From positions 1 through 34,770 of the forward strand of contig JBGTAD010000014.1 in the NCBI GenBank assembly GCA_041750055.1: 34,770 bases of DNA, in the 5' to 3' direction. Below, in pieces: positions 1 through 34,770 of the stretch; within the stretch, counting starts at the first letter, position 1; every line of letters begins with the position of its first letter. The notes under the pieces were generated by a model, which was not told where the DNA came from, searched no databases, and worked only from the letters and a program-made list of their open reading frames with translations. The translations under genes and the position numbers were made by a program. Source of the stretch: Candidatus Absconditabacterales bacterium (GTDB taxonomy: Bacteria; Patescibacteriota; Gracilibacteria; Absconditabacterales; Absconditicoccaceae).

Positions 1-252
1 ACGCTGGCGCAGATCTTGAATACACGTCATGGATATCAGACCTCCGGATGGATCGTAGGTCGTATCCTCACGAGCATGCCACAGCACGAGTGGAATAGCT
101 GTCCACGATGGAGAGTCGTGAGCAAAGAGGGGATCGTGAGCTCACTCAAGCTATGACACAAAGGCCTCGTGCAAGTACAATTATTAGAAAAAGAAGAAAT
201 AGAAATCTGAAACGGATCCATCGATATGAGAGTGTATGGGTGGAAGTGATAG
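1..252 (+). CDS. Alkyltransferase-like (ATL / MGMT DNA-binding domain) protein, C-terminal part; 5' end lies outside the window
   Basis: Frame 1 with UGA=Gly reads ..GYQTSGWIVGRILTSMPQHEWNSCP[CGA]WRVVSKEGIVSSL..LLEKE..YGWKG. This is colinear with E. coli YbaZ/Atl (..ARQVGGVLKRLP..LPWHRVV..G.ISL..). The ATL signature P-W-(H/W)-R-V appears only if CGA 106-108 is Trp. True stop TAG 250-252. Confidence 0.7.
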
Positions 253-327
253 GATATATTCTTTTGTTGAATAGTAGATACAACCTCACTATCAATAGGT
301 CAGATTTTTTATGGTTTTGCATATAAC

Positions 328-1041
328 ATGCTTGGATTGAAGACACCCATTCTTATCAAAAATATCTATGCATATCGTCAAAGTATATTCATTAGTGGTG
401 GGATAGTGGTATGATGATGTCTGATATTGATGCTTTGATCTATCTGGTGGATCAATCGTCAGACAGCTCATAGGATCATTACGGATATTTCACAGTTGTC
501 ATGATCACAGGTAGGACTGGTATTTGGTACTGCTGAATATACTGCCGATGGACGCAAGAATCTATATTTCCTGTATCGTATCCAAGCGGCAGTTGCACTA
601 CGAGAAGCACAAAAAATCTGATACTTTCTCGTGAGTGGTGATAATGGTTCTAAGAATTATGACGAGCCTAGCGCATTCAAACAAGCGTTGGTCAAATGAG
701 GAGTTCCTGAGGATCGTATTGTTTTGGACTATGCTGGATTTAGTACCTTGGATAGTGTCATACGTGCTCAGCAGGTGTTTGGTGTGGAGCAGATGACGTT
801 GATCACTCAGCCAGATCAAGCGCAGAGAGGCTTGATGATTTGTGATACGTATGGTATACAGTGTGATGCTTATGCTGCTCAGGATGTATCTATTGCGATT
901 GCACCCAGAGTGATGATTCGTGAACGATTCGCCAAGGTCAAAGTTATCTTGGATTTGTATGTATGGAACGCACAGCCCCGCTACATCGGAATGCAAGAGC
1001 AAGTTCCTCGGAAACCAGCAAAAGAATCGATTCAACTATGA
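328..1041 (+). CDS. sanA: SanA/YdcF (DUF218) family membrane protein
   Basis: ATG 328. N-terminal TM segment, then ..[74 protein letters not shown]..ITQ.., colinear with E. coli SanA. Four in-frame TGA. The standard-code track shows only the last 105 aa. Confidence 0.8.
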
Positions 1042-1136
1042 CAAGAAGATAACTAAACTCACTCCTTGAAAACAACCTACAACCTCACTATGAACAGGTT
1101 AGATTTTTTATGTTTTTTTATAAGAATCTTCTGATC

Positions 1137-2555
1137 ATGCAACTCCACCTGTATAACACTCTCTCACGTAGCAAAGAGCTTTTCGTTCCTATTAATCCTG
1201 ATCTGGTAACGATTTATAGCTGTGGGCCGACGGTGTATTCTCGTCAGCACGTAGGGAATCTGAGAGCAGCATTCGTCGTAGATCTGCTCAAGAATGTCGT
1301 CAAGCATATCGCATGATATCCGACCAAGCATGTCATGAATATTACTGATGTCTGACATCTCACCGGAGACAACGAAGGCGACGCTGATCACGGAGAAGAT
1401 CGTATGGAAAAAGGCGCACGCAAAGAGGGGATTACAGCTCGAGATGTGGCTGCTAACATTACTCAGATATACATGGAGGATTTACATACGCTGCGTATCG
1501 ATCCTCTCGATGTCATGCCTAGAGCGACCGATCATATACCAGAGCAGATCTCCATGATCCAAGAGCTCGAATCCAAAGGCTATACCTATGCTATCGATGG
1601 AGATGGAGTCTATATGGATACATCCAAGATCAAGGATTACGGCAAACTCTTGTCCGCCAAACATCTCGCAGGACTAGAATCATGAGCAAGGATCAACGAT
1701 GCCGGTAAACGCAACCCTACGGATTTTGCACTCTGGAAATTCAACATCACGGGCAAAAAACGTGATATGGAGCGAGATAGCCCACGATGAGTAGGTTTTC
1801 CTGGGCGACATATCGAATGTAGTGCTATGAGTATGAGATATCTATGAACTCATATCGATATCCATACCTGAGGAATGGAACATATCCCTATCCACCATAC
1901 TAACGAGATCTGTCAGTCTGAGTGTAGTCACGGTCATCAGCCGCGAGTCAACGTTCGAGTACACTATCAGCGACTCATGATGAATGGCAAAAAAATAGCA
2001 AAATCTGACGGTAATTGCGCGTATCTTGACGATGAATTTACTTCCAGAGGTCTCGCCTGAGAAGATCTCAGATATTTTTTCCTCCAGGCACATTACAGAT
2101 CCTTTCAAGACTTCACTCGAGAGGGATTGGAAGCAGCGAAGAAATCCAGACAGAATTTGAAAAAACTCTTTGCTCCGTATCTCGAAGTACAAGCAGCATC
2201 ATCATACCAAGAAGATATTTCGTATCTGACAGAATTACTACTCGATGATCTCAATACGCCTCAGATGATCGCGAGACTCCGAGCAGGCGCAGATGCGCTA
2301 GATACGGCATTAGCGAGTGCCATCAGATGGTTGGATGAACATGTCTTGAAATTGTGATTGTTTGACCTCACCCCAACCCTCTCCTACGAGGAGAGGGGGA
2401 TCTCAGCTGAGATTCAAGATCTCGCTGCTCAGCGTCGACAAGCTAGACTCTCCAAAGATCGAGCCAAAGCTGACGCTCTGAGAGATGAACTCAAAGTACT
2501 AGGCTACGAGATGAATGATGGGAAAGAGGGATATGAGGTGGTGAAGATTTTTTAG
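1137..2555 (+). CDS. cysS: Cysteine--tRNA ligase
   Basis: Five track fragments in frame 3 are joined by TGA. Motifs: CGPTVY, NITDV-G(TGA)-H, SP-W-G.G.PG-W-HIECSAM (Trp positions are CGA), DIHT-G(TGA)-G..H.NE, VNV-W(CGA)-VH, KIAKSDGN (KMSKS). Stop TAG 2553-2555. ATG 1110 is a possible alternative start. Confidence 0.95.
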
Positions 2556-2575
2556 TGTTTTTATCAAATTTAGAT

Positions 2576-3163
2576 ATGACGACTATCATAACATTGAAAA
2601 CACAAGAGGGTATATATATATGATCTGACCTGCAGGTGTCTACAACGACATGATGAAAAACGGTTTCCACTTCTCCAACAGGAAAATTTCTTCACTTATG
2701 AGAATATTTAGTCGGAATCTCATGATGAAAAAAATATCAAAGAGCTCTTTTGACATATAGGTCAAAACTGCCTCCTCGTATTCATACAACTCATAGCGTA
2801 TATGATTTTTATTATTCGATCAAACAAATATTTGCTTGATTAGATTTTCTCCAGGAAGAAAAAGATGGTATCTCTAATTTTTGTGCATTAATTATAACAA
2901 ATAAAGATGTTTATAAACTTTATCATGATGGCGATGTTCAAATAACTGGAGATGATTTGTTGGATAATAATTTTATGACTATATGATCCGGATCTGATTA
3001 CGTAAAATGAGCTTATCATATACTAAAAGATACGAAAAAATCACCAAGAAAAATTGTTGAACAATGTATTCAAACTGCAAATTATTTTGATTTATATAGT
3101 AGTTGAGTATTTTCTATGAATGCTTCGGAATTTTTGGAGGCGAATATAGAACAAAAAACTTAA
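2576..3163 (+). CDS. HslV / proteasome beta-like Ntn-hydrolase (peptidase T1 family), orphan with no HslU nearby
   Basis: 195-aa frame-2 ORF visible only with UGA=Gly (about 13 TGA). Reads MTTIITLKTQEGIYIGSDLQ..VGISGG..ALIITNKDVY..MTIGSGSDYVKGAYHIL. This matches the HslV layout (MTTIVSV..GDGQ..GFAGG..LIITG.GDV..IAIGSGGPYA), including Thr2 as the would-be N-terminal nucleophile. Stop TAA 3161-3163. Confidence 0.7.
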
Positions 3164-3210
3164 TTTGTAATCTAAAATGCATGAATTTTAGAGCTAGAGT
3201 ATATTCTATT

Positions 3211-3289
3211 AGAGATGAGCTGAGGTCTCTGGGATACGAGATGAATGATGGGAAAGAGGGATATGAGGTGGTGAAGATTTTTTGATAAA
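3211..3289 (+). pseudogene. Displaced duplicate of the cysS 3' end (last ~25 codons)
   Basis: 3236-3283 is identical (48/48 nt) to 2506-2553. 3211-3235 is a diverged match to 2481-2505. It encodes ..RDELRSLGYEMNDGKEGYEVVKIF-G(TGA)-TAA, against RDELKVLGYEMNDGKEGYEVVKIF-TAG in the intact gene. No upstream cysS body is attached. Confidence 0.8.
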
Positions 3290-3296
3290 AAAATAA

Positions 3297-3314
3297 CCTC
3301 TTGCGAACAAGAGG
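3297..3314. terminator. GC-rich hairpin between convergent genes (probable bidirectional intrinsic terminator)
   Basis: CCTCTTG-cgaa-CAAGAGG, preceded by an A-run (3287-3294). It lies between the cysS-tail duplicate (+) and the 3322-3660 gene (-). Confidence 0.6.
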
Positions 3315-3321
3315 CGTAGGT

Positions 3322-3660
3322 TTAATGCTTATCGATATATCTATACTGAGGTGTTAGTAGTCCATAATACCATCCTACACTAGGATTAATTTCATGTCCC
3401 AGTATGATATCTCCCACTTTGGGTATTTGGTTCTTGGTACAAGATCTGCCAAACACAACATATCTTTCATTCACCCACATTGCCCAAATATAGGTCTCAA
3501 TAGGTTTGTCGCAGTCAATAACCTCTTGCAAATTTGTGGGTCGTTTGATGTATTCGATACTCGAAACTTTACCACGAATACTCACAGGGCTATCTATACT
3601 GCTTTTTTCTTGTAAGAAAAAGAAAAAAGAAGCCAGCAATACAAATAATATTTTTTTCAT
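3322..3660 (-). CDS. Small secreted hypothetical protein (signal peptide)
   Basis: Uninterrupted 112-aa ORF starting MKKILFVLLASFFFFLQ.. (hydrophobic signal-like N-terminus). ATG 3658-3660, true stop TAA 3322-3324. No homology recognised. Confidence 0.6.
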   Translation of the reverse strand: MKKILFVLLASFFFFLQEKSSIDSPVSIRGKVSSIEYIKRPTNLQEVIDCDKPIETYIWAMWVNERYVVFGRSCTKNQIPKVGDIILGHEINPSVGWYYGLLTPQYRYIDKH

Positions 3661-3743
3661 TTCAGATTTTTTGTTTTACTTTGTGTGTATATACATATTC
3701 AATATTTAAAGTCAATGGAAAATATTGAAATCTGATGATGTTG

Positions 3744-4253
3744 CTATCGTAGTGATTTCCCAATGATGAGGCCATTCAAGATCAAGAAGATCAGATTTCC
3801 TATCCATTCAGCTTGTTTGGGTGAAGACGTGAGTCGTCCCAATCCGTCAATGATCGCATGACGTCGCAAAAACAGGTACAACATCAAGTACGTTCCAGGT
3901 ATGATATGAGCATATCGTGGATAGACACTAATATCTTGTCCAAATAATCAGACGATTTTTTCTAATACTGTCATGATTCGTCCGATGCTGAGTAGTGAGT
4001 TGATCAATAACCGTATCACTTTGTCTACGCCGAAGATGGTCAGATAAAAAACCGTATACACCGATATCGCTATCCCTCCATGTAATGCAGCGAACCAGTA
4101 TTCTGCAGCCCCATAACTGATAAAAAATCCTGACACGCCAAATGCCAACATATGGATCCCAAAGAATGGATAGACAAATCGCTTGGCGCTATTCAAAGGC
4201 GTCGCTTTGCCGTTGATGGTGATTTCTTGAGCTGGTCATAGAGAGCTATTCAT
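3744..4253 (-). CDS. Hypothetical multi-pass membrane protein
   Basis: ATG 4251-4253. The 82-aa track ORF extends in both directions through TGA codons (4236-4238 and 3948-3950). 169 aa with several hydrophobic spans. Stop TAG at 3744-3746. Confidence 0.55.
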
Positions 4254-4374
4254 ATCAATTCGTATAGGAGATGAGGTCAGATTTTCAAGATCTTTTGTCA
4301 AAAGTCTTGCGCTTAGATATATAGTTTAGTAATAAATAGTATCACGATTTTATCAATGATAGTAACGAAACGTA

Positions 4375-5076
4375 ATGAATACTTGATACGAACACTATAT
4401 TCTAGCATTCGGTCCGCATCCTGATGATGTAGAAGTAGGATGTGGATGAGTATTACGACAATCCGCCCAGCAAGGCAAGAAAAATCTGATCGTCGATTGC
4501 TCATTATCTCAGTATTCTACACATGGTGATGGTGTCTCTAGATCTCAAGAAGCCCAACAAGCAGCAAAAATCCTGTGAGTCGATCAAAGAATCAATCTAG
4601 GACTTCATGATACTCAGATCATTGATGATCAAGAACATAGAAAGCTGATCGCTACTCTCATCAGGCGTCATAGACCAGAGATTGTATTGGTCCCATCGAT
4701 GTATGATAGACATCCGGATCATAGTGCTCTACCACATCTGGTCCAGCATGCGTGTTTCTATGCAGGACTTGCCAAGATAGATCTAGACGGATTACCGGTT
4801 CATAGACCCAGGATATTACTCCAATACATGATCCGAGAAGCATTTGATCCAGATATTATCGTAGGGTTGTCAGTCGAATCATTCGATGCTAAGATGTCTG
4901 CATTCCAGTCATTTCATAGCCAAAAACCTACCAATGAGCATGCATTCAACTATCTTAAGTGAAGAGCTACTACGCTAGGATTTGCAATCAGACAGCCCTA
5001 TGGTGAATGATTCAAGACATTCGGAGATGGAGTCGGTGTGATGAGTTTTGATGATCTAGTCACAGGGTATTGGTAG
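4375..5076 (+). CDS. PIG-L / LmbE family N-acetylglucosaminyl deacetylase (BshB-like)
   Basis: Reads MNTGYEHYILAFGPHPDDVEVGCGG..PEIVLVPS..DRHPDH..ACFYAGL... The AHPDD and HPDH metal-binding motifs match the LmbE family. Five in-frame TGA. Stop TAG 5074-5076. Confidence 0.8.
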
Positions 5077-5232
5077 GAATCAAATAGTAGGGACTGGCTT
5101 TTGGCCTGTCCTGAATAGTATTGGATATCCTTTTGGTTTGTCCGAATGTCGAAATGATAGGGACGTCCTCTTTGCATGTCAGTACAGCTAGATATTAAGA
5201 GGGTTCCAGGGCGTCAGCCCTGCCCTATACTT

Positions 5233-5258
5233 GCGGCGAGTGCAACGAGCCGCTTTTT
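5233..5258 (+). terminator. Intrinsic terminator-like hairpin with T-run, downstream of the deacetylase gene
   Basis: GCGGC-gagtgcaacga-GCCGC followed by TTTTT (5254-5258). Confidence 0.45.
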
Positions 5259-5423
5259 CTTCATATGTCTTATCATCAAAGCAAGTGAAACAACAGTCTA
5301 AATAAAGCAGTTTTGTACAACAAGAAAACTCTGCTTGATAAAGCCTGCCTATCCGGGTAGGCAAAGGGATGAAGAGGATTTGTGTTGCTGACTTATTCGC
5401 TATTCGTCATCTAATATTTCCAT

Positions 5424-6437
5424 CTAGGCATAGTAATTAATGCTTTGAATCGTATTCTTTGTTATTGTATCTGCATTCTCGTTATTAATTATATTCCCGT
5501 TTTTGTCTCTGAGTAAGAAGTCATGATCTCAAGAATAATGAATAATTTGATTTCCCTTCTTGCCATGTATTGCTGATAAAGCATCATTATCTACGATATT
5601 ATCATTAATTCCAGCATTGTTGGTAATAGAAGTTGTTGGATGATTTCCAGGAGAAAAAATGAGAACTAGCTCTTCTAGTAGCTTTTTCTTAATATTTGCA
5701 TCAGTTTGATATCCTTCCATATCTTTTAGAAACATCACTGAAATATTCGACAGAATTTGTTTAGATGCATTTTCAGGAATTTCCATGAATTTGTGCTGCT
5801 GAGCGTATTCTCGAGCGGTCAGTGAGTTATCATCTGGAGATGATTGTATGATATGTTCATGCAAATCATTTAACCCGTAATCGTTGAGTGTTCTTGGACG
5901 TAGCATGAGATAATCATGTTTCGTGAGTGCTGATCATCTGGTGATGATTTGTTTGATCTTATTCTGAGGATCTTGTCCCAATAGTTTGATCAATGCAACA
6001 GCAATAATAGCCGCTTGTCCTGATGCACTGTTCATCGCTAGGTGGATGCTGGTGAGATTATTGCTAGGATCGACAGTATATTTGATGAGTTCTCGATACA
6101 GATCTAGTGCGATACTCGTGACGGTTCTGATTTCTGACGTCTGTGAATATACCAGAGCTGTAGCGTCGACTCCTTGAGCAATTGCAATTTGACTAATACT
6201 ATTAACTGCGCCTAGGCCTCATTCAGCTATGACGAGTTTGGATATGTTAGTTGGATTAGAGTTTTTTTTAGGATATGGATAATAGCCACTATTCCTGAAA
6301 TCGTGAGGGATTTTTTCTTGAAAATTTGTGAAAATCTGAATGAGGAAGTGCTGAATGATAGGAAAATTCTGAGCGTTTGTGTGAGTTCTTATTTCATTGA
6401 TGAGAGGCGTAATAAGCTGATCAGTCGTCGATTTCAT
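5424..6437 (-). CDS. Hypothetical protein (337 aa), no family recognised
   Basis: Two track ORFs (6219-6449 and 5529-5906) and the untracked stretch between them join in one frame through TGA codons at 6219-6221, 5934-5936 and 5529-5531. ATG 6435-6437. Stop TAG at 5424-5426. Confidence 0.6.
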
Positions 6438-6498
6438 AGAAAATACCAAAACAGTAAATGAATATTTTGATAAGAAATATATTTACATTTTCAAGCAA

Positions 6499-7758
6499 TT
6501 ATCCTAATTTGTTGATAACTTGTATAAAGTGGGCTGCTCTCTCATGATAATTGGGATATTGATCAAAACTTGCACATCCAGGTGAAAAAAGTATCGTGTT
6601 AGATTTTTTTTCTTTTGCAAGATCATAGGCTTGATGGACTGCTGGCTCGAGAGATTCGCACAGAGTATACGGCACATCAGCTGCTTGGCATAGCTTGGCA
6701 AAGACCGGACTCATATATCCTATCAGACAGGCATGAGCTATATTTTGTTTGAATAGATCCTGCAGATGATCAAATGAATCGCCTTTGTCGCTTCATCCAC
6801 ATATCAGGATGACTGGATGATCAAAGCTCTTCAACGCAGTCTGTAATGATGCAGAATTGGTAGAATTGTTATCGTCATAGATGGTGATCCCATGGAGCGT
6901 TTTGACTGGCTGGAGTCTGTGTTCTAGTGCAGGGATTGAATTAATAGCGTTATCCCATTGGTCTTGAGATAGATGTTGATTGAGCTTGGTCAGGAAGTGT
7001 TCGACGAGTTGGATACTCGATCACAGATTGTACGCATTATGCATACCGATGAATTGGGTCTGTTCTATCTTGTCGTAGGCACGATAGATCTCCAAGAGAC
7101 ATTCTGTCTGCCCGTCGATACTATTTCGCTGGGTGATAATATCTTCATTGGTCAGACATACCTCACGTGTTTGGCTAATGATGCGAGCCTTAGATCTGAA
7201 ATAATCCTCCAAATCATGATGCCAGTTGAGATGATCGGGACTGAAATTGGTCCAAAGAGAATAATCAAAGCTGATATTCTGGAGTTGATACAGCATAAAA
7301 GAGCTTGCTTCGATCACGAAAATATGCTGACGATCAGTCTGAAATGAAGTCATAATATCTGCAAGAGTCTGTCCCAGAGATGTTTTGAAATTGCCGGTAA
7401 TATGTACCGTATGATTGGGTAATAGTGCATCCAGAAGTTTGTAGGTCATCCGTGTCGTGGTGGATTTTCCTTTGGTCCCCGTGATACCGATCTTGATACT
7501 AGACTGTCGTCGCTGATAGTCTTGCATGATCAGTCAGATTCGATTCAATTCTGAATAACACTTGTCCGGATAGCGTTGGTAGACCTCATGTGTCGGTGGG
7601 ACACCAGGACTGACCGCGATCCAGTTTGCTTGGTCAGCGAGTGCTCGATCGATTCATCATTCGTCTTTGTCGTCGACGATATGGGATGCTATTCCTAGAG
7701 CTTTGCAGAGTTGTTGGAGTCATAATCAGACGATGCCTTTGCCGTAGATGAGGAGCAT
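6499..7758 (-). CDS. murD: UDP-N-acetylmuramoylalanine--D-glutamate ligase
   Basis: Reads MLLIYGKGIVGLG..GITGTKGKSTTT..(Mur ligase P-loop)..NFSPDHLNWH..LFSPGCASFDQYPNYHERAAHF. Three track pieces are in one frame. Stop TAA 6499-6501. Confidence 0.9.
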
Positions 7759-7935
7759 GGGAGAATAGTAAATAGTAAATGGTAATTAGTGATTAGAGAA
7801 TGCCGTAGCGAACTCATAGATCCGCTGAAGGGTGCAATGAATGTCAAACGCAGTGAGATCCGCCGTGGCGGAGTGAATGGTGAATGGATTTTTCTTCAAA
7901 ATCACTCATTACTAATCACCAATCACTGTATGATG

Positions 7936-8718
7936 TTATGCTTTCGTGACACTACGAATATGATGATCGACATGTTGTGCGTTTTCCAAGAAGATGAGTG
8001 GGTCTCCAGTCACATAGTAATCTCTGATTCTTTTTTTGGATAGGCATGCAGTGATCTCGGGATGTCTATCCAAATACGATCCAAACTGGATAGCAGCTTC
8101 AACTCCTGGATCGATGATAATTCCTGCAAAAATCTTCTTGAAGTGATCCATATAGATTGGGAAGTGCGTACATCCAAGCACGAGTGCTTCTAGCTGTGGT
8201 GGAAACGCATCAAGATAACGCTGAAGAAGATCTTCTATATCTTGTTCATCTGTTTCGCCGCGTTCGATCATGGTCACGAGTTCTTGAGCCATGACGATAC
8301 TCAGTGTCGTATCAGATTTTCCTCCAAATTTATCAAAAAGATTATGATAAATCCCAGAAAGTACCGTTGCCTGTGTTCATAAAATCCCAATATGAATATA
8401 ATTGCCTGCGATCATTTTTTCTACTCCAGGGATGGATACAGATAGAGTCTTGAGATGAGGAAATTGAGTCTGTCGTTCTTTGATACAGTAGGCAGCGGCA
8501 GTATTACAGGCTATGATAACAATGCTTGCTCCATGGTCAAATAGCCAATGTAGTCATTTGAAGGTGAGTTCTTTGATAGTCTCCGCGTCTTTGATACCAT
8601 ATGGTGCATTGGCTGTATCAGCAAGATACAAATAATCATATTGAGGGTATAATTTTTTGAATTCCTTTGCTGTCTGGATACCTCACAGACCACTGTCAAA
8701 TATTCCTATAGAAGTCAT
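7936..8718 (-). CDS. murI: Glutamate racemase
   Basis: Reads MTSIGIFDSGLGG..YLADTANAPYG..IACNTAAA..LVLGCTHFP..IIDPG. ATG 8716-8718, stop TAA 7936-7938. The N-terminal half is hidden by TGA codons in the standard-code track. Confidence 0.9.
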
Positions 8719-8853
8719 GCTTGTGCTGCGTAACTAAAAATTATACATCATGTGTATATGATTCAACATGTTAGGGTCAAGAATAAACTCTTGATTTATG
8801 TAGCACTTTTGATGATATAGTATCAGATTTACTTTTTCTTATCTCAAATACAT

Positions 8854-9264
8854 ATGCGTCCCTCTCTCAAACATATACTCGCTATTGATCGATGAAGCAA
8901 GATTGTCTGATTGGCTCGCGCTCAAATTGGATCTAATGTTGTGTTTCCCATTGGATACCTAGATAATGATAAAATGCTGTATTATTATATTTCTGATTTG
9001 ATCACGAGATATCGCGTCAATACTATTGCTTTAGGATATCCTAGCAAACAAAAAGACATTCAAGAAAAAATCAATGATTTCATGAAAGCGTTGTCATATA
9101 TCATCGAACACGAAAAAATTACGATTGAACTCGTTGATGAAGATTATACTAGTGTCCAAGCAGGAGAGATTATGTCCAATTTTAGAAAAAATGCAGCGGA
9201 AGACACCATCGCTGCAATGTTGATTCTAGAGAGATATTTGGAAGAGAAGAACCATCAGCAATAA
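8854..9264 (+). CDS. ruvX: Holliday-junction resolvase-like / pre-16S rRNA nuclease YqgF
   Basis: Reads MRPSLKHILAID-[CGA]-G(TGA)-SKIVG(TGA)LA... This is the YqgF motif D-(Y/F/W)-G-.K..G.A. The C-terminus has ..DEDYTS..A......AAEDTIAAMLILERYL. Confidence 0.85.
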
Positions 9265-9308
9265 TACATTAAGACGGATCTCAGTAGTCGTATAAACATC
9301 AGGATTCT

Positions 9309-9334
9309 AATCTCTTAATCCAATCTCTTAATCC
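9309..9334. repeat. 13-bp direct tandem repeat x2 (AATCTCTTAATCC) plus a partial third unit
   Basis: 9309-9321 and 9322-9334 are identical. The repeat is intergenic, between the convergent ruvX and 9392-9775 genes. Confidence 0.8.
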
Positions 9335-9391
9335 AATTTCTTCATAAATACAATAAAACATCATTCCGCTATCTACTTATAGTAAGATATA

Positions 9392-9775
9392 CTATCGAAA
9401 TGAAACAAATCCTAATAATAATCCCAGTACTACTGAGGATAAAGAAGCAATAAAGATATACATTTTGCTAGCTTTGTATCCGATGAGGATCTTGCTCGCT
9501 AATGTAGGAAACAGGATGCTAGTTGCTCCTTTGATCAGGCTGATTCGTCATAGCAGAGTCACGATTCGTATGTGTTGCTCATATACTCACTGATACAAAG
9601 TGATCAACAACGATCATATGATCAGATTAAAAATACTCATGAGTCGTAGTGTAGATTTATGACTCGCAATCTCGTCCAGCAGTGAGACATAGTAGCTTTG
9701 GTTGATCATCATACTCGTTCATAATATCACGAAGATCACCGAAAACGCATGTAATATAGAGAAAATATCGTGCAT
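9392..9775 (-). CDS. Hypothetical small membrane protein (127 aa)
   Basis: ATG 9773-9775. Reads MHDIFSILHAFSVIFVILG.., about four hydrophobic spans, five in-frame TGA, stop TAG 9392-9394. Not present in the standard-code track. Confidence 0.5.
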
Positions 9776-9898
9776 CAAAATAATATATAAAAAATAAAAT
9801 AAATCTGACACTAGCAGTATTGTAGCGAGAATCATCAAAAACGCAAATATTAGATCATGTTTCAGATTTTATTTGTTTTATGATATGTATCCAATACC

Positions 9899-10702
9899 AT
9901 GTCTATGAATAAAAAACTGTGAGTAATATATATCTTAGCAGGTATCTTGCTACCATCGTTGGGTGCTGCTGCTTGTGTAGATTTCAATAATGGACGCCTA
10001 TGTGTCGATGTCGTGTATGTCTGATCGTCTCAGTACAGACTCGTGAGCAACGTTCCCAATCTGTATAATACTAATACCTATCCAGCATTGAGATGTGAAG
10101 TCACACTGCCTGATGGTACCAAGCGAGAAGAAGCCTGATGTGATATGACGTTTGCCTACAATGGCTGATGATCAGAGATCAAAATACTCATGGGTTTTGA
10201 CAAACAAGTACTATATAGAGGATTTTCTTATCGTTTTGCTGATTCGTTAGCGACTCTGTGAGCTCCATATATCCCGAGTGAGCAGTATAATACGCTCGAT
10301 AGTACTAGAGGATCATCAACCACTACGATTATCAGTACCAATCCCAGCACTACGTATGATAGACCAACCAATACATACGCAAATACGACATATTATGGAT
10401 GAGTAGGTACTGTAGGATCATTAAATACGCTGTCGATACCTATTGCATGAAGATCAGACTGATTTACCTCTGCACAATACTCTACCGTCAAGAGAGTATA
10501 TGATGCGTGGTCTCTATTGATCAGGAATATCTCAAATACATATCCTAGAGTTCGTAACAACGTACAGCGACAGACACAGCAGCAGAGAATATATCTCAAT
10601 ATGATTGATATATTGGGTAACGTATCAGGGAAGTCATATACTCAGTATTCTGTTTTCGTAGGAGAGGTCTCTAGACTTGTACAGTCAGCTCGTAATTTAT
10701 AG
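9899..10702 (+). CDS. Secreted hypothetical protein or lipoprotein candidate (267 aa)
   Basis: Reads MSMNKKLGVIYILAGILLPSLGAAAC.. (signal peptide with Cys). Frame 2 is continuous to TAG 10700-10702 when about 11 TGA are read as sense. Thr/Ser/Asn-rich. Confidence 0.6.
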
Positions 10703-10772
10703 AGATCATCTACGTCTTGTGCCCAAAGATTAGTCTGTGAGTCTAGGAAGCGGGTTTTTTACTGTCGTATCG

Positions 10773-12011
10773 CTATGGTGTTGTATAACGTTGTTTGTTT
10801 GTGAAGCTTGTTTGTAGAGTGATGCCATAGAGTTTGAGCGAGTTGGCAGGTATTTGTCCGCGTCGATATTCTCCATACAAATTGCTCGTGAAGCGGATTG
10901 TCACATACGAACTTATTTGAGATCCGCTAGATATTCGAGAAAGACTCGGATCACTATTAGGGCTGATAGATAAAGATCGTTCGCTTACCGTTAGATCGCG
11001 TCATAGCAGACTAATCCATCCATCATTTGTGTTTGCGGGGAGACGATATCCGGTGTATGCTCATCCCATATTTTGTCACTGACAAATAAATCATTCATTC
11101 AGATCACATGCTCGTGTATCGATTTTCCCATCGTAGACCCCGCTGGATGTCGTGACGTTGAAGTCATGATTTGTACCAGCGTCAAATCCTTTGAGTCTGA
11201 GTATCTGCAAAGAATATAATCTATCGACACTGCTATTGCCAGTAATACCATCATTATCTCGGTCTCCACTACCCAGCAATTGTCTCCTGATAAATATCCT
11301 AGAATCCTTGGATGGAGAAATGAGGTACAACTCCTGAGCTCAAGATCCTCACATGAGTGCGACGGGTCAGATTCCAAGATCTTTGTCATCATCATCTCCT
11401 GCTGATCATACCAGTGAGCTATTTACTTCGTCGGCTACATCGATATGTTGTAGTGCATATTGTCCAAAAGACTGGTATTGAGGCTGTGTAAATCTTCATG
11501 GGTTGTACTGATAGCATCCTCATCATAGATTTACAGATGTATTTTTGAATGTAATACGAGGGTAGGAGGGCATGGTCTCATCGGTACCGATACTCGAGCT
11601 ACAGTAGTACAGATGATGTCATGACTGAGAATCTCCATTTATGATAAATGTATCGATACTATTGGCATTGCCATAATGAGTGAACAATCCACAAGAAGCC
11701 CCTGTACCGACATCTCGTAGTGGTAATCCTACGGTATTACAGCCTACCAATTGTCTATTAAAGTATTCTTCATAGTCGATCGAATAATCTCTCAAGAGGG
11801 TATTGATTTTTTCGAGGGTAAAGTATGATTGCTGAATGAGAGCTTGCCTAGCAGAAGAATCTGCCTTGATTGTGACCATCTGACGATACACGCCCAATAC
11901 TGTCGTCATGATCAAGAAAAAAATCGTGATAGCCGTCAACATTTCCATGAGTGTGAATCAATGTATCTGGCGACGATACATGTTGCGAAGACGACAAGAT
12001 GTGCAAACCAT
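10773..12011 (-). CDS. Type IV pilin-like protein (large pseudopilin / minor pilin) with prepilin N-terminal cleavage-methylation motif
   Basis: Reads ..MYRRQIH-G(TGA 11958-11960)|FTLMEMLTAITIFFLIMTTVLGV... This is the classic G|FTLxE plus hydrophobic helix. The frame is continuous for 412 aa to TAG 10773-10775. The start could instead be ATG 11979-11981. Confidence 0.75.
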
Positions 12012-12206
12012 AAATTCATATACAAAACAAACAAAATCTGATAACTCATACCTATGGTTTGAATAGCTTGTTTCAAGCGATTGTGGGTATGAAAATATAT
12101 TTCTACATGAATGTCAATCCAAGATAGCACCCATCATTTGCAACTGCTATTTTTTTGGATATAGTGTGGTATTAGATTTTTATTTTATTGTTCATGATTA
12201 CAACCT

Positions 12207-12800
12207 ATGGTGATGATCCCTACCATTATCGAAAAAACTCATAACGGAGAGAGAGCCTACGATTTATATTCTAGGATGTTGGAGGATAGAGTGATATTTT
12301 GTTTTGATCAAGTGGAGCCACGTATGGCAAGCAATATTATTTCACAGCTTTTGTACCTAGAAAAAAAAGACCCTGACAAAGATATCATCATGTATATCAA
12401 TTCTCCTGGAGGTCATATTAGCTCAGGTATGGCTATCTATGACACGATGCAGTATGTTAAATGTGATATTGTCACCATTGGTATGGGTATGGCTGCATCG
12501 ATGTGATCGTTCTTGCTCACTGCCGGCACCAAAGGCAAGAGATTTGCTCTCCCACATACCGAGATCATGATCCATCAGCCACTGATTTCAGGATGAGTTG
12601 GATGACAAGCTACTGATATTGCTATCACTGCCGAGAATATCATCAAACGAAAAAACATCCTCAATGAGCGTCTCTCTTACCATACAGGACAACCTCTAGA
12701 GCAAATCCAAAAAGACGTCGAGCGTGACAATTATATGATGGCTGAACAAGCATTAGCATATGGACTGATCGATAAGATCGTAGGAGATATCAAGAAATAA
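12207..12800 (+). CDS. clpP: ATP-dependent Clp protease proteolytic subunit
   Basis: Reads ..[35 protein letters not shown](TGA)-SFLL..IMIHQP..ERDNYM... Catalytic Ser and His contexts are intact. Stop TAA 12798-12800. Confidence 0.95.
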
Positions 12801-12886
12801 TACGAAATAAAAACACAAAATTCCTGAGTTGTATAGATGTATATCGTTTGATGTAGATTGATGATACAACCAGGTTTTTTCAAAAA

Positions 12887-12918
12887 ATCGAGTCCCTCGT
12901 TCAACGAAAGGACTCGAT
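12887..12918. terminator. Long hairpin between convergent clpP and greA
   Basis: ATCGAGTCC-c-TCGTT-c-AACGA-aa-GGACTCGAT, with an A-run upstream and a T-rich sequence downstream. Confidence 0.6.
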
Positions 12919-12953
12919 TGTATTAGTATGTAGATTGAATGATCTTACTTCAA

Positions 12954-13481
12954 TTATTTCACTTCGATGATTTTCATATCTTGTCTACCATTTGCTAGTC
13001 TGACTCTGACTTTATCTCATGATTTCTTGCCTCTGATTGCTATACCGATAGGTGAGTCAAATGACATCATGAGATAGTCAGATTTATCTATTTGGACTTG
13101 GTTTTCTTTGTCAAAGCTTCGATTATAATCGACTTCTGCACCACCTACGATGATGACTTTGGAACGTTCTCATTTATCGTCCTCGATGGTAACTTTAGAT
13201 CCAAAGCTGATGGGTTGATCTTTACTAACTACTCATTTAGATCCTTCGATGATTTCTACATTTTTGAGCATGTAGTCTATTTCAGAAATTCTGGATTCAG
13301 CAAACTCTTTTTCTGTTCTATTCACATCGTAGTCAAAGTTTTCTGACAGATCTCATTGAGACTGAGCATCTTTGAGTCTTTCTAGTATTGCGGGGAGTTT
13401 GATTGTTTTGAGATCATGGAGTTCTTGTATCAGTTTTTCGTATCATTCTTTAGTAAGATAGTTTTTTTGTTGTTCGAACAT
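12954..13481 (-). CDS. greA: Transcription elongation factor GreA
   Basis: Reads MFEQQKNYLTKEGYEKLIQELHDLK..LPAILERLKDAQSQGDLSENFDYD.. with a C-terminal FKBP-like ..SFDSPIGIAIRGKKSGDKV... 175 aa. Stop TAA 12954-12956. Confidence 0.9.
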
Positions 13482-13730
13482 ACGTATGAATATATAAAGA
13501 TAAAGCGCAATAGCGTAGAAATATTGTGATATTTTTGATTGGTTGTATATGATCATACACACCTATCTATCTCAAAACAACATATAATATACCAAAATCA
13601 AAAATAAATCTGAATAGTATGATTATCGTTTGTTTGTATACATAGGGATCATAGATTGGTATGATGTGAGTATTGATAGATTCGTTATTGTGATGCTATG
13701 AGAGAGGGCTATTATACTCAGATGTTTCTT

Positions 13731-14066
13731 TTATGTGTGATAGAGATCTTTGATGAAACGTTGAGCTTTATCAAATGCGTGATGTACAAGATCTTTTGGA
13801 CTTTCAAATTCTTTTTCTCCTTCTCTTTTGAACACAAATTGTTCGCCAGCAAATAGAAAGTTAAATGTTCCTTCGTATGTATCTTTGATAGCGTGTTTGG
13901 AAATACTAATGTGTATTGATGAGGTTCAATGTGGATGTCTATCATGGACTTTTTTGAGATATGCATCCATTTTATTATCGAGATTGAATTGGACATCCTC
14001 TTTGATGCTGGATTCGGTGACCGGACTAAGATTTTCAAAGTGATATTGGATTTGAATCTGGGACAT
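13731..14066 (-). CDS. Ribosome hibernation / ribosome-associated inhibitor (HPF/RaiA family) candidate
   Basis: 111 aa starting MSQIQIQYHFENLSPVTESSIKEDVQFNLDNKMDAYLKK..IHISISK..YEGTFNF..PKDLVHHAFDKAQRFIK. The layout resembles the beta-alpha-beta-beta-beta-alpha fold of HPF/YfiA. One TGA. Confidence 0.5.
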
Positions 14067-14105
14067 ATGTATCAAAGTAAGGATATAAAGATCGTTGATG
14101 GTGAA

Positions 14106-14396
14106 TTAGAGATCTTGTATCATTTGTTCTAATGATCATACTTCTTGTTGTGATACAGCTTCTTCATTCGACTCTTGTTGTTTAATACGTTCGAGTATTT
14201 TGATACTTTGGGCCAGTTTTTGTTTGGTGATTTCTGCTGATGTGCTTTTTACTGCTGATTTGAAAATATTCATCAGTGCTCAGAGACTATCTTCATCCAG
14301 TGCTTGGTTTTCGATCAGTACTTTGAGACCAGCAGCAATTGGTCGGTTATTCTCTAGAGCTTTGAGGATAGTGAGCATATATTCCTTTTGGGACAT
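14106..14396 (-). CDS. Hypothetical small helical protein (96 aa)
   Basis: ATG 14394-14396. Two in-frame TGA. Stop TAA 14106-14108. Coiled-coil-like Gln/Glu/Lys-rich C-terminus. Invisible in the standard-code track, where the plus-strand antisense ORF 14200-14562 is shown instead. Confidence 0.45.
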
Positions 14397-14558
14397 GGCA
14401 ATATCTATCTATCAACATAAAAATACTACATCTCATATATCAATTATATCATCAAATGCAACATCACCTTATCACAGATTGACTCAAACGTCAATTGCAA
14501 ATGATTCAGATGCAGAGCAATCTTTTGGTACGTGTATCAAATCTCATATAATAGTATT

Positions 14559-16136
14559 ATGAAATTTGAATACATTCCGTTCATTCCTGTTTTGATCCGT
14601 ACTGCTAGCGTGACTTGTGTCAGTTTTTTGTGGATGATGTTGTCCTATACACTAGTATCTGCTCAATCTCCTGATACGACTGATACTTCATCACAGACGA
14701 CTCGTCCGTGTCTTGCTTGTTCTGCTACTCCTCCAGAGTTGGTCGTACGACATACCTTTGTACAGCAAATGCTATGAACTACGTCCAATGCTCGTACTAC
14801 AGCTCAGGGGTGAGGGGGCGTGGGGTTGTCGCTAGCTTGATGATTTCAGTGAGGGTTGTTTAATACTGGAGAGCCGACAGTTATCAAAGGACTACTACGT
14901 ACATTATCAGACAACATCGCCCAAAAAGCTCAGACTCTTTGAGCAACTGCTTTTTTGGTGACTACGATATCTAGCCAACTGATAGCCAAAGATGGGCCGT
15001 TGGGTTTTGCAGTGCTATTTCAATGAAGATCGGTCTTGAGAGATTTTGTCATGATACAAGATCTAGATAGCCAACTAAGTAACGAGATCTTGGATCTAGG
15101 GATTGCTGGGATGTACACCAAGACCGTACCACCAGAGGTATTACAACAATACAATGCTCTTATCCAAGAATATAAGGGTTGACAGATACCACTACGATCA
15201 CCCAATTCTACACTTTCAGCATGAGTCACATACGACAAAGTCCTCACCATGCTACGAAGACTCAATGGTAGATACAAGACCTTTGTCTCTACAGATAATA
15301 GTAACCCCTTTACGGTATCTAGGACCTATGAGAGAAACAACGGTCAGATTTTGATTGCTTTTGCGTCCGGATATGATCAATTACTCGAAAATGCTTATCA
15401 GTGTACCAGAGGAGTAGTAAACCAGTGTTCCACAGCACTCAAAAATTTTGGTGAAAGTATCAAAAAAATCTGATCCGATACAAAAGACCAAGCTAAAGAG
15501 TCTTTGAATACTATCAAAGAATCACGAAAAAGACTCAAAGTTACGTTATGATTTCGTGATAGTCAGTATATCGATGAGCAACTGAGAGAATTCAATGGAT
15601 ATAAGCAGTTCGCGACATGACGAAGCCTCAAAAACATGATACCTAGAGTCAATGTAGATATTCCTAATCCTCTATCTTCGGCAGACAAAAAGATTTTGCA
15701 TGTGGTGGATAATAAGGTGCAGACCGATCGAGTAGCCAAACAAGAGCTGGATCTCAAACAATCTCAAAGAGACGCGGCGAGAGCTCAAAGAGATCAAGAA
15801 CAAAACCAGAAAAAATCTGATAATGCTATCCAGCCAGTAGATGGATCGTTCGACGTGCGAGATCCTAGTATCGTAGCAAGATCTAGTAACGAAGCTTTTG
15901 CACAAGCTATGGCAAAGACGATGCTCTCTATCGCCAACCAGCAAGAACAAGATGCCACTCGCGCGTTGATAGCAGATCCTAGGTATACAACGATACAGAT
16001 TTGATCTGTCATACAGAGTGTTCAGTCTTCTAATAATGCTATCTGATCCAAAGATACTCCATGATCTATCGTCAGTTCATTGTGACAGTCTTGTGAATTA
16101 CAATGTGCGAACAAAGGCGGGACTTGCTGGTATTAG
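14559..16136 (+). CDS. Secreted hypothetical protein (525 aa)
   Basis: Frame 3 was verified codon by codon. Signal-like ..VTCVSFLWMMLSYTLVSAQS... GTG 14532 is an alternative start. About 20 in-frame TGA. Charged Gln/Arg/Asp coil around 15700-15830. Cys-rich C-terminus. Stop TAG 16134-16136. Confidence 0.65.
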
Positions 16137-16251
16137 TAAAGAGTAGAAAACAACAGATTTCTTATATGTTTTCTCTTTCTTTACTTCTCTTGTTTATTTA
16201 TTTGACCTGTTTATATTACTTATATTTCTCATCCACTGATTATTTTGCTAC

Positions 16252-16527
16252 TTATTTCTTACATTGTTTGCATATTTGTGTATGGTGACGAGTCCATTGG
16301 ACTAGAGTAGAGAGCGATATGTCGAATTGTCTTGCTACGTGTCTAGCAGAAGATCACAGGTGTTTGTATGTCTCTACGACTTGTTGTTTGAATGCTTCTG
16401 TGTACGTATCATATTTTCCTCCTAGACTAAAATATTCATTACATGGGAGGCATTTATATCTCTGCGCTCCAGAGGGGAGTTTTCCGTTTTTGCGGACTTG
16501 GCTTGTGTGACAATTGATACACTCCAT
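16252..16527 (-). CDS. IS1 InsA-like zinc-ribbon plus HTH protein (stand-alone)
   Basis: Reads MECINCHTSQVRKNGKLPSGAQRYKCLPCNEYF..ARHVARQFDISLSTLVQW... This matches the InsA pattern C..C....V.KNGK...G.QRY.C..C followed by an HTH. 91 aa. No transposase ORF follows. Confidence 0.6.
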
Positions 16528-16576
16528 GAGATGATTCTAACACAATACATAATAAATGAATAATGCTTATATCATT

Positions 16577-16843
16577 TTATTCGGATTTTTTCAAGATATT
16601 TGATGATTCATGTTCGATCCAGACTAGTTTAGTCCTGCTTGTGTGTCAGGATTGGATCTGTATGAGGCGTCTAGGTATATCAAAATACTGCGCCAATAGT
16701 ATGATTACTGCTTGGTTAGCTGCTCCATCGATAGGTCTAGCTGTCGTTTTGATCAGCAGATGTGGGCGTCCATGTAGATCGATTCATTGATTGATGATGT
16801 GATCACGAGCTGATCAGGGTTTGACTATGATGAGGTAATGCAT
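16577..16843 (-). CDS. DUF167 (YggU) family protein
   Basis: Reads MHYLIIVKPGSARDHI....LLIKTTARPIDGAANQAVIILLAQYFDIP...IQIQSGHTSRTKLVWI. This matches the UPF0235 pattern (V.PGA...LKV.V.A.P.DGKAN.AL..FLA......V.I..G..SR.K). Confidence 0.7.
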
Positions 16844-17020
16844 GAGAGAGATAGTATCAATAATAATAACGAAGATAATATATGAAGATACAATAAATCT
16901 GATCTTATTTGTTTGGTAGAGCATGAAGGTATTCGTGAAGGTATGGGGATGTATAGATTATGTGTGTAGATGAGGCATATGTGTCAGATTTCATATTTTT
17001 TTAATATGTCTATGGTTTTT

Positions 17021-17049
17021 TTGACAAATATTGATAGATGTCGTATAAT
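17021..17049 (+). promoter_or_regulatory. Consensus sigma70-type promoter (TTGACA-17 nt-TATAAT)
   Basis: TTGACA 17021-17026, 17-nt spacer, TATAAT 17044-17049. It lies 78 nt upstream of ATG 17127. Confidence 0.6.
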
Positions 17050-17126
17050 ACTATCTAATGAATATCATAATGCCAAATAAGGTATCCATTTAACTTTATT
17101 GTTTTATATAATATATTTTTTCTTCC

Positions 17127-18866
17127 ATGAGACAACAGTTTTTGAAGTATGTGTATAGCATGAGTATACTTGCATGAATCATATGATGATTGGGTATACA
17201 GTGAGTATCAGCAGGTTCTCTAAGTTCCAATCGGAATAACGATGGGTTTCTTCAGCAGTCGTTCTGGACTGATAGTCCTACTACAGGGGAGATTGTCAAT
17301 GCTGTGTATGGAGATGCTAATACAGCCTATAGTGCTATATGGTCAGGATGAAACACCTGTATCCCTGGCAATATGAGCGTCGTATATCTCAATAGTGGCA
17401 CCAATACGATTCCTACTAATTTATCATCCAATACTATCTATGTGCTCAGTGGTACATACAATACCTCCTTACAGATTAGGATGTGATGATCTTGTACAGC
17501 GTTGGTAGGGGCTACTCCTCTCACGAGTGTTGTCAAGACGACAGATGGTTCATTTATAACGATCTCCGGTAGTAATATTATCTTAGATAATCTCTTGATT
17601 GATGGTAATGATAAAACCAATGGTGTTTTTGAGGGTATTACTAATATAGGAATTGATAGTTACGTTTTTGACGGACAAGAAAATATTTCAATGAATAATA
17701 TTAGTAGTTATAATGCTGGTAGATGAATAGAAACAAGAATAGGCTGATATCATATTTATATCACAAATAGTAATATATTTAATAATGTTATTGGAATAGA
17801 TCTAGATGGAACGCATAGAGTACTCATTCATAATTCTCATATCTTCAATAATGAGCAATGATTTGCATTATCTACAAACGGATGGACAGATATTGTCATA
17901 GCAAATTCTCAGATCTATAATAATGATGTATTGTTTTATAATCAGTATTCATGCTCTTATACTGATAAAATAACAATCAATAATACTCAGATATATAATA
18001 ATAGTGATACAACAAACTGTGCAACAATACTCAGTGCAGCGGCTGTTAACATGATTGCATCAGATTTTTATTACAATGCTAATGCATCAGTAGATGGAAC
18101 ATTCCCTATACGATGAATAGGTAGATTTTTCGCTAATGACGGTATACCTGGTGATGACTATGCAGGACTATTCACATCCGAGTATGATCCTATCAGGAAT
18201 ACACAGACATGATGACTCATTACGGGACTGACGATGAGTGCTCAGTATCACGCATTACCTAGAGATGTGAGTAATCTCGTCATCCATAATAACGACCCAC
18301 TAGTTATATGAAGAGATGTGACACGAGATCCCGTATTGCCACTGTCATTTAATTATACTTCCACTATTACAAGGAAGCAAGTTCCCCTGTTTTTTTATAG
18401 TATGACATCATGAGTATGTAGCGATCCTTTTTATACATCTCGACAAGAATGTGTCTCCAATTTTGGTACTTTACGATCATGAGATCTCTACGTACCCAAT
18501 GTCGTCATAGATACTGGTAACTATATCTGACAGCCATCATACGGACCTCAATCACCGTGAGCTCCTGCAAGTGTTGAATGTTTTGATTTGACTCCGGCTA
18601 ATGTAGCAAACAATCAAAGCGCTTGATTTCCATCGTTGTGTACTAAGGTACTTATTTCGCCAGCATCGTGACCAGTATGACTGATCGTCCCTATTAGCAT
18701 TGAATATATCAATAGTACTCTATCTGCTCTCACGAATCAGCAATTTAGAGTGTCTTGGTTTCCTATAGTAGCAACATCTGTGCCATCTGCAGTACCGCAG
18801 TCTCGCCAGCTATATGGAGTGTATTTCAAATCATACGCTCCTGATAATGTCACTATCTCTCCTTAG
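17127..18866 (+). CDS. Secreted right-handed parallel beta-helix repeat protein (579 aa)
   Basis: Signal-like N-terminus. Repeated I.N..I.NN / N.TI.N..IYNN turns (17560-18010) are typical of pectate-lyase-like beta-helix repeats. Frame 3 is continuous through about 30 TGA. Stop TAG 18864-18866. Confidence 0.7.
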
Positions 18867-18957
18867 GTATAAAACATCCACGATCTATCTATCAAGACGT
18901 GATGATTTGTCATCTTTCAACAAATATCACGAACGAACAAAAATATTATAAAAATAT

Positions 18958-19003
18958 AAAAAAATCTGACCATCATCAATATCGATATGTGTCAGATTTT
19001 TTT
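18958..19003. terminator. AT-only hairpin built from an inverted pair of the AAATCTGA/TCAGATTT motif
   Basis: AAAAAAATCTGAC (18958-18970) pairs with GTCAGATTTTTTT (18991-19003) around a 20-nt loop. It sits between two + genes, so terminator and/or promoter roles are possible. Confidence 0.4.
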
Positions 19004-19030
19004 TGGTTATATCTTTTTTGGTTATATCTT
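19001..19030. repeat. 15-bp direct tandem repeat x2 (TTTTGGTTATATCTT)
   Basis: 19001-19015 equals 19016-19030, immediately after the TCAGATTT motif at 18992-18999. Confidence 0.8.
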
Positions 19031-19136
19031 GGTGGTATATATCTCTTCCCCGTGTTTCTTAATATGTTCTTAGTTGGTTTCGTGAAATCACCTCATTCGA
19101 TATTGCATTATATCCTCAAATAACTAGTATGAATGT

Positions 19137-19742
19137 ATGAAATCCTTCAACGTCCAAGACTTTTATTTCAAAGAAGCCAAAAAGCACGGCTATGTCGCCA
19201 GGAGTGCGTACAAACTCAAAGAAATACAAGAAAAGTTTGGGATATTGACCGCTAATACGCATAGCGTCATGGATATCTGATGCGCACCAGGATCACGGAT
19301 GCAATATACCCAAGAGACGCTAGACGAACTCAAGGTCAAACAATATCAGGTTTTGTGATGTGATTTAAAACCATCGATCGTCCAGCTGCCACATGTTCAT
19401 ACCTATGTTCAAGATGTTCAAGATCTTGACGCAGTCAAGGCGCTGATGACTCATCATCAGATAGACAAATTTGATGTCATGCTCAGTGATCTAGCGCCCA
19501 ATACTATCTGAGTCAAGCATGTTGATGCTCTCAGAGCTATGGGTATCATCGAAAAAACTCTACCTTTGTATGTCGATTTCCTCAAACCTAACGGCCGCTT
19601 TGCGATCAAGATTTTTATGTGACCAGGTTTTGATGAATTTGTCAAAGAACTCAAGACTCTCTTTGGTTCTAAGCTCATCAAAGTATTCAAGCCCAAAGCA
19701 TGCAGGCCAGATAGCAAAGAAATATATGTAATAAAAGTATAA
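19137..19742 (+). CDS. rlmE: 23S rRNA (uridine2552-2'-O)-methyltransferase RlmE/FtsJ
   Basis: Reads ..ARSAYKLKEIQEKF......VMDI-G(TGA)-CAPGS-[CGG]-MQY..LSDLAPN..G(TGA)..D...KIFMG(TGA)PGF. This is the FtsJ SAM motif (DLGAAPGGWSQ), with CGG 19296-19298 on the Trp. Confidence 0.9.
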
Positions 19743-20182
19743 TGAAATGCGAAGAATACCTTACGAAATGCTAAAGAAGAAATGAGGATTATAGCTCATC
19801 ATAAAGTTTTCGTTTCTATTCGTCATTGGCTATTCGTCATCCGTTATTTTTATTGATAACTATAGGTTTTCAAACACACCCCGTTTTGTCTCATAGTCAA
19901 CTCTAATCTGCGTATTGGGGTCTGATTTCTTTACAATTCGAGCCATTACGGTAATATCATGTCATCATAGACAACTCAATAGATGGCTCCACCAACAAAA
20001 CCTCTATGGCGGTTGCTGTGATGGAGGTATGCCTCCTTAAACTATACATTAGCCTGTCTACCATGTCCGGCGTGTATGAATATGAAGAGGGCGTCTGGTC
20101 TTTTTGTTCTCGATAGGGATAGTGTGAGAATACTATATCTATCGAGGCCTCTGGGTCTCCTAGGCGTCCTCTCAAGAGGATG

Positions 20183-20211
20183 CTAGTGGTATTTCCACTA
20201 GTGTTTTTTTT
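20183..20211 (+). terminator. Canonical intrinsic terminator on the plus strand
   Basis: CTAGTGG-tattt-CCACTAG (20183-20201) followed by TGTTTTTTTT. It lies 440 nt downstream of the rlmE stop with no credible ORF in between. Confidence 0.7.
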
Positions 20212-20233
20212 ATGTTTTCAAAATAAATGAAAT

Positions 20234-20360
20234 TATACCAAACTTCTTTCGAAATCTGATATTCCTACGCTCCGCTTGAAACATAAGTTTCTCAACGAGC
20301 TTTGCATAACTGAATCATCCAAAGAAATACTATACCAGATTTCTTTGGCGGTTCAGTATA
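20234..20360 (+). mobile_element. 127-bp MITE-like repeat, copy A
   Basis: About 92% identical (roughly 10 mismatches) to the reverse complement of 22058-22184. Own subterminal inverted repeats (TATAC..GAAATCTG / CAGATTTC..GTATA). Internal 10-bp hairpin CCAAAGAAAT/ATTTCTTTGG (20319-20348). Confidence 0.7.
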
Positions 20361-20397
20361 TCTGTTGAGCTTTGATATCTATTGATCTTAATGATTC

Positions 20398-20820
20398 TTA
20401 GTATCGTGCTTGTATCCAGGTATTTCGTAGATAGCTGCGTCGTGCTTGCTGGGTCGAAGTATAAATGATATTTCCATTGATTGATTGATCAGTTTCATCT
20501 TCTCTTTGGTCTCCTGTGCTGAGCGCTTGATCAGGAGCTTGATCCAATAGTTGTACAAAACGTTCTCACGGCAGGAGTTTGTTCGTCTCATGCGCAATAA
20601 ATTCTAATGCATAGGGTGAATTAAGAAGAGGCTTTTCTATCTGCTCCAAGAATGAGATCTCTTTTTCTAGTTGTGTGATTTGGTATTTGATCGAGTCGAT
20701 TGATATCAAGATAGCACTATAATTTACATATGTCCTGATACTGATGACCATCAAAAAAAGGTTGAGTACTAGCAACCCGTATTTGAAGAAAAAATAATTT
20801 TTGGCAGAAAGTCTCTTCAT
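20398..20820 (-). CDS. ftsB: Septum formation initiator (FtsB/DivIC family)
   Basis: Reads MKRLSAKNYFFFKYGLLVLNLFLMVISI (TM), then the coiled coil ..IKYQITQLEKEISFLEQIE.., then PYALEFIAHETNKLLP-G(TGA)-ERFV (DivIC/FtsB C-terminal signature). Stop TAA 20398-20400. Confidence 0.65.
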
Positions 20821-20868
20821 CTGTACAATATCACTAAAAATCTGACACAAATATCCTACTATATCAAA

Positions 20869-22029
20869 TTATCATGGTCGTTCAATGACTCTTTTGATAC
20901 TAGGTGATAGTTTGACTAAGATCTCGTATATTATGGTGCCTGCAGATTGCGCAATATCTTCTAGCTGCTGTGGGTGCTGAATCGTATCCAAGAGCGTAAT
21001 TGTATCACCCACATGGATAGGATGTTCGTCAGTTTCCATACTACACAGATTCATGCAAATATTGCCTCTTTGATGTATCTGATGATTATTTCGTCCAAAG
21101 ACTAATCTGTTCGATGTAGCTCTGGGAAGACCTTCATAATATCCAAAAGGTATGGTAGCTATCGTGGTTGGCTGTTCAGATTTTCGTGTTTTATTATAGC
21201 TGACTCATTCTCATGCTCAGATATGCTGTACGCTGGTGACAGTACTAGTGATACGTAGTGCTGGTTTGAGTTGAGATCATCTGGCATAGCCTGGATCCTG
21301 AGGCTGTAGGGGAGAGTAGCCGTAGGTAATCAGTCCTGGTCTTCGTGCGTTGATGATTGGGTGGTCGTGGATCTTGAGGATAGCTCAGCTTGCTCAGATA
21401 TGCCTATAGCGTACCGTGAGACCAGCATCTAGGATGATGTGATAGTATTGTGTGAATATTGCTATCTGCTCCTGCATACTGTTAGTATCGATCGTATCTG
21501 CGTCACTGAGATGAGACATCAGACCTACCAGCTGTATCTGTTGGTGTTGTTTGATCAGATCGAGAGCCTTGATGAAGTCATCATGCTGTAATCATTCTCT
21601 ATTCATCCCTGTATTGACGAATAGATGGATACGAACTTTGCGTTTGAGATGTATAAGACTATACAGTATCTGCAGTGTGGATACACTGATATGAGTCCTA
21701 CGCAGGTCTAATAGTCTATAGTTGCTAGCAGCAGTCTCTCACAGCAGCAGTATGTCTTTGGATGAGTAGTCGCGTACGATCTGATATTCTGGCAGGCTAT
21801 CGACCACGATCATCGGGACATTAGTAGTATTGATTATTTGCGCGATCTGTTTGAGTCCGTGTCCGTATGCATTAGATTTGAGTACAGGGAAGATCGTATC
21901 ATGAGGGTGTCGTTGCTGTATAGTGTGGATATTGTGGATGATGTGTTCGGCTTTGATGTAGATAGTATTGAGGCTTGCGATCGATCATGCAGACTGAGTC
22001 CTCCACCAGCGAAGTATAGCACGTATCAT
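20869..22029 (-). CDS. alr: Alanine racemase
   Basis: Reads ..FPVLKSNAYGHG (PLP-Lys motif)..HLFVNTGMNREG..GLMSHL..A-[CGA]-RPGLITYG..VSYNKT-[CGA]-K....IATIPFGYYEG..GNICMN..GTIIYEILVKL. 386 aa. Ends ..RP-G(TGA)-TAA. Confidence 0.9.
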
Positions 22030-22057
22030 AGATAGGATATCTGGTAGATAAAACATT

Positions 22058-22184
22058 TATACTGAACCACCAAAGAAATCTGGTATAGTATGTCTTTGGA
22101 TAATATAGTTATGCAAAGCTCGTTGAGAGACTTATGTTCCAAGCTGAGCGTAGGAATATCAGATTTCGAAAGAAGTTTGGTATA
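22058..22184 (-). mobile_element. 127-bp MITE-like repeat, copy B (inverted relative to copy A)
   Basis: Reverse complement aligns end to end with 20234-20360. It starts 29 nt upstream of the alr start codon. Confidence 0.7.
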
Positions 22185-22217
22185 TCACTACCGTTCTGAC
22201 TCTCCAAAATCAATGAT

Positions 22218-22250
22218 AAAAAAATCTGACCAATGTATAGTCAGATTTTT
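22218..22250. terminator. AT-only hairpin built from an inverted AAATCTGA/TCAGATTT pair
   Basis: AAAAATCTGAC (22220-22230) pairs perfectly with GTCAGATTTTT (22240-22250) around a 9-nt loop. It lies downstream of the 22326-24932 gene and upstream of copy B and alr. Confidence 0.45.
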
Positions 22251-22313
22251 GTGATATTTTTGTGATATTGTTACTGGTATGATGATTGATTATAGGTTTT
22301 GATTATAGGTTTT
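22247..22313. repeat. Two short tandem duplications: TTTTGTGATAT x2 and GATTATAGGTTTT x2
   Basis: 22247-22257 equals 22258-22268. 22288-22300 equals 22301-22313. Confidence 0.8.
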
Positions 22314-22325
22314 GATCATATATTC

Positions 22326-24932
22326 CTACTGAGATCGTTCGTTCAGGAGCGCTTCGAAAGGATCTAGAGATCATCCGTAGGTATTATAGATGATCGTGTT
22401 ACCACCGTTGCTCTTGGATGTGATAGCTCCTCTTAGAGAGTCTTGCAGGTCTCGTATCAGACCTTTTGCATATATTCATAGTCACTGCAATCTATCGGGA
22501 TCTGTAGATGTTAATTTGTCGAGTATTCTTTGTACGATGAATCTTTCTCTTGTGATATCGCCTCCATAGGATTCAAGCCTTCTCTTGAGCACATCTAAGA
22601 GTCTGTGATTGTACCCTAGTGTGATGTTGGGATCGTTTCGGATGATCTCAGTCAGCAGATATGCTATTTCACCTCTCGTGACAGATCAGTTACCACTAGG
22701 AAATCTATCCAAAGAAGCTGGATCATATCCCTTCATCTTGAGTAATTCACTCAAGACTCATCTGACTTCATTTTGAGTGATTTTGCGATGAGGATTGAAA
22801 TATTTGAGTCCTGATGATCAAATTCCAATACCCATGATATCCGCTCGACCCAGGCTATCGATTTGATTGATAAATCTGACATAGGTAGATCATGGTTCGA
22901 TATCTACGAATCTGGAAGAGATCGTATCGTTGATATATCATTGATTGAGTGAGAGAATTCTACCTACGATGATAGCAAATTCTCCACGCACGAGATGTTT
23001 GTTGGGCGCGAACCAGCTTCTTCCATTTTGAGAATATCCTATCATGATACCATTGTTGATCATCGTCGCAATATGCGAGAGATACGGACTATTAGTGATA
23101 TCACTCATGAGTGATGGTGGATTTGCTCTTTGGATGATTTGATTATATTTGTTGACCAGATCAGTGATGACGATCAGCGGACTAGCAGTTCCAGTATTAT
23201 AATATCCCGTGTAGTATCCTGTATAGTACGGTATGCTGTTATTGCCAGATATGATGATCGTAGCGCTTCTGGTATTGTTTGATGTGTTGGTGTCAGGTGT
23301 AGTACTCGTGATGGATGCAGTGTTTTGGATAGTCTGACCTGATAATCACAAGACGATTCCCGTGATGATAATCTGTCCACTGGATCCTGTTCATAGGTTG
23401 GGGAGATTGTATCTGATCAGCGATCATGATATGAGTGAAGGTATGAGAGATCCTGTCTGATACGTAAATAATGATCCTACCGTATAGTCCAGAAACACTC
23501 CCGTAGCAGCATAATTGGGTGAAGTAGCATTGTTGTAGGTAATCACAAAAGAAACCTGACTATTTGATACTGCAGTAGCTACAGATCCTGTATGAGAGAC
23601 TGAGAGATCGACATTGACAGGACCTACAGGTATAGGCGCTGTGTATACCTGTCCTGTGGCTGTAGCTCCGAATGGAGAGAAGTATCCGGTACTTTGTTGT
23701 AATGCTGGGAAGAGAAGCTGCCTCCTGGCGATATAGTTATGCATGAGAGTGAGTTCGCTAGCGTTGAGGACTCTGTTATACATCATAACGAGAGCGATAT
23801 CGCCATTGGGATGTTTTCCAAGACTGACTGGTAAGTTTGTCAGATTTATTCATGTTTGAGTATATGATCAAGATCATTTTAGAGATAATAAAACTCCATC
23901 TCTATAGATAGCCATTGATCAAGCAGCTCACATTTTTCATTGCACTGTTCGTAATCCGGCACTTGTTTGTAATTGAGGATTGAGTAAAAAGTTTGTTGTA
24001 GGATCCAGTGTGAGACGTCATCCGCTCTCAGGGTCTCAGAGAGTAAACGAAACAAATCAACTAGTATCTACTGTAGAAAATGAAAATCACGTTATTGAGC
24101 TTCATATAATTTGGTTATATCAAGTTGTATTATTATTTTTAGAGATAACAAAGAGAGTTGTCTCTGTCAATGTCGCTGAACTAGCATTGAGTCATATTCT
24201 TTGGAGTGTAGCATAATTATTTCATGAGCCGATAAAAGTAGTATACGCCCTATTGTTGTTAGACCAAATGGTGAAGTACTTTGATGAGATTCATGCAAAA
24301 AAGTGATCAAACTCATCAAGAGGATTTAAAAAATTATTCATAAAAGCAGATCTATCGTTTCGTGATCATAGATGTTGATTATTTGCCAAGCCCGTAATAT
24401 ATTGGCTATCCAACCACAACATCAATCCACTCGATACTTCAGGAGAGATAAGTCCGCCCGAATACGTGATGATAGCTGTCTGATAGGGGAGCATCGATCC
24501 AATATTTCGATACAGCTGACGCCCACTAGTTGATGTCGCCTGTGCTGGTATGATGGCGTTGGTTGCTCCTGATATCGTGATATTAGCGCTATGATATTGT
24601 AGACCACTCATGAGAAAATCTGACACGACTACTCCTGTAGCGCGATTGGCACTATTATTGTAGATATTGAGTGTATATTGGATATGCTCTACTCCGGGAC
24701 CAGGATATACGAGCTGAGCTGTTTTGCTCGAGACTTGGATATTGACCTGAGCATACGATATATTAGACAACAGCCCCAATCCCACCAATCCTACTATGAC
24801 GAATCTACCAAATATCTGTGATGCTATATGTAGGAGAGAGTCAGAGGTATGTGGACGGTTGGTATATGAGTTATGCGTGTTGCTATACGCGATATTGCGA
24901 TCTGTCATCTGTGGGTGTTGTGGGTGTATCAT
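22326..24932 (-). CDS. Large cell-surface protein (868 aa) with DUF11-like repeats, a LamG/concanavalin-like domain and C-terminal SLH-like repeats
   Basis: The whole frame was verified through about 45 TGA. N-terminal TM/signal ..FGRFVIVGLVGLGLLSNISYAQ. DUF11-like ..YTLNIYNNSANRATGVVVSDFL.. and ..VSFVITYNNATSPNYAATGVFLDY... LamG-like ..LWLDSQ...ALVMMYNRVLNASEL... SLH-like ..F.D......Y...I......G.M.GY....F.P....R.E.A... Stop TAG 22326-22328. Confidence 0.7.
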
Positions 24933-25255
24933 GGTGATCGACCATTATGCTAAAGACATAAAAATCATACTTACGATGAGTATACTGATTTGAGATAATT
25001 CTGTCAAATTTACGTCAGGTGGATGTAGGAGAGGGACTGGATCATCCGTGATTGAGTATGTTTGTACTGCCAATGAATATTGTAGAATGAACAAACCTGC
25101 AAAATATACGATATATTTTTTGCAAAAAAACACAGTATCGATATACTTACAGAGATTTTAGATTCTCGAGGCAAAAAATGCGGATGAAGCATAGTGATAT
25201 GATCTTTCTTAATATTCAGATTTTGCTTATAACTTGTAGCTTGTAATTCTTTCTC

Positions 25256-26851
25256 ATGCTCAACAATCTCATCAAGACTATCCTCGAGCTCAGTGATGTC
25301 CAGACGATCAAACCTAGCTTTGAACTCATCGGCATCCTGAGTCAAGCTGTCGCATCTCGTGTGCAGGCAGTGATTTTTGATGGTGAAGGCAAGAAATTGG
25401 CTATCTTAACTACGAACAACTTTCCTACTCAGCTCCAACAGATCATCGAACGCCTCGAATCTCAATGATATACCTGCAAACTGTACTACACTGATCCAGC
25501 TAGTATCGAATATGCTCTGACCCGATATGACCTCAAAGCAAAAGCAGAATCTGAACAACAAACATTGTTACAATCACAAAAAGACGCTGCCTGAGTCAAC
25601 GCCCTCGAGCTGATCAATACTACCTATGAGCAAAAAGGCAACAGAGATGAAGGTGATGTGATCGTGGATTTGGTCAGATTTAGTTTTCAGGCTGGAGCGA
25701 GCGATTTACATTTTCAGCCAGAAGAAGACGGCGTGCATATGAGAGTCAGGATCGACGGAGTACTCAAGCAGGTCTTGTTTTTTGATCATAAAGAATTCGC
25801 CAGATATCTGCAAAAGATCAAATTCATCTCAGGGATGAAAATGAATATCGACTATGTTCCCCAGGATGGAAGGTTTAGCTTCGTGGTCGAGCAACACGGT
25901 GAATCTAAGACCATCGACGTCCGTGTCAACTGTATGCCTGGTTTGCATAATGAAAGTACCGTCATGAGATATCTAGATGGTACCAAAGGTATCCAACGTT
26001 TTGAAGATATCGGGTTTTGGGGAGAGAATTATGAGACTCTCAAGACCTGACTCCAAGAAAACTTCGGGATGGTGCTCGTGACTGGTCCTACAGGTAGTGG
26101 TAAAACAACCACGCTATACAGCATGCTCAACACCCTCAATGATGGCTCTCGCAAGATCATCACGCTCGAAGATCCGATCGAGTATATGGTATCAGGGCTT
26201 CAACAATCTCAGATCAACTACACCAAAGGATATGACTATGCAATTGGGCTCAAAGCTATCCTGCGTCATGATCCAGAAATCATTCTCATCGGAGAGACTC
26301 GTGATGCAGAGACTGCTCAGATAGCTCTCAATGCTGCACTCACAGGACATCTCGTGTTCACAACACTCCATACCAATGGTGCTCTGGAGGCGATTGACCG
26401 TATCATCAATATGGGAGTCAAAGGGTATATGCTAGCCCCAGCTCTGAGTATGGTCATGGGTCAGAGATTAGTCAGGAAATTGTGTAGCTGTGCAACCCGC
26501 CAACCAGCAGATTATGCTCAGACACAGCAGATCAAAGAATGAATCAAAAAAATATTAGAAATCAGACCCTGAATACGTACAGTGGGTTGAAATCCTTTGG
26601 AGTTTGATGGATCACTCATGCATCCGGTAGGGTGTGCGGTATGTAATGGTACCGGATACAAAGGACGTATCGCAGTCGTAGAAATTCTTGCTATTTCTTC
26701 TGAGCTCAAGGTCATGATTACTGAGGGAAGATCTACCTTCGATATCTATGCCAAAGCACGTGAGTTAGGTTTTCTCACTCTCCAAGAAGATACTCTGATC
26801 AAAGTACTTGACGGACTCACAACGATCGAAGAAATGAGGAGGGTCGTGTAG
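25256..26851 (+). CDS. pilB: Type IV pilus assembly / type II secretion ATPase (PilB/GspE family)
   Basis: Four track fragments are in frame 2. Motifs: ..ASDLHF.P......R.R.DG.L.., Walker A VLVTGPTGSGKTTTLYS, ..LRHDPEIILIGETRD..TGHLVFTTLHTN.., tetracysteine C.C....C..C.GTGYKGR. Stop TAG 26849-26851. Confidence 0.9.
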
Positions 26852-26939
26852 CGGCAATCACGGATCGTCATCGAAACATCTCCCTAAGAATCTGAATACT
26901 TATATTTCTTGAAATCCGATAAAAAAATCACACGAAATT

Positions 26940-26983
26940 TTGCTCTCAAAAACTTGAGAGCAATGATCTCTTGCATTTTTTTT
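26940..26983 (+). terminator. Intrinsic terminator after pilB
   Basis: TTGCTCTCAA-aaac-TTGAGAGCAA (26940-26963), then a T-run at 26975-26983. Confidence 0.6.
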
Positions 26984-26999
26984 ATTATTCGATATTATA

Positions 27000-27018
27000 C
27001 CTATACCTATGGTATAGG
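27000..27018. promoter_or_regulatory. Perfect palindrome; candidate CsoR operator upstream of csoR
   Basis: CCTATACC-tat-GGTATAGG contains the TACC...GGTA core seen in described CsoR operators. It is 27 nt upstream of ATG 27045 and is followed by ATTTTTTAT, so a second terminator hairpin is an alternative reading. Confidence 0.4.
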
Positions 27019-27044
27019 ATTTTTTATATAACCATATATTGCAG

Positions 27045-27332
27045 ATGATCCAATCTCATCCAGATACATACGCAGCACTTGATCTCAACCTCAAAAAAGC
27101 TCAGGGAATGCTCAAAAAAATAGGCACGATGCTACAATCAGACGAATATTGCTGAGATATTGCACAGCAAATCAATGCAACCACATGACTACTCAAAAAA
27201 ATGAATACGATTCTATTAAAATCTCATCTGCTTTGTTGTGGTAAAAACAAACTTTTTTCAACAGACCAAAAAGAAGTTGACTCTTTTGTTGAAGAGTTTT
27301 TTAGGCTAGCAAATGTAAGCAACAAGAAATAA
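27045..27332 (+). CDS. csoR: CsoR/RcnR/FrmR-family metal-sensing transcriptional repressor (copper-sensing type)
   Basis: 95 aa reading ..LKKAQGMLKKIGTML......C-G(TGA)-DIAQQINATTG(TGA)LL......LKSHLLCC... This is the DUF156 helical-bundle pattern with the C-H-C ligand set. It sits directly upstream of the copper ATPase block. Confidence 0.8.
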
Positions 27333-27371
27333 TCAGTCGGATCGTTCTTTAATTGATTGCCAAAAAAAACT

Positions 27372-28646
27372 ATGAAACAATTATTTAATATCCAATGAAT
27401 GCACTGCAAGTCGTGCGAAATTGTTATCAAAAAATGACTTAATGAGCTAGATGGTTGTAAAGTCCTATCTCTTTCTCATAAAACATGAAAGCTAGAAATA
27501 CAGGTGGATGATATCATTGATGAACAAGATATTGAGTGAGTTCTTCAAGAACATTGATATAGTTTGAAGACTATTGCATGATGACTTTCATCACAAGATT
27601 TTTCAATCAAATTATTGTGGCTTGTTGTAGCAATAATTCTGTGAGTTATGGTTATGAATATTGATGTCACTCAATTCATGCCTCAATATTCGTCTCTTAC
27701 TGTTGGAGTCGCAATCTTGGTTTGATGAGTTGCAAGTATTTCAACGTGTCTGGCAGTGACATGAGGATTACTTATCTGATATAATGCTCATGTAGAGTCA
27801 GAAAACATCATGACTACACAAGTGCTTTTTCATCTTTGAAGATTGGGAGGGTTCGCATTAGGAGGATTACTGCTGGGAGCTGTGTGAACTCAGATTTCAT
27901 GAACTCCTTTGGTTAATGCGATACTCGCAATATTGGTAGGTGTTTTGCTCGTATATTTGTGAGGACAGATGCTGTGACTTGTCCCCAACATGAGTAAGCG
28001 ATGATTCCATTTACCAGAATTTCTGAGTAAACCTATACATCATCTCAAAAATCCTGTCTATGCTCCATTAGTATGAGCACTCACATTTCTCCTTCCTTGT
28101 GGTTTTACCCAAAGTATGCAATTATTTGCACTACAATCATGAGATCCATTTACGGGATTTATGATTATGACATGATTTGCGCTCGGGACTCTACCCGTCT
28201 TGTTCGCCGTAGGAGCCGGAACACATTATATCAAAAAAAAGCTAAAGCTGATACAGCCACTGATCGCGACCTTACTGTTGGTTTTTGGTGTGTTCACTAT
28301 CACGAACGCGTATCAGCTCATCAATGCTTTACAGACGGTATGACCACAGACATCCTCTTGAATCAGCAATAATCTCCCAATAGAAACAAGAGAAATCTGA
28401 CACGATGGCAGTCAATTTGTTCCCGAGACAATCAAACTACAACAAGGGAAAAACTATATCCTGCGTGTGACCCCAACTCAGGATGGAATAGGATGTATGT
28501 ATCAGGTCGTCGTACCTGGTAAATGACCACAAGACATCAAACAAGGTCAGGTTTTTGAAATATTTGTGGATGGTGCATCCACGAAAACGATTCCCTTGGT
28601 ATGTTCATCTATGGGAATGAGACAGTGAGAGATTGTCGTAGAATAA
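27372..28646 (+). CDS. Fusion protein: N-terminal HMA metal-binding domain, TauE/SafE (DsbD_2)-like multi-pass membrane domain, and a small C-terminal beta-rich (cupredoxin-like?) domain
   Basis: Reads MKQLFNIQ-G-MHCKSCE..(HMA GMxCxxC)... About 6-7 Gly-rich TM spans (..LAVTGGLLIGY..FALGGLLLGAV..LLPCGFTQSMQLFAL..). C-terminal ..YILRVTPTQDGIGCMYQVVVPG... 424 aa with about 35 TGA. Stop TAA 28644-28646. Confidence 0.7.
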
Positions 28647-28689
28647 TTCGCATATATGGTAGACTTTTACTATTTTCCATCCCAAACAC

Positions 28690-30969
28690 ATGACCAAACA
28701 AACCTATGCTATACAATGAATGAGTTGTGCGAGTTGTGCAAACCATATCGAGAAATCACTCAAAAAGACTGAAGGTATAGAATCTTGTGAGGTCAACTAT
28801 GCTACAGAACAAGCTACTGTGACGTTTGATGACACCAAAACAAACATCAACAACATGAATCAGGTCATTGAACCGATGGGTTATAAGCTGAAAGATCATA
28901 ATGCTATGATTCAACACACAATGCCGGATGGCACCATGATGAGTGCTGATGAGCATGCAGCGCACCTTGGAATGAATCAGACAAAAGTTGAAAAACTCGA
29001 AGAAATTTCTACGATGAAAAAAAATGTGAATATACTCATTCCATTCATAGTCTTAAGTTTTGTGTATATGATTGCAGATATTGGCTGAAAATCATTTTGA
29101 GTTTTCCCTGTGATGCCTGAGCGACTTTACGAACTCTGGCATCATCTTTTCCCTATCATGGCAACCTATGTATTGTTTGTGATTGGCAAGCAGTACATTA
29201 TCGCACTACGAAGATTTATAAAAACAGGAATAGCTGGTATGGATACCCTTATTGGACTTGGGACATTGACAGCATTCTTGTATAGCTTTAGTGTCGGTGC
29301 ATTTGAAGGGATATTAGCTCCTTATCTTGATGTCAGTATTCACTATTACGATGTCGTGATTGTGGTGATTGGATTTATTTATTATGGCAAATATCTAGAA
29401 ACGATATCCAAACTCAAAACCTGAGAAGCAATTGAGAAACTCATGGATTTACAAGCAAAAACCGCTCTCATCGAAAAGGATGGTGTAGAAATAGAAGTCT
29501 CGCTGGATCAAGTGATGCAAGGAGATATTGTCATCATCAAACCATGAACCAAAATTTCTGTAGATTGAATGATCACACAAGGAGAAAGTAGCGTGGATGA
29601 GTCAATGATTACCTGAGAATCCATGCCAAGCGAAAAAAAAATCTGAGACAAGGTCGTAGGATGAACGATGAATCAACAAGGTTTTCTCAAGGTCAAAGCG
29701 ACATCGCTTGGTGCAGACAGTGTCTTGTCACATATCATCACGATGGTACAGCAAGCCCAAGGATCAAAAGCTCCTATCCAAAAACTTGCAGATCAGATTT
29801 CAGCTGTTTTTGTGCCTATTGTTCTTGTTATCGCTTTTGTGAGTTTGATCGTATGGATTATAGTAGGGAATATGGTATTTGGAATCGTAGCGTTTGTAAG
29901 CGTTCTTGTCATTGCTTGTCCTTGCGCTCTTTGATTAGCGACCCCCACAGCTATTATTGTCTGAGTAGGAAAATGAGCAGAACACGGCATTCTCATCAAA
30001 AATGCAGAAAGTCTTCAAAAGGTCCTGAAAGTTACAACAGTGGTCTTCGATAAAACAGGAACCATAACTAAAGGAAAACCTGAACTCGTAGATTATAGCG
30101 GAGAAAACAAAACGAATGACCTTGCTATATTGGCAAGTCTAGAATCGAAATCTGAACACCCTATAGCTCTTGCTATTGTGAATGCAGCAAACAGTGCATG
30201 AATACCTATGCAAACTGTTAGTTGATTCGAAACCATCCCAGGAAAATGATTGACTGGAATCATCGAAGGTAAACAATGGTATGCAGGAAATGCAGCATTG
30301 ATCAAAGATCTATGACTGGAAAACAATGCTCTAACAGAATCTAGTATTTCTTCTCAAGGGAAGACTCCTATCTTTTTGATGGATGAGAAAAAGGTCCATG
30401 CAGTATTTGGCATTGCTGATACGATCAAAGATAATGCCAAACAAGCATTGGAAGAACTACACAAACTAGGAATAAAATCCGTCATGTTGACTTGAGATCA
30501 CAAAGATACAGCTCATTATATCGCTTCACTCGTATGAATCGATACAGTATATGCCGAAGTCTTGCCTGATCAAAAAGAAAAAATCATCAAAGAACTGCAA
30601 GCAACATGAGAAATTGTAGCTATGTGTGGTGATGGTGTAAATGATGCACCAGCATTGGCTCGCTCAGATATTGGAATCGCCATGAGCACAGGAGCGGATG
30701 TCGCTATTGAGACAGCAGATATTACCTTGCTTGCTGGTGATATTTCCAAAGTCGTACAATCTATTAAACTTTCCAAAGACACTATGAGTGCTATCAAACA
30801 AAATCTATTCTTCGCGTTCTTTTATAATGTCGTAGGAATCCCTATTGCTACAGGTATGTTTTATACTCGATGAATCGTTCTTAATCCGCTTTTTGCTGGG
30901 TTAGCAATGGCTTTGAGTAGCGTGAGTGTTGTAGGGAATAGCTTGAGATTAAAAAACACCAAGCTCTAA
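28690..30969 (+). CDS. copA: Copper-translocating P1B-type ATPase
   Basis: At least 7 track fragments are in frame 1. Motifs: HMA G-MSCASCA, A-L-[CGA=W]-R.......MDTL, TGES, CPCAL-G(TGA)-[22 protein letters not shown]. 759 aa. Stop TAA 30967-30969. Confidence 0.95.
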
Positions 30970-31197
30970 AGATATAGGTTTTGTCAGGTTTTTGTTTATC
31001 TAATTATGCGATTTGAGTTGTAATTTAGTACTTTTATTGTTATTGTTCACAACGGATAAGATAATCTTATATTTGGAATGAGTACAATTTGGTTTTGTAT
31101 AGAAATCCTTTTTGACATCTGGTTGAATACAAATAGTAACGATCCATCATATCATACTAGAGAAAAACTGAGAAAATCATTAAATCTTAAATCTTAA

Positions 31198-31620
31198 ATG
31201 ATAGCTTCTATTCGTCTCTTTTTTGTTTGTGTTTCTTGTTTGGTGTATTTGTCGGGTACGTCTGTTTTTTCTCATATGCTCATTATGCAAGACCATCATG
31301 CAGTTGAGATCTCAGAACATTCTCATGAAAATTGAAACTCGCATGATCATATTGAAAATGTAACTTGTTCATCAGTTGATTGTTATGTTGACTGTACGAG
31401 TATCGAAAGAATAAAAGTAACAAATCTTTCGTCATGACCAAAAATACATTTTCTGGAAATTATAAGTCATATTTTTACTACATGATGTTTTGATTGAGAT
31501 TTACGAAAGACATTACAACTAAAAACATATAGCAAACTCAGTATTTCTGATCATTTCTCATATAGATCAAAATTTCTTGAATTTGCCGATCTTGTAGGAA
31601 TCATTCTTATTACAAGCTAA
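31198..31620 (+). CDS. Small secreted His/Cys-rich protein (possible metal-binding or chaperone role)
   Basis: Reads MIASIRLFFVCVSCLVYLSGTSVFS (signal), then ..HMLIMQDHHAVEISEHSHENGNSHDHIENVTCSSVDCYVDC... 140 aa, four TGA. Located between copA and the MFP/RND pair. Confidence 0.5.
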
Positions 31621-31693
31621 AAAGTATTACAAGCTCAATAGTACTAAATATACTATATTTTTTGTGTTATTTTTTAATTTTTTTTTGTATGCT

Positions 31694-33727
31694 ATGAATA
31701 TTCTTAACTCTATTGATTCTCTTTTTAATAAGTTAGATTTGTATCTTGATAATACACTACCTCAGATTAAAGATATTCGTTTTTGATCTCTTATCGTGCC
31801 TCGTAAATTACAACTCTATAGTGTATTTTTATGATGATTCCTCACAGCAACTATATTTTTAGTGCAAGTAGGTGTTACTTTTGCTGGTCCGTGACATGGT
31901 GGTGACGAAGCAGCAGAACACTTATGAGATGTTTCGGGTGCTATGGTTTCCTGACCGCAATTTATATCTCCTATCCAAATTGATAGCTCTTCAATCGGAA
32001 TTCAATCCTATCCATGAATTATTATCTCTGATGAATATGGAAGTATTTATTCTTCACGTGAGTGAATTGTGTCTCAATTATTTGTTACTTTATGAGATAC
32101 CGTTAAGAAATGACAAAAAGTAGCTACAATATCAATTGCTTCAAATACTCCAGAAATCATCTCAATGATAGCAGAAAAAAAAGCATCTATTGCTATCGCT
32201 GAATGACAAGTAAATGGTGCTCGTAGAGTTTCTGATTATTTGCAATGACAGTTGGGATGAAGTGGTGTTATCATTGGTGCCTACGATCAAAAAAGGACAG
32301 CGCTTGATATTTCATTTGATGTGAAGCAACAACAATTACAAGTAAAGATTGATAATCTTACAGCACAAATTAACTCAAAAAAACAACTTGTAGACGCTAA
32401 TAAAATAGTAAGTCAATCAACAATTGGACTGAATAAAGAGAGACAGTCATCAATTGAATCTTTATTGCAATCATCGATTCAAAGCGCTATAAATTCATTA
32501 GCAAGAGTATTTGGGGAATGAGAAACGAATCCATTCTTATTTGATCGTGAATTTAGTCAGAATATTTATCTTTGAGGAAGAAGTGCCTCGAGTAGAAATG
32601 CCTTTCAAACAAGTATGCAAAAGGTTTTTAGTGACTTTACTAAACGAGACTCGCTAGATATTAACTGAAAACTTGCATTAGGTAACCTTGTTCAACAGAC
32701 TTTGAAAGAATGAGTGTCGCTTTTGTCGTATACAATTATTAACTCAGAGTATAGTGCTGAAAAAATTAGTGAAGATACTGAAATTCTAATCAATGCCCAG
32801 AATAATGAAAAATATTGAATAACTATTATTTTATCAAAATATAAGGAACTTCAGCAAGAGTTATTATGATCAAACGCCGTTGCTTCATGAAATATTATTC
32901 AAGCTAATGTTGAATTGGCTTGATTAGAACAAGAAATAGCTTTATTGAATAAAGAAATACAGTTGCTGAAAAACGAAAAGAAAAAAGAACTTGCAGACTT
33001 ACAGTGAGATCAATCTATTCAATGATTAGATATTCAACAACTTGTCATACAATCGCAATCAGATATCTTTAAAGCTGAAGCTGAACTAAATGCAAACCAA
33101 AAGGCACTTTCTGCTATAATAAGTACAACAAAATCAATAAACGTTGTGGCTCCTTTTGCTGGAACTATTGCACGTAAAAATGTAAGTATTGGACAAAATG
33201 TAGAACTTACTACTCCATTATTTGATATCGCATGAAATAGCACTAACAGCAAACCTTTTGTGAGGTTTGAAGTGCCTGTATCTGACTTTGAAAAAGTACG
33301 TATATGACAGTCATTACAAATGTCACTTGCATGATCTGAGGATTATTCTTTATGAGAGATAATGAGAATTGCTCAATCAGTAAACAAAGAAAATCAGACA
33401 ATTACTATTGAAGGTGATTTCACTCAAGAAGCTCCCTATCCACTTTGAACGACTTTAAGAGTTTCAGCACAATCTTTATCCTGAACTATAGCATTAGAAA
33501 TTCCTACATCTGCTATCTGACAAGATGAAGACTGAAAAATGTGGGTCTATAAAGTATTGCCTAATCAAACTCTTAAAAAACGGAATCTTGATATTAGTTA
33601 TACTAACCAAAGCAAATCATATATTAATAATGGACTAAAGACTACTGACGTTATTGTAAGTGATATTATTGGATGAAGTTGGATTGATGGTATGGATGTA
33701 TCATCATTATTAAAAATAAACGAATAA
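31694..33727 (+). CDS. Efflux RND periplasmic adaptor (HlyD/MFP family) with an unusually long coiled-coil insert
   Basis: Frame 2 was verified codon by codon. TM near residue 40. Lipoyl-like ..EGIVSQLFVTLGDTVKKGQKVATI... A long Gln/Leu/Glu heptad region (32300-33100). ..VVAPFAGTIARKNVSIGQNV..TPLFDI.. beta-barrel motif. 677 aa. Stop TAA 33725-33727. Confidence 0.7.
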
Positions 33728-33750
33728 TTTTATTTCCTAACCCGTCATCG

Positions 33751-34770
33751 ATGTTTAATCGAATTGTCCAACAATCACTCAAACATAGAGTAGTGCTTAT
33801 TATGACATATGTTATTGTTTCACTTGCTGGTGTGTGGTCAGTTTTGAATTTGCCAGTAGATGTCCTGCCGGATCTCAATAGACCTCGTGTGACCGTTTTT
33901 GCGGAAGCTGAGTGATTAGGTGCTCAAGAAGTAGAAAAACTTGTATCGATGCCACTAGAAAGAATATTTGCAAATATTCCTGGTGTTGTAGCTGTACGTA
34001 GTAGCTCAGCTTTAGAATTGTCTGTTATCAATATTGAGTTTGATTGGTGAACAGATATTAATCTTGCTCGTCAGCGAGCAAATGAAAGACTCATTGCTAC
34101 ACAATTGCCAGAATGAGTTCACAGCACTATGGCTCCTCAAACTGCTTTGTTATGAGAAGTATTATGGGTTTGATTGACAGCAACGGGAGATGTTTCACAA
34201 GCAGAATTAAGATGAATCGCTGAAAGTACCATAAGACAATCACTTATTAGTCTGCCATGAGTAGCAAATTTGTTGATTATGTGATGAACGCCGAAACAGT
34301 ATAATATTCTTTTGGATCCACAGCAAATGGTTAATCGTTGAATAGAACTTGATGCTGTTGAATCGGCATTAGCATCGATTACAACCCCAGCATGATGATG
34401 AGTTGTATTGCAACCTAATATTGAATATCCCGTTTCTTTGCAGGCATTTGATGGTAATATAAAGACTCTCTGATTAATTGTTATTTGACATGGAAAAAAT
34501 TGAGGAAAAGTTCTTTTAAATGATATTGCAAAAATTACTGAATGAAGCAATATGCAGAGAAGAGGTGATGCAATCATTGATGGTAAAGCTTGAGTCATTA
34601 TTCGTATTTCTAAAGTCGCAAATGCAAATACACTAGAACTAACTAAACAGATACAAACAACAATAAATGAATTAGAATTACCCACATGAGTCACAATTCA
34701 TAACTCTTTATTTAAGCAAGCGGACTTTATTAATAAAGGACTATGAAATGTAAAAAGTGCTTTTTTGGAA
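33751..34770 (+). CDS. Heavy-metal efflux RND transporter (CusA/CzcA-like), N-terminal 340 aa; 3' end lies outside the window
   Basis: Reads MFNRIVQQSLKHRVVLIMTYVIVSLAGVWSVLNLPVDVLPDLNRPRVTVFAEAEG..PLE.....PGV..VRS.S..G.S.I...F....D...ARQ...ERL... This is a canonical ACR_tran N-terminus. About 28 TGA. The 185-aa antisense track ORF 34137-34694 is spurious. Confidence 0.85.

What the first reader, a model, noticed from the sequence alone, without database searches (positions are those of the whole stretch)
1773..1973. CGA (and CGG) occupy invariant tryptophan positions: a second, sense-codon reassignment (Arg to Trp)
In cysS alone, six CGA codons (1773, 1785, 1806, 1944, 1956, 1971) are present. 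Four of them fall on the universally conserved Trp residues of .W.SPWG.G.PGWHIECSAM and VN.WMH.

The same pattern is seen elsewhere:
- ATL signature P-W-W-R-V (CGA 106-108)
- CopA G-A-W-K/R-.-L ten residues before MDTL (CGA 29209-29211)
- Alr YG.TW (CGA 21184-21186, minus strand)
- RuvX D-(Y/F/W)-G (CGA 8890-8892)
- RlmE APGGW (CGG 19296-19298)

Conserved arginines that I could check use CGT, CGC, AGA or AGG instead. Examples are ClpP ERD, PilB LRHDP and GETRD, and the Alr RPG arginine, which is AGA right next to a CGA. TGG is still used for Trp.

From memory, a computational screen (Shulgina and Eddy, Codetta, 2021) reported CGA/CGG to Trp in a clade of Absconditabacteria. If that is right, this window is an instance of one of the very few bacterial sense-codon reassignments. 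It should be decoded with a custom table, which table 25 does not cover.
Basis: partly seen in the sequence, partly recalled or inferred. Interest (0 to 1): 0.8.

Follow-up and report, generated by a model that had tools for sequence, protein, structure and literature searches.

The report
CGA read as tryptophan, known recoding
This contig comes from an uncultured Absconditabacterales (SR1) bacterium that reads CGA, and probably CGG, as tryptophan instead of arginine, on top of reading TGA as glycine; this recoding was published in 2021, so the window is a clear new example rather than a discovery.

Summary
Every coordinate in the finding carries an in-frame CGA or CGG.

Evidence that CGA means Trp:
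- **cysS against 74 standard-code CysS:** Trp is the commonest residue at 8 of the 11 CGA sites (74/74, 73/74, 72/74 and 68/74 at the four motif sites). Phe is commonest at 2 sites. Arg is about 1% overall.
- **Thirteen window proteins against E. coli orthologues:** CGA pairs with Trp 8/27 and Arg 0/27. CGT/CGC/AGA/AGG pair with Arg 49/114 and Trp 0/114.
- **Pfam scores:** reading CGA/CGG as Trp instead of Arg adds a net 43 bits.
- **cysS DNA of six relatives:** CGA alternates with TGG, never with another Arg codon.

CGG is rare (6-7 codons). Its only strong support here is one site, the RlmE APGGW motif.

Shulgina and Eddy (eLife 2021) reported CGA+CGG to Trp in Absconditabacteria, and a 2026 preprint lists it among known or suspected reassignments.

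Two things are new. The lineage is divergent (nearest CysS 66% identical). CGA is its majority Trp codon, about 62-65% of Trp codons against at most 39% in the 2021 table.

The decoding tRNA could not be checked, because the contig has no tRNA genes.

The parts
1137..2555 (+). cysS (cysteine-tRNA ligase), 472 codons: 11 CGA, 0 CGG, 2 TGG, 8 TGA
   Evidence: PDB CysS matches at E 7e-74. Pfam tRNA-synt_1e scores 280.6 bits with CGA=W against 251.0 with CGA=R.
1773..1775 (+). CGA at the first Trp of the W.SPWG motif
   Evidence: W in 72/74 standard-code CysS and in 5/5 PDB CysS.
1785..1787 (+). CGA at the SPW-G Trp, followed by TGA (Gly)
   Evidence: W 68/74 and 5/5 PDB.
1806..1808 (+). CGA at the PGWHIEC Trp
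   Evidence: W 74/74 and 5/5 PDB.
1944..1946 (+). CGA at an aromatic or hydrophobic position before VN.W
   Evidence: F37/W18/L14 of 74. Six relatives have TGG or CGA here.
1956..1958 (+). CGA at the VN.W(M/V)H Trp
   Evidence: W 73/74.
1971..1973 (+). CGA at a Phe-dominated position (H..F)
   Evidence: F56/H13/W4 of 74. Relatives use CGA, TGG or TTT.
1440..2462 (+). Five further cysS CGA codons, at 1440, 2118, 2280, 2436 and 2460
   Evidence: Outgroup plurality is W at 1440 (47/74), 2118 (34/74), 2280 (56/74) and 2460 (38 W, 29 F). Site 2436 is variable, E/Q.
106..108 (+). CGA in the partial alkyltransferase-like (ATL) gene, P-W-W-R-V
   Evidence: Pairs with the W of E. coli YbaZ STLPWHRVV.
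8890..8892 (+). CGA in ruvX/yqgF, D-x-G motif
   Evidence: Pairs with the F of E. coli YqgF DFG. Pfam RuvX scores 70.6 (W) against 69.6 (R).
19296..19298 (+). CGG in rlmE (FtsJ methyltransferase), APG-S-x
   Evidence: Pairs with the W of E. coli APGGW. Pfam FtsJ scores 143.0 (W) against 134.6 (R).
21184..21186 (-). CGA in alr (alanine racemase), YN.T-x
   Evidence: W in E. coli Alr YGGTW and Y in the Gram-positive Alr structures. Ala_racemase_C scores 106.2 (W) against 101.1 (R).
29209..29211 (+). CGA in copA (Cu P-type ATPase), ten residues before MDTL
   Evidence: Pairs with the W of E. coli CopA YRSAWKSLL.

Best explanation
The organism is a divergent member of the Absconditabacterales (candidate division SR1). 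It uses the clade's known variant code: UGA is glycine; CGA, and very probably CGG, is tryptophan; CGU, CGC, AGA and AGG remain arginine; UGG remains tryptophan.

The mechanism is inferred from the literature on relatives, not shown here. The CGR-reading tRNAs (anticodons UCG and CCG) carry tryptophan identity features (G73, no A20) and would be charged by TrpRS. A tRNA(GCG) keeps CGU/CGC as arginine. Because a U34 tRNA reads both CGA and CGG, the two codons changed meaning together.

In this lineage the new codon has rebounded. CGA now encodes about two thirds of all tryptophans.
For: **Shown here**
1. At the 11 CGA sites of cysS, 74 standard-code CysS have W 59.8%, F 16.6% and R about 1%. 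At the 21 other Arg codons they have R 49% and K 19%. Summed log2-odds are W +56, F -3, R -34.
2. In 13 proteins against E. coli, CGA pairs with W 8/27 and R 0/27. Other Arg codons pair with R 49/114 and W 0/114.
3. Changing only CGA/CGG from R to W gains a net 43 Pfam bits: CysS +29.6, FtsJ +8.4, Ala_racemase_C +5.1. The worst loss is -1.6.
4. In the cysS DNA of six relatives, CGA columns alternate with TGG (and TTT/TAT), never with CGT/CGC/AGA/AGG. In the 120 nearest database CysS, six of the window's 11 CGA columns (and its TGG-200 column) contain only R and W.
5. Composition: Trp is 1.39% if CGR=Trp but 0.47% if CGR=Arg (counts).
6. TGA pairs with Gly 43/86, like the GGN codons.

**From the literature**
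PMC8629427 reports the same inference by Codetta for 10 Absconditabacterales species. Most of them have tRNA(UCG), tRNA(CCG) and tRNA(GCG) genes, and the paper reports finding tRNAs whose anticodon and identity elements fit the Trp reassignment in this clade.
Against: - No tRNA, TrpRS or ArgRS gene lies on the contig, so the decoding machinery of this organism is unseen.
- I found no tRNA(UCG) or tRNA(CCG) in about 340 kb of DNA from recoded relatives.
- CGG is supported by one strong site only. The other aligned CGG sites pair with T and with R, the latter in a weak AcrA alignment.
- A few CGA sites fall on variable or non-aromatic positions: MurD G/D/A/L, ClpP V, cysS 2436 E/Q. This is expected for Trp in poorly conserved positions, but these sites are not informative.
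- There is no protein-level evidence. Partial or ambiguous decoding cannot be excluded from DNA alone.
Confidence: 0.93

Rival explanations
1. CGA is read ambiguously: mostly Trp but partly Arg, or depending on context. A Trp-type tRNA(UCG) would compete with residual Arg-type decoding.
For: DNA comparisons cannot measure decoding fidelity. The 2021 paper itself says that only experiments can show whether translation is ambiguous. One variable cysS site (2436) has some K/R among distant homologues.
Against: No CGA lies on a conserved Arg (0/27). CGA occupies catalytic-core invariant Trp positions and is the majority Trp codon. That would be costly if a sizeable fraction were mis-incorporated.
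Confidence: 0.05
2. CGA still means arginine (plain table 25), and this lineage simply tolerates Trp-to-Arg replacements.
For: This is the default annotation. Public databases translate this contig that way.
Against: It would put Arg at four positions that are Trp in 68-74 of 74 CysS, and at conserved Trp positions of ATL, CopA, Alr and RlmE. It would leave Trp at 0.47% of residues. It would also need every relative to flip between TGG and CGA at the same columns while never using AGA or CGT there. Log-odds for R are -34 against +56 for W.
Confidence: 0.01
3. CGA encodes another aromatic or hydrophobic residue (Phe or Tyr), or the pattern is an artefact of sequencing error or RNA editing.
For: Two cysS CGA sites are Phe-dominated in outgroups, and several pair with V/L in E. 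coli.
Against: Summed log-odds are F -3 and Y -16 against W +56. The codon exchanged with CGA in relatives is overwhelmingly TGG. The same pattern occurs in independent assemblies from many samples, which rules out an assembly artefact.
Confidence: 0.01

Closest known systems
Absconditabacteria/Absconditabacterales variant code (UGA to Gly; CGA and CGG to Trp), Shulgina and Eddy, eLife 2021 (PMC8629427)
   Same: The same three codon meanings are inferred by the same logic: reassigned codons on conserved Trp or Gly columns. The clade is the same, since the best CysS matches are named Absconditabacterales or SR1. GC is low (0.384). AGA is the main Arg codon and CGG is rare.
   Different: In the ten species tabulated in 2021, CGA is 13-37 per 10,000 codons. 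Its share of Trp codons is at most about 0.39 (computed), and the authors describe an 'early stage' without rebound. Here CGA is 86 per 10,000 and 62-65% of Trp codons. The nearest relative found (L009) is similar at 67%. The lineage is divergent: nearest CysS is 66% identical.
NCBI translation table 25 (SR1/Gracilibacteria: UGA to Gly only)
   Same: TGA is in frame throughout. It accounts for 274 of 761 Gly codons and pairs with Gly 43/86 against E. coli.
   Different: Table 25 leaves CGA and CGG as Arg, which mistranslates about 0.9% of residues here (89 codons in 9635).
CGG to Trp in Anaerococcus and in RFN20 Bacilli (Onthovivens); CGG to Gln in Peptacetobacter (PMC8629427; PMC13092985)
   Same: An arginine CGN codon is captured by Trp in a low-GC bacterium.
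   Different: Those lineages lack tRNA(UCG) and change CGG only, while CGA stays Arg. Here CGA is the main reassigned codon and UGA is also recoded.

Membership tests
Absconditabacterales code (UGA=Gly, CGA/CGG=Trp) | UGA is a sense codon for glycine | tested here: met
   274 in-frame TGA in 28 genes. TGA pairs with G 43/86 against E. coli, like GGN. G is 73% at the 8 TGA sites of cysS in 74 outgroup CysS.
Absconditabacterales code (UGA=Gly, CGA/CGG=Trp) | CGA falls on conserved Trp columns and not on Arg columns | tested here: met
   W 8/27 and R 0/27 against E. coli; W 59.8% against R about 1% in the CysS outgroup; log-odds W +56, R -34. Pfam net +43 bits.
Absconditabacterales code (UGA=Gly, CGA/CGG=Trp) | CGG falls on conserved Trp columns | tested here: inconclusive
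   Only 6-7 CGG codons. One sits on the invariant APGGW Trp of RlmE (+8.4 bits). The others are on unconserved positions. One CGG in relative L015 sits in a CGA/TGG column.
Absconditabacterales code (UGA=Gly, CGA/CGG=Trp) | CGU, CGC, AGA and AGG remain Arg, and UGG remains Trp | tested here: met
   These four codons pair with R 49/114 and W 0/114. Conserved Arg of ClpP, PilB and Alr use CGT or AGA. TGG at cysS codon 200 is W in 74/74.
Absconditabacterales code (UGA=Gly, CGA/CGG=Trp) | tRNA(UCG) and/or tRNA(CCG) with Trp identity (G73, no A20), and tRNA(GCG) for Arg | not testable with these tools
   The contig, which is the whole record at 34,770 bp, has no tRNA (ARAGORN; Rfam). Searches near cysS and rpoC of relatives and two collection scans found no CGR-reading tRNA. 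This feature rests on PMC8629427 only.
Absconditabacterales code (UGA=Gly, CGA/CGG=Trp) | Phylogenetic placement in Absconditabacterales | tested here: met
   The named proteins among the nearest CysS are Candidatus Absconditabacterales or SR1 (65%, 57%). No match is closer than 66%. No marker-gene tree was built.
Absconditabacterales code (UGA=Gly, CGA/CGG=Trp) | Trp actually incorporated at CGA (protein-level) | not testable with these tools
   No proteomic data. The 2021 paper also lacks experimental confirmation for this clade.

The most novel reading that the evidence does not exclude
In this lineage tryptophan is being moved out of UGG. CGA already encodes about two thirds of Trp, beyond any species in the 2021 survey.

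A possible driver is conflict inside the split UGR box. UGA is the most used Gly codon here, and a U34 tRNA-Gly(UCA) could misread UGG. On this reading the CGR-to-Trp capture is an adaptive follow-on of the UGA-to-Gly change rather than neutral codon capture, and UGG could eventually be vacated.
Probability: 0.12. Interest if true: 0.6.

Novelty: new member of a known kind. Interest (0 to 1): 0.3.

Why it matters
**Practical.** Any annotation of this contig with table 11, 4 or 25 is wrong at about 1% of residues, and the errors hit functionally critical tryptophans. The public protein for this cysS has 19 wrong residues out of 472. Such errors spread into protein databases, HMM building and structure prediction for the whole clade.

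**Scientific.** The window adds an independent, divergent lineage in which a bacterial sense-codon reassignment is not marginal. CGA has become the main Trp codon. This bears on whether such reassignments stall at low codon usage or run to completion.

The finding does not open a new question. The reassignment itself has been in the literature since 2021.

Tried and rejected
**tRNA hunt (all negative)**
- ARAGORN and Rfam on the window: nothing.
- ARAGORN on cysS neighbourhoods of six relatives: only an 11-tRNA cluster in SR1 Aalborg_AAW-1, with no UCG, CCG or CCA anticodon.
- I guessed that tRNA-Trp would lie upstream of the rpoBC cluster. I fetched the rpoC neighbourhoods of RAAC1_SR1_1, GCA_965191265 and Ca. 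Absconditicoccus praedator. The gene order is different, and only a tRNA-Cys turned up.
The pattern was too loose.
- The one metagenome scan with a CysS alignment returned mostly standard-code bacteria, because tblastn under the standard code penalises recoded genes. This turned out to be an ideal outgroup, but it yielded no tRNA from recoded contigs.
- The supplements of PMC13092985 held no Absconditabacterales tRNA(CCG) sequences.

**Other dead ends**
- Looking up the window's own CysS to find the sample: not on record.
- I tested whether the CGA share of Trp codons tracks TGA usage or GC across 14 loci. It does not (Spearman rho 0.09 and -0.04).
- A minus-strand ORF at 26900-28048 was dropped as spurious. 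The plus-strand gene at 27357-28646 has Pfam domains.

Full report
**What is in the window**

The 34,770-base window is the whole contig on record. It has 38% G+C and no tRNA or other Rfam RNA. Read with TAA and TAG as the only stops, it gives a dense set of about 28 genes:
- a partial alkyltransferase-like gene
- a DUF218 gene
- cysS, murD, murI, ruvX, clpP, greA, rlmE, alr
- a PIG-L deacetylase
- a PilB-type ATPase
- a metal-resistance block: an HMA-DsbD_2 protein, copA, an HlyD-type protein and an AcrB/CusA-type protein

TGA is in frame everywhere. It supplies 274 of 761 Gly codons. It pairs with glycine in E. coli orthologues as often as the GGN codons do, 43/86. The UGA-to-Gly code of SR1/Gracilibacteria therefore applies.

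**Checking the observation**

All coordinates in the finding carry the stated codon in frame.

cysS (1137-2555) has 11 CGA and only 2 TGG. Five solved CysS structures aligned to it have Trp at 1773, 1785 and 1806 (5/5 each). They have Trp or Phe at 1956 and 2460, and aromatic residues at 1944 and 2280. Among the 55 aligned residues only one is Arg, at the variable site 2436.

My one metagenome scan returned mainly standard-code bacteria, which made a good outgroup. In 74 CysS without in-frame TGA, the window's CGA sites read as follows:

| Site | Residues in 74 outgroup CysS |
|---|---|
| 1806 | W 74 |
| 1956 | W 73 |
| 1773 | W 72 |
| 1785 | W 68 |
| 2280 | W 56 |
| 1440 | W 47 |
| 2460 | W 38, F 29 |
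| 2118 | W 34 |
| 1944 | F 37, W 18 |
| 1971 | F 56 |
| 2436 | variable, E/Q |

Pooled over the 11 CGA sites, W is 59.8%, F 16.6% and R about 1%. The 21 other Arg codons of the same gene sit on R 49% and K 19%. Summed column log-odds are W +56 bits, F -3 and R -34.

**Beyond cysS**

I aligned thirteen window proteins to their E. coli K-12 orthologues, with the disputed codons masked.
- CGA pairs with Trp 8/27 and Arg 0/27.
- CGT, CGC, AGA and AGG pair with Arg 49/114 and Trp 0/114.
- Fisher p is 2.5e-6 for the Arg comparison and 7e-7 for the Trp comparison.

The individual claims hold:
- ATL P-W-W-R-V pairs with the W of YbaZ.
- CopA 29209 pairs with W.
- Alr 21184 pairs with W; the Gram-positive Alr structures have Y.
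- RuvX 8890 pairs with F.
- RlmE CGG 19296 pairs with the W of APGGW.

The cited conserved arginines use CGT or AGA.

As a profile-based test I scanned ten proteins against Pfam twice, changing only CGA/CGG from Trp to Arg:

| Pfam domain | CGR = W (bits) | CGR = R (bits) |
|---|---|---|
| tRNA-synt_1e (CysS) | 280.6 | 251.0 |
| FtsJ | 143.0 | 134.6 |
| Ala_racemase_C | 106.2 | 101.1 |
| RuvX | 70.6 | 69.6 |
| CLP_protease | 260.8 | 260.0 |
| Mur_ligase_M | 76.7 | 76.6 |
| Ala_racemase_N | 151.0 | 151.4 |
| Asp_Glu_race | 50.3 | 51.9 |

The net gain is 43 bits for Trp.

Composition agrees. Trp is 1.39% of residues if CGR = Trp, but 0.47% if CGR = Arg (counts).

**Relatives**

The nearest CysS in 5.8 billion proteins is only 66% identical. 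The named matches are Candidatus Absconditabacterales and SR1 bacteria.

In the 120 nearest CysS, six of the window's 11 CGA columns contain only R and W in the deposited translations. Examples are R100/W20, W66/R54 and W71/R49. The other five also carry F, H, Y or similar residues. The column of the window's TGG-200 is W83/R37.

At the DNA level, the same columns in six relatives alternate between CGA and TGG. Occasionally they show TTT or TAT, and once CGG. They never show CGT, CGC, AGA or AGG. CGA therefore behaves as a synonym of TGG across the clade.

**Mechanism**

The mechanism could not be examined in this organism. There is no tRNA, TrpRS or ArgRS gene on the contig. My attempts to fetch a CGR-reading tRNA from relatives all failed.

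The explanation I adopt is the published one (PMC8629427).
- Absconditabacterales lack tRNA(ACG) and use tRNA(GCG) for CGU/CGC.
- Most have tRNA(UCG) and tRNA(CCG) genes. The paper reports tRNAs for this clade whose anticodon and identity elements fit Trp, which it defines provisionally as G73 with no A20.
- Because a U34 tRNA reads both CGA and CGG, the two codons changed meaning together.

This step is inferred, not shown here. How TrpRS would accept a UCG anticodon is not addressed in the sections of these papers that I read, or in my data.

**Comparison with what is known**

The reassignment is already in the literature.
- Shulgina and Eddy 2021 predicted CGA and CGG to Trp for ten Absconditabacterales species.
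- A 2026 NAR paper treats it as given.
- A 2026 preprint that screened 2.7 million assemblies lists it among 'known or suspected' reassignments.

The window is therefore a new member, not a new kind.

One quantitative difference is worth recording. The 2021 paper describes an early stage without rebound: CGA 13-37 per 10,000 codons, and at most about 39% of Trp codons (my calculation). Here:
- CGA is 86 per 10,000 and TGG is 39. The counts are 77:6:35 for CGA:CGG:TGG in ORFs of 150 residues or more, and 83:6:45 in the curated gene set.
- CGA is thus 62-65% of Trp codons.
- The nearest relative sampled (L009) shows 67%. Other relatives show 17-54%.
- My ratios for Aalborg_AAW-1 (0.38) and RAAC1 (0.29) match those computed from the paper (0.36 and 0.30), so the measure is comparable.
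- The sample is small: about 130 Trp codons.

I tested one idea for a driver, relief of UGA/UGG wobble conflict. I found no correlation between TGA usage and CGA share across 14 loci (rho 0.09).

**Verdict**

The status is a known recoding in a new, divergent lineage with an advanced CGA takeover.
- CGA = Trp: confidence about 0.93.
- CGG = Trp: plausible, but thinly supported in this window.

Noticed in passing
window 1137-2555 (protein P0001): The public protein record for this cysS is translated with table 4 (TGA=Trp) and CGA=Arg. That puts 8 Gly positions as W and 11 Trp positions as R, so 19 of 472 residues are wrong. In the deposited translations of 120 relatives, R and W swap at shared columns, several of which contain nothing else. 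This pattern could serve as a cheap detector of the recoding.
   Followed up: yes
whole window: TGA is the single most used glycine codon: 274 against GGA 225, GGT 137, GGC 65 and GGG 60. Several CGA codons are directly followed by TGA (Trp-Gly), for example at 1785, 8890 and 30868.
   Followed up: partly
window 27357-34770: A probable copper or metal resistance block: an HMA+DsbD_2 membrane protein (27357-28646, +), copA (28690-30969), a small His-rich ORF (31198-31620), an HlyD-type fusion protein (31664-33727) and an AcrB/CusA-type pump cut by the contig end (33673-34770). The long minus-strand ORF at 26900-28048 that overlaps the first gene is spurious.
   Followed up: partly
window 10773-12143 (-) and 25256-26851 (+): A 456-residue protein with a prepilin-like N-terminus (G-FTLMEMLTAITIF) and no Pfam match, and a PilB/T2SSE ATPase. 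Together with large Pfam-less surface proteins at 17127-18866 and 22326-24932, this suggests a type IV pilus and surface apparatus, in keeping with an epibiotic lifestyle.
   Followed up: no
L013 11404-12399: In one relative (ENA BUSI22 scaffold) a class I tRNA-synt_1b gene with TrpRS-like motifs (KMSKS, GIKPT..HIGNY) lies directly downstream of cysS. It would be a convenient starting point for asking how TrpRS of this clade accepts non-CCA anticodons.
   Followed up: no
L008 431-2068: SR1 Aalborg_AAW-1 has a cluster of 11 tRNA genes flanking rpsT, about 8 kb upstream of cysS. tRNA genes in these genomes appear strongly clustered, which explains why random 20-kb neighbourhoods usually contain none.
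   Followed up: no
window: 3' ends of genes at 3744-4301 (-), 9392-9838 (-), 20398-20850 (-), 20869-22056 (-), 22326-24932 (-): Several proteins end with a CGA codon at, or within three residues of, the C-terminus (...KSLW*, ...VSFW*, ...QAWY*, ...IEWPG*, ...NEWSQ*). This may be chance or a preference for C-terminal Trp.
   Followed up: no

What the first reader, a model, noticed from the sequence alone, without database searches (positions are those of the whole stretch)
2481..3289. 730-bp insertion bracketed by a duplicated cysS 3' end
The last ~73 nt of cysS occur twice as direct repeats, at 2481-2553 and 3211-3283. The distal 48 nt are identical. The proximal 25 nt differ at about 8 positions, with several amino-acid changes (ALRDELKVLGY versus SIRDELRSLGY).

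The intact gene uses the first copy and ends F-TAG. The orphaned second copy ends F-TGA-TAA and is followed by the only good GC hairpin terminator in the region (3297-3314).

This is the footprint left by elements that integrate into the 3' end of a gene and bring a replacement end with them. tRNA- and tmRNA-targeting islands do this. Here, however, the cargo is a single 195-aa gene, with no integrase and no att-like structure visible beyond the repeat.
Basis: seen in the sequence. Interest (0 to 1): 0.65.

Follow-up and report, generated by a model that had tools for sequence, protein, structure and literature searches.

The report
One-gene insertion duplicating the cysS end
A 730-bp, low-GC piece of DNA carrying one phage-type HslV-like peptidase gene sits between two copies of the cysS gene end in a TGA-recoded Absconditabacterium. 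A related strain has the unoccupied site, so this is a small integrase-less insertion rather than a new kind of mobile element.

Summary
The repeat is real. Positions 2505-2553 and 3235-3283 are identical (49 nt), and the 27 nt before them differ at 11 positions. That is a sharp recombination breakpoint (Fisher p = 2e-6).

A related strain in a cold-spring metagenome, seen in a DNA run (X2) and an RNA run (X6), joins cysS position 2477 directly to 3208. It skips exactly 730 bp and lacks the cargo. So an empty site exists, and its cysS uses the orphan-type end.

The cargo ORF (2576-3163, 195 aa, 29% GC against 46% for cysS) has ten in-frame TGA codons that fall on conserved glycines. It belongs to a phage-borne HslV/proteasome-like peptidase family (phrog_1040; 70 viral contigs encode relatives).

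I found no integrase, tRNA, structured RNA, attC-like hairpin or second copy.

Best reading: a non-autonomous insertion with Campbell-type topology, recombined through the 49-nt block, using DNA that carried a sister-strain cysS end. Two alternatives remain open. One is a decayed island whose integrase is lost or acts in trans. The other is a one-sided illegitimate join that brought in a foreign replacement end.

This is a new member of a known kind, of moderate interest.

The parts
1137..2555 (+). cysS (cysteinyl-tRNA synthetase), 472 aa under code 25, ending ...VVKIF-TAG. Its last 26 codons make up repeat copy 1.
   Evidence: Pfam tRNA-synt_1e, E = 2.2e-74. Contains 8 in-frame TGA codons. 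Relatives at 50-66% identity are Absconditabacterales/SR1.
2478..2504 (+). U segment: the in-frame 27 nt (LRDELKVLG) of copy 1. It differs from the orphan copy at 11 of 27 positions.
   Evidence: The X2 and X6 strains do not carry this version; their alignment leaves the window at 2477.
2505..2553 (+). R1: 49-nt block identical to 3235-3283, encoding the last 16 sense codons of cysS. Probable crossover or att-like segment.
   Evidence: The X1 assembly graph collapses it into one 49-nt node of about double depth.
2554..3207 (+). Unique part of the insertion (654 bp, 29% GC). It holds the cargo gene plus 22 nt upstream and 44 nt downstream.
   Evidence: Composition. Absent from X2. Present at 100% identity in X1, X3 and X4.
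2576..3163 (+). Cargo ORF, 195 aa: a stand-alone HslV/proteasome-like Ntn peptidase of a phage-borne family. Key motifs are MTT at the N-terminus, GSD, GKF, GISGG and IGSGSDY.
   Evidence: phrog_1040, E = 6.6e-16. Pfam Proteasome covers residues 2-178 but scores below its cut-off. PDB matches to BPH and HslV start at Thr1. Aligns with 12 viral homologues. 70 IMG/VR loci encode relatives.
3171..3192 (+). Small AT-rich hairpin just after the cargo stop codon.
   Evidence: Its function was not tested.
3191..3207 (+). 17 nt with weak in-register similarity (10/17) to cysS 2461-2477. It ends at the novel joint 3207|3208.
3208..3234 (+). P segment: orphan 27 nt (IRDELRSLG). This is the version used by the uninterrupted cysS of the related strain.
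   Evidence: X2 and X6 contigs run 2477 to 3208-3283 with 1 mismatch in 76 nt.
3235..3283 (+). R2: second copy of the 49-nt block, followed by TGA(Gly)-TAA.
3296..3315 (-). GC hairpin terminator. Its T-run is on the minus strand, so it serves the convergent 112-aa gene and is possibly bidirectional.
3284..3771 (.). Variable spacer downstream of cysS (34% GC), including a 112-aa secreted-type ORF at 3322-3660 on the minus strand. It has no counterpart in X2. X2 carries other DNA directly after the 49-nt block and matches the window again from 3772.

Best explanation
This is a non-autonomous, one-gene insertion at the 3' end of cysS. It has the topology of a Campbell-type (single-crossover) integration through the 49-nt block that ends the gene.

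The incoming DNA consisted of three parts: a 27-nt cysS fragment of the sister-strain (X2-type) allele, the 49-nt block, and a phage-derived HslV-like peptidase gene lying immediately downstream of it. Recombination inside the identical block placed the cargo after the resident cysS. The resident gene stays intact and now stops at TAG. The incoming cysS fragment, joined to the resident block, was left as an orphan in front of the old downstream DNA.

I infer the enzyme to be the host's homologous-recombination machinery, acting on DNA from a related strain, for example after DNA uptake. The insert itself encodes no recombinase. Recombination between the two 49-nt copies would delete the cassette cleanly and leave a working cysS.

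**Shown:** the repeat, the empty site, absence of the cargo in the empty-site strain, the breakpoints at 2477|2478, 2504|2505, 2553|2554, 3207|3208 and 3283|3284, the foreign composition, the cargo family, and the lack of an integrase in the window.

**Inferred:** the direction of the event, a crossover inside the block, the donor, and the enzyme.
For: - **Empty site.** Two independent libraries of another sample join 2477 directly to 3208. Each contig passes unbranched through a single copy of the block.
- **Cargo distribution.** The cargo is absent from X2. In X1 its depth equals that of the chromosome.
- **Sharp breakpoint.** There are 11/27 differences against 0/49, Fisher p = 2e-6. Zero differences in 49 nt is unlikely even at 6-12% divergence (p = 0.05 to 0.002). 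That is expected if the block was the recombination substrate.
- **The block's end is a junction.** Three different sequences follow it: the cargo, the window's own downstream DNA, and X2's downstream DNA.
- **Stop codon.** Both X2 and the cargo-side junction have TAG straight after the block. The window's distal copy has TGA-TAA. This fits an X2-type donor.
- **Mosaic background.** The window and X2 differ by 0.4% over 1280-2031, with short patches of 17-41% divergence further on. A resident U-type patch is therefore plausible.
- **No recombinase.** None is present in the insert or the window, and there is no tRNA or Rfam match.
- **Precedent.** Single crossover of a circular molecule carrying a truncated gene end gave 109-950 bp duplications of that end in E. 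coli (PMC3240628).
Against: - The empty-site strain's cysS carries the orphan-type 27 nt. The simplest reading of that is that the orphan is the native end and copy 1 is foreign, which is rival 2.
- A 730-bp circular or concatemeric intermediate is hypothetical.
- A 49-nt identity is a short substrate for RecA.
- No second strain with the cassette at another allele was found, and no excised form was seen. Only k=31 contigs were available, and they cannot bridge a 49-nt repeat.
- The cargo has no close relative anywhere, so no donor is known.
Confidence: 0.42

Rival explanations
1. Remnant of an integrase-mediated element: a prophage or island that targeted the cysS 3' end, with the 49-nt block as its att core. 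Either it has lost its integrase and all but one gene (a CIME-like relic that keeps attL and attR), or it is a satellite mobilised by an integrase encoded elsewhere.
For: [quoted passage not shown] This is the classical attL/attR/attB picture.
- The cargo belongs to a phage-borne family.
- The insert has foreign GC content.
- CIMEs are defined as elements that lost their integration genes but kept attL and attR (PMC5704250).
Against: - No integrase or recombinase is present in the insert or the 34.8-kb window.
- The insert is a tidy single ORF with no pseudogene debris.
- No cognate element or other occurrence of the core was found.
- The arm next to the core in the orphan copy is an in-frame cysS fragment almost identical to the X2 allele. 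An att arm has no reason to look like that.
Confidence: 0.25
2. DNA from a more distant lineage, carrying its own cysS 3' end followed by the cargo, recombined homologously inside cysS on the left. On the right it was joined illegitimately at 3207|3208 to codon 448 of the resident gene. This is homology-facilitated illegitimate recombination. Copy 1 is then the imported replacement end and the orphan is the native end. The 49-nt identity arose later by gene conversion, or because that stretch is conserved.
For: - The empty-site allele matches the orphan over all 76 nt, with 1 mismatch.
- Only one novel joint is needed. It shows a 2-nt microhomology, or a 10/17 patch of similarity.
- Divergence from X2 rises from 0.4% to about 4-6% across the 3' third of cysS, as expected for a co-imported anchor.
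- The window encodes pilin-type proteins consistent with DNA uptake.
Against: - An imported end that is 41% divergent over 27 nt should not be identical over the next 49 nt (p below 0.002 at 12% divergence). An extra conversion event is therefore needed.
- Even the best-conserved distant relative differs at 5 of 33 positions in that stretch.
Confidence: 0.22
3. An old local tandem duplication of the cysS end, with the cargo gene gained or evolved afterwards. No insertion event occurred.
For: The two copies are in direct orientation and in register.
Against: - A related strain has a single copy and no cargo.
- The intervening DNA is compositionally foreign and phage-like.
- None of 82 other cysS loci shows such a duplication.
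Confidence: 0.04
4. An assembly artefact. The metagenome assembler may have threaded two strains, or an empty site plus a separate molecule, through a shared 49-nt repeat.
For: - The k=31 contigs of X1 break at both copies, and the repeat is a collapsed node.
- X1 holds a second strain about 10% divergent in cysS.
Against: - Single unitigs link the cargo 3' end to the orphan fragment: X1 2825-3264 and X3 3114-3293. The orphan is therefore physically next to the cargo.
- A 49-nt repeat is shorter than an ordinary read.
- The alternative would be a free 730-bp circle at chromosomal depth, which is implausible.
Confidence: 0.05

Closest known systems
Genomic islands, prophages, ICEs and IMEs integrated in the 3' end of a gene, and their decayed forms (CIMEs)
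   Same: - Direct repeats flank the insert, and one copy completes the target gene.
- An unoccupied site exists in a relative.
- The insert has foreign composition and phage-type cargo.
- Like a CIME, it has no integration genes (PMC5704250).
   Different: - The insert is only 730 bp with a single gene.
- No integrase is present and no cognate complete element is known.
- The sequence next to the core in the orphan copy is an in-frame fragment of a sister allele of the target gene.
- The target is a protein-coding aminoacyl-tRNA synthetase gene in a TGA-recoded CPR bacterium.
Single-crossover (Campbell) integration of a circular DNA carrying a truncated gene end, and homology-facilitated illegitimate recombination
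   Same: - Both produce a partial duplication of a gene end around foreign DNA without any dedicated recombinase. Duplications of 109-950 bp of the lacZ end are reported in PMC3240628.
- One junction shows microhomology.
   Different: - Those are laboratory events with plasmids.
- Here the homology is only 49-76 nt, and the intermediate is unknown.
C-terminal displacement with orphan ends (Rhs/CdiA toxin loci; the mobile ORF plus foreign atp6 end in Allomyces mitochondria). Recalled from memory, not tested here.
   Same: A new gene end arrives together with an accompanying gene, and the old end is left downstream as an orphan fragment.
   Different: - cysS is a housekeeping enzyme, not a polymorphic toxin.
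- The cargo is a peptidase, not an immunity protein or a homing endonuclease.
HslV / bacterial proteasome homologue (BPH) / phage HslV-family peptidases (phrog_1040)
   Same: - The cargo has a Thr directly after the start Met.
- It carries the GxD, Lys, GxxGG and IGSGxxY motifs.
- It aligns full-length to phage homologues, and from Thr1 to BPH and HslV.
   Different: - Identity to any relative is only 25-31%.
- It scores below the Pfam gathering cut-off.
- No HslU partner was seen.
- One population variant (X1) is frameshifted.

Membership tests
Integrase-mediated integrative element (island or prophage) in a gene 3' end | Direct repeats (attL/attR) flank the element, with one copy restoring the target gene's end. 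| tested here: met
   49-nt identical repeat. Copy 1 completes cysS.
Integrase-mediated integrative element (island or prophage) in a gene 3' end | An unoccupied attB exists in related genomes. | tested here: met
   X2 (DNA) and X6 (RNA) contigs join 2477 to 3208 and hold a single copy of the block.
Integrase-mediated integrative element (island or prophage) in a gene 3' end | A tyrosine or serine recombinase encoded by the element next to an att site. | tested here: not met
   The insert holds one peptidase ORF. Pfam scans of the window's ORFs found no integrase, only an IS1 InsA-like fragment 13 kb away.
Integrase-mediated integrative element (island or prophage) in a gene 3' end | An excised circular form (attP junction) or restored attB within the same population. 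| not testable with these tools
   Only k=31 Logan contigs are held for X1, X3 and X4. They cannot bridge a 49-nt repeat.
CIME (decayed element that keeps attL/attR) | att sites are retained and integration and transfer genes are lost. | tested here: met
   Definition taken from PMC5704250.
CIME (decayed element that keeps attL/attR) | A cognate complete element with the same att specificity exists. | tested here: not met
   No other occurrence of the core in JGI metagenomes. No close cargo relative in phage, viral or protein collections. The search is limited by database content.
HslV / proteasome-type Ntn peptidase (cargo) | An N-terminal Thr nucleophile plus the conserved Asp, Lys and Gly-Ser-Gly positions. 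| tested here: met
   Invariant columns T2, T3, G16, D18, G47, G50 and I136-G139 in alignments with BPH, HslV, P0123 and 12 viral homologues.
HslV / proteasome-type Ntn peptidase (cargo) | Significant match to a curated family model. | tested here: inconclusive
   phrog_1040 E = 6.6e-16. Pfam Proteasome scores 15.5 bits against a 22.4-bit cut-off. NCBIfam HslV matches the C-terminal part only.
Diversity-generating retroelement (VR/TR pair at a gene 3' end) | Mismatches confined to adenines of the template repeat, with a reverse transcriptase nearby. | tested here: not met
   The 11 mismatches are of all kinds. No RT is present in the window. The orphan version is a natural allele in X2.
Integron gene cassette | An attC imperfect palindrome at the cassette end, with IntI and attI. 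| tested here: not met
   No extended hairpin in the repeat or at the cassette end. No integrase.
Homology-driven insertion (single crossover or HFIR) | A breakpoint at the edge of an identity block, and one illegitimate joint with microhomology. | tested here: inconclusive
   The breakpoint at 2504|2505 is significant. The joint 3207|3208 has a 2-nt microhomology or a 10/17 patch of similarity. The enzyme and the intermediate cannot be tested.

The most novel reading that the evidence does not exclude
The cassette may be a minimal, recombinase-free hitch-hiker. By carrying a copy of the conserved last 49-76 nt of an essential gene, it would have a portable homology arm. That arm would let it enter and leave cysS by host recombination and spread between Absconditabacteria strains through DNA uptake. 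This could act together with the strongly over-represented TCAGATTTTTT word, a one-mismatch variant of which ends the block.
Probability: 0.12. Interest if true: 0.6.

Novelty: new member of a known kind. Interest (0 to 1): 0.4.

Why it matters
- It is a clean, base-pair-resolved example of gene gain in a TGA-recoded CPR bacterium. Filled and empty alleles come from different springs.
- It shows a phage-family peptidase gene entering next to an essential gene without any recombinase of its own.
- It shows that the cysS-downstream spacer is a strain-variable hot spot.
- If the homology-arm reading holds, it would illustrate how small cassettes move in organisms thought to rely on DNA uptake.
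- It does not reveal a new class of element.

Tried and rejected
- **DGR (VR/TR) reading: rejected.** Mismatches are not adenine-specific and there is no RT.
- **Integron cassette: rejected.** No attC-like hairpin.
- **tRNA, tmRNA or structured-RNA target: none found**.
- **Defence-system cargo: no PADLOC hit**.
- **Closer cysS relatives for more empty sites.** Genome contigs gave at most 66% identity with different neighbours. A C-terminal protein search did not recover the X2 fragment. A degenerate scan for the core in JGI metagenomes gave 0 hits.
- **Other copies of the cargo.** Only itself among 5.8 billion clustered proteins. Among 1.84 billion representatives, one genuine 29% relative plus one spurious partial hit to a large repeat protein. 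That query had Trp at the TGA sites, which lowers sensitivity. Nothing in INPHARED phages, and no close copy in IMG/VR.
- **Exact-sequence look-up of the cargo's contig: not on record**.
- **RNA runs for the window's own locus: none**.
- **Additional runs X5, X7 and X8** held only short or divergent pieces and gave no junction information.
- **X2's downstream 30-mer is not in the window**.
- **Control:** none of 80 other cysS loci duplicates its 3' end.
Full report
**Observation**

Reading the window and searching for repeats confirm one outstanding direct repeat, 2461-2553 against 3191-3283, with a spacing of 730 bp. Base-by-base comparison divides it into three zones.

| Zone | Copy 1 | Copy 2 | Differences |
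|---|---|---|---|
| Weak similarity | 2461-2477 | 3191-3207 | 7 of 17 (10/17 identical, p about 0.004-0.013) |
| Divergent 27 nt | 2478-2504 | 3208-3234 | 11 of 27; 7 of 9 codons differ |
| Identical block | 2505-2553 | 3235-3283 | 0 of 49 |

About 2e-21 exact 49-nt repeats are expected by chance in this window. The step from 41% to 0% divergence is highly significant (Fisher p = 2e-6). There is therefore a true recombination or conversion breakpoint at 2504|2505.

The organism reads TGA as glycine. cysS (1137-2555) has 8 in-frame TGA codons and the inserted ORF has 10. In the inserted ORF they fall on the conserved glycines of the GISGG and IGSG motifs. The orphan frame therefore ends F-G-TAA.

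The hairpin at 3296-3315 has its T-run on the minus strand. It terminates the convergent 112-aa gene at 3322-3660.

**The gene in between**

The stretch 2554-3207 is 29% GC, against 46% for cysS and 38% for the whole window. It holds one ORF, 2576-3163, of 195 aa.

- It matches phrog_1040, 'peptidase HslV family', at E = 6.6e-16.
- It matches the Pfam Proteasome model over residues 2-178 but below the curated cut-off.
- It matches the C-terminal part of NCBIfam HslV models.
- It matches PDB chains of the beta-proteobacterial proteasome homologue and of HslV, weakly, with alignments starting at Thr1.
- In alignments with those proteins, and with twelve viral homologues, the Met-Thr-Thr start, the G-x-D motif, the lysine, G-x-x-G-G and I-G-S-G-x-x-Y are all conserved.

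Close relatives do not exist in the collections searched.

- It finds only itself among 5.8 billion clustered proteins.
- Among 1.84 billion representatives it finds one genuine 29%-identical protein, P0123, also phrog_1040, plus one spurious partial hit to a large repeat protein, P0122.
- Nothing is found in deposited phage genomes.
- Seventy IMG/VR viral contigs encode full-length relatives at 25-31% identity. One lies beside a portal-like gene.

The cargo is thus a divergent member of a phage-borne stand-alone Ntn-peptidase family. It evolved in a TGA=Gly background. It matches no PADLOC defence model.

**The empty site**

The k-mer index found the locus in four runs. X1 (hot spring) is the likely source, and X3 and X4 belong to the same study. 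All three hold pieces of the insertion at 100% identity.

X2, a cold-spring metagenome from another study, holds a 1041-nt contig with the following structure.

- It follows cysS to 2477.
- It then continues at 3208-3283 with one mismatch in 76 nt.
- It then carries 519 nt unlike anything in the window, beginning AGATGAATCC.

The contig is unbranched through the 49-nt block, so that strain has a single copy. X2 has no real match to the cargo. An RNA library from the same sample (X6) carries the same joint and the same continuation.

So an unoccupied allele exists. It is transcribed, and its cysS ends with the orphan-type 27 nt plus the block plus TAG.

X2 matches the window again only from 3772. 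The whole spacer 3284-3771 is therefore strain-specific as well. Three different sequences follow the last base of the block: the cargo, the window's own downstream DNA, and X2's downstream DNA.

**What the polymorphism pattern says**

Divergence between the window and X2 is very uneven.

| Region | Differences |
|---|---|
| 1280-2031 | 3 of 752 (0.4%) |
| 2056-2084 | 5 in about 30 nt |
| 2023-2357 overall | about 3.6% |
| 2358-2414 (hairpin region) | heavy change, with in-frame indels |
| 2415-2477 | 4 of 63 |
| Orphan copy 3208-3283 | 1 of 76 |

Short, highly divergent patches are thus normal in this gene's 3' third.

Two readings fit the data.

*Reading A.* The in-frame U segment is the window lineage's own allele. 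A piece of DNA of the form [P segment + block + cargo], taken from an X2-type strain, recombined through the block.
- This explains the perfect 49-nt identity and the sharp edge.
- It also explains why both X2 and the cargo-side junction have TAG directly after the block, while the distal copy has TGA-TAA.
- It needs a circular or concatemeric intermediate.
- A laboratory precedent exists: single crossover of circles carrying a truncated lacZ end gave 109-950 bp duplications of that end (PMC3240628).

*Reading B.* The orphan is the native end, as in X2. Copy 1 came in with the cargo from a more distant lineage, and one illegitimate joint formed at 3207|3208.
- This explains the X2 match most simply.
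- It needs a later conversion to make the 49 nt identical. The chance of zero differences is about 0.002 at 12% divergence, and the best-conserved distant relative differs at 5 of 33 positions there.

By a rough estimate of my own, the two readings are nearly equally likely. I give a slight edge to A.

An integrase-mediated origin shares the topology of A. This could be a prophage remnant or a CIME, defined as an element that retains attL/attR but has lost its integration genes (PMC5704250). It has no positive support.
- There is no recombinase in the insert or the window.
- No cognate element was found.
- The arm next to the core in the orphan copy is an in-frame cysS allele fragment, which an att arm would not be.

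**Artefact and duplication checks**

The Logan k=31 graph of X1 breaks at both copies and collapses the block into one node of about double depth. These contigs therefore cannot by themselves distinguish the integrated form from an empty site plus a circle.

However, single unitigs link the cargo's 3' end to the orphan fragment: X1 2825-3264 and X3 3114-3293. A free 730-bp circle at chromosomal depth is implausible.

An old local duplication is contradicted by the empty site and by the foreign composition of the insert. None of 80 other cysS loci, nor the closest Absconditabacterales loci, duplicates its 3' end.

The DGR, integron, tRNA and Rfam readings were tested and rejected.

**Verdict**

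It is unproven on which copy is foreign.

This is a small, non-autonomous islet carrying a phage-type HslV-like peptidase gene. It is a new member of the known class of 3'-end-duplicating insertions. It is of moderate interest, mainly as a resolved case of gene flux in a recoded CPR bacterium.

Noticed in passing
window, 9 sites: 300, 611, 3662, 15463, 15810, 18959, 18992, 22219, 29636: The 11-mer TCAGATTTTTT (reverse complement AAAAAATCTGA) occurs 9 times against 0.11 expected. The 9-mer AGATTTTTT occurs 13 times against about 1 expected. Sites lie in both orientations and in both coding and intergenic DNA. Inverted pairs near 18950-19002 and 22200-22240 form hairpins flanked by an A-tract and a T-tract. 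This behaviour resembles a DNA uptake sequence or a shared terminator stem. The cysS 49-nt block ends with a one-mismatch variant.
   Followed up: partly
window 2366-2400 (palindrome 2377-2397): A perfect 8-bp-stem palindrome, CCCTCTCC-TACGA-GGAGAGGG, lies inside cysS and codes TLSYEERG. The 35-nt stretch matches many unrelated contigs, at up to about 170x depth, in runs X1-X5, X7 and X8. The X2 cysS allele has in-frame indels there. It could be a small palindromic repeat shared across organisms. It occurs only once in the window.
   Followed up: partly
window 267-323 and 1066-1122: A 57-nt block, 81% identical between the two sites, lies upstream of the DUF218 gene and of cysS. It reads TTGAAn, 17 nt, TATnAA, then AGATTTTTTATG. 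It looks like a shared promoter and leader module.
   Followed up: no
window 2875 (cargo ORF): The X1 Logan contig lacks one base here relative to the window. That would frameshift the peptidase after about residue 100. It is either a population variant in which the cargo is already decaying, or an assembly difference.
   Followed up: partly
window 3284-3771: The spacer between cysS and the conserved membrane-protein gene (3744-4301, minus strand) has no counterpart in strain X2, which carries other DNA there. The spacer holds a 112-aa signal-peptide ORF with no family match. The cysS-downstream position is a strain-variable hot spot independent of the 730-bp insert.
   Followed up: partly
window 1059-2477 (cysS): cysS is mosaic relative to strain X2. 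Divergence is 0.4% over 1280-2031, followed by short patches of 17-41% divergence. The C-terminal domain resembles a different clade of Absconditabacterales cysS (P0010, P0015, P0017) than the N-terminal part does (P0003).
   Followed up: partly
window 16252-16527 (-): A 91-aa ORF carries an IS1 InsA zinc ribbon and a transposase HTH domain, with no adjacent InsB-like gene. It is a lone IS1-type fragment or regulator, and the only transposition-related gene in the window.
   Followed up: no
window 10773-12143 (-) and 25256-26851 (+): A 456-aa protein has a prepilin N-terminal methylation motif. A 531-aa ORF looks by eye like a PilB/GspE-type ATPase, but was not scanned. Both are consistent with a type IV pilus or DNA-uptake apparatus.
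   Followed up: no

What the first reader, a model, noticed from the sequence alone, without database searches (positions are those of the whole stretch)
20234..22184. alr and ftsB bracketed by two inverted copies of a 127-bp MITE-like element
20234-20360 and the reverse complement of 22058-22184 align end to end, with about 10 mismatches. Three of these are clustered in one heptamer.

Each copy has:
- its own subterminal inverted repeats (TATACC..GAAATCTGA at one end, CCAGATTTC..GTATA at the other)
- an internal 10-bp hairpin
- motif copies that face outward (the exact AAATCTGA 8-mer at one end, the one-base variant CCAGATTT at the other)
- possible TA flanks

The 1.7-kb segment between them carries two essential cell-envelope genes on the minus strand. 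Copy B starts 29 nt upstream of the alr ATG. Copy A lies 37 nt beyond the ftsB stop.

Several consequences are possible:
1. A composite, potentially invertible or mobilisable segment.
2. A transcript whose 5' and 3' UTRs are complementary over ~127 nt, giving long-range dsRNA that could be processed by RNase III or circularised.
3. Element-borne promoters driving alr and antisense transcription.

No recombinase or transposase is present in the window apart from the orphan InsA-like gene 4 kb away.
Basis: seen in the sequence. Interest (0 to 1): 0.7.

Follow-up and report, generated by a model that had tools for sequence, protein, structure and literature searches.

The report
Inverted MITE-like repeats flanking alr
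Two diverged copies of a 127-bp palindromic insertion element lie in opposite orientation on either side of the alanine racemase and division-protein gene pair of an uncultured, UGA-recoded bacterium. They are real, old, fixed insertions and not a mobile or invertible gene cassette, so the feature is fairly ordinary.

Summary
20234-20366 and the reverse complement of 22052-22184 match over 133 nt at 92% (8 mismatches in the 127-nt core), and there is no other copy in the window.

The genome is Absconditabacteria/Gracilibacteria-like and reads UGA as a sense codon. Under that code the bracketed genes are alr and a weak DivIC/FtsB-like gene.

- **~73% relative (L120):** it keeps the same gene order and orientation but lacks the element. 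The site upstream of alr is empty and about 121-126 nt shorter. Where copy A sits, L120 has a terminator and another gene.
- **93% relative (L121):** it has copy A at the same place, with its end motif and hairpin decaying.

So alr and the ftsB-like gene are at their ancestral locus and were not brought in or inverted. The copies look like old, fixed MITE-like insertions of the ERIC/Correia kind. Copy number elsewhere is unknown: genome, metagenome, viral, phage, plasmid and protein searches found none.

A 5'/3' RNA duplex (-202 kcal/mol) is possible only if both copies are co-transcribed, and this is untested.

The "TIR motif" AAATCTGA is not specific to the element. It is the most over-represented 8-mer in three related genomes, at about 1 per kb on both strands. 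That uptake-sequence-like pattern is the more interesting by-product, together with a ~250-nt conserved unknown RNA gene next to copy A.

The parts
20234..20360 (+). Copy A of the 127-bp palindromic element (TATACC...GTATA). It lies 37 nt beyond the stop of the ftsB-like gene and 24 nt after the terminator of the neighbouring RNA gene.
   Evidence: An orthologous copy sits at the same place in the 93% relative L121. It folds with z = -4.5 on the + strand and -5.5 on the - strand.
22058..22184 (-). Copy B, in inverted orientation. It lies between the terminator hairpin of the S-layer-like gene and the alr start codon, 29 nt before the ATG at 22029.
   Evidence: It is absent from the syntenic relative L120, whose site is about 121-126 nt shorter.
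20252..20259 (+). AAATCTGA inside the left inverted repeat of copy A. The mirror site at 20336-20343 is the one-base variant CCAGATTT. The same two sites in copy B are 22159-22166 and 22075-22082.
   Evidence: The word is genome-wide (41 sites against 3.9 expected), so it does not define the element.
20319..20348 (+). Internal hairpin CCAAAGAAAT-N10-ATTTCTTTGG.
   Evidence: It has one mismatch in copy B and a broken arm in L121, so it is not conserved.
20869..22029 (-). alr, alanine racemase, read with UGA = Gly. The likely start is the ATG at 22029 (MIRAIL...).
   Evidence: Pfam Ala_racemase_N at 3.9e-44 and Ala_racemase_C at 4.5e-29. The start is conserved in L120, where the upstream ATG is out of frame.
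20398..20820 (-). A 140-aa protein with one membrane helix and a coiled coil, FtsB/DivIC-like.
   Evidence: The DivIC match is only sub-threshold. Homologues were found only in two close relatives.
22220..22250 (-). Terminator-like hairpin AAAAATCTGAC-N9-GTCAGATTTTT ending the 868-aa S-layer-like gene, 36 nt outside copy B.
   Evidence: It is conserved in L120.
20174..20210 (+). Intrinsic terminator of the conserved RNA gene, 24 nt outside copy A.

Best explanation
The two repeats are old, now immobile copies of a small non-coding palindromic insertion element. It is a MITE of the ERIC / Correia / RUP kind: 127 bp, imperfect ~29-bp terminal inverted repeats, TATA at both ends. The copies landed separately, in opposite orientation, in the two intergenic spacers that bound an ancestral operon of alr and the ftsB-like gene.

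Copy B went in between the terminator (and possible promoter) of the upstream S-layer-like gene and the alr start. Copy A sits at a spot that is rearranged between lineages; a relative has a bidirectional terminator and a secreted-protein gene there.

Shown: the repeat is real, it is an insertion relative to a syntenic relative, it is fixed in a 93% relative, and the genes were neither moved nor inverted.

Inferred: transposition as the origin. Today copy A mainly supplies stable 3' hairpins followed by a U-rich tail for the operon, taking the place of the lost terminator. Copy B lies in, or just upstream of, the alr leader. Bracketing of two cell-envelope genes is a by-product of such elements surviving only in intergenic DNA.
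For: - The repeat is real, sharply bounded and unique in the window.
- The ends of each copy are inverted repeats of each other (20 of 29 positions), and each copy can fold end to end (copy B + strand, -39.6 kcal/mol, z = -5.4).
- L120 (about 70% DNA identity over the alr block by global alignment, 69% FtsB-like protein identity) has the same gene order and orientation with no trace of the element.
- The distance from the conserved terminator hairpin to alr is 87 nt in L120 against 208 nt in the window. By junction alignment, an 11-nt stretch in L120 corresponds to 137 nt in the window.
- L121, from a different sequencing run and 93.4% identical, carries copy A at the same junction.
- L121's copy agrees with copy A, not copy B, at all 5 sites it covers where A and B differ. 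So the A/B split predates that strain split.
- L121's copy has lost the AAATCTGG word and one arm of the 10-bp hairpin. Together with the mismatch in copy B, this argues against selection on those features.
- L120 has a canonical terminator after the ftsB-like gene. The window does not, but the copy A transcript folds into three hairpins followed by AUUUCAUUUAUUUU.
- Roles of MITEs as terminators, promoters and RNase targets are documented (PMC10969869, PMC2649163).
Against: - Only two copies are known. The defining dispersed multi-copy distribution could not be shown.
- A 20-mer shared by both copies is absent from 185,579 species genomes, and in JGI metagenomes it gave only two chance 20-mer hits.
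- Three blocks of the element are absent from viral contigs.
- There is no blastn match in phages or plasmids.
- Peptides from the element's two open frames find nothing among 1.8 and 5.8 billion proteins.
- The source genome itself could not be searched.
- A target-site duplication cannot be separated from the shared TATA ends.
- No matching transposase was found.
- The copy A site in L120 is not a clean empty site.
- Two copies 1.7 kb apart and none in the other 33 kb is also what a single local inverted duplication would give.
Confidence: 0.6

Rival explanations
1. Selected long-range RNA clamp. The operon of alr and the ftsB-like gene is transcribed from upstream of copy B through copy A. 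The two copies pair over 127 nt, as the processing stems around rRNA operons do. The duplex is cut by RNase III or protects both mRNA ends. The element may have arrived by transposition but would now be kept for this role.
For: - The predicted duplex is -202.5 kcal/mol, against -23.6 and -42.8 for the separate folds.
- Both copies are on the operon side of the flanking terminators.
- Identity between the copies is still 93.7% although the A/B split predates a 93% strain split.
- RNase III cleavage of paired Correia repeats is known (PMC2649163, PMC10969869).
Against: - No promoter-like site was found upstream of or inside copy B on the alr strand, although this organism uses sigma-70-like promoters.
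- The S-layer gene terminator lies just upstream.
- The element-free relative L120 manages without it.
- In L121 copy A has 5 private changes in 53 nt, about the rate of the neighbouring spacer (6 of 37, hand-counted). So there is no sign of constraint.
- Copy B of L121 is not available, so co-variation cannot be tested.
Confidence: 0.12
2. Local inverted duplication without transposition. One intergenic segment was copied in inverted orientation to the other side of the operon, for example by template switching during the rearrangement that removed the neighbouring gene. It is a lineage-specific structural repeat, not a member of a mobile family.
For: - Only two copies are known, they are 1.7 kb apart, and none were found elsewhere.
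- The copy A site is rearranged relative to L120.
Against: - The unit has its own terminal inverted repeats and ends at the same base at both sites.
- Flanking sequence shares nothing.
- The insertion upstream of alr is the size of the unit itself.
- A template-switch copy would not be expected to be bounded by an internal palindrome.
Confidence: 0.15
3. Composite transposon or invertible (phase-variable) cassette. The two copies mobilise or flip alr and the ftsB-like gene.
For: Two inverted copies bracket the genes. Gene capture by paired insertion elements is a known route to composite transposons (PMC10969869).
Against: - Gene order and orientation are the same in the element-free relative L120.
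- The copy A junction is the same in L121.
- The genes are single-copy housekeeping genes at the ancestral locus.
- There is no recombinase or transposase nearby. InsA is orphan and 4 kb away.
- The copies are 6-8% diverged, so there has been no recent exchange.
Confidence: 0.03
4. Chance similarity or an assembly artefact.
For: None beyond the fact that the window is a metagenome-assembled contig.
Against: - E = 1e-51.
- The copies differ at 8-10 positions, so this is not a collapsed or chimeric repeat.
- The junction between the ftsB-like gene and copy A is reproduced in an independent assembly.
Confidence: 0.01

Closest known systems
Correia repeat enclosed elements (CREE/NEMIS) of Neisseria
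   Same: - About 100-155 bp and non-coding.
- Terminal inverted repeats with TA(TA) at the ends.
- Sit in intergenic spacers next to genes.
- The transcript folds into a long hairpin.
- The ends can create -10-like boxes: here GTATA plus the flanking AAT gives TATAAA 20 nt before the alr ATG.
- Known to be cut by RNase III (PMC2649163).
   Different: - No sequence similarity.
- Hundreds of copies per Neisseria genome, against two known here.
- No IHF site was examined.
- The TA duplication is not demonstrable here.
- The host is a UGA-recoded CPR bacterium.
ERIC (enterobacterial repetitive intergenic consensus)
   Same: - An imperfect palindrome of about the same length (127 bp is from my own knowledge).
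- Located in transcribed intergenic regions, often 3' of genes.
- Present or absent between related genomes.
- Can alter mRNA stability (PMC10969869).
   Different: - Unrelated sequence and host.
- ERIC is a proven multi-copy family (30-700 copies; PMC10969869).
- No family has been shown here.
RUP and other IS630-derived MITEs with TA targets
   Same: Size, terminal inverted repeats, and possible TA flanks.
   Different: - No IS630-like transposase with matching ends was found in the window or in the relatives.
- The target duplication is unresolved.
Composite transposons and MITE-flanked mobilisable units
   Same: Two copies of a small element bracket cargo genes.
   Different: - The cargo here is at its ancestral locus and in its ancestral orientation.
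- No duplication flanks the whole unit.
- The cargo is housekeeping genes.
RNase III processing stems flanking rRNA operons
   Same: Long complementary segments 5' and 3' of a transcription unit (a potential duplex of -202 kcal/mol).
   Different: - Co-transcription is not shown.
- The feature is absent from a close relative.
- It flanks an mRNA, not a stable RNA.
DNA uptake sequences (Neisseria DUS, Pasteurellaceae USS), for the AAATCTGA word only
   Same: - A short exact word about 8-10 times over-represented, at about 1.1-1.4 per kb.
- Equal on both strands, in all reading frames and in intergenic DNA.
- Frequent as inverted pairs that form terminators.
- An AT-rich flank.
- Shared by related genomes.
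   Different: - No uptake experiment and no receptor identified.
- The lineage is not known to be transformable.
- Only 49 kb of sequence from three genomes was examined.

Membership tests
Bacterial MITE (miniature inverted-repeat transposable element) | Small (under ~500 bp) and non-coding | tested here: met
   The unit is 127 bp. Differences between the copies are mostly non-synonymous in the open frame, and no protein matches were found.
Bacterial MITE (miniature inverted-repeat transposable element) | Terminal inverted repeats | tested here: met
   TATAC/GTATA termini are perfect, and 20 of 29 terminal positions match between the two ends (read). An end-to-end fold is predicted.
Bacterial MITE (miniature inverted-repeat transposable element) | Target-site duplication | tested here: inconclusive
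   Both copies carry TA/TATA at both ends, so a duplication cannot be separated from the termini. L120's empty site contains TATAA but is too diverged to decide.
Bacterial MITE (miniature inverted-repeat transposable element) | Presence/absence polymorphism at an otherwise conserved site | tested here: met
   Copy B is absent from syntenic L120, with a size difference of about 121-126 nt. Copy A is present in L121.
Bacterial MITE (miniature inverted-repeat transposable element) | Several dispersed copies in the genome | tested here: inconclusive
   There are two copies in 34.8 kb. None were found in public genome, metagenome, viral, phage, plasmid or protein collections. The source genome outside the window was not available.
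Bacterial MITE (miniature inverted-repeat transposable element) | Parent insertion sequence or transposase with matching ends | tested here: not met
   The only transposase-like gene is an orphan InsA-like Zn-ribbon/HTH protein at 16255-16527 with no InsB. The element has no similarity to that region.
Composite transposon / mobilisable bracketed unit | Cargo at a new locus relative to relatives | tested here: not met
   Flanking genes and order are the same in element-free L120.
Invertible DNA segment | Both orientations observed, and a site-specific recombinase nearby | tested here: not met
   Orientation is the same in the window, L120 and L121. No recombinase is in the window. Read-level heterogeneity is not testable with these tools.
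Known RNA family (Rfam) | Match to a covariance model | tested here: not met
   No family reached its gathering score in the window. Only chance-level matches appeared at E up to 5 in 19600-22500.
DNA uptake sequence (DUS/USS), for AAATCTGA | Strong over-representation at about 1 per kb, without strand bias, in genes and between them | tested here: met
   Counts are 41 against 3.9 expected, 7 against 0.86 and 11 against 1.2. Strands are 21 + and 20 -, and 26 of 41 sites lie in genes in all frames. It is the top 8-mer in an unbiased scan.
DNA uptake sequence (DUS/USS), for AAATCTGA | Preferential uptake of DNA carrying the word; a cognate receptor | not testable with these tools
   The only context is a T2SSE/PilB-type ATPase and a pilin-like protein in the window.

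The most novel reading that the evidence does not exclude
The 8-mer taken for the element's terminal motif, AAATCTGA (extended form: A-rich 12 nt, AAATCTGA, then a pyrimidine), may be a selected genome-wide signal of this UGA-recoded CPR lineage, with the hallmarks of a DNA uptake sequence. The 127-bp element would then be a small mobile carrier of an inverted pair of it. That would make it the first uptake-signal-like word described in the Candidate Phyla Radiation, whose members are thought to depend on scavenged DNA. A second unexcluded reading is that the two copies clamp the alr mRNA ends into a 127-bp RNase III substrate.
Probability: 0.2. Interest if true: 0.7.

Novelty: new member of a known kind. 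Interest (0 to 1): 0.3.

Why it matters
As it stands, the finding adds a MITE-like element to a phylum where the paper library I searched held no relevant report. It also shows how such an element reshapes the 5' and 3' boundaries of an essential cell-wall operon in a tiny genome, which is of modest interest.

It would matter more in two cases:
- **A functional RNA duplex.** If the two copies pair in one mRNA, that would be an rRNA-style processing stem around a protein-coding operon.
- **An uptake or recognition signal.** If the AAATCTGA word shared by the element and the whole genome is a DNA-uptake or other recognition signal, competence and DNA scavenging in CPR bacteria would become directly testable.

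Tried and rejected
- **Table 11 ORFs.** The genes came out fragmented. Reading UGA as sense (code 4 or 25) fixed this.
- **Rfam and tRNA searches.** Nothing was found for the element or its surroundings.
- **20-mer scan of genome contigs.** No hit.
- **20-mer scan of metagenome contigs.** Two hits, both bare 20-mer coincidences.
- **Inverted-motif hairpin scan of genome contigs.** Its only use was turning up L085.
- **Distant Alr relatives at 47% identity, L003-L005.** Synteny differs, there is no repeat and no motif enrichment, so they are uninformative for the element.
- **Exact look-ups of table-11 ORF products near the element, and of the window's own FtsB-like protein.** None are on record.
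- **Viral-contig scans with three element blocks, and phages and plasmids by blastn.** Nothing.
- **Peptides from the element's two open frames.** Nothing.
- **Element as a gene fragment.** Rejected. The A/B differences are mostly non-synonymous, and 42 open codons is not unusual at 38% GC.
- **Link to the InsA-like gene.** Rejected. There is no InsB and no shared ends.
- **Literature.** I found no report of this motif, of uptake sequences, or of MITEs in Absconditabacteria, Gracilibacteria or Patescibacteria.
Full report
**1.

The + strand at 20234-20366 and the reverse complement of 22052-22184 match without gaps over 133 nt at 92%. blastn gives E = 1e-51, and nothing else in the 34.8-kb window matches the unit beyond 27 nt.

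Similarity begins exactly at TATACC (20234 / 22184) and ends at GTATA (20360 / 22058). The flanks share nothing except TGTT two bases further on.

The 127-nt core has 8 mismatches, three of them within 20312-20316.

Each copy has inverted ends (20 of 29 positions; the perfect parts are TATAC and GAAATCTG). Each also has an inner 10-bp hairpin, which is perfect only in copy A. All four strands fold better than shuffled sequence, with z from -2.1 to -5.5.

**2. What organism and which genes**

With the standard bacterial code the region has only short ORFs. Reading UGA as a sense codon raises the summed length of ORFs of at least 100 aa from 4,490 to 21,836 residues.

The closest alanine racemases are from Absconditabacteria, SR1 and Gracilibacteria, at no more than about 47% identity. 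So this is a code-25-type CPR genome with 38% GC.

Gene content around the repeats:
- Between the repeats, on the minus strand, lies alr (Pfam N and C domains at 4e-44 and 5e-29).
- Next to it is a 140-aa protein with one membrane helix and a coiled coil. It matches DivIC/FtsB only below threshold (E = 0.016).
- Outside copy B is the terminator hairpin (22250-22220) of an 868-aa DUF11/SLH surface protein.
- Outside copy A is a + strand terminator (20174-20210).
- The InsA-like gene 4 kb away has a Zn-ribbon and an HTH domain but no InsB partner.

**3. Relatives decide the history**

A search with the fast-evolving FtsB-like protein found only three sequences: the window's own, a 69% homologue and a cluster mate.

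*L120.* The 69% homologue lies on a 6.6-kb JGI contig, L120.
- It is collinear with the window: the 3' end of the S-layer gene, the terminator hairpin, alr, the ftsB-like gene, a conserved non-coding block and rlmE. All are in the same relative orientations, at 68-82% DNA identity by global alignment and 73-82% for the main BLAST blocks.
- It has no trace of the element and no long inverted repeat.
- From the hairpin to the aligned alr sequence is 87 nt in L120 against 208 nt in the window.
- At the junction, L120 reads ...TCAGACCTATAACAAC|AATGAATAC... The window reads ...TCAGAACGGTAGTGA[127-nt element]AATGTTTTATC....
- So L120 has an empty site of the right size.
- The alr start conserved in both is the ATG at 22029. 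The upstream ATG at 22056 is out of frame in L120.
- On the other side, L120 has a canonical bidirectional terminator and a ~330-aa secreted-protein gene between the ftsB-like gene and the conserved block. The window has neither and has copy A there.

*L121.* The cluster mate lies on a Logan contig from another run, L121.
- It is 93.4% identical to the window and runs 53 nt into copy A at the same junction.
- At the five positions it covers where copies A and B differ, it always agrees with A.
- Its five private changes destroy the AAATCTGG word and one arm of the hairpin.

**4. What follows from this**

- The genes were not imported or flipped by the repeats. The locus and its orientation are ancestral, which removes the composite-transposon and inversion readings as history.
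- The unit behaves as an insertion with its own palindromic ends. That is the anatomy of bacterial MITEs such as ERIC, Correia and RUP (PMC10969869, PMC2229807).
- The insertions are old. The A/B divergence predates a 93% strain split, and copy A is fixed.

**5. What could not be shown**

I could not show that this is a multi-copy family.
- A 20-mer shared by both copies is absent from one genome per species of GTDB.
- It occurs only as two unrelated 20-mer coincidences in JGI metagenomes.
- Three blocks of the element are absent from viral contigs.
- blastn finds nothing in phages or plasmids.
- Peptides from the two open frames of the element find no called ORF among billions of proteins.
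A Logan contig identical to part of the window shows only that the strain is present in SRR28170465.
- The TA flanks cannot be distinguished from the TATA termini.

**6. How it most likely works now (inferred)**

In the window the ftsB-like gene has lost the terminator that L120 has. The transcript of copy A on the operon strand folds into three hairpins, the last followed by AUUUCAUUUAUUUU. Copy A therefore probably provides the 3' end or 3' protection of the operon.

Copy B separates alr from the conserved TTGAYT box next to the upstream terminator. No sigma-70-like promoter of at least 9 of 12 matches is found on the alr strand between 22250 and 22056. The neighbouring RNA gene shows that this organism does use TTTACA-16-TAATAT-type promoters.

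The junction of copy B with its flank reads TATAAA, 20 nt before the ATG. As with Correia ends (PMC2649163), this might serve as a -10 box.

The RNA consequence depends on where transcription starts:
- If it starts upstream of copy B, the leader and the trailer could form a -202.5 kcal/mol duplex.
- If it starts at the junction, no duplex forms.
- This cannot be decided without transcript data.

**7. The motif is not the element's own**

AAATCTGA occurs 41 times in the window against 3.9 expected, and it is the top 8-mer in an unbiased scan.
- The sites are 21 on the + strand and 20 on the - strand.
- 26 lie in genes, in all frames and both orientations.
- 15 lie in the ~15% of sequence that is intergenic.
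- There are six convergent pairs within 100 nt, against about 1.2 expected (expectation by hand). They include two terminator hairpins.
- The core is preceded by a 12-nt A-rich tract and followed by a pyrimidine.
- The same enrichment is seen in L120 (7 against 0.86) and in L085, another UGA-recoded genome (11 against 1.2).
- It is not seen in the 47% relatives.
- Several sites are positionally conserved between the window and L120, where only 6.7% of 8-mers are.

This is the pattern of DNA uptake sequences. I found no report of it. The window also encodes a PilB-type ATPase and a pilin-like protein. This is a lead, not a demonstration.

**8. Verdict**

The repeat pair is genuine and is best read as two fixed MITE-like insertions: a new member of a known kind, in an unusual host. 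Interest is modest for the pair itself. The by-products, a genome-wide motif and an unknown conserved RNA, deserve their own follow-up.

Noticed in passing
whole window (41 sites, e.g. 22222-22229 / 22241-22248, 18962 / 18992, 16895 / 16984); L120; L085: AAATCTGA (A-rich 12-nt flank, core, then C/T) is the most over-represented 8-mer: 41 against 3.9 expected in the window, 7 against 0.86 in L120, and 11 against 1.2 in L085. It shows no strand bias, occurs in all reading frames, is enriched between genes, often forms convergent pairs that make terminator hairpins, and is partly conserved in position. The pattern resembles a DNA uptake sequence.
   Followed up: partly
window 19925-20212 (+), transcript probably ~19965-20212; L120 3494-3780 (-): This stretch is about 97% identical between genomes whose neighbouring genes are 68-74% identical. 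A TTTACA-16-TAATAT promoter has conserved hexamers and a variable spacer. The stretch is strongly structured, stem substitutions keep pairing only on the + strand, and it ends in an intrinsic terminator. There is no Rfam, tRNA or tmRNA match. It is probably an undescribed ~250-nt RNA gene.
   Followed up: partly
whole window: UGA is a sense codon (code 25 or 4). ORFs of at least 100 aa sum to 4,490 residues with table 11 and 21,836 with UGA read through. No Shine-Dalgarno-like sequence is seen upstream of 21 start codons.
   Followed up: partly
window 2461-2553 and 3191-3283: The last 93 nt of cysS are repeated 730 nt downstream (81% overall; the last ~50 nt are identical, and the old terminator follows the second copy). 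The two copies bracket a 195-aa gene with no Pfam match (2576-3163). It looks like a gene-sized insertion that brought a replacement 3' end for cysS.
   Followed up: partly
window 267-323 and 1066-1122: A 57-nt direct repeat (81%) lies just upstream of two start codons and brackets a DUF218 gene (328-1056) in front of cysS. This is a second gene-sized segment flanked by a duplicated gene boundary.
   Followed up: partly
L120 2312-3493: The relative carries a bidirectional terminator (2341-2362) and a ~330-aa secreted protein gene with no Pfam match, exactly where the window has copy A. The window has no homologue of that gene.
   Followed up: partly
window 16255-16527 (-): An orphan InsA-like protein (Zn-ribbon plus HTH_Tnp_1) with no InsB or DDE partner. 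The ORF that overlaps on the other strand (14559-16136) looks like the real gene there.
   Followed up: partly
window 19816-19848; L120 3865-3960: The spacer between rlmE and the RNA gene holds a different short tandem repeat in each genome: a 14-nt unit in the window and a GGTGAAT-type heptamer in L120. It is a fast-evolving minisatellite.
   Followed up: no
window 22245-22269 and 22286-22320: Two short perfect or near-perfect tandem repeats (11 nt x 2.3 and 13 nt x 2.7) lie between the stop of the S-layer-like gene and its terminator hairpin.
   Followed up: no
window 25256-26851 (+) and 10773-11981 (-): A T2SSE/PilB-type ATPase (3e-101) and a large pilin-like protein with an N-terminal methylation motif. 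Peptidoglycan genes (a Mur ligase, glutamate racemase, alr) cluster in the same 15 kb.
   Followed up: partly
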